Source of the DNA: a virus
Reading direction: 5' to 3' (one strand)
Virus record (IMG/VR): IMGVR_UViG_3300031952_000008
Coordinates: 1-64,000 of that record
Length of the DNA stretch: 64,000 nt
Shown: one piece after another, positions 1 to 64,000 of the stretch
Layout of the letters: the number at the start of each line of letters is the position of its first letter
Position numbering within the stretch: position 1 is the first letter of the stretch
The notes under the pieces: model-generated
What the model saw: the letters and a program-made list of their open reading frames with translations, nothing else
Told to the model about the DNA's origin: nothing
Database searches by the model: none
Translations under genes and position numbers: made by a program

Positions 1-1
1 A

Positions 2-151
2 GTAGAGAAAACAGGTGAAGATGATATGTTAAAAGATTATAATGGGGTATATATTAATTTTGTCAAAATTGGGATTAGATTATACAAAGCAAAAGTAGTT
101 AATAATATTTTGAAAGAGTTTGAGGAGGTGAGAAACTATGAAATTGATTAA
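2..151 (+). CDS. partial micro-ORF of the cassette array (5' end outside window)
   Basis: Frame open from the window edge; ends ...ILKEFEEVRNYEID*, sharing the ILKEFEE tail of later ORFs. Confidence 0.6.
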   Translation, partial: VEKTGEDDMLKDYNGVYINFVKIGIRLYKAKVVNNILKEFEEVRNYEID

Positions 152-362
152 AGTGAGCTTGAAGATTGGAAAAAGTAAAGAATATATCTGTGGTTTTCAT
201 AATGGTTATATTAGTGGACTTGCTGACCAGAAACAGAAAATGATTCAAATTATTTATAAATATTTTCCAGAAAAGCCAGTTAGGTGTTTTGCAGAAGCGA
301 TGAAAAATGGAAGTAGTCAAGCATTAAGAAGAGATATTTTGAAAGAGTTTGAGGAGTTGTAA
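138..362 (+). CDS. hypothetical micro-protein (LADQK...ILKEFEEL family)
   Basis: SD GGAGGTG upstream; shares blocks with 668..862 and 1795..2214. Confidence 0.75.
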   Translation: MKLIKVSLKIGKSKEYICGFHNGYISGLADQKQKMIQIIYKYFPEKPVRCFAEAMKNGSSQALRRDILKEFEEL

Positions 363-518
363 ATGAAACCAACAATTAAACCCGAAGATTTAAGTTTATA
401 CTGTGTAAACTTAGAACGAGATAAGTATTGCCCTATCGTTAAAGATTTCATCATGAATGGTTATGCGAGTGTTAATCTTTGTGGGGGATGTAATAAATTC
501 AAATTAAGGAGAGTTTGA
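363..518 (+). CDS. 51-aa Cys-containing micro-protein (not in ORF track)
   Basis: MKPTIKPEDLSLYCVNLERDKYCPIVKDFIMNGYASVNLCGGCNKFKLRRV*, directly after a junction repeat/SD. Confidence 0.65.
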   Translation: MKPTIKPEDLSLYCVNLERDKYCPIVKDFIMNGYASVNLCGGCNKFKLRRV

Positions 519-528
519 GGAGTTGTAA

Positions 529-663
529 ATGAAACCAAAAACAAATCTGGAATATTGTTATGGTTGCAATAGAAAGACAAAAAGAGTTAGAACTAAGGAA
601 GGAAGTTATTGTCCTTTTTGTAAGAAAGAGGCGATAAAACAAAGAAAAAGTTTGAGGAGTTGA
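529..663 (+). CDS. 44-aa zinc-ribbon micro-protein (not in ORF track)
   Basis: MKPKTNLEYCYGCNRKTKRVRTKEGSYCPFCKKEAIKQRKSLRS*; two CxxC motifs; SD in the repeat. Confidence 0.7.
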   Translation: MKPKTNLEYCYGCNRKTKRVRTKEGSYCPFCKKEAIKQRKSLRS

Positions 664-667
664 AATT

Positions 668-862
668 ATGAAAAAGAGTAATATAAGGTTTGTTTGTCTT
701 AATGAAGCTATTTGCCCAGTAATACCTCAAAGACTTGCTGACCAGAAAGCAAAGATGATAGAAATGTTTATAGAAGAATTTAATGATGATATTTATACAA
801 GCACAAGGTTAGAAAGAAAGTGGGATAATTTAAAGAAAGAGTTTGAGGAGTTGAAACTATGA
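668..862 (+). CDS. hypothetical micro-protein (LADQK...KEFEEL family)
   Basis: Shares LADQKxKMI and KEFEEL with 138..362. Confidence 0.75.
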   Translation: MKKSNIRFVCLNEAICPVIPQRLADQKAKMIEMFIEEFNDDIYTSTRLERKWDNLKKEFEELKL

Positions 863-1344
863 AAGATGAACAAAATAATCAGGATTGTAAAGGAGTACAG
901 AATTGCAGAGGTTGTATTGAGTGCCATAACTTAACTGGGTGTGATAACTCAACTTGGTGTGATAACTCAACTGAGTGTAATAACTCAACTGGGTGTAATA
1001 ACTCAACTGGGTGTAATAACTCAACTTGGTGTAATAACTCAACTGGGTGTGATAACTCAACTTGGTGTGATAACTCAACTTGGTGTAATAACTCAGCTTA
1101 TTGTCTGTATTGTTCTGATTTAGTTTTAGAAAAGTTTATGGTATTTAATAAACCAGTAAAAACAAAAGATGCATTCAATAAAATAAAAGAAAAGATACAA
1201 AACAAGTTAGGATATTATAAACATCCAAAAGATTTAACCAAAGAAGATATTGGTTGGTTAAAGAAGAATATCAAGCAATTTAACCAAGAAGTCTTAGACA
1301 AGATAATAAATGATAGTATTAAAAGTGATAAACCAAGAGTTTGA
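859..1344 (+). CDS. Cys-rich hexapeptide-repeat protein
   Basis: Ten C-x-N-S/L-T/A-x units; SD in the junction repeat. Confidence 0.75.
   Translation: MKDEQNNQDCKGVQNCRGCIECHNLTGCDNSTWCDNSTECNNSTGCNNSTGCNNSTWCNNSTGCDNSTWCDNSTWCNNSAYCLYCSDLVLEKFMVFNKPVKTKDAFNKIKEKIQNKLGYYKHPKDLTKEDIGWLKKNIKQFNQEVLDKIINDSIKSDKPRV
922..1101 (+). repeat. tandem 18-nt repeat, 10 units (TGTRATAACTCAACTKRG)
   Basis: Contiguous units at an 18-nt period from 922; first and last units are degenerate. Confidence 0.95.
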
Positions 1345-1353
1345 GGGGTTTAA

Positions 1354-1458
1354 ACGAAACAAACTTGTTGGCACTGCAAAGGAACAGGAGTGATTATGGT
1401 AGGAAGTTTCGCTGTAAAGTGTCCAACGTGTGATGGAACAAAAGAGGTGGAGGTCTAA
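1354..1458 (+). CDS. 34-aa DnaJ-type zinc-finger micro-protein with ACG start (or decayed start)
   Basis: xKQTCWHCKGTGVIMVGSFAVKCPTCDGTKEVEV* has CxxCxGxG and CxxCxG; context TAA-ACG-AAA mirrors TAA-ATG-AAA in sibling junctions. Confidence 0.6.
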   Translation, partial: TKQTCWHCKGTGVIMVGSFAVKCPTCDGTKEVEV

Positions 1459-1523
1459 AATGAAATGGTATACTACCGATAAAACAGTTTTTTATGTGCC
1501 CGACTATAATGTGTGGTGGGTGA

Positions 1524-1721
1524 ATGGATAAGAAATTATTTGAGAAAACATTAGAAAGAATAAAACATTGGCAAGTAAGAATTCCGTTCTTTATAAAGAA
1601 GTTAACAAAAGAGGAAGCGTTCATTCACGGATTCGATGCTGGTTACAGATGTAAATTATCCGAATTAGAAGATAAAATACATAGATTTACTCCAACATTT
1701 GTTTTTAAAGAGAAAAAATGA
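1524..1721 (+). CDS. hypothetical protein
   Basis: ORF track; GGTGG SD-like motif upstream. Confidence 0.6.
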   Translation: MDKKLFEKTLERIKHWQVRIPFFIKKLTKEEAFIHGFDAGYRCKLSELEDKIHRFTPTFVFKEKK

Positions 1722-1789
1722 AATCGAAAAAACAATTATTTGATTCAGAACACATAATAGGTTTATTGAAAACGTTTGAGGAGTTGTGA
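1718..1789 (+). CDS. 23-aa micro-ORF ending in the junction repeat
   Basis: MKSKKQLFDSEHIIGLLKTFEEL*; ATGA overlap with the upstream stop. Confidence 0.45.
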   Translation: MKSKKQLFDSEHIIGLLKTFEEL

Positions 1790-1794
1790 AAAAT

Positions 1795-2214
1795 ATGAAA
1801 CCAACCGAATATATTAAAGAAAAAAATGGATATAAAGAAGATGAAATTATGTGGGATGAAGGAAAAGACCAAGAAATAGATTTTGGAGATTTAGATGAAA
1901 AATTCGTTGAAGCAACACCAGAAGTTAGTCTTATACAAGCAACTACTAATAAATTGTTGAGAGATTATGCTACAATAAAAGAAGCTTTCATTATAGATGA
2001 ATTGCAAAAGTATATGGATTTATCTAATCCATCAGAACCGAAATGGGTTGAAAATGTTAGATTAAGATTGCAAGAAAAGAAAGATTGGGAAATAGAGAAA
2101 GAACAAGCTCTTGCTAACCAGAAACAGAAATATAAAGATATGTTAAAAAATAGTTTAAAATTGTGTGGATATTGTAAACATCAGATTTTGAAAGAGTTTG
2201 AGGAGGTAATTTAA
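1795..2214 (+). CDS. hypothetical protein (LANQKQK...ILKEFEEV family)
   Basis: ATG at 1795 follows the repeat SD; C-terminal blocks shared with 138..362. Confidence 0.75.
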   Translation: MKPTEYIKEKNGYKEDEIMWDEGKDQEIDFGDLDEKFVEATPEVSLIQATTNKLLRDYATIKEAFIIDELQKYMDLSNPSEPKWVENVRLRLQEKKDWEIEKEQALANQKQKYKDMLKNSLKLCGYCKHQILKEFEEVI

Positions 2215-2742
2215 ATGGGAATAAAAGAAGAAAAACAAGCAGTTAGAGATACTATAAAAGCCAGTACTAAAATGGTTACTTTCTATAGAACAGAGGCTAG
2301 TGATAAGGTAATTAATGATTTGAAAAAATTAGATATATTTATAAAGGCTAAAAGCATATGTATTTATAAACCTTTCGTTAATGAAATAGATACTATGCCA
2401 ATTATAAAAGAAAGCCTTAAACTAAATAAAAAGGTTTATATACCCAAGATTACTCCCAAAGGTATGGAACTTCAAGAGTTAGAACGATTAATTGGAGAAG
2501 AAGAAAGATTAGATATATTTAAATATGGGAACATATATGAAGGAGATGTAGAACTGATATTGGTACCAGGAGTAGCTTTTGACCATGAAAGAAATAGGTT
2601 AGGTAGAGGACAAGGAAACTATGATAAGTACCTTTCCAAACACAAAACTTATTCAATAGGTTTAGCTTTTATGGAACAGATAGTAGAAAAGTTACCAGTT
2701 GAAGACCATGACCAGAAAGTTAATCTGGTAATATTTGGTTAA
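2215..2742 (+). CDS. 5-formyltetrahydrofolate cyclo-ligase (MTHFS/YgfA family)
   Basis: LILVPGVAFD..RNRLGRGQGNYDKYL and LPVEDHD signature motifs. Confidence 0.9.
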   Translation: MGIKEEKQAVRDTIKASTKMVTFYRTEASDKVINDLKKLDIFIKAKSICIYKPFVNEIDTMPIIKESLKLNKKVYIPKITPKGMELQELERLIGEEERLDIFKYGNIYEGDVELILVPGVAFDHERNRLGRGQGNYDKYLSKHKTYSIGLAFMEQIVEKLPVEDHDQKVNLVIFG

Positions 2743-2762
2743 TCGCATTATCGCCAGTTAAT

Positions 2763-3068
2763 ATGGTAAACGTAAAAACTAGATTAAAAGGAACTGATGG
2801 AACCAATAACTATGAAATAGAGATAGCGTCAATAGGTAATGAATGGAGAATATTTAGAAACGGAATAGAAATGACCAATGTAGAATCCTTCCATATGGAA
2901 GCAACCCCTAATAAACCAACCGAAGTAGAATTATTAGTATTTAAATTCGATGAAGATGATAGTCCTCTTTATATAAATGAAGTATTACAAACAATGTATA
3001 TATCCTTTTATTTAACAGAAATGGTATGTTTAACCAATAATAGGTTTTTGATGGATTTGGAGTATTAA
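2763..3068 (+). CDS. hypothetical protein
   Basis: ORF in a tightly packed operon. Confidence 0.6.
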   Translation: MVNVKTRLKGTDGTNNYEIEIASIGNEWRIFRNGIEMTNVESFHMEATPNKPTEVELLVFKFDEDDSPLYINEVLQTMYISFYLTEMVCLTNNRFLMDLEY

Positions 3069-3069
3069 A

Positions 3070-3387
3070 ATGAAAACAATAAAATATTTAACATTAAGAG
3101 TAAATAATAAGATTGTAATATTTTATGATTGGGAAATACATACTGGTATGTTTACAGATTCATACTTTTATGGTTATGTAGTAGATAGTTTAGTTCCTGA
3201 ACAAATAGGTAATGAATATATGTTAATCGGAACAACTATATCGACAACTAATTTATTTGGTAACAAACAAAAAATAATATTTAGTGAAGACGTTGAAGAA
3301 TTGGAATTAGAAGAATTTAAGATACCTAACTGGTTTGAAAAGTTAGTAAGTTGGTTAACATTAGACCAAGAAAAAGAACTAATATGA
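3070..3387 (+). CDS. hypothetical protein
   Basis: ORF in a tightly packed operon; GGAG SD. Confidence 0.6.
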   Translation: MKTIKYLTLRVNNKIVIFYDWEIHTGMFTDSYFYGYVVDSLVPEQIGNEYMLIGTTISTTNLFGNKQKIIFSEDVEELELEEFKIPNWFEKLVSWLTLDQEKELI

Positions 3388-3581
3388 AAACTCCTAAAAC
3401 TTGTAAAGGTTGTTTAATATGGAAGAAATATCATCGTAAATGCCACTTTTTTTGGGAGAATAAAAATTATTGTTCTAAATTTACAGATAGAGAATTGGAG
3501 GATGTTAAAGATGGAATTAGCATATGTGTCGGGAAAGTATCGGGGGAGCTCGCCATCAGAGATTTACAACAACATAACTAA
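3384..3581 (+). CDS. small Cys-rich hypothetical protein
   Basis: ATGA overlap start; CKGC..C..C. Confidence 0.5.
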   Translation: MKTPKTCKGCLIWKKYHRKCHFFWENKNYCSKFTDRELEDVKDGISICVGKVSGELAIRDLQQHN

Positions 3582-3855
3582 GGCTAGAGATGTAGGTATT
3601 AAACTTTGGAAACTAGGCTATTGTGCGATTGTTCCGCATTTAAACACACAATTCATGGATGGTATAGTTCCCGATAATGATTTTTTAGAAGGAGATATTG
3701 AAATATTAAGTAGGTGTGACTTTATAGTTATAATGGAAGGTTGGCAAGAAAGTAAAGGAGCTAAAGAAGAAGTTAAGTATGCTAAAGAAAACCAGATACC
3801 AATATACAAGTTCGTAAAAGGAGATAAATTGTCTCCGGTTATAATCATGGATTGA
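3502..3855 (+). CDS. DUF4406/nucleoside deoxyribosyltransferase-like Rossmannoid protein
   Basis: YVSGKYRG..PH..LSRCDFI..GWQESKGAKEE pattern. Confidence 0.7.
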   Translation: MLKMELAYVSGKYRGSSPSEIYNNITKARDVGIKLWKLGYCAIVPHLNTQFMDGIVPDNDFLEGDIEILSRCDFIVIMEGWQESKGAKEEVKYAKENQIPIYKFVKGDKLSPVIIMD

Positions 3856-3926
3856 GTATGAGCGATGATAAAATTCGGATGGTCCCGGCTGAGCTTTGAA
3901 GGGTTACGCCTTCCATACTCAATTCA
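3848..3926 (+). ncRNA. candidate structured RNA: three-way junction with a box C/D-type k-turn
   Basis: P1 3848-3860/3914-3926 (13 bp); AGC-GAUGAU...CUGA-GCU k-turn arm; P3 GAAGG-GUUACG-CCUUC; GC-rich island in AT-rich DNA. Confidence 0.55.
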
Positions 3927-3939
3927 AACAATCGTAACA

Positions 3940-3957
3940 TTTATATATGAGAAGATT
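3940..3957 (+). promoter_or_regulatory. archaeal TATA promoter with downstream GAASAT element
   Basis: TTTATATA-tga-GAAGATT. Confidence 0.65.
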
Positions 3958-3982
3958 CATATACTATTATAGGTGCTATAAA

Positions 3983-4255
3983 ATTAGACTTACCCTATCA
4001 CAATCCGAAATTGAAAGTTGTATAAAAACTAAGATGCCTAATATTTCTAGTTTCGAGTGGAAGATTAAAAAACGAAAAGAAGGCAAAGTAAATATAACCA
4101 GCATTGAGGTTATAGTGGATACACCAATCGAAACATTTATAAAGGAGAAGAAACAAGAACATATTGTATCTCCTATAATTACTGAACAGAAAGAACCAGT
4201 AGGTGGCTCTCCTTTAGCTATGAAACCCACTAGAGTAATGGGTCCTACTATTTGA
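3983..4255 (+). CDS. hypothetical protein, probable ATT start
   Basis: The track ATG (3947) overlaps the TATA box; SD AGGTG lies 7 nt before in-frame ATT 3983. Confidence 0.55.
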   Translation: MRLTLSQSEIESCIKTKMPNISSFEWKIKKRKEGKVNITSIEVIVDTPIETFIKEKKQEHIVSPIITEQKEPVGGSPLAMKPTRVMGPTI

Positions 4256-4263
4256 GGTAAAAA

Positions 4264-4392
4264 ATGGGAAAAACAAAACCTAAATTTAGAAAGGATAAGA
4301 ATATCTGTATAGAATGTGGAGCTTGTACAGATATGAGTTACAGCGATGCCATAGATATTTGTCCTGTTGAAGCTGTATTACGAATAGATTGA
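4264..4392 (+). CDS. 42-aa single-cluster ferredoxin-like protein (not in ORF track)
   Basis: MGKTKPKFRKDKNICIECGACTDMSYSDAIDICPVEAVLRID*: CxxCxxC plus CP; SD GAGGT. Confidence 0.75.
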   Translation: MGKTKPKFRKDKNICIECGACTDMSYSDAIDICPVEAVLRID

Positions 4393-4401
4393 GGAATTAA
4401 A

Positions 4402-4746
4402 ATGGAAGAAACTAATAATACTGAATTTTTAGAAAGTGAAATTGATGAGTTTGCCGAACAACTATCCGATAAAGACCTTGAACAATTAGGTGATTGGGGT
4501 CATCCACAAACGGCCGAAACCAAGCGAAAGATAGCAAAGAGTTTAATGGGTAAAAAGAATCCAGCTTATAAAGATGGTCGTAGATTAGATTATCGTAAAA
4601 TGAAAGGTCTTAAAAAAGGAGACTCAAGAGTAGTTCATCATAAGGATAATGACCGAACAGACAACAAACCAAGTAACTTAAAGGTTGTATCTAGAAAGAC
4701 ACACGAAGGACCTCTCCATCACAGAGGTAGGAATTTTAATAAGTGA
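4402..4746 (+). CDS. HNH endonuclease with NUMOD3-like motif
   Basis: ETKRKIAKSLMGKKNP; VVHHKDNDRTDNKPSNL..H. Confidence 0.8.
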   Translation: MEETNNTEFLESEIDEFAEQLSDKDLEQLGDWGHPQTAETKRKIAKSLMGKKNPAYKDGRRLDYRKMKGLKKGDSRVVHHKDNDRTDNKPSNLKVVSRKTHEGPLHHRGRNFNK

Positions 4747-4755
4747 GGTAAAATC

Positions 4756-4953
4756 ATGGTAAATTTTCATATACTTAACGGTTACCAACTGATTGAGTTA
4801 ATGCACCACGCTAATAAAGAACAACTAGCTATTTTTGAAAAGATACTTAATGAACAGAATATAGGGGATAGTGATGGTGGTCTTAGTGTTAAAAAACTTA
4901 ACAAGTATGTTGTTGGTTATAATAAAGCATTAGAAGAAGTTAAGGATGTGTAA
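4756..4953 (+). CDS. hypothetical protein
   Basis: GAGGT SD; operon packing. Confidence 0.6.
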   Translation: MVNFHILNGYQLIELMHHANKEQLAIFEKILNEQNIGDSDGGLSVKKLNKYVVGYNKALEEVKDV

Positions 4954-4955
4954 TT

Positions 4956-5264
4956 ATGAGAGATATTGAAAGAATAGACCGGATTTTAGGAAAAATTAGA
5001 GCCTTATGGTTTAAACACCCCGACCAACGGCTGTATCAATTACTTATAAATGATGGACTATTTCCTGATGGGCCATTATGGAACGTTGAAGATGATAAAG
5101 TGGAAGAACACTTAAAAGGAGTTAAGGTGGTAAATATGAAAGCAGAACTAGGTAAATTAACTGGAGAAGAAATGAAAGTTTTTGATAAACTCATTTCCAA
5201 AGATGGTGGTTATGTAGAAGCCACTAATTACTTATTAAAAAAAGGTAAATTAGTTATAAAATAA
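4956..5264 (+). CDS. hypothetical phage protein
   Basis: MRDIERIDRIL..W..HPDQRL.QL motif typical of small phage proteins. Confidence 0.65.
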   Translation: MRDIERIDRILGKIRALWFKHPDQRLYQLLINDGLFPDGPLWNVEDDKVEEHLKGVKVVNMKAELGKLTGEEMKVFDKLISKDGGYVEATNYLLKKGKLVIK

Positions 5265-5285
5265 CGTTTTTCGGAGGCGGTTTCG

Positions 5286-5477
5286 ATGTTAAGTTTAGTT
5301 AAGTTATTTAACCTAATCATAGGTAGTATTTGTCTCACTATCATTATTTCATTTTTTTTATATTGGCTCAAACGAAAAAAGAAAAAGAAGAAAGAGAAAC
5401 CAAACAACGAAATAATAGTGGAAGAGAAACCTACATCAGTTAGAAGTACCACTGTTAATAACTACTATCATTTTTGA
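5286..5477 (+). CDS. small membrane protein
   Basis: N-terminal TM helix followed by a poly-Lys stretch. Confidence 0.6.
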   Translation: MLSLVKLFNLIIGSICLTIIISFFLYWLKRKKKKKKEKPNNEIIVEEKPTSVRSTTVNNYYHF

Positions 5478-5485
5478 GGGATAAA

Positions 5486-5689
5486 ATGATAGAACTACTC
5501 TTAATTCTTATTGCTTTAATCATTTGGGCCATGGCTGGCGACCTTAAAGAATATGCCGAAGATGGTAAGTTAGGAAATCATTACAATACAATTAATAATA
5601 GTTATAATGGTTGCGATGTTAAAAACAACTATGATGGCGAATATGAAATAATTGATGAGGAGGAAGATTTTTATGAGCGACGAAATTAA
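5486..5689 (+). CDS. small membrane/secreted protein
   Basis: GAGGG SD before ATG 5486; hydrophobic N-terminus. Confidence 0.55.
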   Translation: MIELLLILIALIIWAMAGDLKEYAEDGKLGNHYNTINNSYNGCDVKNNYDGEYEIIDEEEDFYERRN

Positions 5690-5948
5690 AAAAGAAGGCG
5701 TTAATAAAGAAATAAACCAAACAGATAAAGTAAATCAAGCAGAGGAAGAATTAAATAAATCAATGTATTTCTACCATGAAATACTGGAAAAATTAGGTAC
5801 TGATGCTATTTGTTTTAAATGTAAAAATAAGTTTGAGAAAAAGGATGTTAGTCAAATACTTCCAGTAAGAACTTGCGACCCTGGATTGGCTGTATTTGCT
5901 TCCATTTGTTTGGATTGCTATTCTAAGCTTTCAACGGCTAAGAAATAA
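5652..5948 (+). CDS. zinc-binding hypothetical protein
   Basis: CFKC..CLDC. Confidence 0.6.
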   Translation: MMRRKIFMSDEIKKEGVNKEINQTDKVNQAEEELNKSMYFYHEILEKLGTDAICFKCKNKFEKKDVSQILPVRTCDPGLAVFASICLDCYSKLSTAKK

Positions 5949-5962
5949 ATTGAGGTGCTAAA

Positions 5963-6490
5963 ATGGCTGAAAAAGAAAAACTCCCAAGTTGGGATATGAA
6001 AAAAAGCATACCAATAGATGGTAGTGCTGAAGTAGTATTTGATTGTTCAGTACCAGTAAAGGAAGGAGTATCAAAAGGTAAGTTTGGTTCTTTCAACTGG
6101 CATTTATGGTTTGGTCATGTTGTTAACCAGAGCGTATATTGGAAAGATGAAAAAAGAGAAGAACAGAACTATACAGGAAAGGCATTGATATTTCCTTCGG
6201 ATTTTATTAATGATAAATTAATAGAAATCTGTGATGGAAATGAAGGTGTTAAAGTAAGAATAACAAAGACAGTGGTTGAGAAACAAGGAAAGTTATTTAA
6301 GAACTTTACAGTAGAAAAACTAGAGGGGGGTACAACCCTCTCTAGAGACGAAGACCACTATGTTCAAGACTTAACTAACCTTAAAAAAGATGGTATAGTA
6401 ATCAAGGAATCAGATGCTATCCATATGGGAGTTTCGGATTATAAGTTTAAAGAAGAACGGGCTAAAGAATTGTATAAGATGGTGATGTAA
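5963..6490 (+). CDS. hypothetical protein (possibly SSB-like)
   Basis: Beta-rich, aromatic, and at the head of the replication block; function is a guess. Confidence 0.6.
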   Translation: MAEKEKLPSWDMKKSIPIDGSAEVVFDCSVPVKEGVSKGKFGSFNWHLWFGHVVNQSVYWKDEKREEQNYTGKALIFPSDFINDKLIEICDGNEGVKVRITKTVVEKQGKLFKNFTVEKLEGGTTLSRDEDHYVQDLTNLKKDGIVIKESDAIHMGVSDYKFKEERAKELYKMVM

Positions 6491-6492
6491 AT

Positions 6493-6666
6493 ATGCCTAT
6501 ACGGGTCTGGATTATGACTTTGCTGGAATATTCGAATGGTAAAGCTACCATTATTAAAAGTTTTTCCAAACCCGCCAAAGAAAGTGATGTAAAATTTAAG
6601 ACAAAAGAACCCATAAGTAAGATAGAAGTTAATAAGAGTTCGGGAGAGGTTGATATGTTTGGTTGA
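6493..6666 (+). CDS. 57-aa hypothetical protein (not in ORF track)
   Basis: GGTGA SD; MPIRVWIMTLLEYSNGK...; fills the gap between flanking genes. Confidence 0.5.
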   Translation: MPIRVWIMTLLEYSNGKATIIKSFSKPAKESDVKFKTKEPISKIEVNKSSGEVDMFG

Positions 6667-6673
6667 TACACGA

Positions 6674-7786
6674 ATGCACAACGACACCTTGAAGTTTTTT
6701 AAGGGTATAATCTTGGATGGAGTTTTGACTCCTGAACATCTTTTTGATAAGAAGAAAAGTGTTAAAATTTTAGCAGATAAGTATTATGGATACTTTCTTC
6801 ATAAGAATAAGGAAACATATTTCCTTTGTAGTGAAGGAGTCGAAGACTTACCAATTAAAGTTACCAAAAGTAAAGAATATGATTTTAAAGGTGAAGTTTT
6901 CTCTATGGTATTAGATTATAAATCTGTTAAAATTCCTAATGTTAAAAAGATGGAGTTTAGGGATTTAATAGATAACCTTAGTAATTTTGAACATACTAAT
7001 CCTTTACATTTTAAACTATATAAGATAATAACAGTAACCGCTTTTTGTAACCGAATTAATTACCGAGTTATTGCACCAGCAGGTTTCGGAAAAGATTGTA
7101 CAATTAATAACCTTATAGATTTAGGCTCTACAATAGTAAATATTTACGGGGCCACATTTGCTAAGTTAGAATATAACCTTAAACATCCTTTCCTATTCTT
7201 TAATGAGATGGGTAACTTAAAGGCTGATGATAAGACCAATATGCAACAATTCTTACTGGCTACAGGAGCTTATTTTAATAGTTACAGTAAAAAAAGTAGA
7301 AAAGGAGAAGATACTCTTGAAGTTTATGATATTAGTAAGACAAGTCTTGGTATTGCTTATAACCCTCCTAATTATTATATTGAAAGAGGTCAGGAATTCT
7401 TTGATAAGATGTTCCAACCTGCTGTATTGAATAGGTTTATTCCTTTCAGTTTTAGTGGAGTTATTAGAGTACCTACTACCATAGAAGATAATACTTATGA
7501 AGAGGCTAAGAAGAACTTGCCATTTTATAAAGATTTCGTTTCCACTATTAATTATTATAAAGATAATGAAATAAGTAATAAATACGGACTTGATGATAGT
7601 GTTGTTTTTAATAAATATGAAGACAGATATAAGCGAACTTTTGAAACATTATGTAAATATATTAGTGAATATAGTAAAGATGAAAAAGAGTATTATGAGC
7701 TTGTATTTGAGTTATATAATTGTTTTATTAGATATAAAAATGAGATTAGAAAAACTATGGGAGACATAGTTATTGAAGAGGTGTAA
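6674..7786 (+). CDS. divergent MCM-like AAA+ helicase
   Basis: Walker A APAGFGKD, Walker B FFNEM, AYNP (MCM AANP-like), AVLNRF (MCM LLSRF arginine-finger-like). Confidence 0.6.
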   Translation: MHNDTLKFFKGIILDGVLTPEHLFDKKKSVKILADKYYGYFLHKNKETYFLCSEGVEDLPIKVTKSKEYDFKGEVFSMVLDYKSVKIPNVKKMEFRDLIDNLSNFEHTNPLHFKLYKIITVTAFCNRINYRVIAPAGFGKDCTINNLIDLGSTIVNIYGATFAKLEYNLKHPFLFFNEMGNLKADDKTNMQQFLLATGAYFNSYSKKSRKGEDTLEVYDISKTSLGIAYNPPNYYIERGQEFFDKMFQPAVLNRFIPFSFSGVIRVPTTIEDNTYEEAKKNLPFYKDFVSTINYYKDNEISNKYGLDDSVVFNKYEDRYKRTFETLCKYISEYSKDEKEYYELVFELYNCFIRYKNEIRKTMGDIVIEEV

Positions 7787-7788
7787 AG

Positions 7789-9033
7789 ATGAGTAATGGA
7801 GAATATTTGAATTTAAAAGAAACAATGGATTTAATGGAAAAACCATTAACAGTTAGAACGCCACAAAAGGAAATAATTGATAGAGGTTATCTTTTTGAAG
7901 ACTGTCCAGCACAAGAGGTTTATAATATAGTAGATGCTGTGGATAAACTTAGGGATGATATTAGAACTAGATATAAAATCGGAGAAGATTTTAGTGAAGT
8001 TATTTATTGTGATGAAAAGGGTGCCATGGTAGATTTTGCCGAAAGACACAAAATAGACCCTAAACTTAAGAATATTATTGTAGAACTAAATTCTTATAAT
8101 GATGAGGATGAACAAGAAAGCATTAATTCATTTTTTTATGATGGCGATGATTATAAACTAATTTGTAACTATACTGCCTTTGGAAGAATATTTTATGGTT
8201 TCGCCTTTTGTAAAGATAAAAAGAAATTTATGGATGAGTTTATACCAGATACGGAAGAGGTTTCTTTCAAACCAGGGGTTTATACTGTAACAAAAGGTAT
8301 GTTTGGTTATACACTTTCTAAACTAAAAATCAGCGAATCTGAGAAACCTATATTAAATGCTGATTCAGAAGATGATATAATTAGGGATGTTGAGAACTTT
8401 TTTGATAACAAGGAATTCTATACAAAAAATAAGTTTCCTTATAAGAGAGGAATACTTATGTATGGTAGTCCAGGTACGGGGAAATCCATGCTCCTTAGAC
8501 ACTTATTTACTAGGTTTAAAAGTAAAGTTTATGGTATAATTATAGAATGTACTAAAGGTCTTGATTTGGACGTTATTAAATACTTAGATAATGTACTTAA
8601 AGATAAACCTAGAATATTAATACTGGAAGATATAGATGGTATAGAGAGTTATAATAGAAGTGTTTTATTAAATTTCCTTGATGGAATTGAAAATTTGGAA
8701 AATACTTTAATTGTGGCCACTACTAACTTTCCTAATAGATTAGATATAGGTTTAGTAGATAGACCTAGTAGGTTTGATAGGTTCTATGAAGTTGAAGTTC
8801 CTAATGATGAATCCAGAGTTAAACTATTACATCTTTACTTTCCTGATTTAAAAGGAGAGGAATTGGATGAGGCAGTTAAGGATACTAAAGGTTTTAGTGG
8901 TGCTTATTTTAAAGAATTGTTTATTATGAAAAGTATCCAAAAATCAACTATTAAAGAAGCTATTGATAATATCAAAAAACATACCACTTTTTTAAAGAAT
9001 AAGAATAAAGATGATGAAAATATATGCGGGTGA
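7789..9033 (+). CDS. classical AAA ATPase
   Basis: KRGILMYGSPGTGKS, LILEDID, ATTN, DRPSRFDR. Confidence 0.9.
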   Translation: MSNGEYLNLKETMDLMEKPLTVRTPQKEIIDRGYLFEDCPAQEVYNIVDAVDKLRDDIRTRYKIGEDFSEVIYCDEKGAMVDFAERHKIDPKLKNIIVELNSYNDEDEQESINSFFYDGDDYKLICNYTAFGRIFYGFAFCKDKKKFMDEFIPDTEEVSFKPGVYTVTKGMFGYTLSKLKISESEKPILNADSEDDIIRDVENFFDNKEFYTKNKFPYKRGILMYGSPGTGKSMLLRHLFTRFKSKVYGIIIECTKGLDLDVIKYLDNVLKDKPRILILEDIDGIESYNRSVLLNFLDGIENLENTLIVATTNFPNRLDIGLVDRPSRFDRFYEVEVPNDESRVKLLHLYFPDLKGEELDEAVKDTKGFSGAYFKELFIMKSIQKSTIKEAIDNIKKHTTFLKNKNKDDENICG

Positions 9034-9037
9034 TTAG

Positions 9038-9976
9038 ATGGTCGAATTAACTGATATGGATGGAATTGGTAAAGTTGGAATTCAAAAATTAAAAGATGCA
9101 GGAATTTTTGACGTTATCGGTCTAGCTGTTAAGTCTCCGGCTGACTTAGTTGAAATAATTGGTGGCTCAGAAGCTACTAATAGGAAACTAATTCAAAAGG
9201 CTAGAGAAATGCTAAGTTTTAGTTTTGAAACTGGAAAGGATATAGATAAGCGTAGGACTGAAATGATTAAGATAGCTACTGGTTGCAAACCTATTGATGA
9301 TATGATGGGGAATGGTTTTGAAACTGGTAGTATAACTGAGATTTTTGGCGATTTCGGAAGCGGAAAAACGCAGTTAGCTCATTTCCTTTGTTGTAAAGTT
9401 CAACAACAAATACCTGGTTGTTTAGTTTATTACTTAGATACAGAAACTACTTTCCGACCTGAAAGGATTAGAGATTTTTGTGAGGGGTTAGAGTTAGACC
9501 CTGAGAAAGTTCTTAAAAATATAATATACGCCAAGGCATTTAACTTCGAACATCAAATACTATTAGTGGAAGAAATAGAGAAACAGATAGCTAAGGATAA
9601 GTTAAATGTTAAATTAATAGTAGTGGATAGTTTAACTGCTCACGCAAGGTCGGAAATGACGGGTAGAGGAACCTTAGCTGAGAGGCAACAATTACTTAAT
9701 AAACATATGCATAAATTAAGTAAAATAGGAGATATTTATAATTGTTGTATTTTTGTAACCAATCAAGTAATGAGTAATCCCGGAACTTCTTTTGGTAACC
9801 CAATACAACCAATAGGGGGAAATATAGTTGGACACAATTCTTGTAGTAGAATATATATCCGAAAAGGTAAGGCAGATTCTAGAGTTATGAAATTAGTTGA
9901 TTCGCCACATTTACCTATATCGGATGTTAATTTTAATATAACAAAAACAGGTCTTGAAGAAGTTGAAGAAAAATAA
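9038..9976 (+). CDS. radA: archaeal-type DNA recombinase RadA
   Basis: N-terminal HhH, GDFGSGKTQL, YLDTETTFRPERI, VDSL, GRGTLAERQQ, TNQV, PIGGNIVGH. Confidence 0.95.
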   Translation: MVELTDMDGIGKVGIQKLKDAGIFDVIGLAVKSPADLVEIIGGSEATNRKLIQKAREMLSFSFETGKDIDKRRTEMIKIATGCKPIDDMMGNGFETGSITEIFGDFGSGKTQLAHFLCCKVQQQIPGCLVYYLDTETTFRPERIRDFCEGLELDPEKVLKNIIYAKAFNFEHQILLVEEIEKQIAKDKLNVKLIVVDSLTAHARSEMTGRGTLAERQQLLNKHMHKLSKIGDIYNCCIFVTNQVMSNPGTSFGNPIQPIGGNIVGHNSCSRIYIRKGKADSRVMKLVDSPHLPISDVNFNITKTGLEEVEEK

Positions 9977-10262
9977 AAAAGATTTGGTAGAAGAAATCAT
10001 AGATAATATACTTAGACTTAAACAGGTTAATAAATATGATGATATAGAACGTATTTGTATTCATCCTAACCTTTTTAAAAATCTTATAACTAACTTTTAT
10101 TACCAAAAAAGTTTTTATAAGCGTGATATTACTACAATAGATACCTTTTTGGGTATAAAAATTCAAATAGTTAGTTATATGAGCCATGAAGGGTATTGTT
10201 TTGTTTTTAAAGATAATGAAAAGAATTCAAAAAACCTAATGGATTTGGAGTATGAAAAATGA
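9954..10262 (+). CDS. hypothetical protein
   Basis: ORF track; start uncertain. Confidence 0.5.
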   Translation: MKKLKKNKKDLVEEIIDNILRLKQVNKYDDIERICIHPNLFKNLITNFYYQKSFYKRDITTIDTFLGIKIQIVSYMSHEGYCFVFKDNEKNSKNLMDLEYEK

Positions 10263-10350
10263 ATCCGGCAATTATTAAAGGAGTAGTTTATCTTGGTTTA
10301 ATTACTCTAGCATTTTTAAGTTATGTTGAACTTAGAGAGGGATTTAAAAA

Positions 10351-10539
10351 ATGATATTTGAATTAATAACTTGGTTTTGTTTGGCAATATTAGCATTATT
10401 TGTTTTAGTAATAATTATAATACCAATGGCTACATTTATACTTTTAATTGGCATAGGAATTGTTGTAATATTAGCAATTTTTGTAGCTATTCCGTGTATG
10501 ATTGTAGAAACAATAGTTGAAATATTTAGAAAAAGGTGA
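10351..10539 (+). CDS. small hydrophobic membrane protein
   Basis: Almost entirely hydrophobic 62 aa. Confidence 0.6.
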   Translation: MIFELITWFCLAILALFVLVIIIIPMATFILLIGIGIVVILAIFVAIPCMIVETIVEIFRKR

Positions 10540-10543
10540 TATT

Positions 10544-10855
10544 ATGAAAATTAATATAAGTGCTAAAGAAGTTATTATAATCATAATGGGTTTGTTACTT
10601 GTAGGTTCTGGAGTGGCGAACTTTAAAGTTTATGATTATGGAATGGATAAAGGAACTGAGAAAGGTATTTTATTAGGAGCCCAAAGTGCTACTTTAAAAA
10701 CACAGGACGATTGTGCCAGAACAATACTTTTCCTACATAATGTAACTCAGGATAATTATATTAAGTATATAATTGACCAGAATGCTACGGAACAGATTTG
10801 GTTAACAACAAAAACCTTACAGAATAATACGGAGAGTGATTTAAATGGAAATTAA
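10544..10855 (+). CDS. membrane-anchored hypothetical protein
   Basis: AGGTGA SD; N-terminal TM; several NxT sequons. Confidence 0.6.
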   Translation: MKINISAKEVIIIIMGLLLVGSGVANFKVYDYGMDKGTEKGILLGAQSATLKTQDDCARTILFLHNVTQDNYIKYIIDQNATEQIWLTTKTLQNNTESDLNGN

Positions 10856-11462
10856 AGTATCAGATAAGTTTGCCAAAAAACTTCTAAAAACAATGTTTGA
10901 ACCAGTTGACCAATCCAGTTGGTATAAGACTACAGTTAATTGGATTACCGACAGTAAATATCGCAATTACACCAGACTAGATTCTTTCTTACAGGAACAG
11001 ATAGATAATCCAAATACCGAATTATTAGAAGAAGCACAAAGATATATTGGAATGGAATATGATGATATTATAGTAGCTATCCTTAAAGATGTTAAAGCAA
11101 GAGTAAAATATAGAACCGATAACTCTAATTATGGTATGGCTGAATATTGGGCACAAGCTTCTAAAACATTAGGAAAAGGTTATGGTGACTGTGATGATAT
11201 GAACTCATTAGTTTATGTATTAGCAAGATTGGCTGGAGTTCCTAGTTTTATGCTATATTGTGCAATCGGGGATACAAATCTTGGAGGACACTTTTGGTGT
11301 ATTTATTTTAGTCCAACCACTGGGTTGATGTATTCAATAGATACTACTTTCTATCCGGATGTTAATCCTTTATCAATTAGAAGACCTTTTGTAATCAATG
11401 ATAATGGTTATCAAAGTATTTGGTATCTTTTTAATGACAAAAGTGTGTGGTGTGGTAAATAA
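10845..11462 (+). CDS. transglutaminase-like cysteine protease (BTLCP/LapG-like)
   Basis: EYWAQASKTLGKGYGDCDD, GGHFW, SID: Cys-His-Asp triad. Confidence 0.8.
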   Translation: MEIKVSDKFAKKLLKTMFEPVDQSSWYKTTVNWITDSKYRNYTRLDSFLQEQIDNPNTELLEEAQRYIGMEYDDIIVAILKDVKARVKYRTDNSNYGMAEYWAQASKTLGKGYGDCDDMNSLVYVLARLAGVPSFMLYCAIGDTNLGGHFWCIYFSPTTGLMYSIDTTFYPDVNPLSIRRPFVINDNGYQSIWYLFNDKSVWCGK

Positions 11463-13775
11463 ATGTATCTAGTTGAAACCATTAATAAGTTTGGAATTAG
11501 TCAGTTAGTAGTGTTTAGTAGAGAGAATGGGGTTAAAAAAAAGGAATTAATTACAAGTTTTCGACCTTACTTTTTTGTAGAAGAAGATTGTATATTAGAA
11601 GATGATGCCGTGGTACGGGTAGAGAAAGGATTTGTAACTATTGATGATTTTAAAGTTAAAAAAGTATCTGTTAAAAGTACTAAAGATATGGTTAGATTAA
11701 GAGAGAATAGAAAGACTTGGATGAGCGATTTCAAGTTTGCTAATAGATATGTAGTAGATACTTATAAAGATATACCAGAAGAAGATTTAAAAGTAGGTTA
11801 TTTCGATATAGAAACTGATAGCGAAAATGTAATGCCTGATATAGTAAAGGCCGACCAAGCAATTACTTGTATGAGTATAGAAATATTAGGAACTCCAACT
11901 ACCTTTGTTTGGAGAGAAGATTTAAAGAAAGAAATTATAGGTGATATTAGATATTTTGATAATGAAGTTGAAATGTTAAAGGATTTTATAAAATTTATGA
12001 AAGAAGAAGATATAGATATACTATCAGGTTATTATATTAAAGGATTTGACTTACCTTATTTAATAAATAGGTGCACTAGACTGGATATCAATTATTCGGA
12101 TTTATCTCCTTTAAAAAATATTTATATAAGAGAAAATGATATAGATATTAAAGGATTAGTTATTTTAGATATACTAGAATTACTTAAGCATCCATTTATA
12201 AAGGATAGTGAAATGCCTAGTTATAGTTTGGATGATGTTGCTAAAGAAGTTTTAGGCGAACAAAAAATTAAACATACTCTTAGTTATAGACAGATGTGGC
12301 TTAAAGATTTACCTCAACTAATCAAATATAACATTAAAGATACTGAATTAGTTAGAAAAATTGATGAAAAGAAACATATTATCGAGTTCGTAGATATAGT
12401 AAGAAGAATTACAAAGTGCCAATTTGATAATTTTAAACCTTACCATGCTAAAGATGTTGATAAAGTATTTTATGGTACCTCCAATATTTTAGATTGTTAT
12501 ATGATGAGTACATTTCCTGGAATTATATTACCTAATAAAAGAAAGGAACCAGGCGTACCATTTGAAGGTGCGTTTATAATCGAACCAATACCAGGTTTGT
12601 ATGAGTATCTTATTTGTCTTGACCTAGAAGGACTATATACATCTATTATTAAAACTTTTAATATAAGTTATGAAACACTTGACCCTAATGGAGAGATTGA
12701 TGTTGGTGAAGGTATAAAATTTAAAAGAGAAAAGGGTTTCATTCCTAAATTGTTAGAGAAACAAAAGGTAGAAAGAGATTATTTTAAAAAACTAATGAAA
12801 GAATCTAAGACCGATGATGAAAGGGCTATGAATGACCAAAGACAGAAAGCCATAAAAATTTTGGGAAATGCGTTTTTTGGAATTCTTGGAAACAGAACTT
12901 CCAGACTTTATAAGACAGAACTTGCCTCTTCAGTTACTAGAATTGGTAGAGATATTATTAATCATACTATTAATACTGTTAAAGGAATGGGTTATAATGT
13001 TGTTTATGCCGATACCGATTCTAATTTTATAGAAGCTAAAAGCAAGACTAAAATAGGTGTTTTAAAAGAAGGAACTATGATAAGAAATGTTATTAATAAA
13101 AGCTATGATGAGTTTGTTAAAAGATTTAATGTAGAAAAGCATTACTTAAATATTCAATTTGAGAAAGCCATTGAACGAATGATTATGTTATATAAAAAGG
13201 GCGGAGACACAGGAGCTAAAAAAAGATATGCTTATAAGTTATTATGGTCAGAAAAATATTTTGACCCTAATAAACTTCATATGGTAGGAGTTGATGCCAT
13301 TAGGTCGGACCAAAATTTTATATCTAAAAATTTACAAACCACCGTTTTAGAAATGGTATTAGATGGTAAACCAGAATTGGAAGTTAAAGATTATTTAAGA
13401 AGTATAGAAAAAAGGATAAGAAATAAAGAATATATACTCGAACAAATAGGTTTTCCTGTTCAAATAACTAAAGAACTTAAAGAATATGATTCTAAAGGAC
13501 CCGTAGTAGTTGGAGCGTTATATAGCAATGAAATTTTAAAAACCAACTTCGGTAAAGGTAACAAACCTAAATGGTTACCTATTAAAGCAGTTATTGGCTA
13601 TCCAGATACTAAATATCTTACTTTTGAAACTGAAGTTCCTATAGGATTTAAGATTGATTATGATGAAGTAGTTAGAAAAACTATTAAAAGCAAGGTAGAA
13701 TCTATTTTTAAAACGGTTAATTGGGATTGGGAAGATTTATGTGTCGGTAATTCAAGTATTAAGAGGTGGTTGTAA
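11463..13775 (+). CDS. polB: family B DNA polymerase
   Basis: Exo motifs FDIET, GFDLPYL, YNIKD; pol motifs DLEGLY, KILGNAFFG, YADTDS, KKRY. Confidence 0.97.
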   Translation: MYLVETINKFGISQLVVFSRENGVKKKELITSFRPYFFVEEDCILEDDAVVRVEKGFVTIDDFKVKKVSVKSTKDMVRLRENRKTWMSDFKFANRYVVDTYKDIPEEDLKVGYFDIETDSENVMPDIVKADQAITCMSIEILGTPTTFVWREDLKKEIIGDIRYFDNEVEMLKDFIKFMKEEDIDILSGYYIKGFDLPYLINRCTRLDINYSDLSPLKNIYIRENDIDIKGLVILDILELLKHPFIKDSEMPSYSLDDVAKEVLGEQKIKHTLSYRQMWLKDLPQLIKYNIKDTELVRKIDEKKHIIEFVDIVRRITKCQFDNFKPYHAKDVDKVFYGTSNILDCYMMSTFPGIILPNKRKEPGVPFEGAFIIEPIPGLYEYLICLDLEGLYTSIIKTFNISYETLDPNGEIDVGEGIKFKREKGFIPKLLEKQKVERDYFKKLMKESKTDDERAMNDQRQKAIKILGNAFFGILGNRTSRLYKTELASSVTRIGRDIINHTINTVKGMGYNVVYADTDSNFIEAKSKTKIGVLKEGTMIRNVINKSYDEFVKRFNVEKHYLNIQFEKAIERMIMLYKKGGDTGAKKRYAYKLLWSEKYFDPNKLHMVGVDAIRSDQNFISKNLQTTVLEMVLDGKPELEVKDYLRSIEKRIRNKEYILEQIGFPVQITKELKEYDSKGPVVVGALYSNEILKTNFGKGNKPKWLPIKAVIGYPDTKYLTFETEVPIGFKIDYDEVVRKTIKSKVESIFKTVNWDWEDLCVGNSSIKRWL

Positions 13776-14653
13776 TGTATCAATCTATACGAAACGAAAA
13801 TGGAAGTTATATCTATGTATTTGATTTAAATAATATTATAGATGGATATGCAAATCCTTTAGATACTCTTAAAAAAATGATGGTTTGTATAGAAATAATA
13901 GAAGAAATGCACCCTAATACTTTTAGATATAGATTTAATGGAACATCAATAGAAGTATTATCATTAATACCTTCTCATAAACCTGAACTAACTAGTTTAT
14001 TTGGAAGATATGGAGGGGCATTAAAATTTTATTTAGTCCTTACTAATTATTTAGTATGTCTTTTAAATAGTAATCTTAGACTTAATAAATCTCCACCAAC
14101 CCATATTCCAGAAACACTAATTTCAACTGGAGGGTCAGTTAGAAAAGATGGTTATAGAGCAACTTTTATAGAAACTACTTTTACAGAATTAGATATAATT
14201 AGGGTATCTAAAGCTCCTTATAATAGACCTTTAATTGAATTAGATATGAAGTATTGGATTAAACAAATTAATCCAGATTGTTTAGATTATCGGAAAAAGC
14301 CAGTTATTGAAAACCCTAAAGAACCTAATTTTAATAACTATCCTCCTTGTATTCTTTATATTATGAAACTTAAAGATAAACCAAGAAGGATAAGATATTT
14401 ATTAATGAAGTATCTACTTTTTATTCATAAACGAGAAGATGCTAAAATGGTATTACAATGTTGTCTTAATGAAGATGAAAGAAGGAATTTAGACTTTGGT
14501 GGGTTGGACGAACAATGGACTAATGCTGTTAATTGTATGGATTATAATATGGAACCTACTTGTGAACAATTAAAGAAATTAGGTGTTTGTCCTGGCTGTA
14601 AAAAGATTAGTCCTTTTGAGGATACTATTGTAGAACAAAACATATATAGTTGA
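13775..14653 (+). CDS. primase-related protein with C-terminal PriL Fe-S domain
   Basis: YPPCI..PTCEQLKKLGVCPGC..SP four-Cys pattern; N-terminus possibly a degenerate AEP (VFDLN..FNGTSIE). Confidence 0.7.
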   Translation: MYQSIRNENGSYIYVFDLNNIIDGYANPLDTLKKMMVCIEIIEEMHPNTFRYRFNGTSIEVLSLIPSHKPELTSLFGRYGGALKFYLVLTNYLVCLLNSNLRLNKSPPTHIPETLISTGGSVRKDGYRATFIETTFTELDIIRVSKAPYNRPLIELDMKYWIKQINPDCLDYRKKPVIENPKEPNFNNYPPCILYIMKLKDKPRRIRYLLMKYLLFIHKREDAKMVLQCCLNEDERRNLDFGGLDEQWTNAVNCMDYNMEPTCEQLKKLGVCPGCKKISPFEDTIVEQNIYS

Positions 14654-14662
14654 GGTGTTAAA

Positions 14663-15271
14663 ATGAAAATATTATGTTTCGGCGCCCACCCTGATGATTT
14701 GGAGATTGGTATGGGAGGAACGATAAGTAAACTTATTAAACAAGGGCACGAGGTTCATATGTTTATATCTAGAGAATGTGAAGAAATTAGATTAGAAGAA
14801 CAGATGGAAAGTAAAGAAATACTAAAACCTTTTAGATTATATACAAATAACGAAACACCATTTACTTTCTATGATGAAAAAAGAATGGAAGAAGTAGGAG
14901 TAGTAACTAGATTAATTAGAGAAATTAAACCAGATAGAGTTTATATGCCTTGCATTTATGATAGTAATCAACATCACGAGGCTTTAGGTAAGATTATTCT
15001 TACATCACTTAGGCTTTCGGATATTAGTTGTTATATGTATAGTATGACTACCGTGAAAGGTTATACTATTGAAAAGTTTATTCCTCAAGTTTATGAAGAT
15101 ATTACAAACGAATTTATAACAAAAATTGAGGCAATAGGTTGTCATAGGTCACAAATAAAAAAGTGGCCAGACTATTTTAAGTATATTAAGGACAAGGATG
15201 CTCATAATGGTTTCGAGGTTGGGGTCAAGTATGCCGAGACTTTTTATGTTGTTAGAGAGGTTAGAAAATAA
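14663..15271 (+). CDS. PIG-L/LmbE family N-deacetylase
   Basis: GAHPDDLEIGMGGT, HxSQ, YAETF. Confidence 0.9.
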   Translation: MKILCFGAHPDDLEIGMGGTISKLIKQGHEVHMFISRECEEIRLEEQMESKEILKPFRLYTNNETPFTFYDEKRMEEVGVVTRLIREIKPDRVYMPCIYDSNQHHEALGKIILTSLRLSDISCYMYSMTTVKGYTIEKFIPQVYEDITNEFITKIEAIGCHRSQIKKWPDYFKYIKDKDAHNGFEVGVKYAETFYVVREVRK

Positions 15272-16965
15272 TGGAAATTAACCAAATTATATGCGAAGAT
15301 TGTATTTCTGGAATGAAGAAAATGGAAAAAGATTCAGTTGCCATTAGTATAACCTCTCCTCCTTATCGTGCAGGGGTAGATATTAGTAGCGGTAAAAAAA
15401 GTAAGTATGATATTTATAAAGATGACTTATCCGATGACGAGTATTATAAACTAATTAAAGAAAGCCTTACTGAGGCTATTAGAGTATCTAAGTATTATGT
15501 ATTTATGAACTTCCAGATTCTTTCCGGAACCAAGAAGGTTTGGAACCAGATAATGTGGGATTTTAAAGACAATATAAAAGAATACTTTGTGTGGGCAAAA
15601 ACTTGTAGCCAACCAGCAATTTGTGACTGCGTAGTTAGTTCAGGGTTTGAATTTATTATTTGTTTTACTAAACCCGAAATGGCTACTAAAAGAAAGTTCG
15701 AGTATTGTTTTTGGGATAACAGAGAAAAAGGTGCTAGAGTAGTATCTAACACCCTTATTTATCCACCAAATTTTGGGAATAGAACAGAAAACTTGGCCTG
15801 TTTAACTCCAGATACAGAAATTCTTACAATAGAGGGTTGGAAAAATTATAAGGAACTAGATTGCGAAAAAGGAACAAAAATAGCAAGTTATAATATAGAA
15901 ACGGGAAAGATAGAATATGAAAGATTAAGTTATTTACATGAATTAGATTTTGAAGGAAATTTAGTACAGATTACTAATAAAAGATTAGATATATTAATGA
16001 CACCAGACCACAGAAGTGTAATTAAAAGAAAAGGTAAAGAAATGATTGTTTTGGCCGACCAAATATCTAAAAAGGATAAAATAAGAATCGCCGCAGATTT
16101 TGATTATACAGTAATGGGAAGTATAGGAGAATCGTTTGCGGAATTGGTAGGTTGGATAATATCGGAAGGACATTTTATTAAATCAGAATATAATGGTAAA
16201 CAATATTCTCCCAATACGATAGGTATTTTTCAGAATAGAGGTAAAAAAAGTAAAAGAATAGAAGATTTGATTAAAAAATTAGAAATACCTTATTCTAAAA
16301 GAAAACACGGAAAAGGTTATGATTTTTATCTTAAAAAATCACCATTAATCGAATGGGTTTTAAAGAATATACCTGATAAACAACTTAATAGATTTTTGGT
16401 TTCTCTTCCTAAAAACGAAATTAAAAGACTATTTGAAGGTTTAGTATTGGGAGATGGTCATATTAGAAAAGATGGTAGAATTTGTTTTTCGCAAAAAAAT
16501 AAAAAAACAACTGACTGGTTTCAAATATTAGCTTTGAGATTGGGTTATAGTGCTATCATTACTAAAAGAAAAAATATTAATGTTGTTTATTTAAACAATA
16601 AAGATTGGATAGGAATATTAACTAATAAAAATAAAAGTATAATTAAAAGTAAATTTTACAAAGGTAAGGTTTGGTGTCCCACGGTTAGAAAAAACTATAC
16701 TTTTGTAGCTAGAAGAAACGGAAAACCATTTATAACAGGAAATTGTTTCCCTACTTGGCTTCCGGAGTTTTTTATCAAGAATTTCACTAGGGAGGGAGAT
16801 ACGGTTTTAGATTTCTTTGCCGGGACTTGCACCACCGCTAAAGTAGCCAAGCGTATGGGTAGAAACTATTTAGGGTTTGAAATAAGCCAGGGTTATATTG
16901 ATAAAGCTAATAAAGAATTAAGCGATATAATGGCTAAAGGAGAAGGTTTAGATAAATATATGTGA
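15271..16965 (+). CDS. beta-class amino (N4C/N6A) DNA methyltransferase containing an intein
   Basis: TSPPY precedes LDFFAGT; interrupted by an intein. Confidence 0.9.
   Translation: MEINQIICEDCISGMKKMEKDSVAISITSPPYRAGVDISSGKKSKYDIYKDDLSDDEYYKLIKESLTEAIRVSKYYVFMNFQILSGTKKVWNQIMWDFKDNIKEYFVWAKTCSQPAICDCVVSSGFEFIICFTKPEMATKRKFEYCFWDNREKGARVVSNTLIYPPNFGNRTENLACLTPDTEILTIEGWKNYKELDCEKGTKIASYNIETGKIEYERLSYLHELDFEGNLVQITNKRLDILMTPDHRSVIKRKGKEMIVLADQISKKDKIRIAADFDYTVMGSIGESFAELVGWIISEGHFIKSEYNGKQYSPNTIGIFQNRGKKSKRIEDLIKKLEIPYSKRKHGKGYDFYLKKSPLIEWVLKNIPDKQLNRFLVSLPKNEIKRLFEGLVLGDGHIRKDGRICFSQKNKKTTDWFQILALRLGYSAIITKRKNINVVYLNNKDWIGILTNKNKSIIKSKFYKGKVWCPTVRKNYTFVARRNGKPFITGNCFPTWLPEFFIKNFTREGDTVLDFFAGTCTTAKVAKRMGRNYLGFEISQGYIDKANKELSDIMAKGEGLDKYM
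15799..16743 (+). mobile_element. 315-aa intein with LAGLIDADG homing endonuclease
   Basis: Starts CLTPDTEILT; block B TPDH; LVGWIISEG and GLVLGDG; ends FITGN followed by Cys +1. Confidence 0.92.
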
Positions 16966-16975
16966 GGTAGAGAAC

Positions 16976-17728
16976 ATGATAAAAATAAATTGGACAAGTA
17001 AGGAACAAAATTTAATGGAACAATATTTTAAGAGTTCCTCAAGCGAAATGAGTTTATATCTTAAATTGCATAAGATTAATCCTAGTAGAACTTATGAGGC
17101 TATGATGAGAAGAATTAGGCTTATGAGAGATGGCGGATGGGAAAAGAACAAGACCAATGCTTTAAAAAAGCTTAGGGTTGGTTATTTAGATATAGAAGCA
17201 ACTAATCTTAATGGAGACTTTGGATACATCCTTAGTTGGTTTATTAAACATAAGGGAAAGGATAAGTATGATTTTAGTGTTATTAAAAAAAGCGAGATTT
17301 TTAATTATACTTTTGATAAAAGAGTAGTTAAGGAATTACTTGAAGCACTTAAAAACTATGATGTAATCTATGCTCATTATGGAGCAGATTATAGGTTTGA
17401 TATACCTTTTATCCGTACAAGAGCATTTAAGCATGGTTTGGAAGGTATGTTGCCTATGGATATGGAATTATTTATTATGGATACTTATGATATTGCTAAG
17501 AAAAAACTTAAGTTGCATAGTAATAGATTAGGTAGTATAGGAGAGGCTGTGGGTATTAAAGATGTTAAGAAAACTCCTTTATCTCCAGAACAATGGAGTT
17601 TAGCGACCGCAGGGCATCCAGATGCTTTGGCCTATATAGTTAAACACAACCAAAAAGATGTACAATTATTGGAAAAAATACATTTCAAATTAGAGTGTGT
17701 ACAAAGACCAGTTTATAAATCGATGTAG
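16976..17728 (+). CDS. DEDD 3'-5' exonuclease (RNase_H_2/YprB-like)
   Basis: YLDIEAT, FDIPF, HNQKDV. Confidence 0.85.
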   Translation: MIKINWTSKEQNLMEQYFKSSSSEMSLYLKLHKINPSRTYEAMMRRIRLMRDGGWEKNKTNALKKLRVGYLDIEATNLNGDFGYILSWFIKHKGKDKYDFSVIKKSEIFNYTFDKRVVKELLEALKNYDVIYAHYGADYRFDIPFIRTRAFKHGLEGMLPMDMELFIMDTYDIAKKKLKLHSNRLGSIGEAVGIKDVKKTPLSPEQWSLATAGHPDALAYIVKHNQKDVQLLEKIHFKLECVQRPVYKSM

Positions 17729-17735
17729 GAGGGAT

Positions 17736-18416
17736 ATGTTGAAAAATAATAATGGTAAAAACAATTCATTTTATGGAAAGCACCATTCCAAAAAAACCAA
17801 AGAATTGCTTAGTAAAATTAATACTATACCAAGAACAAAACCTTTTATTATTTCGGAGACAATGGAATATATAATAAATGGTCTTATGTTGGGTGATGGT
17901 TGTTTGTTTCAAAGTAAAAAAACAACCGCTAGATATTCACATGGATATAAATATAAAGAATATATAGATTTTATTTGTAAAGAATTAGATATAGAATGGG
18001 GTAAATTATACCAAGATAAAAAAACTAATTGTTTTCATATAAAATCTCTTTCATCTCCAACTTGGTTAGAATTAAAACAAAAATGGTATATTGATAACAA
18101 AAAAATAGTTCCAAAAGATATAAAAATAAATGGCAAAACATTATTATTTTGGTTTTTAGGTGATGGATTTATAAATACACCAACGAAATATAGAGATAAA
18201 GATACAAAATATTATGAAATTTTTCTTTGTACAGATGCATTTAATAGGGATGATAATAATTTTTTAATAAATAAATTGAGCGATATAGGTATAGTTTCTA
18301 CATTAACTAGTAGAAATAGATTAAGAATTAGTGCAAAATCAAATAAACGATTTTTCGAATTAGTCGGAGAATGTCCTGTAGAATGTTATAAATATAAATG
18401 GAGGATGAAAAAATGA
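17736..18416 (+). CDS. LAGLIDADG homing endonuclease with NUMOD3
   Basis: FYGKHHSKKTK; GLMLGDG; FWFLGDG; LCTDAF. Confidence 0.88.
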   Translation: MLKNNNGKNNSFYGKHHSKKTKELLSKINTIPRTKPFIISETMEYIINGLMLGDGCLFQSKKTTARYSHGYKYKEYIDFICKELDIEWGKLYQDKKTNCFHIKSLSSPTWLELKQKWYIDNKKIVPKDIKINGKTLLFWFLGDGFINTPTKYRDKDTKYYEIFLCTDAFNRDDNNFLINKLSDIGIVSTLTSRNRLRISAKSNKRFFELVGECPVECYKYKWRMKK

Positions 18417-19426
18417 AGGTGGTTGTGATAAGTGGGGTTTCTGGTCAAGATGGTTCGTATATTGTAGAGAAATATCTTAATATGAAAAACTTTCGGGTAG
18501 TTGGAATAGAACGCTGGAATCCTACTGGCGTATCTAAAAATTTAGATAATGTAATTAACGACCCCAATTTTATCTTAGAGAATGGAGATATTTGCGAACA
18601 TAATTTTATACATAGGATATTTGAAAAGTACAAGCCTGACTACTTTTATAACATGGCCGCTATATCGTTAGTTCCTGAAAGCTTTAAGATACCTGAACAG
18701 TTTTTTGAAATTAATACAATAGCAGTACTTAAGATATTGGAAGAGATTAGAACTTACTCTCCAAAGACAAAATTCTATCAAGCAAGTACTTCCGAACAGA
18801 TTGGAACTAATAGAAGTATGCCACAGAATACGGAGTCTAAAATGTTACCTAATTCTCCTTATGCTATAGCTAAATTGGCTAGTTATCATTTAGTTAGAAG
18901 TTATAGGGAAGCTTATGGTTTATTTTGTGTAAATGGTATGCTTTGGAACCATGAAGGTCCTAGACGTGGTCCAGATTTTGTAACTCGTAAGATAACTATG
19001 GGTATTGCTAAGATTAAAAAAGGAACTTTAGATTTTGTAGAATTAGGAAATCTTAATGCTATTAGAGATTGGGGTAATGCTGAGGATTATGTAGAAGCTA
19101 TGATTATGATGATGCACCACGATAAACCTGATGATTATGGAGTTGCCACTGGAGAATCTCATAGTATTAGGGAGTTTGTTGAAGAAGCATTTAAGCAAAT
19201 AGGAGAAACAATTACTTGGAAGGGTAATGATGCTTTTGAATTGGGAGTTAATCAAGATGGTAAAATTAGGGTTAAAATCAATGAACGATTTTATAGACCT
19301 GTTGAAGTTCCTCAACTTTGTGGAGATGCTTCAAAAATTAAAGGAATACTAGGATGGACACCTAGAGTAACATTTAGGGAATTGGTAAAAAATATGGTAG
19401 ACGCTGATATAAATCTTTTAAAATAA
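18413..19426 (+). CDS. gmd: GDP-mannose 4,6-dehydratase
   Basis: SGVSGQDGSY, YQASTSE, SPYAIAK, NHEGPRRG, FVTRKI, RDWG. Confidence 0.95.
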   Translation: MKVVVISGVSGQDGSYIVEKYLNMKNFRVVGIERWNPTGVSKNLDNVINDPNFILENGDICEHNFIHRIFEKYKPDYFYNMAAISLVPESFKIPEQFFEINTIAVLKILEEIRTYSPKTKFYQASTSEQIGTNRSMPQNTESKMLPNSPYAIAKLASYHLVRSYREAYGLFCVNGMLWNHEGPRRGPDFVTRKITMGIAKIKKGTLDFVELGNLNAIRDWGNAEDYVEAMIMMMHHDKPDDYGVATGESHSIREFVEEAFKQIGETITWKGNDAFELGVNQDGKIRVKINERFYRPVEVPQLCGDASKIKGILGWTPRVTFRELVKNMVDADINLLK

Positions 19427-19437
19427 GTTTAGATAGA

Positions 19438-19455
19438 TTTAAATAGGTGAACATA
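19438..19455 (+). promoter_or_regulatory. TATA promoter of nrdD
   Basis: TTTAAATA-ggt-GAACATA. Confidence 0.65.
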
Positions 19456-19513
19456 GTATATATATCTATTCTGCATAGATAATATAATCTTAAAAATTTT
19501 ATGGAGTGGAAAC

Positions 19514-21310
19514 ATGGTAGAAAAATTTATTAAGGAAACAGTAGAAAATTATGTCAATAGCAAGTCTTGGAGAATTGCCGAAAACGCTAATGCTCGTTGG
19601 AGTTATAGCGGGTTACAATCCTTTATAGCAGGGGCCGTTCTTTCCGATTACGCTCTTAATAACGTTTACACTCCAGAAATTAAAGAAGCTCATAAAGCCC
19701 ATTCTATCCATATACATGACCTTGATGGTGGTGGGAAGATATTTTATTGTTTAGGTCATAGCCTTAAGCAACTTCTTATAAAAGGATTTTGTGGCGTTCC
19801 AGGAAAGGTTTCAGCAAAACCAGCAAAACATTTCGATTCGGTATTGGGACAAATCGTTAATTATATAGGAACCCTCCAAAACGAGGCAAGTGGCGCCCAA
19901 GCTTTTAGTAGTTTTGATACTTACTTATGCCCCTTTATTAGGTATGATAATTTAAATCCTGAACAAGTTAAACAAGCACTTCAAGAGTTTATATTTAGTA
20001 TTAACCAATCCTGTAGATGGGGTAATCAAGTACCTTTCTTTAATATTACTTTAGACCTTAAGTGTCCGGAACCTTTAAAAGATAAGTTTGTTATTATAGG
20101 TGGTAAGGAGCAAAAAGAGAAATATGTGGATTTTCAAAAAGAACAAGATTTATTTAATAAGGCTTTAATTGATTTATTTATAGAAGGTGATAGTGATGGT
20201 AGACCATTTACCTTTCCTTTACCTACTATTAATTTAACCAAAGATTTTGATTGGGAAGGAGAAATTGCTCAAAAGATATTCTTTATGACAGGCAAGTATG
20301 GAACTCCCACTTTCCAAAACTTTATAAATAGTGATATGAAACCTGAGGATACTTACTCTATGTGCTGTCGTCTTAGATTAGATAAAAAATTATTAGAGAA
20401 AAAGACTGGCGGACTATTTGGAGCAGGAGAAATGACTGGAAGTATAGGCGTTGTTACTATTAATATGCCACAATTAGGGTTTAAAACTAAAGGTAGTGAA
20501 GAAAAGTTTTTTATTGAACTAGATAGGTTAATGGATATATCCTCTAAATCTTTAGAAATAAAAAGAAAAGAGATAGAGTATTCTCTTAAAATAGCTTTAA
20601 CTCCTTATACTAGGGAATATTTAGGTACAACAAGAAATCATTTTAGTACTATTGGTTTAAATGGTATGCATGAGTGTTGTTTGAATTTCTTAGGTAAAGA
20701 TAAGGGTATTGATACTAAAGAGGGTAAAGATTTTACTCTTAAAGTATTAGATTTTATGAGAGGAAAGTTAGTGGTTTATCAAGAGAAAACTGGCAATCTT
20801 TATAACTTAGAAGCTACACCAGCCGAAGGTACTAGTCATAGATTTGCCAGATATGATATAGAAAAGTTTCCTGATATAATTACTGCTGGTACAAAAACAA
20901 CTCCATACTATACCAATTCAACACAATTACCAGTTGATAAAGTTATTGATGTCTTTGATGCACTAACTCAACAGGATGAATTACAATGTAAATATACTGG
21001 TGGAACAGTATTTCATGCATTTATTGGGGAGAGATTACATGATTGGAGAACTACAAGAAATTTAGTTAAGAAGATAGCTGAGAACTTTAAATTACCATAC
21101 TTTACTATTAGTCCAACTTTTACTATTTGTAAAGAACATGGTTACATAAGTGGAGAACATTTTAAATGTCCTATAGATAAATGCGAACAACCTACAGAAG
21201 TTTATAGTCGTATTGTGGGATATTATAGACCCGTTCAACAATGGAATAAGGGGAAAAAAGCCGAGTTTCGTGAAAGAAACGAATTTAAGATAGAACAAGT
21301 TGATATTTGA
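19514..21310 (+). CDS. nrdD: anaerobic (class III) ribonucleoside-triphosphate reductase
   Basis: IHIHDL, SMCCRL, EATPAEG, C-terminal Zn site, glycyl-radical loop SRIVGYY. Confidence 0.95.
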   Translation: MVEKFIKETVENYVNSKSWRIAENANARWSYSGLQSFIAGAVLSDYALNNVYTPEIKEAHKAHSIHIHDLDGGGKIFYCLGHSLKQLLIKGFCGVPGKVSAKPAKHFDSVLGQIVNYIGTLQNEASGAQAFSSFDTYLCPFIRYDNLNPEQVKQALQEFIFSINQSCRWGNQVPFFNITLDLKCPEPLKDKFVIIGGKEQKEKYVDFQKEQDLFNKALIDLFIEGDSDGRPFTFPLPTINLTKDFDWEGEIAQKIFFMTGKYGTPTFQNFINSDMKPEDTYSMCCRLRLDKKLLEKKTGGLFGAGEMTGSIGVVTINMPQLGFKTKGSEEKFFIELDRLMDISSKSLEIKRKEIEYSLKIALTPYTREYLGTTRNHFSTIGLNGMHECCLNFLGKDKGIDTKEGKDFTLKVLDFMRGKLVVYQEKTGNLYNLEATPAEGTSHRFARYDIEKFPDIITAGTKTTPYYTNSTQLPVDKVIDVFDALTQQDELQCKYTGGTVFHAFIGERLHDWRTTRNLVKKIAENFKLPYFTISPTFTICKEHGYISGEHFKCPIDKCEQPTEVYSRIVGYYRPVQQWNKGKKAEFRERNEFKIEQVDI

Positions 21311-21319
21311 GGTGAGTTT

Positions 21320-21586
21320 ATGTTAGATGTTTATACAATGTTAATAATTATGTTAATAGTTTTAGGATTACAAATAGTGTTTTTCTTAACTAATATTTTT
21401 ATTTTAGGTTTTTGTTTATCTAAAGTATTAAGTGTTCCAACACCTAAACAAATTATTAAGGAAATAATGGATACAAAAGTACCTGTAGCCATGAATCCTA
21501 ATCAAATAACACCAGGTACATTACCACCAACAGATGAAAATATAAAACCTACAATTCCTAGAGGTAAAGATGGCTACTTTGGTTAA
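21320..21586 (+). CDS. membrane protein
   Basis: N-terminal TM; GAGGTGA SD. Confidence 0.6.
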   Translation: MLDVYTMLIIMLIVLGLQIVFFLTNIFILGFCLSKVLSVPTPKQIIKEIMDTKVPVAMNPNQITPGTLPPTDENIKPTIPRGKDGYFG

Positions 21587-21619
21587 GTTTCTTAGAAAGA
21601 TAGTAAAAGAGGCATTATA

Positions 21620-22015
21620 ATGGTAGAATGGATTGGCGTTCCTAAAGATATAACCAAGTATATAGGGTACACATATATTATAACTAACATACCAGAACGA
21701 AAGTTTTATATAGGGAAGAAACTATTCTTCTCAATTCGGAAGTTAAAGCCTTTAAAAGGAAAGAAAAATAAAAGACTAGTTCGAAAGGAGACAGATTGGA
21801 GAGACTATTATGGTTCCTGTAACGAACTTAATGCCGATATTGAACGGTTAGGGAAGGATAATTTTGAACGAGAAATACTCTCCTGTTACAAAACTAGATG
21901 GGAATGGAGTTACGCCGAACTAAAAGAACAGGTGGATAGAGATGTTTTACGCAGGAAAGATTTTTATAACGGAATAATTCGAGTTCGTTTACCTGGTTTT
22001 AAGAAGGATTTATAG
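21620..22015 (+). CDS. GIY-YIG family nuclease (Seg-like)
   Basis: GYTYIITN....FYIGKK, YYGS, FEREIL, FYN. Confidence 0.8.
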   Translation: MVEWIGVPKDITKYIGYTYIITNIPERKFYIGKKLFFSIRKLKPLKGKKNKRLVRKETDWRDYYGSCNELNADIERLGKDNFEREILSCYKTRWEWSYAELKEQVDRDVLRRKDFYNGIIRVRLPGFKKDL

Positions 22016-22061
22016 GAATTTATATAAAATTTATAAAAACTTTACGAAATCAACAGAAAGC

Positions 22062-22079
22062 TTTAAATACTAGAACTTG
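22062..22079 (+). promoter_or_regulatory. BRE-TATA promoter of the S-layer-like gene
   Basis: CAGAAAGC-TTTAAATA-cta-GAACTTG; predicts an approximately 130-nt leader. Confidence 0.65.
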
Positions 22080-22217
22080 TATATAGTAATTAAGGACGCT
22101 AAAAACAAGGTTAAATGCGTTCCTTTCTTAAAATATGGCTAAAGTTGAATGTTAAAGGGGATTGATTTCTTTGGCTTACAGCTAGTGGAACAATCTTATA
22201 AGCGAGGTTTAAACAAA

Positions 22218-23891
22218 ATGGAAATAAAAAAAGTTATGAAGGGAGTAGCGTTGGGGTCTTTAATGCTGGGTGCTACATTCTTAGCAGGATGTAACGGAGC
22301 AGTTATTGAACAGCAAAAGAACCAAATTGACGCTCTTAGTACAAAATTAGATAGTATGGCAACCAAGACAACAGGTCTTGAACAATCTGTATCAGATTTG
22401 ACTGATATAGCTAAAACACAGCAAGATATTGCTAAATCTATGGAATTGGCTAAAGAAGTTGCAGAGAAAAAGGCAACTGAAAACGATGCTAAAATCTTGG
22501 AAGATGCTAAATTAATAGAAGCATTACAAGGAGAGATAACAGGTCTTAAAGCTGAAGTTACTGTTGGTGCAGGAAGCGGAACAGGAAAAATTCTTGAAAT
22601 GGATTTTAATGAAGGCGAGAATACAACACTTGATGATTCAGACCTTGGTTTGATTAATGATGAAGTGGAATTTGATGGAGACGATTATGATGTTAAAGAG
22701 GAAGTAATCTTTACAGATGCTTTTAAACTAATGACATCAATAGAAGGCGATGAGAACTTTGCTGAGAAACCTTACTTGGTTACTACAGATGAAGGAGCTA
22801 TTGCTTACAAATACATTATAGAAGATGATTTGTTGGCTTCAGATATTTCCGAAGATGAACCATTGAACATAAAGTTCCTTGGTAAAGATATGGAAATTAT
22901 AAAAGCAAACAATGTTACTGGCGAGATAACTGTTAGAGAAGGAGCTAAATTCTTGATGGATGAAGGAGCAACCAAAACTATTACACTAGACGGAAAAGAC
23001 TATGTAGTCACCGTTGATTTTATTAGTGAAAATGGCGGAGCTAAATTTTCCATTAATGGACAAGTTACATCAACTCTAGATGAAGGCGAAACTGATGAGG
23101 CATCAGATATTGAAGTTTCTGTAATAGAAATCTTGGATAATGAAGCCGCTGAAGGAAGAGCAGACAAAGTAGAATTCTACCTAGGAGAGACTGTTTACAA
23201 AACAATCGCTGATGGGGACGAATATACTGAGGATGTTGAAGACTTTATCTATACAATAAAATTTGATGGAGCTAACCTAAGGAGTATCGGTGTCAGTTAT
23301 GATAGACAAGCAGATGACTTGGAAGACATCGAAGACGGTTTTGAACCTATCGCTATAGGAAAGGAATTAGTATTCCCTGAGGGTTATGTTAAAGTTAAAT
23401 TCTTGGGAGTTACAGATGTTAATTACAACCAATATGATTTGACACTTGAAGAACAAGGAGATACTCATATGCCAGTTGTTCAATTAGTATCTGATGACGA
23501 TAGAGGATTTAGTGTTGGTACTGAAGAAGTTAACAAGGTTAGAATTAATGCAACCAATGTTTTCTACAGGGATGACAATAATGATTGGATAACAGCAGAT
23601 TTGAATACATTAAAACTAACTTTTGAAGACACAGAATTAGGTGTAACTTATGTTGGTACAAAACTAAGTATCGGAAAATTAGATGTAGTTACTGACTTTA
23701 CAAAGTTAGGAGTTACAGAAGAACAATCCGAGCCTACAGAAATAGTCTATAACGGAGTTAGTCTAGGAACTAAAGAAGATAAAGTCTTGACAACTGATGG
23801 AGTTATCATAGCAGTAGAAGAGGATGAAGATAGATTCAGCTTCTCACTACCTGGTGATGACATCACAGGAGATGTTGAGGTTTATCAATAA
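22218..23891 (+). CDS. S-layer-like surface protein with lipobox-type signal peptide
   Basis: Signal ending FLAGC, coiled coil, then an acidic beta-rich body with IKFLGKDMEIIK and AKFSINGQVTSTLDEGET segments resembling euryarchaeal/DPANN S-layer proteins. Confidence 0.7.
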   Translation: MEIKKVMKGVALGSLMLGATFLAGCNGAVIEQQKNQIDALSTKLDSMATKTTGLEQSVSDLTDIAKTQQDIAKSMELAKEVAEKKATENDAKILEDAKLIEALQGEITGLKAEVTVGAGSGTGKILEMDFNEGENTTLDDSDLGLINDEVEFDGDDYDVKEEVIFTDAFKLMTSIEGDENFAEKPYLVTTDEGAIAYKYIIEDDLLASDISEDEPLNIKFLGKDMEIIKANNVTGEITVREGAKFLMDEGATKTITLDGKDYVVTVDFISENGGAKFSINGQVTSTLDEGETDEASDIEVSVIEILDNEAAEGRADKVEFYLGETVYKTIADGDEYTEDVEDFIYTIKFDGANLRSIGVSYDRQADDLEDIEDGFEPIAIGKELVFPEGYVKVKFLGVTDVNYNQYDLTLEEQGDTHMPVVQLVSDDDRGFSVGTEEVNKVRINATNVFYRDDNNDWITADLNTLKLTFEDTELGVTYVGTKLSIGKLDVVTDFTKLGVTEEQSEPTEIVYNGVSLGTKEDKVLTTDGVIIAVEEDEDRFSFSLPGDDITGDVEVYQ

Positions 23892-23893
23892 AT

Positions 23894-23917
23894 GGGAGCT
23901 TTTGCTCCCTCTTTTTT
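23894..23917 (+). terminator. hairpin plus U-tract terminator
   Basis: GGGAGC-TTTT-GCTCCC-TCTTTTTT just after the stop. Confidence 0.7.
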
Positions 23918-23957
23918 AGTAAAGTTTATTAAGTAAAGCTTGTGAGGAGATTTAAAA

Positions 23958-24197
23958 ATGGCCGATTCCGAAAAGAGACCACCAATTAGAGTGGATGATG
24001 AAGTAGATGTTGAAATAGAAAGTAGAGGTGCTAGAAGTGATGGCGTTGCTAAGTATGATGGTTTTATAATCTTCATACCAAATACTTCTGTAGGAGAGAA
24101 GGTAAAGGTTAAGGTTGAGAAGGTCTTCAAAAAATTCGCTATAGGCCGTCGGATGCTGGTTTCTGAAGATGATATTATTGTTACGAAAGACGAATAA
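23958..24197 (+). CDS. archaeal single-TRAM-domain RNA-binding protein
   Basis: PPI..DVEIES.G..SDGVAKYDGFIIFIP..VGEKVKVKVEKVFKKFA. Confidence 0.9.
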   Translation: MADSEKRPPIRVDDEVDVEIESRGARSDGVAKYDGFIIFIPNTSVGEKVKVKVEKVFKKFAIGRRMLVSEDDIIVTKDE

Positions 24198-24209
24198 AGG
24201 TGAAATATA

Positions 24210-24506
24210 ATGATACCATTTGGAACAATATTAGTAGGACTAGGCTCAGGCCTTTCCAGAGCTTTGGTAGGATATGTTAAAAACTTACCAGATAGTACAA
24301 AAGATAACTCAATAGATTGGGTAAAAGCCGCTCCTGCTTTGATAGTAGGTGCAGGTATAGGAATTTATGGAGCAGTTGCAGGTGCAGACTTTATGACCGC
24401 TGAAGCTTTCCTAGCCTCTACAGGTGTAACTTATCTAGTAGGAGAGATATATAACACAATATATAAGGCTATAGTTGCTAAGAAATTAGTTGTTAACGCC
24501 AAGTAA
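24210..24506 (+). CDS. small multi-TM membrane protein (holin-like?)
   Basis: Two to three Gly/Ala-rich hydrophobic helices and a basic C-terminus. Confidence 0.55.
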   Translation: MIPFGTILVGLGSGLSRALVGYVKNLPDSTKDNSIDWVKAAPALIVGAGIGIYGAVAGADFMTAEAFLASTGVTYLVGEIYNTIYKAIVAKKLVVNAK

Positions 24507-24516
24507 AAATTAACTC

Positions 24517-24642
24517 CCTAAGGTCGTAATTGACCTTAGGCCTGTTAAGTTTCTCTATTTCTCGACCTAATTAAAAGCCATTAGAGCAACGATTATTTTG
24601 GCCTACATATATCATGTCTAATTAATAATCGTTCTCCTAATG
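24517..24642. repeat. two inverted repeats at the convergence of the + and - gene blocks
   Basis: CCTAAGGTC/GACCTTAGG (24517-24540); AACGATTATT/AATAATCGTT within an imperfect IR 24579-24642. Confidence 0.7.
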
Positions 24643-24723
24643 TCACCAGAATTGGCCAGAATTGATTTTCTAAGCGTAGAATTATGCTATATTAACTACT
24701 ATATAGTTGTAAAACTTTTACGA

Positions 24724-26226
24724 TTATTTGTATAGTACACAAATCTTAGAATATGTGGCACCAGCAAACATTTTTTTAATTCTAACCTTAAGTTGATTAC
24801 CAGCCGTTGTAAAAGTAAAAATTTGACCGGAACCAGGAACTATACCTTCCCAATTCAATCCATCATCATTACAAACTTCCCACTCATCTTCTTCTGTATC
24901 AGGATAGTTACCTAAATATCTAACCTCACATTGAGTAATATTGTTCTCCGAGGTTGTAGTAGGACTAGTAGCTTTTCCATCCGATGCAGGACTAGTAACT
25001 ATTAAATATCCTTGTTCAGAAACTTCGGTATTTTCATAGGTCCAAGTAGGAGTAGTAATTTCATTAATAAAATCAATAGTATAACTATTAGTCATATCAT
25101 TTAAATTAACAAAAGGTCTAATAACTTTTTCCGCATCAATTCTATCCTTAAACAATTTAGACATATTAATAGTTCTTTCATTAATATCAATGGTAGAATA
25201 GAACCCACCCTCATCCCAAATATGTGTTAAAGTTTGAATTCTATACCAACCCGAAACGCCACAATAAGGAACTTGACAATCTACTTGCTCCCCAGGGTTA
25301 AGAACCTGAAGACCTAAAGCAGATAAATTACCAAGGTCAGGAAGACTGGTTGTAATACTAAGTTCAGCATTAGCTTTTTCTTGAACAAGAGTCATATTTT
25401 TAAGAGTAGAATCTGAAACTACCTCATCCTTTCTCCAAACATCAGTTTGACTAGGAATATCTTCTTCCGTCTTTAAATAAACAATTCCGCCATCTTCTTC
25501 TCCATAAACAGTAACTCTATTTTTTAAAATATCATAATCTTTACCAAACCTATCTATTCCTTTAAGATTAACTCCAATAGCAATACTTGTTTCCTCACTT
25601 TTTATACTGTTTTGAGAAAAAACATGAAGGTCTCCGGTATTATCGATATAACAATCAGCATTGCACCTTTTACAAATATCTACTATAGCACTCCAACCAC
25701 TAACGTTAGAATAATTATTAGTAATCCTAGTAGTAAGTGCCGAAACATTTATATAAGTAACTACCCCACTAAAATGGTCATCAATAATGGCTTTTATTCC
25801 ATCACTACCTAATTGGTTAACTAATTCTTGAATAATTAATTGGTCGGATAATTCAGGACAACTTTTACTTTCTATATTAATTAAATAACCATTCATATCA
25901 AGACTGTATTGGCAATTAGTAACTTTTCCTTTAAAAATCTTAGTAGTTAAACCATCTTCATAATCTGCCCATATTTCTAATACATCACCAGCATCAAAAA
26001 TATCAAGCCATTCGCCTTCACTATTATCTAAAACAACTTCAGCAGTAGGAAGAGCCTCGGTGGCCGGAAGAATAACTCGGAAATTTAAGGCATAATCACT
26101 AACATCGTAAACCATACCAGTTTCGCCATCAGTAATCTTGATAGTTCTATAAGGAGTGGCGTAAGCATCACTAAGAAAGATAACACCATGTTCTCCTCTA
26201 TTATATCTATCGCTAGTATCTCCCAT
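24724..26226 (-). CDS. tail tip/baseplate hub-like protein
   Basis: KIFKGKV..YID..GDLH..LKNRVTVYG..LNPGEQV..YRIQTLTH pattern; distal end of the tail operon. Confidence 0.65.
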   Translation of the reverse strand: MGDTSDRYNRGEHGVIFLSDAYATPYRTIKITDGETGMVYDVSDYALNFRVILPATEALPTAEVVLDNSEGEWLDIFDAGDVLEIWADYEDGLTTKIFKGKVTNCQYSLDMNGYLINIESKSCPELSDQLIIQELVNQLGSDGIKAIIDDHFSGVVTYINVSALTTRITNNYSNVSGWSAIVDICKRCNADCYIDNTGDLHVFSQNSIKSEETSIAIGVNLKGIDRFGKDYDILKNRVTVYGEEDGGIVYLKTEEDIPSQTDVWRKDEVVSDSTLKNMTLVQEKANAELSITTSLPDLGNLSALGLQVLNPGEQVDCQVPYCGVSGWYRIQTLTHIWDEGGFYSTIDINERTINMSKLFKDRIDAEKVIRPFVNLNDMTNSYTIDFINEITTPTWTYENTEVSEQGYLIVTSPASDGKATSPTTTSENNITQCEVRYLGNYPDTEEDEWEVCNDDGLNWEGIVPGSGQIFTFTTAGNQLKVRIKKMFAGATYSKICVLYK

Positions 26227-26227
26227 T

Positions 26228-29200
26228 TTATTCTATCTCTCCAAAGGTATAAGCATCATCAGTTTCAACACATCCCGAGCACCTCTTAATGAACATAAAA
26301 TAAGGAAGTTCCACAAATCCTCCACCAGTACAACTGAAATTAGTATAAGTACTGATGTTCTTAACTTGGTTAATTCCTGTAAAATTCATAAATAACTGGG
26401 GAGTAGTATTTAAAATTATAGTATAATCATTACTTACAAACCTATTCTTGATACAAGTATTTGAAAGACTTTCATTATACCTAAGATAAACACTAAAATT
26501 ATCAGTTGAATGACTAGTCACATTCCAGAAAGGATTACCGCCCATAGGGGCAACATTCTTACTGGTTGCACTTTTAGGGGAAACATACCATTCATTCATT
26601 CCTTTAGGAATAATAGATATAGTAAAATTGGAAAGTAAAACACTAGCATATAAATCATCATCAAAATAGTATTTAGTTCCGCCAATATTATAAAATCCTC
26701 TAATTCTAAAGTTTTGACCGGATAGATTTCCAAAAATAAATCTTAAGTCTGAAAAATTAATATTACCATTTTGTGTAGTAGTTGTATTAAAAGGAACAGT
26801 TATTTCTCCGCTAGTTGGATTACTAACTCCTGTATAAATAACTATATTAGATAAATTAATTTGACTATCTTCTTCCGAAGTAAACCTTATTGGAATAGTA
26901 CAACTTCCTTCGGTCATACAATTACTTTGTATATAATGATTTAACTCTCCTCTATCCAAATTTAATACCCAAGAACTATTAAGTTCGCCATTATAATTAT
27001 GTGAATAATCAGAAGAATTACCTATATAAACTTTAAGATTATAAGGATACCTATTTGCTATAACTTCCTTATCACTACTATTTTTATTAAAATCCGAGTA
27101 AAGTTTAACGGAACAATTCCAAGTTTCCCCAACATGACTACCATTAACTTGTATGGTAGAATTATAATTATATTCTGTAGTTAAAGGAGGAATACCTATT
27201 TCATTTTCGGTATATTTAGCAGTAGTTCCATTATAAAAAGTAATATTTATATAATAAGGTCCCATAGCTTCTTCATCAATATCTATACCAATAGAACAAC
27301 TAAAATTTGAACTAGCATAAAACTTAGCCGAACCACTATTATCTTTTTTAATCAAATCTACCTTAGATATAGTACTCCAGAAATTATCATAAGTAACATT
27401 AGTATAACTTGTATCAAACGTAAAATCGCCCAAACTACCAGGAGTACTATTAGCAACAATTTTAGGAGAACTAATAGCAACATTAGTATCCAAAGCACTA
27501 ACAGGAGTAAAGTCCATATTCTGTAATAATAACCTAGTTGTTGTAATACTTAAAGTATTAGAAGGAGCAGTACCTAAATAAACTGTTGAGTTTTTAAATA
27601 TTACTTCGGGAGAGGTTATAATAGCTAAAGTATTATTATTTAATATAGATATTAATTGTGAATATTTCAATTCAAATAAGTCGCCAGTGGAAACAAGCAT
27701 AAAGGAACCATAAGAAGTAGAAGTATCGGAAACAAAAACAAGACTACTACCAGCATCCGCTATAAAATCCCCATAAGTTGTTAATATATTATTACCGCTT
27801 TCATCTCCTATAAATCCTATAGAAATTAAACTGGTATTATAAAAATCTATATCATCATAACTAATAAAACTAGTATCTCCTCCAGTAGTAGAAAATGAAC
27901 AACCAATACCAAAACCACCACCTGAAAGAGAAATATCGCTATCATTAAAAACTGTTTTATCATAAGTATAAAATTTTACATCTCCACCTTTACAACCATC
28001 ATCTCCTACATCATTACCACTAATACCTCCAACAGTAGTAAAGGTTGATTTATAAGAATTTATAGTATTATAAAAATAGGTATATACATCTCCTCCATCT
28101 CCACCATCTGCATCTCCACTATTTATACTTGCCGCATTTCCACCTTCTCCACCAGTAGCGGTTAAGATACCCTCGCATCGTTCATTAGAGTAAGATTCAT
28201 TATAACCATAATAATCTGCGTATATATGACCACCATTTCCACCATAAGACGCTCTACTAGTAAGATAATTACATTTAATAGCACCAGCATTACTACCTTC
28301 TCCAGCAGTTAATGTAACATCAAAATTGGTAATATTAGCATAGTTTTCGTAAAAATTATAATAAATATTTCCACCAACCTGTCCTTCTTCGACAGAATAA
28401 GCAGTACTACCTGTTCCACATCTAGAACAACAAACTGATGCATCATCAGGGTGAGCACCAGTAGAACTAAGTGTTGAATTTATTATTTTAATATCATAAA
28501 ATTGGAAAGTAATATTAGCATCTAAAGGAACATAACCCATAGTATTATCATCCGCGGTTCCGGTATCTCCAGTAGCACAACTAGTGGCACATTGTGCATC
28601 GTTATCTCCAGCATCGCCAGGAATCATAACTGTATCAAAATTATAAATATCATCGGTTCCATTACCTATATTTTCCCAAAATAAAGTACTTACTCCACCT
28701 TGACCGCCATTCGTATTTTCAGAAAGTTCACAAGTATCCCAACCATATGTACTATAGGCAATAACTCCATTTCCTCCATCTCCATTAGTAAAAGTCATAC
28801 TAACATCATCAATATTAGAAGTATTATCATAAATATAATAATAAGTTTTTCCACCAGCACCACCATTTGCACTAGCAGAAGTACAATTATCGGTAATAGA
28901 ACCAGTTTTGGCATTACCACCTTTTCCTCCTATCAATAAAATAGTTACATTATTAAGAGTTAAACTATGTGAAGCATTTAATATAAAAATAGCAGAACCA
29001 CCAGCACCACCCTCAGTTGCTATATTAGTAGGAGTAGAACCATCACCACCATTTCCACCTGTAATAGTAATTATAGCATCCTTAATTTCAATATCTTCTG
29101 CGGTAATATTTAAAATACCATCAATACCAGGATTTGGAGGAGAATAACCATTAGCACCATTATTACCAATAATAGTAATAATACCAGTAAGATAAACCTT

Positions 29201-29389
29201 TCCTTCACTTGTTCCTATTATTTCTTCATTATACAAAGAACCATTAGCATAAACACCATATTTGCCCGCATTAAAAGAAGTTAAATTAATATAAACTATA
29301 TGGTTACCTTCATGTGTATGAGTTGCACTAGTAAAATTAATTAATGAAAGCAATAATATTAATAATATTAATAAAGTTTTTTTAATCAT
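26228..29389 (-). CDS. large Gly-rich, sequon-rich protein with Sec-type signal peptide
   Basis: MIKKTLLILLILLLSLINFTSA; repeated GGxGG; many NxS/T. Confidence 0.75.
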   Translation of the reverse strand: MIKKTLLILLILLLSLINFTSATHTHEGNHIVYINLTSFNAGKYGVYANGSLYNEEIIGTSEGKVYLTGIITIIGNNGANGYSPPNPGIDGILNITAEDIEIKDAIITITGGNGGDGSTPTNIATEGGAGGSAIFILNASHSLTLNNVTILLIGGKGGNAKTGSITDNCTSASANGGAGGKTYYYIYDNTSNIDDVSMTFTNGDGGNGVIAYSTYGWDTCELSENTNGGQGGVSTLFWENIGNGTDDIYNFDTVMIPGDAGDNDAQCATSCATGDTGTADDNTMGYVPLDANITFQFYDIKIINSTLSSTGAHPDDASVCCSRCGTGSTAYSVEEGQVGGNIYYNFYENYANITNFDVTLTAGEGSNAGAIKCNYLTSRASYGGNGGHIYADYYGYNESYSNERCEGILTATGGEGGNAASINSGDADGGDGGDVYTYFYNTINSYKSTFTTVGGISGNDVGDDGCKGGDVKFYTYDKTVFNDSDISLSGGGFGIGCSFSTTGGDTSFISYDDIDFYNTSLISIGFIGDESGNNILTTYGDFIADAGSSLVFVSDTSTSYGSFMLVSTGDLFELKYSQLISILNNNTLAIITSPEVIFKNSTVYLGTAPSNTLSITTTRLLLQNMDFTPVSALDTNVAISSPKIVANSTPGSLGDFTFDTSYTNVTYDNFWSTISKVDLIKKDNSGSAKFYASSNFSCSIGIDIDEEAMGPYYINITFYNGTTAKYTENEIGIPPLTTEYNYNSTIQVNGSHVGETWNCSVKLYSDFNKNSSDKEVIANRYPYNLKVYIGNSSDYSHNYNGELNSSWVLNLDRGELNHYIQSNCMTEGSCTIPIRFTSEEDSQINLSNIVIYTGVSNPTSGEITVPFNTTTTQNGNINFSDLRFIFGNLSGQNFRIRGFYNIGGTKYYFDDDLYASVLLSNFTISIIPKGMNEWYVSPKSATSKNVAPMGGNPFWNVTSHSTDNFSVYLRYNESLSNTCIKNRFVSNDYTIILNTTPQLFMNFTGINQVKNISTYTNFSCTGGGFVELPYFMFIKRCSGCVETDDAYTFGEIE

Positions 29390-32300
29390 AGTAACTACCT
29401 GTAATATTTATAGTTGCATTTTTAACCACTCTAACTCCATCAGTAATAGCATTAATACTTACTTTGGATGTGCTTACATTTTTAGGAGAGGTAGGTGTAG
29501 TTGTGTTGCTAATTAAACTACTACCTGCATTAGTTAAATAAGCTTTTATAGGATTAATATCTAAATTTAAATCTTGAACCGAATAAGTAATGGAAAGGTC
29601 TGTTAAACTAACAAATCTCTCTCCATCAAAACTAACATTTATAGGGAAAGTACAGAAAGGAGTAGTACAACTTGATATAGCACTACTTATAAGTGAAGTA
29701 TTAAAATTAATAAGAACATAATTACTGCCACTGGTATCTATTGATATAGGAAGATTTCCTGTATAGTTATAATCACTAATACCATCATTACCTACATCTA
29801 AAGTAACATTGTGAGGCCTATTACCTAATCCATCAAAATATAAATTATATAAATAACTTTTCTTTGAGCTGGTAGGTTTTAAATTAGCTTTCCACATAAC
29901 ATCTGCTCCTGAAGTATTAAAACTTACATTTTCACTATTACTTGTATAAGTATTAAAAGGAATAGGAAACCAATTATTTCCATTATCATTAGAAATATAA
30001 AAGTTAAGGGTTGAAGTATTTAAATAATTTAATTGTTCTATACTAACTGTTAAACTAGTAATATTTGAACTATTAGAATCTAACCTTGTCGAATAAATCC
30101 AACAACTAGAAGCAACTCCGCTAATCTCACTACTATATTGATTAAAAAATGCATCAAAATCACAAGTAGTAGTTGAACTGTTTATATAATCTAAATCTTC
30201 GAAATCTTCATAATAAGTATCTTTAGAACTTTGTCCTCTCATTCTAACCGTAAATGTTGAAAAAGGAGTTGATGAAGGAACTTCTATATAAGCTAAACTA
30301 CTTGTTCTACTAGTCGAACTACCATTATCACTATGATAAAAGTCTGACCCAGATTCATTAAATTTATTAACACTAGAACTGGTAGTAGAAATCATACCTG
30401 ATAAGTTAATATCTACATAACCATCATCACCTATATCAATAGTTAAATCTTCAGGATATGTAATATAACTTAAACGTATAATGAAATCACTAAAAGTAAT
30501 ATTTCCTCCAGTAGTTACACTAATATTAAATGGGAAAGTATATATTCCATCAGTAACGGTTATGTTACCATTAGTTATCCAATTATTTAAATAACTTTCG
30601 TCCAAAACTATAGTTATAGAAGGCTGTAAATAGTTTTCTGAATTATAAATAGTAAGAGAATTTGTAATATTAGGAATAGTTACCGAAATATTATAAGCAC
30701 TACTAGATTGTACCATAAATTGAATACTAGCAAACTTTATATATTGAGTATTACCAGTTCCAGATTGTTGCCTTTTATCTCTAAGAGTTAAATTAAAAAT
30801 CATACTTCCATTATCTGTAAAATTATAAGTTTTTGAAGTAACCTCGTTATTATACATATCATCCCAACCAAAAAGAGTTTGGTCGGAGTTCAATCCTGAA
30901 ACATCTAAACTTGCCGAAGTAATAGTAATATAATTAGGCAACTCTACATAAAATGCTTCATAATTATATAATCTATATTTAAGTAATATACTGGTTGAAT
31001 TATCCGAAAATTCATTAATCTTATTAGTATTAATAAGAGAAAGGTCATAACTGGCATTAAAAGTAGTATTTGAAACTCCGATAAAATAATCTATTCCTTT
31101 ACCTACCATATAAACATCTGAACCTACACTTAAATTATCCGAATTAACACTAACAATACTAACATTAGCAGTAGTACCATACTCATAAGTTCTATTAGCA
31201 AACAAACCATCTAAATTAAGATAAACATTTCTATCTAAAACACCTATATAAAACGTTCTATTCTCTCCCCAACCAACGCTATTATTAGTTCCGATAGTAC
31301 AACTTGCTGTACCGTTATAATTAAGTGCTGAATGTAATATTAATACATTTTTTATGTCCCAATTCATAGCCTCTTCATAAAGGGAAGAGTATGCTTCTTC
31401 ATTATCAACCGTCGAACTCCATAAACTCTCATTATGTTTAGCTCCAGTTGTCCAATCAGCATCCCATATTTTTGAAGAGGACGCACTACTAGTTTGTGTA
31501 CCAAAACTAGCACCATAAACCAAAGGAGCAACAGTTTCCCAAGTACTTCCATTCCAACAATCTCCCCTAGAACTAGGAGAAACATAAGTAATATTATTTA
31601 ATTTCATTGTTGCTGTTGAACTACAAAAAGCGGCACCATTAGTGATTCTACTAGCATAGGCTGATGTTTTTACAAAAATATTTCCGGTTAATGAACTAAT
31701 ATCAACGTTTCCAGAACTTATCCCCGAATAATTATAGTACCAATGGGTAGAATTAAGTTTTTCTATAATAAAATTATTACCTGCGTGAGAATATGAAGCA
31801 CCGCCATCACATTCCGCAACTATACCATCAGTATAAATAGTAACATCATTAGTTAGATTTGTGAAGATTATTCTTGTATAGATATTTGTAGATTCGCTGT
31901 GAGCACAAGCACCACATTGACCTGACATACTAAGGTTGTATAAAGTAATCTTAGATTTTAAAGCTATTTTTAAAGGGTCTATTGTACCATTTGTATAAAT
32001 ATCCATTTGACCATATTCATTAGTTCTACCAGTATCCATATAGGCACCAGCATCTAATTGAAGATAACCATTTACAATATAACTACCGGAACCATAAGTT
32101 GATTGGGCGGAATAATTATAAAACTTACTCAAATTAAGAGTTGAAGGTATAAAATTATCAAAAAGGAAAGGAGTTATACTAGAATAAAACCTATATTGTA
32201 AATTATTTTGTGACCAACAATCGGAAGGTATTGAAAAGTTTTTATCTATAGCCTGTCCACTAGATATATTATATCCATATTTTACACGCCACGAACTAGT

Positions 32301-35099
32301 ACTCATACTATTGATTAGTTTAGAATAATTAATATAAACATAGGAATCTGTATTAGTCGAATAATAATTTCCGGTACTTAATCCACCACAAACAGTAGAT
32401 ACATTAGCAGTTTCTTGATAACAAATATTAGGAGAATCTACTCCCAAAATTTCACAATCTACCTGGCTGGTATTTTCGGCCTGGATACTGAAAATAAACT
32501 CATTAGTTACTGGAGCAGTAACGTAATCTGAAAGATTAGTAATGTAAGTATAACTATTAAAGTTTTCCATTAAAGTAATATTCGAAATATTAACTACCCA
32601 AACCGGAACATCATTTACATATATAACATTTATACCAAGAGTTTGGTTAAGTCCATTAGCTCCTATGCTATCATTAACACCAATAATACAAGTTGCGTTA
32701 CCATACCAACCAAAAAAAGGAGATAATATAAGATTATTACCTGTTATATTACAATCTACCTGGCTAGTATTCTCGGATTTAATACTAAAAGTGGTACTAT
32801 ATCCGCCAGTATCATTAACATAACTAGAAAGGTTAGTAAGATAAGTGATGGTTGAACTATATTCATTAACTGAAATATTAGAAATGTTATAAAGCCAATC
32901 TATTTTAACATAAGTAAAATTAAGACAACCACTACTAGTATCTATATTTTGGTCGGCATAATTGACGCAATGTACATAAAGACAGTGATTGCCACCAGTA
33001 TAAGTATCAAAAACTGTGTAAGCATGAGAAGTAGTAGTTGTTGTGGCGAATTTATAATTGGGATTAGTAGCGACAGCGGTAGAATAATTAAGGTTGGTAT
33101 CTACTACTCCGGAACAATTAGCATTTTGACCAGTAGTTAAAGTAAGACTAAGAGTGTTACTATTTATAATAACATTTCCGTTACTATTCCAAAGAGTTCT
33201 ATTTCCTTCACTAAATACTGAACTTGTAATATTATAATTAGATATATTAGTATATGGGTGAATAGTTAAAGTAAAATTAGCTGGAGCTTGAAAACAAAAA
33301 CCAAGTATGTCACAAACTTCTACATTCCAATACCAAAGGTTGTTATCAGAAAGTGTTGCCTCAATTAAGTTAGCCGAGTTATTAACAACAGCACTAGCAT
33401 TAACTACATCTCCATGCCCACTCCAGATATGAAGTGTGGCATTAGAAATATTATTAACATAAGATTTAGGAGTATAACTAAAATTTAAAGTAATATTAGA
33501 AGTATAAGTTGTATTTGCTGGACTATTAAGAGTTACACTTATGTTTCCAGAAGCTCCACTTCCTACTGTGAAAGTATAATAGTTTCCACTGTTATTATTC
33601 AAAGCCGAGTCCCAACAACTAACATTATAATAATACTGACCATTGGAGAGACTAACTGCCTGACTAACATTACTCGCATTATAACTTTTATAATTGAATT
33701 GTGTAGTATTACCACTATCATAAACCCAAGAAACAGATTGAGGGTTATTATTTGTTGGAGTTCCTGTCTTAGTATAGTTTATACTTATCATGTTCCATGC
33801 TGATGCATGAGGTGCTCCTGAGTATATTCCTTTTAACCAAGTAATTGAACCATTGGTGAAAGGAAATCCTGAAGCTAAATTAGAATATGTGCAAGAACCC
33901 TCAGCTACCACTGGCATATCTAAAGAAAGATTTGTATTTGCTGGAAGATTAAAACTTCCTACAGCACTCGTTCCACTTCTTGTCCAATTAATAGGGTTAG
34001 TTCCATTATCATAAATAAATCTTTGAGTAGTCCTACCTAAGTTTTGCTCACCGCCACCAACAATATCATAAAATATACCTGTTATAGTAATATTTTCAGT
34101 GGCTCTTATTTTAATACCGCAAGAACCACCTCCAGAAGGGTCTCCCCAATCTAAATTTACACCATGAATAGCGGTTTCATTAACATAAGTAGTAACATTA
34201 TTCCAATTAACTATGCTACAATTTCCTCCAGCTTCATCAAGAGATAAATTAATAGCATTAACAGGAGAGCTTGTTGAACCATTGGCTGGAACAAAAGTTG
34301 TGATGTTTGGTGGTGTTATATCCCATCCATTTCCGCCACCATACAATGTTGCTATATCTCCTCCACAAATAGCATCTAATGAACAACTTGCATCATTTAT
34401 AGAATTATTAAAAAAATAATATTCATCAATGCTGACATTACCACTACCACTAGTTCCAGCACCTTGTCTATTAACACTTAAAAAGGTAGTTCCAACATTT
34501 TTAGCGTGAGCCCAAGATTCTCTATAAACACCATCTATGTATAAATATCCAATATTCGAACCCCATCTTAAAACTAAATGATGCCATTTTCCATCACTAA
34601 ATTCTGTTGTAAGTGATTCATCTGTTTGCCAATCATTACCTCCACCATAACCAGAGATTATAACATTATTAGAACTATCAAACCCAAATTGCACAAGTTG
34701 ATTTGTTGTATAAGTTCCAAAAGCAGTAAAATAACCATAATTATCTGCTGTTTGAAAAGGTCCATTGAACCACAATGATACTGTCCAATTACTTGCTCCT
34801 GAAGGTAAACCTGTTGGAGAAGCTTTGTTTGCATAATTAGTAATTCCACTACTAAAATTAACTGCTTTCCCACCACCAACACCAGTTATTTGATAAGTTG
34901 GAGAACCATACGCAGTTAAATTATTAATTCCATATTTCCCAGTTCCGTAATCTGTTATATTGCCACTGGTATCATTAAATGCCCAATAAGCTACTATATT
35001 CGCATTAGTTAAAGCACTAACCATACTTGCCATCACAAGTGATAAGATAAACATTAATCCAATTAAAAAAAATGATTTAAACTTCATTAGTAACACCAA
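29382..35099 (-). CDS. 1905-aa surface adhesin-like protein (signal peptide, LamG, Ig/cadherin-like repeats)
   Basis: Hydrophobic signal ..MVSA; LamG motifs WTVSLW, DGKWHHL, LYIDG, IDE; duplicated ENTSQVDC module; dozens of NxS/T. Confidence 0.8.
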   Translation of the reverse strand: MVLLMKFKSFFLIGLMFILSLVMASMVSALTNANIVAYWAFNDTSGNITDYGTGKYGINNLTAYGSPTYQITGVGGGKAVNFSSGITNYANKASPTGLPSGASNWTVSLWFNGPFQTADNYGYFTAFGTYTTNQLVQFGFDSSNNVIISGYGGGNDWQTDESLTTEFSDGKWHHLVLRWGSNIGYLYIDGVYRESWAHAKNVGTTFLSVNRQGAGTSGSGNVSIDEYYFFNNSINDASCSLDAICGGDIATLYGGGNGWDITPPNITTFVPANGSTSSPVNAINLSLDEAGGNCSIVNWNNVTTYVNETAIHGVNLDWGDPSGGGSCGIKIRATENITITGIFYDIVGGGEQNLGRTTQRFIYDNGTNPINWTRSGTSAVGSFNLPANTNLSLDMPVVAEGSCTYSNLASGFPFTNGSITWLKGIYSGAPHASAWNMISINYTKTGTPTNNNPQSVSWVYDSGNTTQFNYKSYNASNVSQAVSLSNGQYYYNVSCWDSALNNNSGNYYTFTVGSGASGNISVTLNSPANTTYTSNITLNFSYTPKSYVNNISNATLHIWSGHGDVVNASAVVNNSANLIEATLSDNNLWYWNVEVCDILGFCFQAPANFTLTIHPYTNISNYNITSSVFSEGNRTLWNSNGNVIINSNTLSLTLTTGQNANCSGVVDTNLNYSTAVATNPNYKFATTTTTSHAYTVFDTYTGGNHCLYVHCVNYADQNIDTSSGCLNFTYVKIDWLYNISNISVNEYSSTITYLTNLSSYVNDTGGYSTTFSIKSENTSQVDCNITGNNLILSPFFGWYGNATCIIGVNDSIGANGLNQTLGINVIYVNDVPVWVVNISNITLMENFNSYTYITNLSDYVTAPVTNEFIFSIQAENTSQVDCEILGVDSPNICYQETANVSTVCGGLSTGNYYSTNTDSYVYINYSKLINSMSTSSWRVKYGYNISSGQAIDKNFSIPSDCWSQNNLQYRFYSSITPFLFDNFIPSTLNLSKFYNYSAQSTYGSGSYIVNGYLQLDAGAYMDTGRTNEYGQMDIYTNGTIDPLKIALKSKITLYNLSMSGQCGACAHSESTNIYTRIIFTNLTNDVTIYTDGIVAECDGGASYSHAGNNFIIEKLNSTHWYYNYSGISSGNVDISSLTGNIFVKTSAYASRITNGAAFCSSTATMKLNNITYVSPSSRGDCWNGSTWETVAPLVYGASFGTQTSSASSSKIWDADWTTGAKHNESLWSSTVDNEEAYSSLYEEAMNWDIKNVLILHSALNYNGTASCTIGTNNSVGWGENRTFYIGVLDRNVYLNLDGLFANRTYEYGTTANVSIVSVNSDNLSVGSDVYMVGKGIDYFIGVSNTTFNASYDLSLINTNKINEFSDNSTSILLKYRLYNYEAFYVELPNYITITSASLDVSGLNSDQTLFGWDDMYNNEVTSKTYNFTDNGSMIFNLTLRDKRQQSGTGNTQYIKFASIQFMVQSSSAYNISVTIPNITNSLTIYNSENYLQPSITIVLDESYLNNWITNGNITVTDGIYTFPFNISVTTGGNITFSDFIIRLSYITYPEDLTIDIGDDGYVDINLSGMISTTSSSVNKFNESGSDFYHSDNGSSTSRTSSLAYIEVPSSTPFSTFTVRMRGQSSKDTYYEDFEDLDYINSSTTTCDFDAFFNQYSSEISGVASSCWIYSTRLDSNSSNITSLTVSIEQLNYLNTSTLNFYISNDNGNNWFPIPFNTYTSNSENVSFNTSGADVMWKANLKPTSSKKSYLYNLYFDGLGNRPHNVTLDVGNDGISDYNYTGNLPISIDTSGSNYVLINFNTSLISSAISSCTTPFCTFPINVSFDGERFVSLTDLSITYSVQDLNLDINPIKAYLTNAGSSLISNTTTPTSPKNVSTSKVSINAITDGVRVVKNATINITGSYYD

Positions 35100-36063
35100 A
35101 AGCTATCTTATCAAGACTGGTAAGTTTAGAAACTCCTTTATCTATTTCATATTGTCTAAAAGGATACTCTATCCAATTACGGTCTCCTACTGGTACAGAC
35201 ATTTCATTTAATGTATTATTAAAAATGTTTATATTAGGATTAATAATAGTTTTATTTCCGATAATCACTCCAGTTTTAAGTTTTGAAGTGTCTGAAACCA
35301 CTTCCGAAACTATACTCTTTTCTTCCACAACCTTAATTATAGTAACGTTCTTAATATCATAATGGTCGATTTGTGAGATAATATAATCATAACATTTAAG
35401 AACGGTTTTGTTAATGGTACAATCATAACAATGCATAGAAACGTTCTTGGATTGGTCAATACTACAAATATTAGTTAAAGTAACATTTTTATAAACCGGA
35501 GTAGAATCTATAGAGGTTTCGGTAACGTTCTTATAAGTAATTACTTCCCTCTCCACAGTCTTGTTAGTAAACGTGTACGACCAACTCGCCCATAAGGGGT
35601 CCACAGATACTTTACTAACTACAAAGCTCCACTTATAATATGCAGGTTGTGTGGCGTGTCCTACTAATTTGTTCAAATTATTCTTCCCACTCCAACAATA
35701 ACCATCATAGATAATTGTCCAATTCTTACTAAGCGAACCTGTCTTAGCTTTTTTAACATACCAATCTACAGTAATATTAGGGTTAGTACTAACTATATTA
35801 GATATTTTATTTAAATTAACCCAAACAGTAGTACTGTAAGGTTTTTTATATAAGTAATTACTGTTATTAGAGTATTCAAAACAAATTTTGGAAGAAGTAT
35901 TTACCGTAACAAACGCTTCACAAGTTAACCCATTACAAACCACGTCACCACTACTTATAAACTTAACCCCAGTAAGTAGGAAAAGGAAAGCAAATAATCC
36001 AACCAAGCCAACTGTAGCCCCTCCAGCTAACATCTGTTTATTTATAGTGCTATAAGTAGCCAT
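35077..36063 (-). CDS. membrane-anchored sequon-rich protein
   Basis: N-terminal TM (VGLVGLFAFLFLLTGV), Cys pairs, many NxT/S. Confidence 0.7.
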   Translation of the reverse strand: MATYSTINKQMLAGGATVGLVGLFAFLFLLTGVKFISSGDVVCNGLTCEAFVTVNTSSKICFEYSNNSNYLYKKPYSTTVWVNLNKISNIVSTNPNITVDWYVKKAKTGSLSKNWTIIYDGYCWSGKNNLNKLVGHATQPAYYKWSFVVSKVSVDPLWASWSYTFTNKTVEREVITYKNVTETSIDSTPVYKNVTLTNICSIDQSKNVSMHCYDCTINKTVLKCYDYIISQIDHYDIKNVTIIKVVEEKSIVSEVVSDTSKLKTGVIIGNKTIINPNINIFNNTLNEMSVPVGDRNWIEYPFRQYEIDKGVSKLTSLDKIAFGVTNEV

Positions 36064-36455
36064 TAGTCACCGGACCATTCTATCAAACTTAAGGAAAATT
36101 GAAAATGATTGAATACTCTATCTGCTGAATCGTCAAACGTTAAACCTTCGTTTTCTACGCAAAAACTCCCAACAATCCTACCATCATTGTAGTCGTGCTT
36201 CTTTCCATCTTGTAAACTTTCTAGTTTCTCCCTAATCTGTTCTTTAGTAGTAGCACCAGTAGAATAAATTATTCCATTTAACTGTATTCTCCAATCTAAA
36301 GCATCCATGCCAGGAATCTCATGTTTCGCTATCCTTTTACCTAAGGTTTGTTTAATAGTAGCAGTAACCTTAACAGGAGAGATACCAGTGACTAGCAATC
36401 CAACGGTTCCAAATAAAACTTCATTAACATCATCATAAGACGCAATCGTAATCAC
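36063..36455 (-). CDS. distal-tail-like protein
   Basis: Position right after the tape measure; small beta-rich protein ending FSLSLIEW. Confidence 0.55.
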   Translation of the reverse strand: MITIASYDDVNEVLFGTVGLLVTGISPVKVTATIKQTLGKRIAKHEIPGMDALDWRIQLNGIIYSTGATTKEQIREKLESLQDGKKHDYNDGRIVGSFCVENEGLTFDDSADRVFNHFQFSLSLIEWSGD

Positions 36456-36458
36456 CCA

Positions 36459-39400
36459 TTAATAAGATTGTAATTCTTTCCTAATCTGCCTAGCTATCTC
36501 GTTCGCCGAAACATTAGACCCACTTACATTAACAGTAACATTAATATTATTACCCATTTTACCTAGTTTACTTAATGGAATAACAGCTTCCGGACCTTTT
36601 TCGCCAATCATAGCACGAGTAGGACCATTAACTATTCCTCCTTCAGCAAAACCAAAAAAGCTTCTTATAAAATTAGGAACAATAGTGTCCATAACATTGG
36701 TACCCATATTCTTTAAAAAATCTGTAGGACCCATAATTTGAAACCCCGGTTGCGTTTCTTTTCTATTAGCAATTTCATTAGCAGCCTGAAAATTATTCAT
36801 ATCGAAAGGATTATAAAAAGGAACACTATTAACAACGCCAGGTCCCGCTGGAGTAGTATAATTAACACCAGTATTTTGTATAACAGCATTATCTATTACG
36901 CCTTCAGCTATTGTTTTTTTATCTTCTAATTTATTAATATCTTTCTCTTTTTTATCAACTTGTATTGCTTTTTTATCTTCATACTCTCTTCTTTCCTGTT
37001 CTAACGTAGCTTCTTCCGTTCTTAATTTAGCCACTTCAGCAGCCGCACTAGCATAAGCGGCCATTTCAGTTTTTAATAATTCAACAACTTGAGACGAATT
37101 AACTGTAATCTGGTTAGTTTTATCCTCTTCTTCCATCATAAAACCTTTAACATTATTATGCATGTCCCCATAATATACATCATAAGCTAACTGTAATTTA
37201 TTAACGAACTGAGATTGAGTACTGGTATTACCACCACCCATATTAAGATTATTAATACCTAAAAGAGCAGTTTGCCAAGTCTTAACTCTATCAGTAACAT
37301 CAGCATTAAGAGACTCCCCAGCAGAAACCTCAGCTTTAATAGCTGTTTCTATAGTAGTTTTCCAAGCATCATAAGCATTAGCACTATCTTCGGAATTTTC
37401 AATAACCGTTTCCTGTTGGGCTATTAAATCATCAAAACTATCTCCCACTCTACTAAGTTGGGATTGAATAAATGCACCAGCATCAGCTATACCAAGTTCT
37501 AAAAGCTTCTGTTTCTTCATCCAAATATCTACTTTATCAAGTAACCCTAAAATAACTGTTTCACCAGTAAATCTTTGGGTGGATAGTGTAGAAATATTCT
37601 TTTGTGCATCAGAAGCCGCTCTACCAAAATCTTCTAAAGAAGACCTTACATCTCTTAATTGATTAGCATTATCTTTTAAAGTATCATTCCATTTTTCATT
37701 AATATCTTTAAGATTTTGTTGTTCAGTTACTAACTGGTCGTCTATATTAACTATTGAAATTTTAGCATTTGTAACACTTTCTAAAAGTTTAAGTTGTTGT
37801 TGATAAACAAGATTATCCCTAATTCTAACATCTATAGATTCAAAAGTAGAAGTAATAAGTTCTTTTTGAGCATCAGCCTCTTCATTAATAGCTTTTATTC
37901 TAGTAATTAAAGAAGGATTACCTTTTTCTGTCCAATCAACTAAAGATTTAAGAGAATCAGTAGATTTTCTATTAGCAATATCAATCGCAGTTTGTGTTAC
38001 AAATAAATCTTGATTATTTTTAATATTAGTTCCAGAAACTCCAGATTCCATAGGTGCTTTAAATAAATCGGTTACCATCTGATAAGCTTTTTCTGTATCC
38101 TTCATCAATTCAGGAATCCACCAAAAAGGATTGACTAAATCTGCTAAATCTAATAAAGCAGAATAAGCAACTACACTCCAACGACCAACATCTCTTAAAA
38201 ACGAACCAATTTCTTCATGATGAACTTGAATATTTTTTGCCGAACCACTCATACTAATCGAAAACTTGTCAAGAGTTCCACTAGCACCTTCTATACCTTT
38301 AGTCATATCGGAAATGGCTCCATTATTAAGTAAAATCTTTTCAGTAGCTAAAGCAACCGAGGTAGCGACTCTTCTTTCAAAAATATCACCCATAGCTTCT
38401 AATTTAGTACTCATATCACCTTGACCTAAGGAAATAGCTAATTGAGTAAAAACATCATTTAAACCAACAAAATCGCCATTAGAATCATAAATAGCAACTC
38501 CTAATCTTTCCATTTGTTCTCTAGCTTTTGGAGATTCATTAGTAACAGCGGCTAATATACCTCTAATAGCTGTACCTGCCATCTCTCCTCTAATACCTGC
38601 ATCAGATAACATGGCAATAGTTGATAATAGTTCTTCAAACCCAACACCAGCCGCATAAGCTGTTGGACCAGCATATTTCATAGCTTCGGCTATAGTATCC
38701 ATACTTGCCGCACTATTAATATCGGCATAAGTAAGTTTATCAGCAACCTCAGCCGCTCTTTCGGCAGTCATATTAAACTGATTCAAAACCATTGTAACAA
38801 CATCGGTAGCAGAAGATAATTCTACTTGTGAAAATGTAGCTAATTTAGTAGAAGTAGCCATTATCTTATCAGATTCGGCCTTATCGAAACCTCTTTTAGT
38901 AACATCCAAATAAGCTTCTGCAATTTGGTCTAAACTATAAATAGTTCCTTGTTGTAATCTATTGATAGCTTCAAGAGAAGCACCTGAAGAAGTTTGAGTA
39001 ACTGCGGCAATACGAGCAATAGTCATTTCATACTTAACAGCAGGTTCTATTAATCTACTCCAAACCATACCACCTAAATTAATAACTAAAAAAGCATTAA
39101 CTAATGCCCACCTAAAATGGGTCATTTTACCTAAGAAAGAATCTATTGCACTCTCCGATTTTTTAATTTGTTCAGGAAATTTAACACCAATTTCTTGTCC
39201 GGCATTTTTAACATTTTCAGTAATCTCACTTTTTAAAACTCTAGCAAAAGTACCAAAAGAAGCGGCTTGTTCAATAGGTTTAAGTTTTGCAAACTCAGCA
39301 CTCATTCTTTGAGCTTCAACACTATTTTTTCTAGCGGCCAATGCCAATTCATTAAATTTTTGAGCCAAATCTACTGTAGATTTAGAAGTTTTAACACTTT

Positions 39401-39521
39401 CTGCTTGAAGATTTCTAGTCTGGGCTCTAACGGCATTTAAATCAGTATCTAACTTTTTAAGTTCAGCACTAGCTTCATTAAGTACCGAAACAACAATTCG
39501 AAGTTCACCGATGTCTGACAT
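36459..39521 (-). CDS. tail tape measure protein (TP901-type core)
   Basis: AMKYAGPTA..AMLSDAGIRGEMAGTAIR; long helical body; C-terminal FAEGGIV..GEKGPEAVIPL. Confidence 0.92.
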   Translation of the reverse strand: MSDIGELRIVVSVLNEASAELKKLDTDLNAVRAQTRNLQAESVKTSKSTVDLAQKFNELALAARKNSVEAQRMSAEFAKLKPIEQAASFGTFARVLKSEITENVKNAGQEIGVKFPEQIKKSESAIDSFLGKMTHFRWALVNAFLVINLGGMVWSRLIEPAVKYEMTIARIAAVTQTSSGASLEAINRLQQGTIYSLDQIAEAYLDVTKRGFDKAESDKIMATSTKLATFSQVELSSATDVVTMVLNQFNMTAERAAEVADKLTYADINSAASMDTIAEAMKYAGPTAYAAGVGFEELLSTIAMLSDAGIRGEMAGTAIRGILAAVTNESPKAREQMERLGVAIYDSNGDFVGLNDVFTQLAISLGQGDMSTKLEAMGDIFERRVATSVALATEKILLNNGAISDMTKGIEGASGTLDKFSISMSGSAKNIQVHHEEIGSFLRDVGRWSVVAYSALLDLADLVNPFWWIPELMKDTEKAYQMVTDLFKAPMESGVSGTNIKNNQDLFVTQTAIDIANRKSTDSLKSLVDWTEKGNPSLITRIKAINEEADAQKELITSTFESIDVRIRDNLVYQQQLKLLESVTNAKISIVNIDDQLVTEQQNLKDINEKWNDTLKDNANQLRDVRSSLEDFGRAASDAQKNISTLSTQRFTGETVILGLLDKVDIWMKKQKLLELGIADAGAFIQSQLSRVGDSFDDLIAQQETVIENSEDSANAYDAWKTTIETAIKAEVSAGESLNADVTDRVKTWQTALLGINNLNMGGGNTSTQSQFVNKLQLAYDVYYGDMHNNVKGFMMEEEDKTNQITVNSSQVVELLKTEMAAYASAAAEVAKLRTEEATLEQERREYEDKKAIQVDKKEKDINKLEDKKTIAEGVIDNAVIQNTGVNYTTPAGPGVVNSVPFYNPFDMNNFQAANEIANRKETQPGFQIMGPTDFLKNMGTNVMDTIVPNFIRSFFGFAEGGIVNGPTRAMIGEKGPEAVIPLSKLGKMGNNINVTVNVSGSNVSANEIARQIRKELQSY

Positions 39522-39522
39522 A

Positions 39523-40047
39523 TTAAGTTTTAAATCCCTTGCTTTCTACTTTTCTTTTTTCTTCCCTTGCATTATAACACTCTACAATCCAATTAATCTC
39601 CCATACAGTAAGATTATTTACATTATAAAAATTGTAACCAAGTTCGTGAAGGAAAAGCAACATATCGCCTTCTTTCCTTCTTTCTCTTAACTTCCTTAAA
39701 TGTTTTCCAAACTCATCATCTTTCTCAAACTGCTTACTTCTTTCTTTCTTCTTCTCTGTCTTTACTCCGGAAATATCAAATACTTTATCAACCAACGCAG
39801 TTGCGAACTCAGGTCTTACAAGATTAAAATCCTTTCCTATATCAGGAACCTTAACATTGTTCCCAAGGATATAATCATCATAATCCACATTATCGCCAGA
39901 CAGTATGCGTTTCAGTTCTCCCCTAGTAAGAGGAATGAGCTTAACCTTGTGCTCCTCTCCTTTCACTACTATACAAAACTCTTGAGGTATAAGGTTTCCC
40001 TTATTATCTCTATCAAAATACAAATCATCACTTAACCCTTGAACCAT
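39523..40047 (-). CDS. tail assembly chaperone (G+T-like)
   Basis: Between tail tube and tape measure; paralog of 40049..40519 with an extra C-terminal ELGY..NLTVWEI segment. Confidence 0.65.
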   Translation of the reverse strand: MVQGLSDDLYFDRDNKGNLIPQEFCIVVKGEEHKVKLIPLTRGELKRILSGDNVDYDDYILGNNVKVPDIGKDFNLVRPEFATALVDKVFDISGVKTEKKKERSKQFEKDDEFGKHLRKLRERRKEGDMLLFLHELGYNFYNVNNLTVWEINWIVECYNAREEKRKVESKGFKT

Positions 40048-40048
40048 A

Positions 40049-40519
40049 TTACTTAAGTTCTAACTTCGACACTTTTTCGGATAGTTCTTTGATTTTCTTT
40101 TCATACTCTTCCATCAAAAGTAATTCGTGTCTTGTTCTTCCCATTAAAATTAATGAATTAAATGTTGGATTTAAAACAATTAATCTTTTTATAATATCTG
40201 GTTTCTCAAAGTCTCTTACAATACTAAAATCAAAGATAGTCTGAGCAATGTTTTTAACAAAGGTAGGCTTCATAACTCTAATTTCTTCATCCGAAAATGA
40301 AGGCTCTTTGCAATATTTCTTAACAATTAAAGCATCCGAATCCTCATCTGTCTCTCCTTTATCTTTATTCTTTTCAAAAATCTCTTTCATTTCCTTACGA
40401 GTAATAGGTATTATTTTAATAGTTTCTACCTTATCATCTACTCGTTCCTGTAATTCGACATCTTGTGGAACTAATTCTCCATCCTTATTATCGAATAATG
40501 CCTTATCTTTTGATAACAT
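40049..40519 (-). CDS. tail assembly chaperone (G-like)
   Basis: Position; LFD..DGELVPQ..KIIPITR..IFDFS shared with the next gene. Confidence 0.65.
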   Translation of the reverse strand: MLSKDKALFDNKDGELVPQDVELQERVDDKVETIKIIPITRKEMKEIFEKNKDKGETDEDSDALIVKKYCKEPSFSDEEIRVMKPTFVKNIAQTIFDFSIVRDFEKPDIIKRLIVLNPTFNSLILMGRTRHELLLMEEYEKKIKELSEKVSKLELK

Positions 40520-40563
40520 ATAAATCCCTCGCTTAAATATAATATACTTTACTCTAAATTTAC

Positions 40564-41700
40564 TTAGCTTTTATATGAAGGGTCGTTATCTACGACAAAG
40601 AACTTAATTCCTTTAACGAATACGTTCGTGTCGTTACCAACAATGTCCTCAGGGCCACCATTGATTGCCATATCGTCGAAGACGACTGAACCAGCAACCA
40701 TTCTTATATAGTCTGGTGAGGATACTGGGCTACTAACGCTACCTATTTCTCCACCCCTTACGAAGTCTAGTACTACTTGAGGCTTTGTAAATGTAGGTTG
40801 GTCTGCGGTAGCTCCAAGAGCACCTAAGAACCTTTCATACATTTCCCTATCTTGGTAATGCATACCAAGTCTCAAAGAGTAATCTCTTCCTTTAGGATAG
40901 ATTGCTTTTGCCGACCTTATACTATCATAACTAGTTGTAGTTCCACAAATATACCAGACTGCTTCACAGTTGTTATTAACAGTTAATTCAAAACTATTAA
41001 CTAAAACAAGCTGGTCACTTGCTAAATCTCCACTAGCATCTCCCACTGTTGCCTCTCCTGTAGTCATATAAATTGCTCCTTGGTAGAAGACAAATGGGTC
41101 TTGAGCTATCTCTGTTGAATAGGTTTCATCAGATGTTCCTACAATAACTCTTTTAGCCAACCAATCAACTGCAACCTTTACAGGTTCGTCAATATTAGCA
41201 GAAAGGGTTAATCTATTAACTCTGCAACCTACATATGTTCTTTTCAAATTTAACTTTTTAGTTTCATCACTTGTAACACTTGAATCCTCGTAATCAGTAA
41301 ATTCTAACTGAAAACTAGGAAAGTCGTTAATTCCAGGTGAGTTTGCACTACCCATGATATGTTTACACATACCTGCTGTTGCACTAGGGTAAAGAAGTTT
41401 TGCTCCAGAATCTATTGTATCTGTTGAAGCTGTATCTTCTCCTATTGCCTGCCTAAGGAAAGCACATCCTTGCAAGTAATATTCCATTGCTCCTGTAACT
41501 TCGAATTTTCCAGGAATGATTGTGTAGTAATCTCTTGTACCACCAAGTGTTTTAATTTTAAACAAATTGTTCTTTTCGCCAGGCGTGATAGATTGAACTA
41601 GTCCTAATGATTGGTCCATCGTTGAAAGATAGGAACCATATTGGTAATCAGGGACTTCGCATCTCCATCTGACGCTCTGTTTATATCCAGTTGCCGCCAT
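40564..41700 (-). CDS. major tail tube protein
   Basis: Position; YVGCRVNRLTLSA and SFELTVNN typical of tail tube proteins. Confidence 0.75.
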   Translation of the reverse strand: MAATGYKQSVRWRCEVPDYQYGSYLSTMDQSLGLVQSITPGEKNNLFKIKTLGGTRDYYTIIPGKFEVTGAMEYYLQGCAFLRQAIGEDTASTDTIDSGAKLLYPSATAGMCKHIMGSANSPGINDFPSFQLEFTDYEDSSVTSDETKKLNLKRTYVGCRVNRLTLSANIDEPVKVAVDWLAKRVIVGTSDETYSTEIAQDPFVFYQGAIYMTTGEATVGDASGDLASDQLVLVNSFELTVNNNCEAVWYICGTTTSYDSIRSAKAIYPKGRDYSLRLGMHYQDREMYERFLGALGATADQPTFTKPQVVLDFVRGGEIGSVSSPVSSPDYIRMVAGSVVFDDMAINGGPEDIVGNDTNVFVKGIKFFVVDNDPSYKS

Positions 41701-41718
41701 AAATAATCATCTCTTTTA

Positions 41719-41919
41719 TTAGTAACTTTTCTTTTTACTTTTAATTTCCGCTTTAACTTCTTCTACTTTCTTAATTTCTTCAACAAACTCAAACTTGCCA
41801 GTACTAACTAAGTTACCAGCAACCTTATCATTAGTTTCATAAATTCCTCCCTTAACAACACCACAACCCAGTTTCTTATCGTACCCGGGAACTCCATCCT
41901 TATACATTATTTTTACCAT
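41719..41919 (-). CDS. small hypothetical protein
   Basis: AGGTGA SD; within the neck/tail operon. Confidence 0.6.
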   Translation of the reverse strand: MVKIMYKDGVPGYDKKLGCGVVKGGIYETNDKVAGNLVSTGKFEFVEEIKKVEEVKAEIKSKKKSY

Positions 41920-41929
41920 TAAATCACCT

Positions 41930-42358
41930 TTATAATCTTATTTTGGAAAGACTTATTTGAATGTTTTCGGCCATAGTATCTTTAATATTAAGTAAAGCCA
42001 TCTGGTAAGCCTGTTCCATAAAATGATAACCTTCAAAACTTTGATGTCCAAACTCAACATATTTAGCATAAGGAGCCTTATTTTCGTCAATAAATACAAA
42101 AAATGTGTTTTCTATACCCTTAGATGCTCTATGTATATCAACCATTATACTTGCCGAAAGATTACCTGTTCTACTAATAGGACCCTTAGGATTATAAGTA
42201 TTCATACTTTCCATAAGATTAATCTCAGCCGATTCGGCAATTCTTTTAGTTTCTTCAATCGCACCATCAACTATACCATTAGCTATAGCATTTTGAACAG
42301 CAATCAATCCTTTGGAAAGAGTATCCTTTTCTACCTTAAAACTTATTCCAAAAGCCAT
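41930..42358 (-). CDS. HK97 gp10-like neck/tail-completion protein
   Basis: RTGNLSASI, YAKYVEFG, FMEQA. Confidence 0.8.
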   Translation of the reverse strand: MAFGISFKVEKDTLSKGLIAVQNAIANGIVDGAIEETKRIAESAEINLMESMNTYNPKGPISRTGNLSASIMVDIHRASKGIENTFFVFIDENKAPYAKYVEFGHQSFEGYHFMEQAYQMALLNIKDTMAENIQISLSKIRL

Positions 42359-43573
42359 TTATATCGCCTGCGTGAAATAAAAATACCTAACTGTTATAAA
42401 ACCATGATAAAGTTTAGTGTCCGGGTCAAAAATAATTTTACTAGTACCCAACATTTTAAATCCATCTATATATAAAGCTTGTGTAATACTCTGGTGCTCC
42501 TTTAATGCGTTCTTTATTTCCTTAAAATAATGGGAAACCAAGGTCTCATCTTGAACACTAACCCTAACACCATTAAGTCTAGTAGTAAGTTTAAAATCTT
42601 TCATTGTATAAAAATGGATGTTATAATAACAATAAGTTAGTTCGGAATAATTAGTTCCGAGGGAGATAATATCATTAGTACCAGGAAGTTGCTCTATTTG
42701 TATTCTAGGATAGGTAGCATCTGTTCTAGGCTTATCAAAATGGCACCAAGTTGAACGAGTAGTACCACCTGCTAAAGCACGAGGGTCAGTAAGATAAGTA
42801 TTCAAAATATCTTTTATCTCAATAGCAATAGCGGCCTCATCAACATTATTACTATAATTAGCGGTAAAAGTCCAATTAGTATTATTACCACCATCTACAT
42901 TAGTATCATCATCTGCGGTTATTACAAATCCCGAAACATAACAATCTGTAGGATTGGTATAAGTAACGGTAATAGCATTAGGAATAGCAAAAATATATTG
43001 TGTTCCTAGAGTGCTGGATACGAAAGCATTAACTAATCCATAAGCTCCATTCCAATTACTTGCAGTAAGATTAGTAAAAGTAAAGGTTTGTCCAGCTCCA
43101 AACGTACCAGTAATACCATCAGTTCCGAAAACTAATCTGGAAATTGTACAAGCACCATTAATACTAAAATTACTGGTAAAAGTGCATTGAGGTAAAGCTT
43201 TAGTATTAGTAGTAATTACAGCACCATCTTTACTAAAAGCGTAAGTAGTACTAGAATTAGTAGTATGAGTACAAGTGGCGGAAAGAGTTAAGTTACCGGA
43301 AGAAACAAGAGCTGTTCCACTAAAATCTAAAACAACAGCACCTACTATTGTAATATCTCCTACCGTAAGGGTAGTAGCTCCGAAGGTTATAGTTCCTGTA
43401 TAATCAGCAGTTGTAGTAATACCTGCAACAGTTATACCAGTAGAAAAAGTACAGTTTACATTACTTGTAGTATCGAATATAAGGGTATCTGTGGCACTAA
43501 GAACTCCTAACGACCAGTTAGTTCCTAAATTTCCGTTTTCGGAACTGGAACTACTCCAAATATTGTTAACGAT
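42359..43573 (-). CDS. 404-aa protein: N-terminal beta-rich domain fused to a tail-terminator-like domain; ATC start
   Basis: Frame stays open 256 codons upstream of the track TTG, to ATC 43573 after SD-like AAGGGG; N-terminus VNNIWSSSSSENGNLGTNWSLG..DTLIFD; C-terminal YPRIQI..YHGFITVR. Confidence 0.7.
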   Translation of the reverse strand: MVNNIWSSSSSENGNLGTNWSLGVLSATDTLIFDTTSNVNCTFSTGITVAGITTTADYTGTITFGATTLTVGDITIVGAVVLDFSGTALVSSGNLTLSATCTHTTNSSTTYAFSKDGAVITTNTKALPQCTFTSNFSINGACTISRLVFGTDGITGTFGAGQTFTFTNLTASNWNGAYGLVNAFVSSTLGTQYIFAIPNAITVTYTNPTDCYVSGFVITADDDTNVDGGNNTNWTFTANYSNNVDEAAIAIEIKDILNTYLTDPRALAGGTTRSTWCHFDKPRTDATYPRIQIEQLPGTNDIISLGTNYSELTYCYYNIHFYTMKDFKLTTRLNGVRVSVQDETLVSHYFKEIKNALKEHQSITQALYIDGFKMLGTSKIIFDPDTKLYHGFITVRYFYFTQAI

Positions 43574-43617
43574 TTTTTATTCCCCTTGGACTATTAATAT
43601 GCCACTTGGCACAGAAC

Positions 43618-43791
43618 TCAACAATTCTTTTTCTTTTTAGCTAAAATATCAACATTTAAATCGGTTAACATAGTAGTTCTATGTCTGCATCCTATATCTT
43701 CTATAGGTGTTTCCCTAAATTGCTCATCCAAATTACCGATTACTTTATCTTTGCTCATCGAGCTTTTTTTATTTAAATCAGATTTGACCAT
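43618..43791 (-). CDS. 57-aa hypothetical protein (not in ORF track)
   Basis: AGGTGA SD; MVKSDLNKKSSMSKDKV... Confidence 0.5.
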   Translation of the reverse strand: MVKSDLNKKSSMSKDKVIGNLDEQFRETPIEDIGCRHRTTMLTDLNVDILAKKKKNC

Positions 43792-43825
43792 TATTTTTCA
43801 CCTTAAAGATATTATTTATAATATC

Positions 43826-44461
43826 TCAAACAGTTGATAAGTATTTATTTCTTTGGAATTGTTGAGTTAAACTAAACATATTAGTATCGTAATCCTCGTC
43901 CCAATCAAGATATTTGTCAGTTAATTGCATTTCTATCTTTTGACGGATAAGGTCTTCATATTCCTTACGCCTATCCTTTATAACTTGTAATTCCTTACTT
44001 GTTTTATCCCCACTCATAGTGTCGGATTTTTCAAGTAATTTCTCGGCTGTTCTAATAGCACAAAGCTTTTTGTAAGGCATACCAGCAAACCAAATAATAA
44101 CTTCTGAATCATCTGCGATTGCAACCCCACCTAAAGTGGTAGAGCTTTGCATTTTAACAATTCCAGCCCCAGTGGCAACCACATAATCCGTGGAAGATTC
44201 TAACTCAGTTTTGGTCGCAGTACCCATATAAACTTTGTCCACTCTTTCTATAGACCTTTCTCCTAAATAAAATTTAGTATAATAATCATTAGTAGTATCA
44301 TCTCTATCCACTTCTGATATAATGGATTGTAATGGATTACCATATTCATCATAAATATATTGTGTTTGTTCGGCTATTTCATAACCTATATCAGTAGTTC
44401 CATACCTACCTACACAGTCTATAATTCTCATAACGTCCGTTGTGCTACAAAGGTCTTGCAT
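43826..44461 (-). CDS. putative head-tail adaptor
   Basis: Position; LCSTTDV N-terminus and helical C-terminus. Confidence 0.55.
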   Translation of the reverse strand: MQDLCSTTDVMRIIDCVGRYGTTDIGYEIAEQTQYIYDEYGNPLQSIISEVDRDDTTNDYYTKFYLGERSIERVDKVYMGTATKTELESSTDYVVATGAGIVKMQSSTTLGGVAIADDSEVIIWFAGMPYKKLCAIRTAEKLLEKSDTMSGDKTSKELQVIKDRRKEYEDLIRQKIEMQLTDKYLDWDEDYDTNMFSLTQQFQRNKYLSTV

Positions 44462-44485
44462 TGTTGTTACCCAATAGTAATAATA

Positions 44486-44503
44486 GATGTTCTAGTATAT
44501 AAA
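44486..44503 (-). promoter_or_regulatory. TATA promoter for neck/tail genes
   Basis: Minus strand TTTATATA-cta-GAACATC. Confidence 0.65.
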
Positions 44504-44630
44504 CATATCTATTTAATCTTTATAAGGACTACCCTTACTTTTCTCATAATCCCCTATATCTCCCTCTACAACATCCTTCTCTTCTACATTTCCAAATACA
44601 TTCTTTCTAGTTTTAGCCATAATAGTCACC

Positions 44631-44879
44631 TTAAAAAAATAATATCTTTATAAATATACTAAAAAAAGCAGTAGCAATAGTACCACCTATAATCCTAATC
44701 CAATAAATATCCTTAGCATTCTTAACATGACACTCAGATAGTTCAATGGTTTTATCGTGGATTTTATCTACTTTACTACAAAGATACATTAACATATCAC
44801 GGTCTGTATAACCTGAGTTTCCATTAACTCGCTTAAATTCACTAACTTCAGCTTTTAAAGTCATTTTAGTCAGGGTCAT
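44631..44879 (-). CDS. small protein with C-terminal TM
   Basis: Coiled coil plus C-terminal hydrophobic helix. Confidence 0.55.
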   Translation of the reverse strand: MTLTKMTLKAEVSEFKRVNGNSGYTDRDMLMYLCSKVDKIHDKTIELSECHVKNAKDIYWIRIIGGTIATAFFSIFIKILFF

Positions 44880-45207
44880 ACTTGCTATATGTTATGTTAA
44901 AATCAAATGTCTCACAACTTGAAACGTTATAAACCACTACATTCATAGGAGAACCATTTGCTGCCCAACCAGTCCTATCTGCATAATACCCTGTCTGTTG
45001 TGCTGTTAATAAATTAGTCAACCCAGCTTTATCAACAACTTTAACAATAAACTTATTTGTTGGTATACTTGCTTTTATATTAAACTGTTTTATATCTCCA
45101 CATATACCCGAAACAATTACCGAACTAACACTGCTTCCTGCAAAGGAGGCAATAGTTGCCGTAGTAAGTTTACTAGGATATGTCGCCATAATGCTATTAT
45201 CTGCCAT
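44866..45207 (-). CDS. hypothetical virion-associated protein
   Basis: AGGTG SD before ATG 45207; beta-rich. Confidence 0.55.
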   Translation of the reverse strand: MADNSIMATYPSKLTTATIASFAGSSVSSVIVSGICGDIKQFNIKASIPTNKFIVKVVDKAGLTNLLTAQQTGYYADRTGWAANGSPMNVVVYNVSSCETFDFNITYSKYDPD

Positions 45208-45234
45208 AAATGACACCTTTTTATTATTTAAAAA

Positions 45235-46263
45235 TTATAACTCTTCAGGCTTTAATTCATAACTCCCCTGTTCTAAAAAATCAATAAATCTATTTTTACA
45301 CTGTTCATGTGAATAGTATTCAACCTTTTCCTGTGCGGTTTCTATAACCTTCTTTCTAAACTCAGGGTCATTTAAAACCTTTTTCAAAAGTTCTCTACCA
45401 GCCTTGACATCCAATGGGTCAAATGTAGTATAAGGATAGCATCTTCTACAACTTTCTACCCTTTCACTTCCGATAACTGGAACTCCCATAGCGGCACAAT
45501 CAATAGTAGTCCTACCATGACTTGTAAGAGTGAACGGTTCTATTACCACTAATGATTCTTGAAGTTCGTCGCAAAAATCTAAATAATTTGTAGCTCCCAA
45601 CATCTCATCAAAATAGGTAGATGTACAAAACTTTTTTCTATCGGCATTTTCTTCATAACCAATTAATCTTATCTTATATCCTAAATCTTTAGGAATAAGT
45701 GAAGGTAGCATTGAAAATGTATCATATCTATGCCAAACAATCGTTATAACTGGCAAAGTTCTTTTTGGCTTTAACGATTTAAGTCTTTTAGTATGACAAG
45801 GATGAGGAGTGGTATGCACTTTCCTTCCTATCATTAATTCCAAAGCATTACTCATATGATGTTCTGTTCCGAAAATCATATCAGCTCCTTTAAGCCCATC
45901 TTTTAAGGCCTGAAGGTAGTCAAAACTTGTTTGCCAAAGCTCAACAGTATAATCAAGGTTGGCTACTATTTTAGTATGTGTATTACCAGCCTTATTAAGC
46001 ATTTCTCTAATTCGATTAACTAAGTGCCAATCTTGAACGCTTAAGTTAACCTGTATAACATCGTAATCGGTAGCTAATTTATCTTTTACTTCATTGAAAA
46101 GAGCGACTTCGCCTTTCCAAACTTGTGCCCACTGGTAACTTCCTGTTCTTAAATAAAATTCTTGCTCAACAAGTCTTTGATGACGATACCAAGTGCATTG
46201 TACCCAACGTAATGTACCATCCATTGCTTTCTCCCTTAACGTCTTTTCGTTATTTACATCCAT
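45235..46263 (-). CDS. GT-B (GT4-like) glycosyltransferase in the head gene cluster
   Basis: PFTLTSHGRTTIDCAAMGVPVIGS; C-terminal LNDPEFRKK..EYYS. Confidence 0.75.
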   Translation of the reverse strand: MDVNNEKTLREKAMDGTLRWVQCTWYRHQRLVEQEFYLRTGSYQWAQVWKGEVALFNEVKDKLATDYDVIQVNLSVQDWHLVNRIREMLNKAGNTHTKIVANLDYTVELWQTSFDYLQALKDGLKGADMIFGTEHHMSNALELMIGRKVHTTPHPCHTKRLKSLKPKRTLPVITIVWHRYDTFSMLPSLIPKDLGYKIRLIGYEENADRKKFCTSTYFDEMLGATNYLDFCDELQESLVVIEPFTLTSHGRTTIDCAAMGVPVIGSERVESCRRCYPYTTFDPLDVKAGRELLKKVLNDPEFRKKVIETAQEKVEYYSHEQCKNRFIDFLEQGSYELKPEEL

Positions 46264-46910
46264 TATTCATCACCTTTAACTAACAACCATTTACTCCATT
46301 TTCTTTCTAAACTTATACATCCTGGTTGATATAACCACTCACATAACTTCCTTATACTATCCTTCTTAATATATTCTAATATATAAATGCTTGTATTTTT
46401 TCTAAACTTACCATCAATACCTAACTTTTCTTTAATTAATTCCTTAATTCTTTTTATGAATTGCTCATTACCAACCATATTTAGATAAAATAATGGTTTT
46501 TTATATCTTTTATCATTTAAAAAATATAAACTTCCATCTCCATCAATATATCCTCGGATATAATCTTTAATATACTCATCCGGAATTATTGTAGGAAAAT
46601 TGAGTGTGAATGTTTTTCTTGGAGTTATTCCATAACCGATTAACAATTCTACTAATTCTTTTGAATTACAACTATATTTAATAGCTTTAATTCCTTTATA
46701 TTCATCTTCCGAAATAGGAGATAAACATAGTTTTTCTCTTAACTTATTAAGATGTTCCTTATCTTTCGGATTTAAATGTAGTGATAATCTATAACAAGTA
46801 TATTTTTCTTTTTCATACTGAACACATCCATCCGCACTTATAAATCCTAACCAATAACAGCTTTCGGATGTTAAGTTCCTAAAAAAGTCAATATTAACTT
46901 CATATTTAAT
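46263..46910 (-). CDS. two-motif LAGLIDADG homing endonuclease, ATT start (215 aa)
   Basis: Frame extends 88 codons beyond the track start and includes motif 1 YWLGFISADG; motif 2 YIRGYIDGDG; SD GGAAGGTG 8 nt before ATT. Confidence 0.85.
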   Translation of the reverse strand: MKYEVNIDFFRNLTSESCYWLGFISADGCVQYEKEKYTCYRLSLHLNPKDKEHLNKLREKLCLSPISEDEYKGIKAIKYSCNSKELVELLIGYGITPRKTFTLNFPTIIPDEYIKDYIRGYIDGDGSLYFLNDKRYKKPLFYLNMVGNEQFIKRIKELIKEKLGIDGKFRKNTSIYILEYIKKDSIRKLCEWLYQPGCISLERKWSKWLLVKGDE

Positions 46911-46963
46911 AAAACAACACCTTCCTATTTAATAATCTTTACAAAACTTTACAATGACTTTAC

Positions 46964-47614
46964 TTAGTTATTTTGTCCACCAATACTATATTTGGTCTTA
47001 TACTTTATCCTTAAAGTTATTGCATCTTCCATTAGTGTTGGATGTATGGTATTATAACCATTTGAACCGACTGGAATAGCTGTTGTTCCACATGCTGTTC
47101 CTTGGGTAAAGGTTATTATATCATCACTTGTTGCAATAGGGTAAGGTAACCCGATTATATCTCCCCAACTAAGTCCTATATCACTGCTAGAACTTGCACT
47201 ACCAACTCTCTGTGAGATTGTTGATATAAATGCAAATGCTTGTCTTGTTGATGTAGTAGCATCTGAAACGCTAGGTACATACAAAGTTTCCTGAATATGG
47301 TTTCCCATAGCATTATATCCTTTAAAAGTCAATGGGTCATGGTCTGCATCTGTATGTCCTGTTTCTGCTCCATTTGCACAAACAACTAAGTTAAGTGCGT
47401 AAGGAGGCTGTTTCGCAAATGACGAACAAGTCATTGCACTAATATCTGCCGTTCCAATTCCTTTTAAAACATATCCTGTTAGGATTGCTCCTGTACTAAC
47501 TGCGGAAGCTTGTAGTATTGAATATTCAACTACTGCATTTGGCTCTCCACTTTCATCAGCGATTGTTAGTTTTTTAACAACCAAACCACCATCCCTATAT
47601 CCATAATTCGCCAT
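46964..47614 (-). CDS. putative capsid decoration/minor head protein
   Basis: Follows the MCP; AGGTGA SD; Ser/Thr/Ala-rich. Confidence 0.5.
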   Translation of the reverse strand: MANYGYRDGGLVVKKLTIADESGEPNAVVEYSILQASAVSTGAILTGYVLKGIGTADISAMTCSSFAKQPPYALNLVVCANGAETGHTDADHDPLTFKGYNAMGNHIQETLYVPSVSDATTSTRQAFAFISTISQRVGSASSSSDIGLSWGDIIGLPYPIATSDDIITFTQGTACGTTAIPVGSNGYNTIHPTLMEDAITLRIKYKTKYSIGGQNN

Positions 47615-47626
47615 TATTATTCACCT

Positions 47627-47667
47627 GTTTTAACGGTCTAACGACCGTTGCATTGCAACGTTAAAAC
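47627..47667 (-). promoter_or_regulatory. perfect Y-shaped (three-way) palindrome abutting an SD
   Basis: GTTTTAAC/GTTAAAAC enclosing GGTC-TAAC-GACC and GTTGC-ATT-GCAAC. Confidence 0.6.
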
Positions 47668-47675
47668 GTTAATTA

Positions 47676-47897
47676 TTACTTCTTCTTTACTTTTTTAATT
47701 ACTTCTTTCACTTTTTCCAAAACAGCAACTTTTTCAACTGGTTTTTCAACCTTTTTCTCAACGACAACTTCTTGTTTTTGAGGGATTTCTTCATTTTTTA
47801 CCTCTCTAATAAAAATAGGGTCTAACCTTCTTTGTTGATACAAAGATAACTTATCCCATTCTTCTTTTGTTATTCTTATCTTCTCATATAATCTCAT
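47676..47897 (-). CDS. small Lys/Glu-rich protein
   Basis: AGGTGA SD before ATG 47897. Confidence 0.55.
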   Translation of the reverse strand: MRLYEKIRITKEEWDKLSLYQQRRLDPIFIREVKNEEIPQKQEVVVEKKVEKPVEKVAVLEKVKEVIKKVKKK

Positions 47898-47908
47898 AAC
47901 AATCACCT

Positions 47909-47935
47909 AAAAATAAAAAGGAGGCCGAAGCCTCC
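47909..47935 (-). terminator. UUCG hairpin plus U-tract after the capsid gene
   Basis: Minus strand GGAGGC-TTCG-GCCTCC-TTTTTATTTTT. Confidence 0.8.
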
Positions 47936-47956
47936 CAAAAAAGACTTACTCTTTAT

Positions 47957-48988
47957 TTAAGCATCTGAAAAACATCCAAAACAAATTGCACATGCATTTA
48001 TTCTAGACATTTTATACCAAGCGTCCAATAGAACCTTGTGAACTCTCTCATCATCCCAAGTTTCTACTTTGACCTTAGCTTTCTCTTTCCAAACAATACA
48101 AGCAGCAGCAGTAGGGTCTATCATGTAACTGACGTGACCTGTTGCTCCCCAAGCGTCACAGCTAGAGTTTGTTGTGAACAATGTGCTTGTTGATATAAGT
48201 GTTGAAACTTCTATCTTACAACCTACATATGTTTCAATAACTCCTGACTGAACGATTCCACCTGCACCATACTCAGCAGCGTTTGTGAACTGAGATGATT
48301 TAAGCAAGTACTTGTACTGGGTTGGATGTACAAAAAGTACAGCCTGTCCTGGTCTTTTTGCAAAGTTCTTTTTTTGCAATTCGATTTTCATATCGACTAC
48401 TTTATCAACAGTGATAACATCTCCTGTTGCTAGTTCATCTGTGTCAGCAGCGTCTCCACCATAAACTTCTGAAGCTCCTGTAGTTCCTCTTCCTGACCAT
48501 GCTCCTTCTAGACATTTGTTAGCATCTGTTTCTATAGTTTCTAGATACTGTTGAACAAGCATCCTGTGTGCCATTTCAACTAGTGAAACTCTTGTACCAC
48601 TTGCTGTCTCGAATGATATACCGCATCCACCTAGTTTAACATCCCTAGCTGTTAGATAAACGGTTACGTTATCAGCAGTGTCGAAATTAACTAGTGTTCT
48701 TGTCTTACCTTCTGTGTAAGCTGTTCTTCCACCCATTAGGTCTACATCTCCTATTTTAGGCAATACGAATGTTAGGTCGTTATTTCCCATTAGGTCTGTA
48801 AACTCAAGGAAGTACTTTGACAAAACTCTATCAGGCTGAGCATCAAATATGATTCTCTCAGACCATGTTTTTCCCATGATGGATGAGATACCTGTGGTAA
48901 GACCACTAGCTACTCCGCCTACCCATGGACCAAAACCAGAACCGATATCGGTTACTGGTGATATGTCTAATTGTTCTTTAGATGGCAT
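47957..48988 (-). CDS. major capsid protein (HK97 fold)
   Basis: Order portal-protease-scaffold-MCP; LFVHPTQYKYL, GVIETYVGCKIEVS; strong terminator downstream. Confidence 0.85.
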   Translation of the reverse strand: MPSKEQLDISPVTDIGSGFGPWVGGVASGLTTGISSIMGKTWSERIIFDAQPDRVLSKYFLEFTDLMGNNDLTFVLPKIGDVDLMGGRTAYTEGKTRTLVNFDTADNVTVYLTARDVKLGGCGISFETASGTRVSLVEMAHRMLVQQYLETIETDANKCLEGAWSGRGTTGASEVYGGDAADTDELATGDVITVDKVVDMKIELQKKNFAKRPGQAVLFVHPTQYKYLLKSSQFTNAAEYGAGGIVQSGVIETYVGCKIEVSTLISTSTLFTTNSSCDAWGATGHVSYMIDPTAAACIVWKEKAKVKVETWDDERVHKVLLDAWYKMSRINACAICFGCFSDA

Positions 48989-49006
48989 ATTAATTACCTC
49001 GTATAT

Positions 49007-49801
49007 TTAGTAAACTCGTACGGATTTATTTCCGAAAACTCCTTCTTTACCTTGCTGTTTAGCCATTTCATCACAAATTTCTGTGAAGAAAGGTTTTGGT
49101 TTTACTAATGCTTCTGGTTTCTTCTCTTCTAGTTTTTCAGTTGCCACAGCCTGTGAAGGATGTGTTATTGTTTCTCCAAGTTTCTCATTTTGTCTCTTAG
49201 CACTCAAACCTGCATTTACCACTTGTTCAAACTCTGAAATCATTGCCACTGGCAACGCTTTTAATTGTTCTACACTCTTATCTTGTCCAAGTTGTTTAAA
49301 ACTAGCACTTAGTTTCTCCAGTCTCTTACATAGTTCAGTTTCTTCAATTTTTGCTAATTTCTCTTGAGATTCTTTCAGTTGTGCCGAAAGTGTCTCTTTT
49401 TCTTTGGAAAAGGTATCTACCTTACTAAGCAATTCAGTATTAGAATTTTTAAGTTCTGAAGACTCCTTACCCAACTTTTCCATATCAACATAAACTTTTG
49501 CAAGTTCTTCCCTTGTTTCTTTTATTATGGAAAGTTGTTCCTTAAGTTTTTCAATAGATAATTGTTCCTTTGCAGGTTCAACTACTGGTTCTACCTTAAG
49601 AACTTCTTTAGGAGCTTCCACTACTTTCTCAGATAATTGTTCAGTTTTTACTTCTTCAACCTTAATAGCAGAATTTTGTTCTACCTTTACTTCTGCCGTG
49701 ATAGGTTGAACAACAATAGTTTCATTATTCATAATTCCACCCATATTTTCATCCTTAACGCCAGAAGCATCAAGAATATCCAATTTACCATCACTATTCA
49801 T
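49007..49801 (-). CDS. capsid scaffolding protein
   Basis: Glu/Lys-rich coiled coil with repeated EQLS/EKLS, immediately upstream of the MCP. Confidence 0.7.
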   Translation of the reverse strand: MNSDGKLDILDASGVKDENMGGIMNNETIVVQPITAEVKVEQNSAIKVEEVKTEQLSEKVVEAPKEVLKVEPVVEPAKEQLSIEKLKEQLSIIKETREELAKVYVDMEKLGKESSELKNSNTELLSKVDTFSKEKETLSAQLKESQEKLAKIEETELCKRLEKLSASFKQLGQDKSVEQLKALPVAMISEFEQVVNAGLSAKRQNEKLGETITHPSQAVATEKLEEKKPEALVKPKPFFTEICDEMAKQQGKEGVFGNKSVRVY

Positions 49802-49802
49802 T

Positions 49803-50108
49803 TTACTTACCCCTTAAAAAAGAATCTAACTTAGATTTAAAATCTTCTTTATGTTTAAAATCTATCGGTTTAACTTTTTCATCTTTTAAAAAGTTTTGAA
49901 CGTTATTATCTAAATCGCCTTCAATAACTTCAGCACTATGACTCTCCCTATATTTTTTTACAGCCGCATTAGCAGTAGCAAAAGATTTACCTTCATCACC
50001 ATTATATTCTTTATAAGCGGCATTAAAAGCACTCATCCAAATTCTTTTAAGATTTGATGGCAACTTCTTAACGAATGGAGGTAGCTCACTCTCATTTGTA
50101 TATGGCAT
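49803..50108 (-). CDS. ChaB-family protein
   Basis: MPY...ELP..VKKLP...RIWMSAFNAAY..Y..DE..SFATANAAVKK.Y. Confidence 0.85.
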   Translation of the reverse strand: MPYTNESELPPFVKKLPSNLKRIWMSAFNAAYKEYNGDEGKSFATANAAVKKYRESHSAEVIEGDLDNNVQNFLKDEKVKPIDFKHKEDFKSKLDSFLRGK

Positions 50109-50121
50109 AATAAATCACCTT

Positions 50122-50736
50122 TTATTTTAAATCTACTTCGATTTTGTTACCAGTAACGGCACCATGAATAACTGTAGATAGTTCAGTAAAAGTAAGACCT
50201 TTACCAACTAATCCTCTTGCAGGGTCCATATATTCTTGTTCGCTATAAACACTTGCACTAACTTCATTGATTAAACCATCAAGAATATTTCTTGCTGTAG
50301 TTTCATCATTAATATGTCCCCACCATCTTATTCCGGCCTTTAATCCGTTAGGTGTTGGTATACCATTGTCAAAAGCTATCTTATCAACAACTCCGACAAT
50401 AACAGAAGTTTCTTCATCTCTATGGTCAGAAATGATTGGAAATCTTTGGTTAACAGGATTATCTACTGCTTTAAGCATTTCTTCCTTTGTATAAAACCTT
50501 CTTTGAGGTCTTCCTTCTACCAAGAATATTCCTTTAACTTTAAGAGGTAGTTTAAATCCGCTAGATAAAGATTCTGCTGTTTCAAAATCTGTAGATAACT
50601 TTTCAGGTATATTATTTTTTATAACTTGTTCTGCCATATCCAATTTTAACATCATACTGGCTCGTAGTAATTCCTGAGACAACCTAAGTTGTTCCATTAT
50701 TAGTTCTTCTTCCTTTTTATATAATTTTTCTATCAT
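50122..50736 (-). CDS. putative prohead protease
   Basis: PIISDH, VGVV, EVSAS, FTELSTV..GA; position in the head module. Confidence 0.7.
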   Translation of the reverse strand: MIEKLYKKEEELIMEQLRLSQELLRASMMLKLDMAEQVIKNNIPEKLSTDFETAESLSSGFKLPLKVKGIFLVEGRPQRRFYTKEEMLKAVDNPVNQRFPIISDHRDEETSVIVGVVDKIAFDNGIPTPNGLKAGIRWWGHINDETTARNILDGLINEVSASVYSEQEYMDPARGLVGKGLTFTELSTVIHGAVTGNKIEVDLK

Positions 50737-51050
50737 TGAACATCAAGCCTATCAAAATTTTTATGGTTACTTAACTTTCCCTTTACTTCCTTATGTAATC
50801 TAACGATATCCTCCCTAGATAATTTTTCACAGTTTCCTGAACTGTAAAAGAGATGTAACATTGTGTGCAACATTCTCAATTTCTCCATGGGATATATTTC
50901 CAAATCTGTATTTGGAGTAATAACCCCAAGAGTGTTTTTCAACTCTTGGGGAGTGTTAGTTTTGGAGGGAGCGGTTTCTTGGGGCAATACTGCCTCAATA
51001 AGCCTCTCAAAAGACAATAATTCTTCATCTAATTTCTTTAAGTTATTCAT
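50733..51050 (-). CDS. hypothetical protein
   Basis: ATGA overlaps on both sides. Confidence 0.6.
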   Translation of the reverse strand: MNNLKKLDEELLSFERLIEAVLPQETAPSKTNTPQELKNTLGVITPNTDLEIYPMEKLRMLHTMLHLFYSSGNCEKLSREDIVRLHKEVKGKLSNHKNFDRLDVQ

Positions 51051-52492
51051 TTTATGTTAGGCAATCCTTCTCCTTTAAAACTTGAATCTTGACTAGATTT
51101 CATCTTCGTTTTATTTCCAGATTGGCTACCAGCTGGTGAACCTGGTTCGTATGGATGCCAAGATTCCATATCTTGGTTCTTTATTTCCTTAGAAGTGCCA
51201 TCAATAGATACTTTAGATGACCCACCTAATGAAAGTCCTATCATTGTTCTTGCCTCTTCCCTGTCTATCAAACCTGCTTGGAACAGTTCCACCGCTCTTT
51301 GTCCTGTAGCGTCTGCGTCTTCGGCAACGTCTCTGAAAACAAATTTTGGAGCTTTGAAACCTGAAAGGTCTGCGTATTGTTGGAAAAGTTCATTTATTCC
51401 TGTTTCGAAAATCAATTGGTTATCTCGCATGGCACGATAGAAGTGTTTGGAAAGCGTTATAGTTTCTGCCCTGTTATCCCCACCACTACCTAAAAGGATA
51501 GATTTTGGAACTCCAGTATCGGAAACTACTGCATCTAAGAAATAATCTGCGTAATCATTAAAATTTTGCCTTCCAGGAGAAAGAAACTCAATAGTTTGGT
51601 CCTCTCCTAAAGAAATCTCTTGTTGGCCATTTAATTTACCAATGGTTTTCATCCATTTTCCAAGAATTAAAGGACTTTTTGCATTAGTTTTAAGAACCAT
51701 TAATGGATTAGCTGTTTTAATAGCTGCCAAAGCAGCCGCCTTTTCCATGTTCATAAGCCTAATTAAAGTATCATAACCTGGTTGAAGAGTTGATATACCA
51801 CTAAACTCATCACCAAAAGTATTATATTTGATGTGAGTTATTTTATCCTTTGGAACATCCACTAATATTTCTGTTCCCAGTTCAGGGTCAAAGACCTTTT
51901 GGGCATACATTAATGGAGTTTTATCGTCACCAAAAATTATGGTATGTGTAACTTCGTCATATTTGAATCCAAATGTTAAAGGATGAACTTGTCTAAGAAG
52001 TAAAATGTCTTTCCCTCCTTGAGAAAGAATGTGTTCCCAGTAATTATTACCAAAAACATCAGCGTTTATGCTAGATTGTCTTAAGAAAGATTCTCCACCT
52101 GAGTTCTTTATTAAGTCACTGCATTTTTTAACTCCTTCCGAATCTTCACCAATAATATCATATCCTCTACTTACCATTTCGGAAGCTCGGATATTTACTG
52201 CTCTAAATATAAATTGATTTCTTAAATAAAGAGATTGAAAACATCTTAAATCTACCCTTCTACTCATTTCATTCATTATGTCAGTTAATTGTCTTTGGTC
52301 TGAGGCTATAGCACTAGGGTTAGTGGTTTGACTATCCACTCCTAATTCTTCTAGAAGTCTATTGGAAGCTAATAGTTCAGATTCTCTCTGTTCTAGTTGT
52401 TCCTTTAATTTTTGATGTTGCCCTCTATAGTCTTTTGATAGAAATTTGAATATTCCCAAAGAAAATCCTTGTTTTTCTGTTTGTTCCGCCAT
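51047..52492 (-). CDS. portal protein
   Basis: IFRAVNIRA, ADVFGNNYW, FSGISTL, GVPKSILLG, GLIDREEAR. Confidence 0.85.
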   Translation of the reverse strand: MAEQTEKQGFSLGIFKFLSKDYRGQHQKLKEQLEQRESELLASNRLLEELGVDSQTTNPSAIASDQRQLTDIMNEMSRRVDLRCFQSLYLRNQFIFRAVNIRASEMVSRGYDIIGEDSEGVKKCSDLIKNSGGESFLRQSSINADVFGNNYWEHILSQGGKDILLLRQVHPLTFGFKYDEVTHTIIFGDDKTPLMYAQKVFDPELGTEILVDVPKDKITHIKYNTFGDEFSGISTLQPGYDTLIRLMNMEKAAALAAIKTANPLMVLKTNAKSPLILGKWMKTIGKLNGQQEISLGEDQTIEFLSPGRQNFNDYADYFLDAVVSDTGVPKSILLGSGGDNRAETITLSKHFYRAMRDNQLIFETGINELFQQYADLSGFKAPKFVFRDVAEDADATGQRAVELFQAGLIDREEARTMIGLSLGGSSKVSIDGTSKEIKNQDMESWHPYEPGSPAGSQSGNKTKMKSSQDSSFKGEGLPNIK

Positions 52493-52566
52493 TTTATATA
52501 AAATCTTAATAAATTTATAAATAATCTTAACACTATATAAAAAATAAGTCTCTACATAGTATATAT

Positions 52567-52584
52567 AATCTTCCAGTATATAAA
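52567..52584 (-). promoter_or_regulatory. TATA promoter of the morphogenesis operon
   Basis: Minus strand CGAAACA-TTTATATA-ctg-GAAGATT. Confidence 0.7.
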
Positions 52585-52726
52585 TGTTTCGATTTTACTT
52601 AGTCTACCCTAGTATAATTTGAACTAAATAACGTCGTCTATTTAAAAAAATAACCCTAATACAATACATACATTTTTATACTATTACAACAATGGCATAT
52701 AAAACCTTCGTTTTAAAAACGATAGA

Positions 52727-52744
52727 TTTATATAGTAGAACATT
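52727..52744 (+). promoter_or_regulatory. divergent TATA promoter of the right-hand operon
   Basis: TTTATATA-gta-GAACATT. Confidence 0.7.
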
Positions 52745-52770
52745 CATATGATATATTAGATATAAAATAT

Positions 52771-53172
52771 TTGTGTAATATGGTAAAGGAACGAATGATT
52801 CGGAAACGAAACAAGAGCTTTTTCACCAAAGCTAAGAAAGGCGTTAAGTTTGTTGAGGAAATTTATACAAAATATGAAAAAATCTATAACTTCTATTGTC
52901 CCAAGTGCAGAACTAAATTTGATACAGATACTTATAAATACACAATTACTGTATATTCCACATTAAACTTAATAACTAGGCACACTTGTGGAATTAGGTG
53001 TCATAGGTTTATAAAAACAGATTATGATATTGTAGAAAAACTGTTTTTAGAAAGTAATAAAACCCCAACATATTATCCCAAACATAAAAAAATCAGGGAA
53101 GGATTTAAAAAGAGAATGTATGTTAAACAATCAAAACATAAAATTAATGATAAAGATGAATTCGAGGTGTAA
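52771..53172 (+). CDS. basic zinc-finger protein
   Basis: YCPKC..HTCG; start may be ATG 52795. Confidence 0.6.
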   Translation: MCNMVKERMIRKRNKSFFTKAKKGVKFVEEIYTKYEKIYNFYCPKCRTKFDTDTYKYTITVYSTLNLITRHTCGIRCHRFIKTDYDIVEKLFLESNKTPTYYPKHKKIREGFKKRMYVKQSKHKINDKDEFEV

Positions 53173-53175
53173 AAC

Positions 53176-53604
53176 ATGGTTAAAAATGGATTGAAAATCC
53201 GCTATAAAGGCAACGATGCCTTGTCCACTCAAAAAATAAATCATATAGTATATGGAAAGTTACATAAAGTAAAAGGGAATTGTATGAACTATACCCCAGG
53301 TATACTACATGCGGTAGAATATGTTAAACTTTATAATGGTTGTTATTTCATTCCAGACCAAGTATTTCATATTCAATCAGGACTAGGAAGTTCACCAACT
53401 CCTATGGAAGATTTAGAAAAAAACATAAGGGAATCCATCGGAACGTTATGTTTTGACTTATTAATCGAGAAATTCGAGCTTCCGGAAGATGAACATTTCA
53501 AAAAGTATGTTTTCAAAAATGGTTTTAATTATTGGAAAGATTACACAAGAGACTTAGGGAGAGTGTTTAAATGCAAGGGGAAATTCAATCTGGAACTGGT
53601 GTAG
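53176..53604 (+). CDS. hypothetical protein
   Basis: GAGGTG SD. Confidence 0.6.
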   Translation: MVKNGLKIRYKGNDALSTQKINHIVYGKLHKVKGNCMNYTPGILHAVEYVKLYNGCYFIPDQVFHIQSGLGSSPTPMEDLEKNIRESIGTLCFDLLIEKFELPEDEHFKKYVFKNGFNYWKDYTRDLGRVFKCKGKFNLELV

Positions 53605-54137
53605 AAACACCAATTAAGGAGAAAGAAACTAAATATAAAACTTCTGGAGTTAAAGATAGGGCTCTGGAACTTTACGAGAATGGAATGAATCCTTCCGAAA
53701 TAACTAAAAAATTAACTGAGGAAGGATTTGAATGTAGTGATGAAGGAATTAGACAGATGTTACTTAATAATTCAAAAGTTAGAAAGAACGTGATTTCAGA
53801 TATTCAATTAACAAAGAAATTCAAAGATATGGTCTTGGATTATGAAAAGGAACTCAAAACTATCTTTGATGAAATAAACGAAGTTAAAGCTATGGCCAAA
53901 AATGAAAAGGAGTACAATGCTTACTCGGCTTTAGTAGGACGAATGTTACAAGGCATAGAATTGTTTTCCAAGATAGCAGGAGACTTTAAAGAACAAAAAA
54001 TAGATATTAATGTAATTATTGGCGAGATAGATAATAGAGTTAGAGCAAGTAAAGGAATATTTGAAGAACCTATAGATATTAATGCTGTTATTATCGAAGA
54101 CGATAAACGAATAGCAAAATCTAAAGAAGAACAATGA
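53571..54137 (+). CDS. HTH plus coiled-coil protein, possible terminase small subunit
   Basis: RALELYENGMNPSEITKKL HTH, helical hairpin, KIDINVI beta strand. Confidence 0.5.
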   Translation: MQGEIQSGTGVETPIKEKETKYKTSGVKDRALELYENGMNPSEITKKLTEEGFECSDEGIRQMLLNNSKVRKNVISDIQLTKKFKDMVLDYEKELKTIFDEINEVKAMAKNEKEYNAYSALVGRMLQGIELFSKIAGDFKEQKIDINVIIGEIDNRVRASKGIFEEPIDINAVIIEDDKRIAKSKEEQ

Positions 54138-54487
54138 AAGTTGGTATTGTAGGTAGTAGGAAACGAATAGATAAGAGTAATGTTATAAAGTTAGTAGATT
54201 CATTAAATAAAAAAGATATTGTAGTATCGGGTGGATGTAAAGGAGTAGATACTTGGGCTATTGAAAGAGCTAAAGAAAGAAAAATGAATACTATTATAAT
54301 ACTACCAGAAAAACCTACTATCGAAACTACTTACTTTGATGCTGTTAAAAGATTTTATAAACGAAATGAAGCAATAGCTAAAGAAGCTGACATAATTTAT
54401 GCTTTTGTATCCTTTGATAGAAAAGGTGGAACGGAAAATACTATTAAACATGCCAAAAAGTTAGGTAAGGAGGTTGTTATATTATGA
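54134..54487 (+). CDS. SLOG/DprA-like Rossmann protein
   Basis: VGSR, VVSGGCKGVDTWA, RN, KGGT..T. Confidence 0.8.
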   Translation: MKVGIVGSRKRIDKSNVIKLVDSLNKKDIVVSGGCKGVDTWAIERAKERKMNTIIILPEKPTIETTYFDAVKRFYKRNEAIAKEADIIYAFVSFDRKGGTENTIKHAKKLGKEVVIL

Positions 54488-55221
54488 AAATAGTGAATTT
54501 AGGATTAGGCCAGGTTGGAAAGCCTTTAAAGGAAATATGTGAAAAGAATGGTCATCAAACATTTACAATAGAACTAGATTATCAAGATGTTATACCAGAA
54601 GATATAGATATTATGATGGTTAACATTCCTTACAACAATAAATTTATTGATATAGTAACTAAAAGGATAGAAGAAGTTAAACCTAAAATAGTTATTATAA
54701 ATTCCACAGTTGATATGGGAACTACTAGAAGTATTGAAGAAATATCTGGAATCCCATGTACACACTCTCCTATAAGAGGAGTACATCCTTACCTAAAAGA
54801 AGGTATTATGACATTTGTTAAATATGTAGGTGCCACAAATATGGAAGTAATGGATAAGGTTGTAGAGTTCTTTGAAAAGATGGGAATAGATACTAAAGCA
54901 TTTAATTCGCCAGAAGAAACAGAACTTGCTAAACTACTTTGCACCACCACCTATGGCGAATATATTGCTTGGGCAACAGAAGTTAAAAGGATATGTGATA
55001 AACATGGTTTAAATTTTGATAATGTTTATACAGACTGGAACCTAACTTATAATGTAGGTTTTATGGAATTAGGTATGCCTCATGTGGTGAGACCAATACT
55101 AAAACCAAATAAAGGGGGGTTTTTAGGCCACTGCGTTTTTGAAAATTCCCAAATATTAGATAAAGAACTATCTAAAGACTGGAAACATATTAAAAAAATA
55201 GGGAAGTGGGTTCAAGAATGA
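54484..55221 (+). CDS. short UDP-glucose/GDP-mannose dehydrogenase family protein
   Basis: GLGQVG, INSTV..GTT, ELAKL, GFLGHC; lacks the C-terminal domain. Confidence 0.8.
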   Translation: MKIVNLGLGQVGKPLKEICEKNGHQTFTIELDYQDVIPEDIDIMMVNIPYNNKFIDIVTKRIEEVKPKIVIINSTVDMGTTRSIEEISGIPCTHSPIRGVHPYLKEGIMTFVKYVGATNMEVMDKVVEFFEKMGIDTKAFNSPEETELAKLLCTTTYGEYIAWATEVKRICDKHGLNFDNVYTDWNLTYNVGFMELGMPHVVRPILKPNKGGFLGHCVFENSQILDKELSKDWKHIKKIGKWVQE

Positions 55222-55457
55222 TAAGCAAAGGAATAATTGATAGCATAGAAAAATACTCTTTCGTGACTAAAGTAACTGTTTCCAAAGATTTTTATATTAC
55301 AGTATTTTATAAAACTAATGGTAAAGAAAGGCATAAATCTATAAGTAGAAGGGCTAATCATAACGAACTGGTTGAATTTTTGACCAAGATAAGAATGGAA
55401 GCAGATAAGCCAATGCTTCCTGAATTTAAAGATGATTTGCCTATCGAAATAGTTTAA
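55218..55457 (+). CDS. hypothetical protein
   Basis: ATGA overlap. Confidence 0.55.
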   Translation: MISKGIIDSIEKYSFVTKVTVSKDFYITVFYKTNGKERHKSISRRANHNELVEFLTKIRMEADKPMLPEFKDDLPIEIV

Positions 55458-55469
55458 GGAGGGATAATA

Positions 55470-64000: not shown

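What the first reader, a model, noticed from the sequence alone, without database searches (positions are those of the whole stretch)
1..2214. Array of micro-genes joined by a conserved nucleotide junction repeat (shuffleable cassette array)
Seen: eight copies of GAGTTTGAGGAGTTG-like sequence, spaced about 140-500 bp apart, each at the end of one micro-ORF and just before the next start (mostly ATGAAA, three times ATGAAACCAA). The upstream ORFs read the motif in all three frames (KEFEEL/V, RV*, KSLRS*), so conservation is at the nucleotide level and extends beyond the SD core. I did not see this motif at gene starts elsewhere in the window. Cargo includes a zinc ribbon, a DnaJ-type finger and a Cys-repeat protein. 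Inference: the repeat is a portable stop+RBS+start joint that allows insertion, deletion and reordering of early host-takeover or anti-defence cassettes by short-homology recombination, or it is an RNA processing/translation-control site. The array probably continues left of the window.
Basis: partly seen in the sequence, partly recalled or inferred. Interest (0 to 1): 0.78.

Follow-up and report, generated by a model that had tools for sequence, protein, structure and literature searches.

The report
Shuffled micro-gene family with dual-use joints
A run of tiny genes in an uncultured sediment virus (probably of archaea) is stitched together by one short sequence that serves at once as protein tail, stop signal and ribosome-binding site. 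Genes and half-genes are lost, swapped and recombined at it in nature, which makes this a good example of a known kind of viral gene-shuffling hotspot.

Summary
Eight same-strand copies of GTTTGAGG(A/G)G with conserved flanks lie at window 116-2208. TTTGAGGAG occurs 7 times in the whole 94,280-bp virus record, all of them here, so this is not the genome's generic SD.

The reading is partly supported and needs one correction. Five of the eight copies are the C-terminal codons (L)KEFEE(L/V) of one micro-protein family. That family has at least 64 clusters in metagenomes: leader MKQEQSSLEK, variable N module, LADQKxK, variable middle module, KEFEEL, stop. The three out-of-frame copies look like decayed family tails that upstream genes now run into.

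The same bases carry a strong SD (GAGGAG), stops in all three frames (6 of 8 copies) and the next start 5-11 nt on.

Contigs from other sediment samples show two clean in-frame deletions exactly between motif copies, and different downstream genes after the same joint. Family proteins recombine N and middle modules at LADQK (49 x 48 module types, one four-gamete square).

The motif has no hairpin or promoter, and the record encodes no tyrosine or serine recombinase. It does encode a full-length RadA.

Best reading: a tandem, fast-diversifying micro-gene family whose conserved dual-use segments are where ordinary homologous recombination shuffles it. Closest known are PeSLs of T4-type phages and SAS of Cluster K mycobacteriophages. 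This scan has reported similar arrays on other DNA.

The parts
116..130 (+). Joint copy 1 (GAGTTTGAGGAGGTG). Read as EFEEV in the tail of ORF 2-151; start of ORF138 lies 10 nt after the core.
345..359 (+). Joint copy 2. Read as EFEEL-stop of ORF138, followed by TAA then ATG at 363. It is the left partner of the 494-nt deletion seen in run X4.
511..525 (+). Joint copy 3. The upstream ORF363 reads it as RV-stop. The FEEL frame is closed by a stop 2 codons upstream, so this looks like a relic tail.
648..662 (+). Joint copy 4. ORF529 reads it as SLRS-stop. The FEEL frame would read KKFEELKL-stop. It is 88% identical over 41 nt to copy 5.
   Evidence: (family D6)
839..853 (+). Joint copy 5. Read as EFEELKL-stop of ORF668, overlapping the ATG at 859. 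It is the right partner of the X4 deletion.
1337..1351 (+). Joint copy 6, degenerate (GAGGGG). ORF859 reads it as RV-stop. The next start at 1354 is ACG here and ATG in runs X3, X4 and part of X2.
   Evidence: (place 1355)
1772..1786 (+). Joint copy 7. Read as TFEEL-stop of the 23-aa ORF 1718-1789. It is the left partner of the 422-nt deletion in X4.
2194..2208 (+). Joint copy 8. Read as EFEEVI-stop of ORF1795, followed by ATG 2215 of the 5-FTHF cyclo-ligase gene. This is the right end of the array.
217..250 (+). Intragenic joint LADQKQKM in ORF138. It uses the rare codons GAC and CAG.
   Evidence: family D4
732..765 (+). Intragenic joint LADQKAKM in ORF668. The same 32 nt precede window position 1 in runs X2, X3 and X5.
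2108..2141 (+). Intragenic joint LANQKQK in ORF1795.
2..151 (+). C-terminal part of a family member cut by the contig start. The full-length form is P0193 (91 aa).
138..362 (+). Family member, 74 aa (P0121). P0122 is a chimera with another N module joined at LADQK.
363..518 (+). Cys-rich ORF of 51 aa with a family-like start (MKPT..). It has no LADQK. Its tail runs into the joint in another frame.
529..663 (+). Zinc-ribbon ORF of 44 aa with a family-like leader (MKPKTNLE). Zinc-ribbon N modules recur in the family (P0142, P0166).
668..862 (+). Family member, 64 aa (P0123). Its N module occurs with 7 different middle modules in metagenomes. The model is a two-helix hairpin.
859..1344 (+). ORF of 161 aa with a leader-like start, an 18-nt x 9.4 tandem repeat (926-1095) coding C-(D/N)-N-S-T-x, and a weak Y01A-like C-terminal part.
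1354..1458 (+). DnaJ-type CxxCxGxG zinc-finger micro-ORF (34 codons). The start is ACG in this record and ATG in other samples.
1460..1721 (+). Two further micro-ORFs (1460-1531 and 1524-1721) without the joint, linked by overlapping stop and start codons.
1718..1789 (+). ORF of 23 aa that consists only of a family-type tail (..LLKTFEEL).
1795..2214 (+). Family member, 139 aa (P0124). Its N part occurs with other middle modules (P0135, P0136), and its middle module with 5 other N modules.
9038..9976 (+). Virus-encoded full-length RadA/Rad51 recombinase (HhH plus Rad51 domain). It is the candidate enzyme for the exchanges; its involvement is inferred, not shown.

Best explanation
Window 1-2214, and more to its left, is a tandem array of micro-genes. 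Most derive from one fast-diversifying viral micro-protein family.

A family member is built as follows: leader (MKQEQSSLEK-like), variable N module (often a Cys/zinc module), LADQKxK, variable middle module, (L)KEFEEL, and a stop after 0-2 more residues.

The same bases are used twice. GAGGAG is the strong SD of the next cistron, the unit holds stops in all three frames, and the next ATG follows 5-11 nt later. The genes are therefore packed for coupled translation (inferred from sequence).

These short segments are the only stretches of near-identical DNA between otherwise unrelated modules. Ordinary homologous recombination therefore falls there, possibly through the virus's own RadA. It deletes, adds and replaces whole genes at the KEFEEL joint and swaps half-genes at the LADQK joint.

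Shown: the anatomy, the restriction to this array, the family, the deletion joints and the chimeras.
Inferred: translational coupling, the enzyme, and that the diversity is selected.
For: 1. The motif is confined to the array: 7 of 7 TTTGAGGAG in 94 kb.
2. No comparable repeat was found in about 90 related loci.
3. The family is real. Searches with an alignment found 23 and then 64 clusters of 56-153-aa proteins, all with LADQK and a C-terminal KEFEEL.
4. Codon choice shows a DNA or RNA constraint. GAG is 20% of Glu codons genome-wide but 14 of 14 in the in-frame copies. The rare codons GAC and CAG recur in the LADQK copies.
5. Stops in all three frames before or at the next start occur in 6 of 8 copies.
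6. Run X4 holds a 338-nt contig with 0 mismatches that joins 173-340 to 835-1004 through a shared 19 nt. X4 has no depth over 352-702. X4 also joins 1772 to 2195. Both joints are in frame.
7. Contigs identical up to the joint then continue into other genes: behind 126, 147, 363 (the start of P0190) and 856.
8. Module exchange at LADQK: 49 N x 48 middle module types. 12 N modules occur with more than one middle module (one with 7), 14 middle modules occur with more than one N module, and there is one four-gamete square.
9. P0144 lies on three contigs, the longest 80.6 kb; the near-identical neighbour protein P0001 also has an 80,633-nt longest contig, so probably the same one. It has the same tail as window ORF 2-151 but other modules.
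10. A full-length RadA is encoded 7 kb away.
Against: - Breaks of similarity in the population also occur away from the joints (1155-1217, 1821-1901, 2305-2353). Among the 24 loose ends shown, only 6 lie at joints, against about 4 expected.
- Most listed joints have sides of only 21-34 nt (10 of 12) and may just be other family copies aligning to the repeat.
- Many chimeric proteins come from short de Bruijn contigs, which could be mis-joined at repeats.
- No DNA of relatives could be fetched, so motif conservation at synonymous sites outside this record is unknown.
- Variants such as KFEEL, EFDEL and EFEEM show that the peptide itself is conserved. That could explain the repeat without any role in recombination.
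- Nothing shows which enzyme acts.
Confidence: 0.6

Rival explanations
1. Protein-level conservation only. LADQK and KEFEEL are structural or partner-binding motifs of a two-helix micro-protein scaffold. The DNA identity is a by-product of recent duplication plus the SD requirement. Recombination at these motifs is rare and incidental, and has no bearing on why the repeat exists.
For: The motifs are kept in at least 64 clusters with conservative substitutions. The model places LADQK at the start of helix 1 and KEFEEL at the end of helix 2 (mean pLDDT 69). A second family in the same genome keeps a C-terminal LMDL motif with synonymous variation.
Against: Three copies are kept in DNA although they are not read as KEFEEL. 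The Glu codons are 14 of 14 rare GAG. Deletions and cassette replacements do occur at the motif in natural populations.
Confidence: 0.2
2. Translational operator or RNA-processing site. The extended motif around the SD is bound or cut by a viral or host factor that co-regulates this gene set, as proposed for the start-associated sequences of Cluster K mycobacteriophages.
For: Bases flanking the SD core (GTTT on the 5' side, TTG on the 3' side) are conserved although they are not needed for 16S pairing. The motif occurs on one strand only and only before this gene set. This matches the SAS description (PMC3203893).
Against: The flanks are explained by the family's Phe and Leu codons in 5 of 8 copies. 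There is no conserved RNA structure and no Rfam match. No candidate binding protein was identified.
Confidence: 0.1
3. Assembly or alignment artefact. The array is a fixed set of paralogs, and the apparent shuffling comes from chimeric short contigs and from other family copies aligning to the repeats.
For: Ten of the 12 listed joints have short sides of 21-34 nt. Most family proteins lie on contigs under 5 kb. The contig itself breaks in a 32-nt repeat.
Against: The shared 19 nt at the X4 joint is shorter than Logan's 31-mers, so the junction words must exist in reads. The skipped interval has no depth in X4. P0144 lies on three contigs of up to 80.6 kb, and the P0127 type occurs in both JGI and ENA data. 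ORF138 is seen on 5 contigs but ORF668 and ORF1795 on only 2.
Confidence: 0.07
4. A dedicated site-specific recombination system (integron-like or shufflon-like) that uses the repeat as its site.
For: The architecture is an array of small cassettes separated by one repeat.
Against: No tyrosine or serine recombinase was found in the record, which CheckV rates 82% complete. The repeat has no inverted symmetry or hairpin. All copies are direct. The exchanges are in frame and follow the extent of shared sequence (19 nt), as expected for homology-driven events.
Confidence: 0.03

Closest known systems
PeSL (promoter-early stem-loop) cassettes of T4-type phages RB49 and phi1 (Arbiol et al. 2010, PMC2839356; Comeau et al. 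2014, PMC4122927)
   Same: A short repeated motif sits between small, mostly orphan genes in a hyperplastic region. It spans the upstream stop, the SD and the downstream start. Insertions, deletions and replacements between relatives have their breakpoints in the repeats, through homologous recombination.
   Different: PeSLs consist of a sigma-70 promoter plus a terminator-like stem-loop and are intergenic. Here there is no promoter signal above chance and no stem-loop. The repeat is coding (a protein tail), the genes belong largely to one family, and a second joint lies inside the genes. Mini-circles were not seen.
Start-associated sequences (SAS) of Cluster K mycobacteriophages (Pope et al. 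2011, PMC3203893)
   Same: An asymmetric repeat of about 13 bp with an AGGAG core lies a few nt before ATG starts. It has one orientation, occurs only in the non-structural part of the genome, is absent elsewhere, and sometimes contains the upstream stop.
   Different: SAS are spread over half a genome before genes of many unrelated families, and half of them carry an inverted-repeat extension. Here the copies cluster in about 2 kb, coincide with a family's C-terminal codons, and show recombination joints.
Conserved glycine-rich motifs between hypervariable segments of T-even gp38 adhesins (Trojet et al. 2011, PMC3157838; Tetart et al. 1998, cited there)
   Same: Short conserved motifs inside a gene separate hypervariable segments. 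Exchanges that create chimeras occur within or near these motifs, as at LADQK.
   Different: gp38 is a single-copy virion adhesin with a known function. Here the gene is a multi-copy micro-protein of unknown function, and the C-terminal motif doubles as a translation signal.
Integron gene-cassette arrays
   Same: A row of small, promoter-less cassettes in one orientation, separated by a recurring site.
   Different: There is no IntI, no attC-type imperfect inverted repeat, and the exchanges follow homology.

Membership tests
PeSL cassettes (T4-type phages) | Sigma-70-type early promoter inside the repeat | tested here: not met
   21 promoter-like sites in 1-4500 against 22.1 expected, and none tied to the motif. 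The virus is probably archaeal.
PeSL cassettes (T4-type phages) | Stable stem-loop (terminator or attenuator) in the repeat | tested here: not met
   RNAalifold on the 8 copies gives 0 pairs. There are no inverted repeats at the motif, and 1 terminator-like site against 1.4 expected.
PeSL cassettes (T4-type phages) | Indel and replacement breakpoints between relatives fall in the repeats | tested here: met
   Two in-frame deletions run exactly between motif copies, and alternative downstream genes follow the joint. Other breakpoints also exist away from the motif.
PeSL cassettes (T4-type phages) | Excised mini-circles carrying one cassette | tested here: inconclusive
   Two 'goes back' joints in the contigs. 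One is explained by a paralog to the left of the window. The other has a 34-nt side only. Contigs cannot show circles.
Start-associated sequences (Cluster K mycobacteriophages) | Asymmetric repeat with an SD core 3-7 nt before the start codon, in one orientation | tested here: met
   All 8 copies lie on the + strand, and the gap from GAGGAG to the start is 5-11 nt.
Start-associated sequences (Cluster K mycobacteriophages) | Dispersed before genes of many unrelated families across the non-structural half of the genome | tested here: not met
   All copies lie within 2.2 kb, and 5 of 8 are the C-terminal codons of one family.
Integron | IntI-type tyrosine recombinase next to the array | tested here: not met
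   PF00589 finds nothing in the record, while the controls ring in 14 of 14 genomes. The record is 82% complete.
Integron | attC sites: imperfect inverted repeats that fold as hairpins | tested here: not met
Shufflon or invertible-segment systems | Repeats in inverted orientation plus an Rci/Hin-type recombinase | tested here: not met
   All copies are direct. No PF00589 or PF00239 match.
LADQK-KEFEEL micro-protein family (defined here; no Pfam or PHROG entry) | LADQKxK motif followed 17-45 residues later by (L)KEFEEL within 0-7 residues of the stop | tested here: met
   Met by window ORFs 138-362, 668-862 and 1795-2214, and by ORF 2-151 through its full-length form P0193. No Pfam or PHROG family at E<0.01.
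Translationally coupled operon with an intragenic SD | SD of the downstream cistron lies inside the upstream coding tail, with stop and start adjacent or overlapping | tested here: met
   Direct reading of the sequence.
Translationally coupled operon with an intragenic SD | Downstream translation depends on upstream translation | not testable with these tools
   This needs reporter or ribosome-profiling data.

The most novel reading that the evidence does not exclude
The three conserved segments (leader, LADQK, KEFEEL joint) may be kept by selection as a built-in combinatorial diversifier. A probably archaeal virus, using its own RadA, would continually reassort dozens of N and middle modules and whole cassettes of a micro-protein family. 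The population would then carry a large library of variants aimed at a variable host target such as a defence system. The joint would be designed to stay functional in any frame, supplying stop, SD and start together.
Probability: 0.25. Interest if true: 0.75.

Novelty: new variant of a known kind. Interest (0 to 1): 0.55.

Why it matters
Hyperplastic regions full of orphan micro-genes are where viruses keep much of their host-interaction and counter-defence repertoire. How such regions turn over is documented mainly for T4-type phages.

This case adds four things:
- The joint is coding sequence that doubles as translation signal.
- Exchanges happen at two levels: whole genes at the KEFEEL joint and half-genes at LADQK.
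- The natural population in several sediment samples visibly carries the alternative arrangements.
- The virus is probably archaeal and encodes its own RadA.

It also defines an unannotated micro-protein family with at least 64 clusters. That family could be tested for function, and its conserved ends could serve as handles (PCR or capture) to sample the module library directly from environmental DNA.

Tried and rejected
Searches for related DNA that found nothing usable:
- Phage record collection (INPHARED, GenBank phage records), near and distant modes: no match.
- IMG/VR scans with the 16-mer (55 single chance hits), with the 5-FTHF ligase and AAA proteins, with P0122, with the family alignment and with an LADQK..FEEL DNA pattern (8 chance hits at 48-56% GC).

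Relatives found through the neighbouring 378-aa protein:
- 8 viral loci, 80 metagenome loci and 1 MAG locus. They are at most 68% identical, except one 1.4-kb fragment.
- They carry no such repeat and no family member, so they could not be used to map breakpoints.

Tools that did not help:
- No RNA holder was listed among the sequencing runs, so expression and RNA ends were not examined.
- Rfam gave nothing at the motif.
- The protein atlas gave only generic helical-hairpin look-alikes and sub-threshold leads.

Ideas considered and dropped:
- A programmed frameshift that would restore KEFEEL in the out-of-frame copies (an SD-like AAGGAG before GTT-TGA at 505-518; AAAAAG at 645-650). It is speculative, and relic tails explain the data more simply.
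- Circularity of the contig. The contig end and start would read through in frame from a prim-pol-like ORF, but three samples place a family paralog to the left of position 1 and P0193 gives the true N-terminus.
Full report
**1. Observation**

The 15-mer GAGTTTGAGGAGTTG occurs with 0-2 mismatches at window 116, 345, 511, 648, 839, 1337, 1772 and 2194, always on the + strand. Allowing up to 3 mismatches the window has 13 matches against 1.76 expected, and no shuffle of 100 reaches 13. The five matches outside the array have 3 mismatches each and sit in unrelated contexts.

The window is bases 1-64000 of a single 94,280-bp virus record with 32% G+C. IMG/VR classes it as linear, and CheckV rates it 82% complete.

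In that whole record GTTTGAGGAG with up to 1 mismatch occurs only at these eight places, plus three unrelated single sites. TTTGAGGAG occurs 7 times, all within 1-2300. GAGGAG is used elsewhere as an SD but with other flanks.

Each copy ends an upstream ORF and lies 5-11 nt before the next start. Six of the eight units carry stops in all three frames before or at that start.

**2. What the repeat is**

Five copies are read as (K/T)FEE(L/V) at a C-terminus. These include a 23-aa ORF at 1718-1789. Two copies are read RV-stop and one SLRS-stop.

A second repeat of about 30 nt, coding LADQK(Q/A)K, lies inside ORFs 138-362, 668-862 and 1795-2214.

Searches gave the following:
- ORF138 alone found P0122. 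This has the same C-terminal half as ORF138 but a different Cys-rich N-terminal half, joined exactly at LADQK.
- A four-sequence alignment found 23 micro-proteins.
- A 24-sequence profile against 1.84 billion cluster representatives found 64 clusters at E<=0.001, all 58-153 aa.

The family shares one architecture: a leader like MKQEQSSLEK, a variable N module that is often CxxC-rich, (A)LADQKAK(IREW), a variable middle module, then (LL)KEFEEL followed by 0-2 residues (rarely 7) and the stop.

P0193 is the full-length form of the ORF cut by the window start. Pfam and PHROGs have no family for these proteins. An AlphaFold model of ORF668 is a two-helix hairpin, with LADQK opening helix 1 and KEFEEL closing helix 2. 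Its mean pLDDT is 69, so this is a weak indication.

The junction repeat is therefore first of all the conserved tail of a multi-copy family, not a purely non-coding joint.

**3. Why there is still a DNA- or RNA-level story**

- Codon choice. GAG makes up 20% of Glu codons in 43 long ORFs of this genome, yet all 14 Glu codons in the in-frame copies are GAG. The rare codons GAC (19%) and CAG (20%) recur in the LADQK copies.
- SD function. GAGGAG is this genome's strong SD, as seen before some 15 other genes. The tail codons therefore double as the ribosome-binding site of the next cistron.
- Out-of-frame copies. The three copies read in other frames keep the same bases. In the FEEL frame they still spell short family-like tails (KKFEELKL at 648, EFEEL at 511, QEFEGF at 1337), but stops close that frame a few codons upstream. 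Copy 648 is 88% identical over 41 nt to copy 839, including 15 nt upstream of the core, although the upstream ORFs use different frames (family D6). I read these as decayed tails. Upstream genes were joined out of frame and now run into the tail and stop at its internal TGA. Those upstream genes are themselves N-module-like: ORF529 has the family leader plus a zinc ribbon.
- Contrast with a second family. Another set of about 20 small ORFs in this genome ends in LMDL, and that motif shows free synonymous variation: TTA or TTG, GAT or GAC.
- Structure. The motif has no conserved RNA fold, no Rfam match, and no promoter-like or terminator-like signal above chance.

**4. Evidence for exchange at the joints**

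Thirteen sediment-metagenome runs from 13 studies hold parts of window 1-3000. Logan contigs of four runs other than the probable source were laid on 1-3500.

Two joints are robust:
- In X4, a 338-nt contig with no mismatch joins 173-340 directly to 835-1004. A 19-nt stretch (GAAAGAGTTTGAGGAGTTG) is shared by both sides. The event removes ORFs 363, 529 and 668, and X4 has zero depth over 352-702. The shared stretch is shorter than the 31-mers of the assembly graph, so the junction words must be present in reads.
- X4 also joins 1772 to 2195 with a 57-nt side, removing ORF1795.

Both events keep the upstream tail in frame: ..KEFEELKL and ..LLKKFEEVI.

Several contigs are identical up to a joint and then run into different genes:
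- behind 363, a start that matches P0190;
- behind 856, another leader-like start;
- behind 126 and behind 147.

Position 1 of the window is preceded in X2, X3 and X5 by 32 nt identical to 734-765. The contig start is therefore an assembly break in the LADQK repeat, and the array continues for at least 1.4 kb to the left.

ORF138 is recorded on 5 contigs, but ORF668 and ORF1795 on only 2.

At the protein level I split 74 family members at LADQK:
- This gave 49 N-module and 48 middle-module types.
- 12 N modules occur with more than one middle module. The ORF668 N module occurs with seven.
- 14 middle modules occur with more than one N module. The ORF1795 middle module occurs with six.
- There is one complete four-gamete square.

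P0144 lies on three contigs, the longest 80.6 kb. The neighbour protein P0001, 100% identical to its window counterpart, also has an 80,633-nt longest contig, so the two probably share it. P0144 has the same tail as window ORF 2-151 but other modules.

**5. Caveats**

- Ten of the 12 listed joints have sides of 21-34 nt and may be other family copies aligning to the repeat.
- Loose ends also cluster away from the joints (1155-1217, 1821-1901, 2305-2353). Among the 24 shown, 6 lie at joints against about 4 expected. The region is broadly mosaic, and the joints are not the only breakpoints.
- Most family proteins come from short contigs that could be chimeric.
- About 90 loci of more distant relatives were found through the neighbouring 378-aa protein, and almost all are at most 68% identical to it. 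They have neither the repeat nor the family. The feature is specific to this lineage.

**6. Mechanism**

The record has no tyrosine or serine recombinase. All repeats are direct and lack dyad symmetry. The exchanges follow the extent of shared sequence and preserve the reading frame.

This fits homology-driven recombination or copy-choice at short identical patches. It does not fit an integron-like or shufflon-like system.

The virus encodes a full-length RadA/Rad51 with the N-terminal HhH domain. The Pfam Rad51 match is 1.4e-76, and the best solved relatives are archaeal RadA proteins. This suggests an archaeal host and offers a candidate enzyme, but its involvement is an inference.

My best reading, at 0.6, is a tandem, fast-diversifying micro-gene family. 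Its conserved dual-use segments (protein tail plus stop, SD and start; LADQK; leader) are the places where recombination deletes, adds, replaces and chimerises units.

Rivals:
- Peptide conservation only, with incidental recombination: 0.2.
- A translational operator or RNA-processing site as proposed for SAS: 0.1.
- Artefact: 0.07.
- Dedicated site-specific recombination: 0.03.

**7. Comparison with known systems**

- PeSLs of T4-type phages (PMC2839356) are the closest in behaviour. They are repeats spanning stop, SD and start between orphan genes, with recombination breakpoints between relatives. However, they are promoter plus stem-loop elements, and both features were tested here and not met.
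- SAS of Cluster K mycobacteriophages (PMC3203893) are the closest in anatomy. They are an asymmetric 13-bp repeat with an AGGAG core a few nt before ATG, sometimes containing the upstream stop. They are dispersed before unrelated genes, and no recombination role is described for them.
- The gp38 adhesins of T-even phages (PMC3157838) are the precedent for conserved intragenic motifs that mediate swaps of hypervariable segments.
- This scan has reported several similar arrays on other genomes. One of them has a protein tail that doubles as the next gene's ribosome site. The kind is therefore recurrent.

**8. Verdict**

This is a new variant of a known kind. What is new is the coding, dual-use nature of the joint, the two-level shuffling of whole genes and half-genes, a newly defined micro-protein family, and population-level evidence in a probably archaeal virus.

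The function of the proteins is unknown, and a role in host takeover or anti-defence remains conjecture.

Interest: 0.55.

Noticed in passing
window 926-1095: An 18-nt tandem repeat, 9.4 copies at 92% match, lies inside ORF 859-1344. It codes hexapeptides C-(D/N)-N-S-T-(W/G/E), each with an N-x-S/T sequon. Depth and variants are raised there in other samples, so copy number may vary.
   Followed up: partly
window 1354-1356: The DnaJ-type zinc-finger micro-ORF starts with ACG in this record. Position 1355 is T, giving ATG, in runs X3 and X4 and in about half of X2. The 'non-AUG start' here is a strain variant or a start-codon mutation.
   Followed up: partly
window 3048 and 10236; genome 80101-93221 (beyond the window): About 20 small ORFs end in (P)KxLMDL plus 2-3 residues, directly before or overlapping the next start. 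Synonymous codons vary freely (TTA/TTG, GAT/GAC). This is a second family with a conserved tail at gene junctions.
   Followed up: partly
genome 93,700-94,280 joined to window 1-151: A prim-pol-like ORF at the contig end would read through in frame into window ORF 2-151 if the record were circularised. Other samples and P0193 show that a family paralog lies to the left of position 1 instead. The record is a fragment broken in a repeat.
   Followed up: yes
window 133: A one-base insertion polymorphism (T behind 133) lies in the spacer between joint copy 1 and the ATG at 138. It is the majority form in run X5 (23 of 30.8 depth) and a minority in X2. It would change the tail after EFEEV and the SD-start spacing.
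   Followed up: no
   Followed up: no
window 9038-9976: Full-length archaeal-type RadA/Rad51 with an HhH domain. Best solved relatives are Pyrococcus, Methanococcus and Sulfolobus RadA. This is an indication of an archaeal host. One related contig is binned in a Planctomycetia MAG, probably a binning artefact.
   Followed up: partly
window 2215-2742 and 4402-4746: The first gene after the array is a 5-formyltetrahydrofolate cyclo-ligase homolog (Pfam 6e-34). An HNH/NUMOD3 endonuclease gene lies 2 kb further on.
   Followed up: no

What the first reader, a model, noticed from the sequence alone, without database searches (positions are those of the whole stretch)
22062..23917. Virus-encoded S-layer-like lipoprotein in its own expression unit
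Seen: a dedicated BRE-TATA promoter, an approximately 130-nt leader with a stem (AAGGACGC..GCGTTCCTT), a lipobox-like LAGC, a ~90-aa coiled-coil stalk, an acidic S-layer-like body and a terminator. Inference: the virus inserts its own lattice protein into the host envelope, for superinfection exclusion by receptor masking or to alter host-symbiont contact.
Basis: partly seen in the sequence, partly recalled or inferred. Interest (0 to 1): 0.72.

Follow-up and report, generated by a model that had tools for sequence, protein, structure and literature searches.

The report
Virus-encoded, membrane-anchored S-layer tile copy
A roughly 100-kb tailed archaeal virus from sediment encodes a lipid-anchored, stalked copy of the central lattice domain of the S-layer (cell-coat) protein of DPANN archaea; the gene family is large, was found here mostly in viruses, was not found in the papers searched, and its role (probably altering the infected cell's coat) is untested.

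Summary
Window 22218-23891 (+) encodes a 557-aa protein with four parts: a lipobox signal (LAGC, Cys25), an 89-residue predicted helix, a very acidic 436-aa beta-rich body (pI 4.05), and a hairpin plus T-run terminator. A BRE/TATA-type motif lies upstream and recurs before other genes of this virus. The leader stem is no better than chance.

The body is homologous over its full length to the central domain of about 700-aa PF05124 S-layer proteins of DPANN archaea. Its best structural match is the Methanosarcina S-layer tile domain (3u2h, Z 9.4). The viral protein lacks the N/C S-layer domain and carries a membrane anchor and stalk instead.

This stalked form has hundreds of diverged relatives. 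Every relative with informative flanks sits in a related tailed virus, at the junction of the replication and tail modules. Four of six capsid-related IMG/VR records carry it, but a 111-kb relative with terminal repeats has no match. Between near-identical viruses the gene is a recombination mosaic.

Assembly chimerism is unlikely. Function and host are not shown. My best guess is coat remodelling that blocks adsorption. The main rival is an S-layer-breaching lysis role.

The scan found the same thing on two other viral genomes (e1-5895226, e1-5895211).

The parts
22056..22069 (+). BRE/TATA-type promoter motif GAAAGCTTTAAATA (TATA box at 22062-22069)
   Evidence: The motif GAWASNTTTAWATA has 6 sites in the window against 0.2 expected. 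Four lie directly upstream of genes (one search shows similar motifs before genes beyond the window).
22092..22125 (+). Imperfect hairpin at the inferred 5' end of the leader (AAGGACGC ... GCGTTCCTT, one bulged T)
   Evidence: Present in the minimum-free-energy fold, but the leader's z-score is -1.1, so it is not above chance. No conservation data.
22204..22208 (+). Shine-Dalgarno-like GAGGT, 9 nt before ATG 22218
   Evidence: Read directly from the sequence.
22218..22292 (+). Signal peptide with lipobox LAGC (residues 1-25; Cys25 is the predicted lipid attachment site)
   Evidence: A lipobox or TM anchor is present in 119 of 120 complete relatives.
22293..22580 (+). Stalk: one long predicted helix (residues 29-117) plus a Gly/Ser-rich linker
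   Evidence: AlphaFold2 secondary structure. Heptad register count. Only coiled-coil families hit this part.
22581..23888 (+). Acidic beta-rich body (residues 122-557), homologous to the central tile domain of DPANN S-layer proteins
   Evidence: pLDDT above 90. The body HMM aligns positions 3-430 of 430 with the cellular PF05124 proteins. Best fold match 3u2h: Z 9.4, 212 residues aligned. Foldseek E 2e-4, probability 1.0.
23889..23891 (+). Stop codon TAA
23894..23917 (+). Terminator-like hairpin GGGAGC-TTTT-GCTCCC followed by TCTTTTTT
22391..23281 (+). Mosaic (recombinant) patch: 70-91% identical to the near-identical virus contig L012, whose tail genes are 99-100% identical
   Evidence: dS about 0.5 with dN/dS 0.2 here, against dS 0 in the next 150 codons. 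Two alleles coexist in run X2 at 22772-23136.
21620..22015 (+). Upstream neighbour: GIY-YIG-type homing endonuclease-like gene
   Evidence: PHROG hits to homing endonucleases.
23958..24197 (+). Downstream neighbour: 79-aa TRAM-domain protein, also a divergent patch against L012
   Evidence: Pfam TRAM, E 9e-12. 72-81% identity patch.
24210..24506 (+). 98-aa protein with hydrophobic segments (possible holin-like membrane protein; inference only)
   Evidence: No family hit. Small 1-2 TM proteins lie beside the homologous gene in L018, L019, L021 and L023.
24724..26226 (-). Last gene of the convergent tail module (distal tail / Prophage_tail-like protein)
   Evidence: PHROG tail-protein hits. Weak Pfam Prophage_tail hit. 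Homologues lie beside the S-layer-like gene in L002, L021 and L023.
10845..11462 (+). Transglutaminase-core cysteine-protease-like gene. Its homologues are adjacent to the S-layer-like gene in related viruses
   Evidence: Pfam Transglut_core. Adjacent in L019, L023, L035 and L036. A 641-aa Transglut_core protein lies beside a lipobox+body gene in L045.

Best explanation
What it is (well supported): the gene encodes a Sec-exported protein. It is held on the outer face of the infected cell's membrane by an N-terminal lipid anchor at lipobox Cys25. A predicted helix of about 13 nm lifts it off the membrane. At the far end sits a copy of the central beta-sandwich 'tile' domain of the S-layer protein used by DPANN archaea and class I methanogens. 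The N/C-terminal PF05124 domain of the cellular proteins has been replaced by this self-contained anchor and stalk. The gene has its own archaeal-type promoter and terminator. It is an accessory gene, common but not universal in a large lineage of roughly 60-110-kb tailed viruses, and it lies where the replication module meets the tail module.

How it most likely works (inferred): during infection the tile domain is displayed at the height of the host's S-layer and sits in or under that lattice. This changes or masks the surface that virions of this lineage recognise. Masking would block superinfection and keep progeny from being wasted on infected cells and debris. That is the logic of phage T5's receptor-blocking lipoprotein Llp, but here built from a copy of the host coat itself. 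Recombination keeps swapping the N-terminal half of the body, as expected for a part that must match a variable host surface.
For: Shown:
- Viral context.
- Lipobox, helix and acidic body.
- An N-terminal anchor in 119 of 120 relatives.
- End-to-end homology of the body to PF05124 S-layer proteins, found as one full-length copy in each of five small archaeal MAGs labelled Woesearchaeota, Aenigmatarchaeota, 'archaeon' and Methanosarcinales, and in 83 of 301 genomes of the Woesearchaeota MAG's phylum.
- Fold match to the Methanosarcina tile domain.
- A preprint states that this MSTP-like fold forms the hexagonal S-layers of DPANN archaea and class I methanogens (10.1101/2024.05.28.596244).
- The Micrarchaeum S-layer protein has the same N/C-plus-central-domain build and is among its most abundant proteins (10.1101/2021.04.28.441871).
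- The position is conserved, next to and convergent with the distal tail genes, in L002, L021 and L023, with viral genes beside it in L012, L019 and L020.
- 4 of 6 capsid-related virus records carry it.
- Own promoter motif and terminator.
- Mosaic divergence inside otherwise 99-100% identical genomes, and two alleles in one sample.

By analogy: T5 Llp is a lipoprotein that blocks the receptor FhuA (PMC9586334).
Against: - No expression, localisation or binding data exist.
- The host is unknown. The capsid gene was found in only 1 of 401 genomes of that phylum, and weakly.
- The protein lacks the PF05124 domain, so whether it can enter a lattice is open.
- The divergent patches are under purifying selection (dN/dS 0.15-0.35). 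They show recombination, not an arms race as such.
- The neighbourhood fits a lysis role equally well: small membrane proteins, and in relatives a transglutaminase-like protease.
- A relative with terminal repeats has no match, so the function is dispensable.
- Anchored forms without the N/C domain also exist on a cellular contig (L043), so the architecture is not purely viral.
Confidence: 0.4

Rival explanations
1. Egress factor. The protein spans the gap between membrane and S-layer. At the end of infection, together with a holin-like membrane protein and a transglutaminase-like protease, it weakens or tears the S-layer so that virions can leave. It would be a functional analogue of bacterial spanins, or a lattice 'poison'.
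For: - The build (N-terminal TM or lipobox, then a long coiled coil, then a distal domain aimed at the outermost layer) parallels Rz/Rz1 and unimolecular spanins (established knowledge).
- There is a weak PHROG hit to Rz-like spanin, E 0.0046.
- Small 1-2 TM proteins lie next to the gene here and in L018, L019, L021 and L023.
- A transglutaminase-core protease-like gene is adjacent in L019, L023, L035 and L036, and beside a lipobox+body gene in L045.
- The enzymes that methanogen viruses use to cut pseudomurein have a transglutaminase-like catalytic domain (from memory).
Against: - The spanin hit covers only the anchor and coiled coil, and no stretch passes on its own.
- In this window the protease-like gene is 11 kb away.
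- The gene is on the strand of the replication module, not the late structural module.
- None of the small membrane proteins has a family match.
- No archaeal spanin-like system is known to me.
Confidence: 0.3
2. Surface remodelling for the host's symbiosis. The displayed tile domain changes how the infected DPANN cell attaches to its own partner cell (or to other cells), for the virus's benefit.
For: - Cellular homologues of the body were found in DPANN MAGs.
- S-layers are thought to mediate DPANN-host contact (10.1101/2023.10.27.564410; 10.1101/2021.04.28.441871).
Against: The host is not identified. Nothing in the sequence points to a partner-cell ligand.
Confidence: 0.1
3. Virion component. 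The tile domain is a receptor-binding or tail-associated module that docks into the host S-layer by mimicking it.
For: - The gene abuts the distal tail genes.
- A related architecture (type C: signal peptide, beta domain, body, C-terminal TM) lies inside tail modules of other viral contigs, beside tape-measure, tube and head genes.
Against: - Tailed virions assemble in the cytoplasm, whereas 119 of 120 relatives have an export signal with a lipobox or a membrane anchor.
- The gene has its own promoter and terminator and is convergent to the tail genes.
- The BFVD viral structure library gave no convincing match.
Confidence: 0.07
4. Artefact: a host S-layer gene fragment joined to viral DNA by misassembly.
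For: Short-read assemblies of other samples break up within 22100-24400.
Against: - A 12,339-nt Logan contig covers 20674-26500 with no difference. It may come from the source sample but was made by another assembler.
- The JGI contigs L012 and L013 join the gene to the same downstream viral genes.
- Diverged homologues occupy the same place in L002, L021 and L023.
- The gene carries the virus's own promoter motif.
- GC content matches the flanks.
- The fragmentation coincides with coexisting alleles.
Confidence: 0.02

Closest known systems
PF05124/PF05123 archaeal S-layer proteins (DPANN and Methanococcales type; e.g. Micrarchaeum harzensis SLP; here the roughly 700-aa proteins at L007:9671-11767 and L010:9692-11875)
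   Same: The whole 436-aa body is homologous to their central domain: HMM positions 3-430 of 430 align, at about 25-30% identity. Both are exported, acidic and beta-rich.
   Different: The cellular proteins have an ordinary signal peptide and an N-terminal plus C-terminal segment that together match PF05124, with the body as a large insert. The viral protein has neither segment. It has a lipobox, a long helix, and ends where the body ends.
Methanosarcina acetivorans S-layer protein MA0829, DUF1608 / MSTP tile domain (PDB 3u2g, 3u2h)
   Same: Best structural match: Foldseek E 2e-4 with probability 1.0; VIA Z 9.4 and 9.0; 212-225 residues aligned across model residues 118-557. Residues 241-325 also resemble a sheet of class II fusion proteins at Z about 8. 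As I recall, that resemblance was noted for MA0829 itself.
   Different: No sequence-level match to PF07752. 13% identity and rmsd 5.7-7.3 A. MA0829 has two tandem DUF1608 repeats and a C-terminal anchor (from memory).
Phage T5 Llp and other superinfection-exclusion lipoproteins (Cor, Ltp)
   Same: All are virus-encoded lipoproteins displayed on the infected cell. The gene lies next to the host-recognition end of the tail module. Their proposed role is to block adsorption (PMC9586334; Cor and Ltp from memory).
   Different: No sequence or fold relation. Llp is a small protein that binds a receptor from the periplasmic side, whereas this one is 557 aa and is a copy of the coat protein. Function here is untested.
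Spanins (Rz/Rz1; unimolecular spanin of T1)
   Same: An N-terminal membrane or lipid anchor plus coiled coil that reaches the outermost envelope layer. Small membrane proteins lie nearby.
   Different: Only a weak hit (E 0.0046) limited to the anchor and helix. Archaea have no outer membrane to fuse. No recognisable endolysin is adjacent in this window.
SlaB of Sulfolobales and other stalked S-layer anchors
   Same: A membrane-anchored coiled-coil stalk holding a lattice domain above the membrane (10.1101/2023.10.27.564410 describes SlaA/SlaB).
   Different: SlaB is anchored at its C-terminus and carries a separate lattice protein, SlaA (from memory). Here stalk and tile domain are one chain, anchored at the N-terminus, and encoded by a virus.

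Membership tests
PF05124/PF05123 archaeal S-layer protein family | N-terminal and C-terminal segments that together match PF05124 (S_layer_C, 'outer domain') | tested here: not met
   No Pfam hit for P0001 even at E up to 1. The protein ends at the end of the body. The cellular homologues L007, L010, L004 and L008 pass the gathering score.
PF05124/PF05123 archaeal S-layer protein family | Central beta-rich domain homologous to that of the cellular S-layer proteins | tested here: met
   The body HMM aligns positions 3-430 of 430 with type A proteins at full-protein scores of 215-316 bits. BLASTP gives 34-35% identity over 112-157 residues to P0005 and P0008. The profile finds it in 83 of 301 genomes of the Woesearchaeota MAG's phylum.
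PF05124/PF05123 archaeal S-layer protein family | Forms the two-dimensional cell-surface lattice | not testable with these tools
   Needs microscopy or biochemistry.
MSTP / DUF1608 S-layer tile domain (PF07752) | Sequence match to PF07752 | tested here: not met
   No hit at E up to 1. No PDB sequence hit to the body.
MSTP / DUF1608 S-layer tile domain (PF07752) | Same beta-sandwich fold | tested here: met
   3u2h and 3u2g are the top matches in three searches: Z 9.4 and 9.0, Foldseek probability 1.0. Z is only modestly above the usual background of 7-8, so this rests on the sequence link as well.
Lipobox lipoproteins | Basic n-region, hydrophobic h-region, then [LVI][ASTVI][GAS]C | tested here: met
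   MEIKKVMKGVALGSLMLGATF-LAGC. A lipobox is present in 78 of 120 complete relatives and replaced by a TM anchor in 41.
Lipobox lipoproteins | Actual lipid modification by the host | not testable with these tools
   The host is unknown. A lipobox+body protein on a contig binned with a genome of the Woesearchaeota MAG's phylum (L045) hints that such cells use the signal.
Superinfection-exclusion lipoproteins (T5 Llp type) | Gene next to the receptor-binding or tail-tip genes | tested here: met
   Convergent with the last tail gene, 833 nt away. Same arrangement in L002, L021 and L023. Which tail gene binds the receptor is unknown.
Superinfection-exclusion lipoproteins (T5 Llp type) | Blocks adsorption or DNA entry of the same virus | not testable with these tools
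   Needs a cultured host.
Spanins | Membrane or lipid anchor plus periplasm-spanning coiled coil | tested here: met
   This is an architectural resemblance only.
Spanins | Part of a lysis cassette with holin and endolysin | tested here: inconclusive
   Small TM proteins and, in relatives, a transglutaminase-like protease are adjacent. None is an identified holin or lysin. PHROG 739 hit at E 0.0046 with no passing stretch.

The most novel reading that the evidence does not exclude
The stalked tile protein is an archaeal counterpart of a spanin. Tethered to the membrane and plugged into the host's S-layer lattice through its mimic domain, it is the device, possibly triggered by the neighbouring small membrane protein and a transglutaminase-like protease, that opens the S-layer for release of tailed virions. 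That step of archaeal virus egress has no known factor.
Probability: 0.25. Interest if true: 0.8.

Novelty: new variant of a known kind. Interest (0 to 1): 0.62.

Why it matters
S-layers are the only wall of most archaea. They are the first thing a virus meets and the last it must cross, yet I found no report of a virus carrying its own S-layer homologue.

This family is large. The search with this protein found 497 clusters at 50% identity, and most of the best 150 are of this stalked form. In this dataset its genomic context, where readable, was viral. That gives three uses:
- A concrete candidate for how tailed archaeal viruses manipulate or breach the coat.
- A possible marker linking an abundant, host-less lineage of roughly 100-kb sediment and groundwater viruses to hosts with MSTP-type S-layers (DPANN or class I methanogens).
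- A natural example of an S-layer tile domain re-mounted on a self-contained anchor, which could be expressed in a model methanogen.

If the protein turns out to be an ordinary host-derived surface protein of no consequence, the finding is still a useful annotation for hundreds of 'hypothetical' viral genes.

Tried and rejected
- The 60-sequence alignment A1 was too diverged for the search for related loci. The 13-sequence A2 worked. Its genome and metagenome scans rested on one peptide pattern and its viral scan on two, so counts of loci are not prevalence.
- Complex prediction with two copies of the body returned 'no answer' (score 0.00). This is no evidence either way.
- The look-up of sequencing runs listed no RNA holder, so expression could not be examined.
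- BFVD viral structure library: no convincing match, TM-scores 0.14 or lower for long alignments.
- PDB sequence searches hit only coiled coils.
- Host assignment through binning failed. The capsid protein was found in 1 of 401 genomes of the Woesearchaeota MAG's phylum, and only weakly. Capsid homologues in the protein database carry no organism names. The listing of cluster members gave no taxon names for the stalked form.
- Leader RNA structure is not above shuffled controls. I reject it as evidence of regulation, but not as a possibility.
- Positive selection: pairwise dN/dS is 0.15-0.54 in the divergent patches. The only value above 1 rests on 8 substitutions at the C-terminus, so diversifying selection is not shown.
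- Sigma-70-type promoter scan is below shuffle expectation, in line with an archaeal host.
- 'Only in viruses' is rejected as too strong. L043 is a cellular contig (ribosomal protein S7, Ogg) with a TM-anchored body protein that lacks the coiled coil.
Full report
**The object**

The window is the first 64 kb of a 94,280-bp IMG/VR virus record, linear and estimated 82% complete. It is a tailed virus. It has a portal gene (51047-52492, -), an HK97-type capsid gene (47957-48988, -), a tail tube gene (40564-41700, -), a tape measure gene (36459-39521, -), family B DNA polymerase (11463-13775, +) and an anaerobic ribonucleotide reductase (19514-21310, +).

The flagged gene is the open frame 22149-23891 on the + strand. 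I place its start at ATG 22218 for two reasons. GAGGT lies 9 nt upstream. The N-terminus then reads MEIKKVMKGVALGSLMLGATFLAGC, a textbook lipoprotein signal whose M-x-x-KK beginning is shared by the homologues. The product (P0001) has 557 residues.

- Lipobox: L-A-G-C, with the protein's only cysteine at position 25.
- Stalk: AlphaFold2, run with a 60-sequence alignment, predicts a single helix over residues 29-117 at moderate confidence. Hydrophobic residues peak in one heptad register.
- Body: residues 122-557 form an all-beta body at pLDDT above 90. The body has pI 4.05, 24.5% Asp+Glu and three N-x-S/T sequons.
- Terminator: a GC-rich hairpin followed by TCTTTTTT lies 3 nt after the stop (23894-23917).
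- Promoter: GAAAGCTTTAAATA lies at 22056-22069. Generalised to GAWASNTTTAWATA, the motif occurs six times in the window against 0.2 expected. Four sites sit directly upstream of genes in the right orientation: NrdD, this gene, the portal gene and the gene at 52771. Similar motifs precede genes beyond the window. This is good evidence for a working archaeal-type promoter, and the sigma-70-type scan is below chance.
- Leader stem: it exists, but the leader folds no better than shuffled sequence (z = -1.1). I do not count it as a feature.
- Leader length: about 125 nt, inferred from the usual TATA-to-start distance, not measured.

**What the body is**

Pfam and PDB sequence searches find nothing but coiled-coil noise. 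A word-seeded search gave three full-length relatives. It also gave weak local hits (34-35% over 112-157 residues) to roughly 850-aa proteins carrying PF05124, the archaeal 'S-layer like family'. One of their clusters contains a Nanoarchaeota MAG protein.

The exhaustive HMMER search found 497 cluster representatives (302 at E below 1e-10), most of them 500-560 aa and aligned over the full length.

A profile of the body alone aligns end to end (positions 3-430 of 430) with roughly 700-aa proteins in archaeal MAGs labelled Aenigmatarchaeota, Woesearchaeota and Nanoarchaeia. Those proteins pass Pfam's threshold for PF05124. The model matches their N-terminal and C-terminal segments, so the body is a large insert between them. 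Five of these MAGs, 0.5-1.3 Mb in size, each have one full-length copy. In 301 sampled genomes of the Woesearchaeota MAG's phylum, 83 have a match, mostly in frames of 650-830 aa.

The model's best structural match, in three searches, is the DUF1608 tile domain of the Methanosarcina acetivorans S-layer protein:
- Foldseek E 2e-4, probability 1.0.
- VIA Z 9.4 and 9.0, with 212-225 residues aligned across model residues 118-557.

On its own this Z is only a little above background. Together with the sequence link it is convincing.

A preprint reports that this 'MSTP-like beta-sandwich' builds the hexagonal S-layers of class I methanogens and of Altiarchaeota, Aenigmatarchaeota, Nanoarchaeota and Micrarchaeota (10.1101/2024.05.28.596244). 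The abundant S-layer protein of Micrarchaeum harzensis has the same N/C-plus-central-domain build (10.1101/2021.04.28.441871).

So 'S-layer-like' is right, with a qualification. The viral protein holds only the central tile domain. In place of the N/C domain it has a membrane anchor and stalk.

**Three architectures, and where they live**

The body occurs in three settings.

- Type A is the cellular S-layer protein described above.
- Type B is the window's form: an N-terminal lipobox or uncleaved TM anchor, a coiled coil, then the body, ending at the body's end. Of 120 complete distinct examples, 78 have a lipobox, 41 have a TM anchor only, and 1 has neither.
- Type C has a signal peptide, an N-terminal beta domain, the body, a Pro/Cys-rich linker and a C-terminal TM helix.

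Every type B locus with readable flanks lies among homologues of this virus's genes:
- L002 (a 109-kb viral record) and L023 have PolB upstream and the distal tail gene and tape measure convergent downstream.
- L021 has the tail gene next door.
- L019 has the tail tube gene.
- L020 has three homologues of this virus's genes.
- L012 is a near-identical virus.

The capsid protein is 60-86% identical across more than 100 database clusters on contigs up to 111 kb. Of six capsid-related IMG/VR records, four carry a type B gene (L002, L076-L078). A 111-kb record with direct terminal repeats has no match, so the gene is common but dispensable.

Type C loci are also viral. Their neighbours hit tape measure, major head, tube and neck families.

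The ESM Atlas look-up agrees with this picture. The nearest cluster is labelled mostly viral (Uroviricota), and the next nearest are Nanobdellota.

The stalk-less anchored form is not exclusively viral. L043 is a contig with ribosomal protein S7 and Ogg that encodes a 480-aa TM-anchored body protein. L045, a short contig binned with a genome of the Woesearchaeota MAG's phylum, encodes a lipobox+body protein.

A tree of the body domain puts the window's protein in a well-supported clade of 28 type B sequences. That clade is sister, with weaker support, to the main cellular clade. A second type B clade groups with type C. Branches are long throughout. This is an old viral family, not a recent theft. 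The root, and therefore the direction of transfer, is not established.

**Is it an assembly chimera?**

Unlikely.
- A 12,339-nt Logan contig from run X1 covers 20674-26500 without a single difference, bridging NrdD, the homing endonuclease, this gene, the TRAM gene and the tail gene. It may come from the source sample but was made by another assembler.
- The JGI contigs L012 and L013, from other samples, join the gene to the same downstream genes.
- The position is conserved in diverged relatives.
- The gene carries the virus's own promoter motif.

**A recombination hot spot**

L012 is 99-100% identical to the window from 24478 onward, and also across 23282-23731. It is only 70-91% identical across 22391-23281 (end of the stalk and N-terminal half of the body) and 72-81% across the TRAM gene.

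In the divergent patch dS is about 0.5 with dN/dS 0.2. The next 150 codons have dS 0. That pattern is imported sequence, not local mutation, and the protein stays under purifying selection.

In run X2 two alleles coexist at 22772-23136, one with 0 differences and one with 49. The tail genes in the same run assemble as one contig with two differences. Assemblies of three samples fragment exactly over this gene.

**Neighbourhood**

The gene stands between a GIY-YIG-type homing endonuclease gene and a TRAM-domain gene. Next comes a 98-aa hydrophobic protein of no known family (24210-24506), and then the convergent tail module. Small proteins with one or two TM segments lie beside the type B gene in L018, L019, L021 and L023.

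A transglutaminase-core, cysteine-protease-like gene lies at 10845-11462 in the window. Its homologues are directly adjacent to the type B gene in L019, L023, L035 and L036, and a larger one adjoins the lipobox+body gene of L045. I did not test that.

**How it most likely works**

The export signal and N-terminal anchor are the most conserved architectural features, present in 119 of 120 relatives. The protein is therefore made to sit on the outside of the infected cell's membrane, not in a cytoplasmically assembled virion. An 89-residue helix is about 13 nm long, enough to hold the tile domain at about the height of an S-layer. That height is an inference.

From there two readings are about equally natural.

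1. Surface conversion. The tile domain sits in or under the host lattice and masks or alters what the virus binds. This would exclude superinfection and spare progeny, like T5 Llp (PMC9586334). Three points favour it slightly: the gene is on the replication-module strand, it has its own promoter, and it lies next to the host-recognition end of the tail module.

2. Egress. The protein bridges membrane and S-layer and helps open the lattice at lysis, together with the small membrane protein and the protease-like enzyme. The spanin-like build and the recurrent neighbours favour it.

The mosaic exchange fits either reading, since both need the viral domain to match a variable host coat. A role in the DPANN cell's attachment to its partner is possible but has no specific support. 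A virion role is unlikely.

The host itself is not shown. The capsid gene is essentially absent from 401 genomes of the Woesearchaeota MAG's phylum, as expected for a lytic virus, and no named relatives turned up. The archaeal-type promoters, and the restriction of the body's cellular homologues to archaeal (mostly DPANN) MAGs in the samples searched, make a DPANN or class I methanogen host the reasonable guess.

**Novelty**

Four full-text searches found no report of a virus-encoded S-layer homologue. These searches cover open-access papers and bioRxiv only. The fold and the cellular family are known. A viral, self-anchored version with hundreds of members is a new variant.

This scan reached the same conclusion on two other viral genomes (e1-5895226, e1-5895211), so this window is a further member, not the first sighting. 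My data soften one of their statements: anchored forms without the N/C domain also occur on a cellular contig.

Noticed in passing
window 19432-19445, 21699-21712, 22056-22069, 25742-25755, 52577-52590 (-), 52721-52734: The motif GAWASNTTTAWATA (BRE plus TATA box) occurs 6 times against 0.2 expected. Four sites precede genes. One lies inside the GIY-YIG gene and one lies antisense inside a tail gene. It could serve to map this virus's transcription units.
   Followed up: partly
window 23882-24327, compared with L012: The small TRAM-domain gene and the start of the 98-aa membrane protein gene form a second divergent patch (72-91% identity) between otherwise 99-100% identical viruses. Runs X2 and X3 show 85 bases here replaced by 88 others.
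   Followed up: partly
L003:9341-11563, L028:9377-11515, L031:6665-8794, L025:1695-3830: A third architecture of the same body (signal peptide, N-terminal beta domain, body, Pro/Cys linker, C-terminal TM with a basic tail) lies co-oriented inside tail modules of other viral contigs. In L028, L029, L031 and L032 a homologue of window gene 35077-36063 lies a few kb downstream (partial in L025). An exported, membrane-anchored protein among tail genes is odd.
   Followed up: partly
window 10845-11462; L019:2248-2928, L023:7736-8320, L036:35-769, L045:2756-4678: Transglutaminase-core (cysteine protease or PNGase-like) genes recur next to genes for the anchored S-layer body, in viruses and on a contig binned with a genome of the Woesearchaeota MAG's phylum. 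The two may work together.
   Followed up: partly
G405 (IMGVR_UViG_3300033145_001087, 111,430 bp, direct terminal repeats): A capsid-related virus record with terminal repeats has no match to the body profile. What occupies the replication/tail junction there was not examined.
   Followed up: no
L043:9787-11229 (-) and L045:80-1738 (-): Genomes of the Woesearchaeota MAG's phylum hold body proteins without the PF05124 N/C domain. One is 480 aa and TM-anchored, on a contig with ribosomal protein S7 and Ogg. One is a 552-aa lipobox protein with an acidic linker. They may be cellular paralogues of the S-layer protein.
   Followed up: partly
window 15271-16965: A DNA methylase gene interrupted by an intein with a LAGLIDADG endonuclease domain (Pfam N6_N4_Mtase, Intein_splicing, LAGLIDADG_3).
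   Followed up: no
window 20200-20900 (inside NrdD): Many short contigs from four sediment runs match only 50-60-nt stretches and then run on into unrelated sequence, with summed depth up to 34. These are probably conserved NrdD motifs of other organisms, not variants of this virus.
   Followed up: no
window 859-1344: A 161-aa ORF rich in Cys with repeated C-D-N-S-T-x-C units. It was the only other ORF picked up by a loose lipobox pattern and is probably not a lipoprotein.
   Followed up: no

What the first reader, a model, noticed from the sequence alone, without database searches (positions are those of the whole stretch)
26228..36063. Three exported, sequon-rich giant surface proteins occupy the tail-fibre position
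Seen: between the distal-tail-like and hub-like genes lie 328-, 1905- and 1053-aa proteins, translationally coupled (overlapping or abutting). All have N-terminal signal or TM segments, many Cys and dense NxS/T sequons, unlike the neighbouring tail proteins. Established: tailed virions assemble in the cytoplasm, and archaeal N-glycosylation (AglB) acts on exported proteins. So these should not be ordinary tail fibres. Inference: either (a) late-expressed cell-surface adhesins that attach the infected cell to new cells or partners, or (b) receptor-binding parts that are secreted, glycosylated and added to the virion outside the cytoplasm. Either would be unusual for a head-tail virus.
Basis: partly seen in the sequence, partly recalled or inferred. 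Interest (0 to 1): 0.82.

Follow-up and report, generated by a model that had tools for sequence, protein, structure and literature searches.

The report
Exported glycoprotein trio in virus tail-tip operon
An uncultivated archaeal head-tail virus and its relatives encode, between the tail tape-measure and baseplate-hub genes, three adhesin-type proteins that appear built for secretion and sugar-coating, which is puzzling because tailed virus particles are assembled inside the cell.

Summary
The window is part of a 94-kb IMG/VR virus record. Its genes point to an archaeal host: RadA, PolB and NrdD, and the capsid protein's only GenBank match is an Altiarchaeum virus.

On the minus strand, tape measure, a 130-aa gene, P0001 (328 aa), P0002 (1901/1905 aa), P0003 (1053 aa) and P0004 (500 aa) overlap or abut. 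P0004 matches baseplate hubs by fold.

P0002 and P0003 start with Sec-type signal peptides; P0001 has an N-terminal membrane anchor. N-x-S/T sequons occur at twice the composition-shuffled expectation (z 2.8, 8.0, 5.3). The reversed motif and the neighbouring tail proteins are at chance.

The P0003 family has 39 clusters. Nearly every full-length member keeps a signal peptide, the sequon excess, several sequon positions and four Cys pairs. In seven of the eight related metagenomic loci a P0003 homologue lies just upstream of a hub homologue. The block is therefore ancestral, not a recent host insertion. Sugar-synthesis clusters accompany it.

P0003 folds as a long right-handed beta-helix followed by beta-sandwich domains; P0002 carries a LamG domain.

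Whether the proteins join the virion outside the membrane or act on the infected cell surface remains open. This scan has noted similar exported fibre-like genes in other archaeal viruses. I found no paper describing this.

The parts
36459..39521 (-). Tail tape-measure protein (1020 aa). It marks the upstream side of the module.
   Evidence: PF10145 PhageMin_Tail, E 1.4e-37; 24 PHROG matches, most annotated tail length tape measure protein. Sequons at chance, no Cys, no hydrophobic 19-mer.
36063..36455 (-). 130-aa protein in the position of a distal tail protein (identity unverified).
   Evidence: No Pfam, PHROG or NCBIfam hit. No sequon. Its stop overlaps the P0001 start by 1 nt.
35077..36063 (-). 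P0001, 328 aa: N-terminal membrane anchor (about residues 11-31), then a sequon-bearing ectodomain with 8 Cys and a conserved C-terminal GDRN...R.YE motif.
   Evidence: Five homologues, most of them keeping the N-terminal hydrophobic segment. A homologue stands first in the same gene order in L010. 12 sequons against 5.9 expected; NxT 9 against 2.9.
29382..35087 (-). P0002, 1901 aa from the ATG at 35087 (1905 aa from the TTG at 35099): Sec-type signal peptide, LamG domain at residues 97-236, a long beta-rich body, and a C-terminal ~80-aa module shared with P0003.
   Evidence: PF13385, 36.9 bits, above the cut-off. 100 sequons against 51.6, z 8.0. hhalign 91% probability between P0002 1761-1845 and P0003 781-859. 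Homologous C-terminus upstream of the P0003-like gene in L006; in L008 the P0002 hit falls within the P0003-like ORF itself (shared module). Partial homologue P0009 has a signal peptide and sequon z 11.7.
26228..29389 (-). P0003, 1053 aa: signal peptide (1-22), right-handed parallel beta-helix (about 29-665), Ig/CBM-like beta-sandwich (666-779), and a conserved Cys-paired C-terminal region (780-1053).
   Evidence: AF2 with 29 homologues: pLDDT 79.8, pTM 0.70. VIA-align Z 19.6 (Vag8), 16.7 (EtpA), 16.3 (Pam1 tailspike); Z 10-11 for the sandwich. Family of 39 clusters with conserved signal peptides and sequon excess. Conserved sequon columns and Cys pairs.
24724..26226 (-). P0004, 500 aa: baseplate hub / Tal-like protein with a C-terminal beta-sandwich domain; no signal peptide; last gene of the module.
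   Evidence: PF06605, E 5e-6, below the cut-off; phrog_1887 'tail protein', 6e-8. Foldseek gave 60 PDB hits at E<=1e-3, and nearly all those listed are gp27/gp44/VgrG-type hubs, including the HFTV1 tail chain and 80alpha Tal. The model is poor, however (pLDDT 56). Homologues lie just downstream of the P0003 homologue in 7 loci. Sequons at chance.
56371..64000 (+). Virus-encoded sugar-synthesis cluster. It runs on to about genome position 67343, beyond the window. It holds five GT4/GT1-type glycosyltransferases, two DegT aminotransferases, a hexapeptide acyltransferase, two methyltransferases and a radical-SAM/SPASM enzyme. It is a candidate source of a virus-specific glycan.
   Evidence: Comparable clusters converge on the hub gene in relatives L008, L009 and L010. 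No STT3/AglB, Wzx-type flippase or GT41 in the 94-kb record.
18398..19426 (+). GDP-mannose 4,6-dehydratase, a further sugar-nucleotide enzyme near the module.
   Evidence: PF16363, E 1.5e-112.

Best explanation
The three genes are an ancestral, conserved part of the tail-tip gene module of a lineage of uncultivated archaeal siphoviruses. They encode its host-attachment apparatus, made as secretory glycoproteins.

Supported by computation here: they are co-transcribed and translationally coupled with the tape-measure and hub genes. P0002 and P0003 carry cleavable Sec-type signal peptides, and P0001 carries a membrane anchor. N-glycosylation sequons and Cys pairs are under selection. P0003 is a beta-helix plus beta-sandwich protein and P0002 carries a LamG lectin-type domain, which are the usual building blocks of adhesins and tailspikes.

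Inferred: late in infection the proteins are exported through the host Sec system. The host oligosaccharyltransferase (AglB) N-glycosylates them, possibly with a glycan altered by the virus's own sugar enzymes. They fold with disulfides outside the membrane. They are held there by P0001 and/or by the space under the cell's surface layer. Fibre-less particles built in the cytoplasm would then acquire them on the hub when the membrane ruptures at lysis. This resembles the independent assembly and late addition of tail fibres known from phage T4.
For: Operon anatomy and coupling. TMP and hub identities. Signal peptides and anchor, conserved in position but not in sequence in nearly all full-length members of the 39-cluster P0003 family, in the L006 and L010 homologues, and in most P0001 homologues. 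Forward-only twofold sequon excess. Sequon columns kept in up to 22 of 29 family members, and four conserved Cys pairs. Beta-helix adhesin/tailspike fold. LamG. A P0003 homologue lies just upstream of a hub homologue in 7 of the 8 related loci, with P0002-like or P0001-like genes in the same order in L006 and L010. All of these proteins diverge to a similar degree, 24-37% identity. This fits a core structural module, not a dispensable moron. No other receptor-binding candidate lies in the structural module. Sugar clusters sit beside the module in relatives.
Against: No tailed virus is known to receive virion parts from outside the cytoplasmic membrane, and the topology requires lysis before assembly can finish. 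No known tail-attachment domain was detected in any of the three. The hub has its own well-modelled C-terminal beta-sandwich domain that could serve as the sole receptor-binding part, as proposed for verdandiviruses (bioRxiv 10.1101/2021.07.29.453957). In that case the virion would not need the trio. No co-folding, proteomics or SignalP run was possible. The host is unknown.
Confidence: 0.45

Rival explanations
1. The trio is exported and glycosylated but never becomes part of the virion. It would remodel the surface of the infected cell late in infection. Possible roles are masking or destroying the receptor (superinfection exclusion, or stopping progeny from sticking to debris), or gluing the infected cell to partner or host cells. 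The last role would be attractive if the host is a symbiotic DPANN-type archaeon.
For: This is the simplest reading of the topology: signal peptides, anchor, sequons and Cys pairs all fit cell-surface proteins. The closest structural matches to the P0003 beta-helix are secreted bacterial adhesins: Vag8 Z 19.6, EtpA Z 16.7, HMW1 Z 15.0. The hub has its own candidate binding domain. The virus also encodes a separate lipoprotein-like exported protein next to the module.
Against: Seven of the eight P0003-family loci whose context could be read lie next to a hub gene, and the eighth contig (L011) ends before a hub could appear; none is in a plainly cellular context. The genes sit inside the tail operon, between tape measure and hub, with overlapping stops and starts. 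They diverge at the same rate as the hub. Accessory morons usually have their own promoter and a patchy distribution.
Confidence: 0.33
2. The hydrophobic N-termini are not used for export. The proteins would be ordinary cytoplasmically assembled tail fibres, and the sequon excess would reflect cytoplasmic glycosylation by the virus's own glycosyltransferases or mere ancestry from surface proteins.
For: Position in the tail module. The virus carries at least five soluble GT4-type glycosyltransferases. Virus-encoded cytoplasmic glycosylation of virion proteins is known from my own knowledge for chloroviruses and mycobacteriophages. Medvedeva et al. note that archaeal virion proteins are often glycosylated.
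Against: The n-h-c signal architecture with small -3/-1 residues is kept in more than 25 homologues while its sequence drifts, which points to selection for export. No HMW1C/GT41-type sequon-specific cytoplasmic N-glycosyltransferase is present in the record. Conserved Cys pairs suggest extracytoplasmic disulfides. Drs3 tail proteins show that ordinary archaeal fibres lack both features.
Confidence: 0.1
3. The proteins are a Sec-exported egress or entry enzyme set. In this reading they are beta-helix polysaccharide lyase/hydrolase-like envelope depolymerases, analogous to Sec-dependent phage endolysins.
For: The beta-helix also matches PL6 alginate lyases, polygalacturonases and phage depolymerases at Z 10-12.5. 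No lysis gene was recognised in the window. Signal-peptide endolysins exist in phages such as fOg44 (my own knowledge).
Against: No catalytic family was detected by Pfam, PHROG, NCBIfam or PDB sequence searches. The best fold matches are non-enzymatic adhesins. The 1901-aa LamG giant and the anchored P0001 are not explained.
Confidence: 0.07

Closest known systems
Tail-tip module of siphoviruses (tape measure, Dit, Tal/hub, fibres), e.g. Haloferax tailed virus 1 (PDB 9H4P) and phage 80alpha
   Same: Tape measure followed by a hub with a gp27/gp44-like fold. Large beta-helix and lectin-domain proteins are encoded alongside the hub, as in tailspike- and fibre-bearing phages. In HFTV1 the fibres anchor on the hub N-terminus (bioRxiv 10.1101/2024.12.09.627619).
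   Different: Here the candidate fibres lie between the tape measure and the hub, not after the hub. They carry Sec signal peptides or a membrane anchor and a selected sequon excess. The word 'signal peptide' does not occur in the main text of the HFTV1 structure paper, and the tail proteins of methanogen virus Drs3 have neither feature.
Phage tailspikes and depolymerases with right-handed beta-helix (cyanophage Pam1, CBA120 TSP2, HK620)
   Same: The fold of P0003 residues about 29-665 matches: Z 16.3, 13.0 and 12.0. It is followed by carbohydrate-binding-type sandwiches.
   Different: No recognisable N-terminal particle-binding domain. There is a cleavable signal peptide instead. No sequence similarity. 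Trimer state unknown.
Secreted bacterial beta-helix adhesins (Bordetella Vag8, ETEC EtpA, Haemophilus HMW1, TibA)
   Same: These are the best structural matches to the P0003 beta-helix: Z 19.6, 16.7, 15.0 and 11.5. They are exported and adhesive, and HMW1, EtpA and TibA are glycoproteins (my own knowledge).
   Different: Those proteins use autotransporter or two-partner secretion across a bacterial outer membrane and cytoplasmic glycosyltransferases. No translocator, TPS partner or GT41 was found here. The context is a virus tail operon in an archaeal-type virus.
Archaeal Sec-exported N-glycoproteins (S-layer proteins; adhesin-like proteins of Methanobacteriales)
   Same: Signal peptide, sequon richness and beta-helix/Ig/LamG-type modules. 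Beta-helix ALPs are described in PMC11532034.
   Different: No C-terminal membrane or PGF-CTERM-type anchor. The family was seen only next to virus hub genes. No sequence relation to any named cellular family.
Virion glycosylation cassettes of viruses (mycobacteriophage and chlorovirus type; archaeal virion glycoproteins)
   Same: The virus carries its own multi-enzyme sugar cluster, which co-occurs with the candidate glycoproteins in several relatives.
   Different: In those systems glycosylation is cytoplasmic and is not tied to classical sequons on signal-peptide proteins (my own knowledge). Here the substrates look like targets of the host's extracytoplasmic oligosaccharyltransferase.

Membership tests
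Siphovirus tail-tip module | Tape-measure protein | tested here: met
   PF10145, 129.9 bits (cut-off 33.2); 24 PHROG matches, most annotated tail length tape measure protein.
Siphovirus tail-tip module | Baseplate hub / Tal with gp27-like fold | tested here: met
   Foldseek gave 60 PDB hits at E<=1e-3, and nearly all those listed are hubs (diffocin, HFTV1, Mu gp44, T4 gp27, 80alpha). The model has pLDDT 56 and TM-scores of 0.2-0.4. The Pfam PF06605 hit is below its cut-off.
Siphovirus tail-tip module | Distal tail protein (Dit) after the tape measure | tested here: inconclusive
   The 130-aa gene is in the right place but has no family hit.
Phage tail fibre / tailspike (virion receptor-binding protein) | Beta-helix or lectin-type receptor-binding body | tested here: met
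   P0003 beta-helix, Z 16.3 to the Pam1 tailspike. P0002 LamG, PF13385, above the cut-off.
Phage tail fibre / tailspike (virion receptor-binding protein) | N-terminal domain that docks on the baseplate; protein made and assembled in the cytoplasm | tested here: inconclusive
   The N-termini are signal peptides or an anchor. No known anchor domain was detected, but a new one cannot be excluded.
Phage tail fibre / tailspike (virion receptor-binding protein) | Presence in the virion | not testable with these tools
   This needs virion proteomics or cryo-EM.
Archaeal Sec-exported N-glycoproteins | Tripartite N-terminal signal peptide | tested here: met
   Heuristic n/h/c analysis of P0002 and P0003. 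The AF2 model gives a separate N-terminal helix at residues 2-17. Conserved in nearly all full-length homologues. SignalP was not available.
Archaeal Sec-exported N-glycoproteins | N-x-S/T sequons under selection | tested here: met
   Twofold excess, z 2.8, 8.0 and 5.3. The reverse and neighbouring motifs are at chance. Family members have z 3-10. Conserved sequon columns.
Archaeal Sec-exported N-glycoproteins | Glycan actually attached by AglB | not testable with these tools
   No OST is encoded by the virus. The host is unknown.
Archaeal Sec-exported N-glycoproteins | C-terminal cell anchor (TM or PGF-CTERM) | tested here: not met
   P0002 and P0003 have no hydrophobic segment beyond the N-terminus. 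Only P0001 is anchored, and at its N-terminus.
Autotransporter / two-partner-secretion adhesins | Beta-barrel translocator or TPS domain plus partner | tested here: not met
   No such Pfam or NCBIfam domain in the three proteins. Only the passenger-type beta-helix fold is shared.
Cytoplasmic sequon-specific N-glycosylation (HMW1C / GT41) | GT41 N-glycosyltransferase gene | tested here: not met
   No PF13844 match in the 94-kb record. The record is about 82% complete, so absence is not absolute.
Sec-dependent endolysins / depolymerases | Recognisable catalytic domain | tested here: inconclusive
   No catalytic family was found by sequence. The beta-helix resembles lyases at Z 10-12.5, but adhesins score higher.

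The most novel reading that the evidence does not exclude
A head-tail virion is completed outside the cytoplasm. Its receptor-binding fibres would be exported by the host Sec system and N-glycosylated by the host oligosaccharyltransferase with a glycan tailored by the virus's own sugar cluster. They would be retained under the cell's surface layer by a virus-encoded membrane anchor (P0001). They would dock on the baseplate hub only when the membrane ruptures. This route would be shared by several lineages of uncultivated archaeal tailed viruses.
Probability: 0.35. Interest if true: 0.9.

Novelty: new variant of a known kind. Interest (0 to 1): 0.72.

Why it matters
Tailed viruses (Caudoviricetes) are taken to assemble entirely in the cytoplasm. 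Here a module of secretory, N-glycosylated adhesin-type proteins is wired into the tail-tip operon and conserved across a virus lineage, together with private sugar-synthesis genes. That suggests one of two things. Some archaeal tailed viruses may finish their particles outside the membrane, using the host's protein export and glycosylation machinery. Or they may invest a fifth of their structural operon in remodelling the infected cell's surface. Either way the result bears on how archaeal viruses recognise glycosylated cell envelopes. It also gives a concrete, testable gene set: signal peptides with predicted cleavage sites, conserved sequons, and a hub partner. This scan has flagged similar genes in several other archaeal viruses, so the phenomenon may be general and under-described.

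Tried and rejected
- **Recent host-derived insertion:** rejected. The same order (P0001-like, P0002-like, P0003-like, hub) occurs in relatives at 24-37% identity, and in seven of the eight related loci the P0003 homologue lies just upstream of a hub homologue.
- **Sequon density as a by-product of Asn/Ser/Thr-rich, low-GC composition or beta-strand periodicity:** rejected by shuffles and by the reversed and offset motif controls, and by the Drs3 control.
- **Sequon-rich ORF 859..1344 as a fourth glycoprotein:** rejected. Its sequons come from a tandem C[ND]NST[GW] repeat, and it has no signal peptide.
- **Virus-encoded OST, flippase or GT41:** none found.
- **Searches that gave nothing:**
  - Single-sequence and alignment scans of viral contigs with P0004, P0005, A1 and A4.
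  - A back-translated motif scan, which gave one chance hit on the wrong strand.
  - Both genome-contig scans, so the host was not identified.
  - GenBank phages with P0003.
  - PDB sequence searches.
  - ESM Atlas: no usable hit for P0003, and only generic LamG leads at about 0.8 for P0002.
  - Foldseek of the whole P0003 model, which gave only weak local matches.
- **Literature:** searches found no paper describing signal-peptide tail-module proteins in archaeal tailed viruses. The Medvedeva 2023 methanogen-virus compendium was not found in the library, so overlap with its 'adhesin-like proteins' could not be checked.

Full report
**Context**

The window is the first 64 kb of a 94,280-bp IMG/VR virus record, about 82% complete by CheckV. 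GC content is about 31%. The plus-strand arms encode:
- an archaeal-type RadA (HhH + Rad51 domain, 257 bits), family-B DNA polymerase, an intein-bearing DNA methylase, anaerobic ribonucleotide reductase NrdD and GDP-mannose 4,6-dehydratase;
- an 11-kb sugar-synthesis cluster with five GT4/GT1-type glycosyltransferases, two DegT aminotransferases, a hexapeptide acyltransferase, two methyltransferases and a radical-SAM/SPASM enzyme. The large terminase lies just beyond it.

The minus-strand block is a siphovirus morphogenesis module: portal, capsid protein, tail tube, two small chaperone-sized genes and the tape measure. The capsid protein's only match among 50,697 GenBank phage records is 'Altiarchaeum virus Altivir_8_HURL', at 26% identity. 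The virus is therefore archaeal-type, from an anaerobic, low-GC host. I could not identify that host; both genome-contig scans were empty.

Downstream of the tape measure (36459..39521) lie, in order:
- a 130-aa gene;
- P0001 (328 aa);
- P0002 (1905 aa from a TTG; more likely 1901 aa from the ATG at 35087, the length of the database entry P0008);
- P0003 (1053 aa);
- P0004 (500 aa).

They overlap or abut by 1, 11 and 8 nt, with a 1-nt spacer before P0004. Each start has a GGTG/AGGT/GGAGA-type ribosome-binding site.

P0002 and P0003 open with a basic n-region, a 13-16-residue hydrophobic core and a small-residue c-region (VSA|L and TSA|T). P0001 has a roughly 21-residue hydrophobic anchor after ten residues. 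No other protein of the structural module has such a segment.

Sequons number 12, 100 and 40, against 5.9, 51.6 and 21.2 in composition-preserving shuffles (z 2.8, 8.0, 5.3). The excess is directional. [ST]-x-N, N-[ST], N-x-x-[ST], D-x-[ST] and Q-x-[ST] are at or below chance. So are sequons in the tape measure, the hub, the 130-aa protein and a neighbouring lipoprotein-like protein. The rest of the proteome has 145 sequons against 121 expected.

Cys frequency is no higher than in the hub or capsid protein.

**The features are conserved, so they are selected**

A full HMMER scan of 1.84 billion representatives found 39 clusters related to P0003, most of them 1000-1250 aa and aligned to the very C-terminus. 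Nearly every full-length member begins with a canonical signal peptide whose sequence varies freely. It is followed by a conserved mature N-terminus (DC.L.GNHY.CTG). Forward sequon z-scores are 3-10, while reverse-motif z-scores hover around 0.

In the 29-sequence alignment, individual sequon columns are kept in up to 22 of 29 members at about 25% overall identity. Eight Cys columns form four near-invariant pairs. P0001 has five homologues, most of which keep the N-terminal anchor and a GDRN...R.YE motif. P0009, a partial homologue of P0002, has a signal peptide and 82 sequons against 28 expected.

As a control, the tail proteins of the cultured methanogen siphovirus Drs3 have no hydrophobic N-termini, and their sequons are at chance.

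**The block is ancestral and tied to the hub**

A scan of JGI metagenome contigs with a family alignment returned eight related loci, with GC of 30-36%. In seven of them tblastn places a P0004 homologue just downstream of the P0003 homologue. The exception is L011, whose contig ends a few hundred bases after the P0003-like hit. L006 also carries a P0002-like C-terminus upstream. In L008 the P0002 hit falls inside the P0003-like ORF itself, which reflects the module the two proteins share. L010, from a 53.5-kb contig, has a P0001-like anchored protein, then a 1249-aa signal-peptide protein combining P0002-like and P0003-like parts (72 sequons against 27 expected), then the hub.

In two relatives a homing endonuclease (HNH or Vsr-like) has been inserted between the P0003-like gene and the hub. 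This underlines that the surrounding order is the conserved state. Identities are 24-37% for the secreted proteins and the hub alike.

In L008, L009 and L010 a sugar cluster converges on the hub gene. These clusters contain GT4 enzymes, methyltransferases, an epimerase/dehydratase, DegT, a radical-SAM enzyme and a phosphodiesterase. This echoes the window's own clusters. The virus record itself encodes no STT3/AglB, no Wzx-type flippase and no GT41. Any N-glycosylation would therefore use host machinery.

**What the proteins look like**

P0004: the AlphaFold model is poor (pLDDT 56). Even so, Foldseek returns 60 PDB hits at E<=1e-3. Nearly all those listed are baseplate hubs or spikes, including the HFTV1 tail, Mu gp44, T4 gp27 and 80alpha Tal. 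The C-terminal 120 residues form a confident beta-sandwich.

P0003, modelled with 29 homologues (pLDDT 79.8, pTM 0.70), has:
- an N-terminal helix, the signal peptide;
- a right-handed parallel beta-helix at about residues 29-665;
- an Ig/CBM-like sandwich at 666-779;
- a further beta-rich C-terminal region.

VIA-align places the beta-helix closest to secreted bacterial adhesins (Vag8 Z 19.6, EtpA 16.7, HMW1 15.0) and to phage tailspikes (Pam1 16.3, CBA120 TSP2 13.0). Polysaccharide lyases score lower, around Z 12. The fold alone therefore cannot separate 'adhesin' from 'tailspike'.

P0002 has a LamG domain above the Pfam cut-off. It also shares an ~80-aa Cys-paired module with P0003 (hhalign probability 91%). 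No Pfam, PHROG, NCBIfam or PDB sequence match explains the rest.

**Interpretation**

Two layers should be kept apart.

With high confidence (about 0.85), these are Sec-exported, N-glycosylated adhesin-type proteins, and they are a core, ancient component of this lineage's tail-tip gene module.

What they do after export is inferred. I favour virion fibres that are added to the hub outside the membrane at lysis (0.45). The family was seen only beside hub genes. It sits inside the tail operon with overlapping stops and starts. It evolves at the same rate as the hub. It also supplies the only large receptor-binding-type proteins in the module. Independent fibre assembly with late attachment is established for phage T4 (my own knowledge). 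Large glycoproteins could be retained under an S-layer or by P0001 until the membrane ruptures.

The main rival (0.33) is that they stay on the infected cell, for receptor masking or destruction, or for cell-cell adhesion. Its support comes from the topology, from the adhesin-like best fold matches, and from the hub's own candidate binding domain. Verdandiviruses are described as having a hub with an adhesin domain (bioRxiv 10.1101/2021.07.29.453957).

Two rivals are weaker. Non-functional signal peptides with cytoplasmic glycosylation (0.10) is contradicted by the conservation of the signal architecture and by the absence of GT41. A Sec-exported lytic enzyme set (0.07) has no detected catalytic family.

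**Relation to what is known**

The HFTV1 cryo-EM study describes a hub carrying three ordinary fibres and does not mention signal peptides. Papers on Asgard and nanohaloarchaeal viruses note glycosyltransferases, lectins and adhesin domains, but I saw no mention of exported tail-module proteins in the passages read. Four full-text searches found no description of this arrangement. The Medvedeva 2023 methanogen-virus compendium was not found in the library, so I could not check it.

Within this scan, similar notes exist for other genomes: e1-3282277, e1-370412, e1-4901513, e1-5982572, e1-6002618, e1-5985687 and e1-5926322. These are unchecked AI notes and were not used as evidence. They do suggest the pattern recurs in several archaeal virus lineages. 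I rate the finding a new variant of a known kind (virus adhesin/fibre modules), with a real chance of a categorically new assembly route.

**Limits**

- No SignalP, multimer prediction or proteomics was available.
- The host is unknown.
- The 130-aa 'Dit' is unverified.
- The hub model is of low confidence.
- Most of P0002 remains unmodelled, because it exceeds the size limit for structure prediction.

Noticed in passing
window 859..1344 (+): A 161-aa ORF with about 13 tandem hexapeptide repeats C[ND]NST[GW] (15 Cys, 15 sequons, z 7.8) and no signal peptide. Its C-terminal half weakly matches T4-like Y01A (PF25693, E 6e-4). The sequon excess here is a repeat artefact, not evidence of glycosylation.
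   Followed up: partly
window 22149..23891 (+): A 580-aa, highly acidic protein with an internal Met followed by MEIKKVMKGVALGSLMLGATFLAGC (lipobox-like LAGC) and a coiled-coil stalk. It has no Pfam family, and its sequons are at chance (3 against 3.1). It is a second exported virus protein, convergent on the hub gene, and is not sequon-enriched.
   Followed up: partly
window 56371..64000 (+), continuing to genome position 67343 (L002 371..11343): An 11-kb virus-encoded sugar pathway: five GT4/GT1 enzymes, two DegT, a hexapeptide acyltransferase, two methyltransferases and a radical-SAM/SPASM enzyme. Similar clusters lie next to the hub gene in relatives L008, L009 and L010.
   Followed up: partly
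window 55689..56207 (+); L006 3430..4005; L010 4644..5354: An HNH homing endonuclease in the window has a homologue inserted between the P0003-like and hub genes of relative L006. L010 has a Vsr/DUF559-type endonuclease at the same spot. The tail-tip module is thus a landing site for homing endonucleases.
   Followed up: partly
window 10845..11462 (+); L012 1857..2468; L013 2074..2259: A transglutaminase-like cysteine protease (PF01841). Its homologues (41-47% identity) lie directly downstream of the hub gene in two relatives. This suggests a link with the tail or egress module that has been relocated in this genome.
   Followed up: no
window 15271..16965 (+): An N6/N4 DNA methylase interrupted by an intein with a LAGLIDADG endonuclease. 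Relative L006 5700..7466 also carries an intein-containing gene.
   Followed up: no
window 47957..48988 (-): The major capsid protein's only match in GenBank phage records is Altiarchaeum virus Altivir_8_HURL (BK059162), at 26% identity over 91% of the query. The virus lineage is otherwise unrepresented there.
   Followed up: partly
window 9038..9976 (+) and 19514..21310 (+): A virus-encoded archaeal-type RadA and an anaerobic ribonucleotide reductase NrdD. These point to an anaerobic archaeal host.
   Followed up: no
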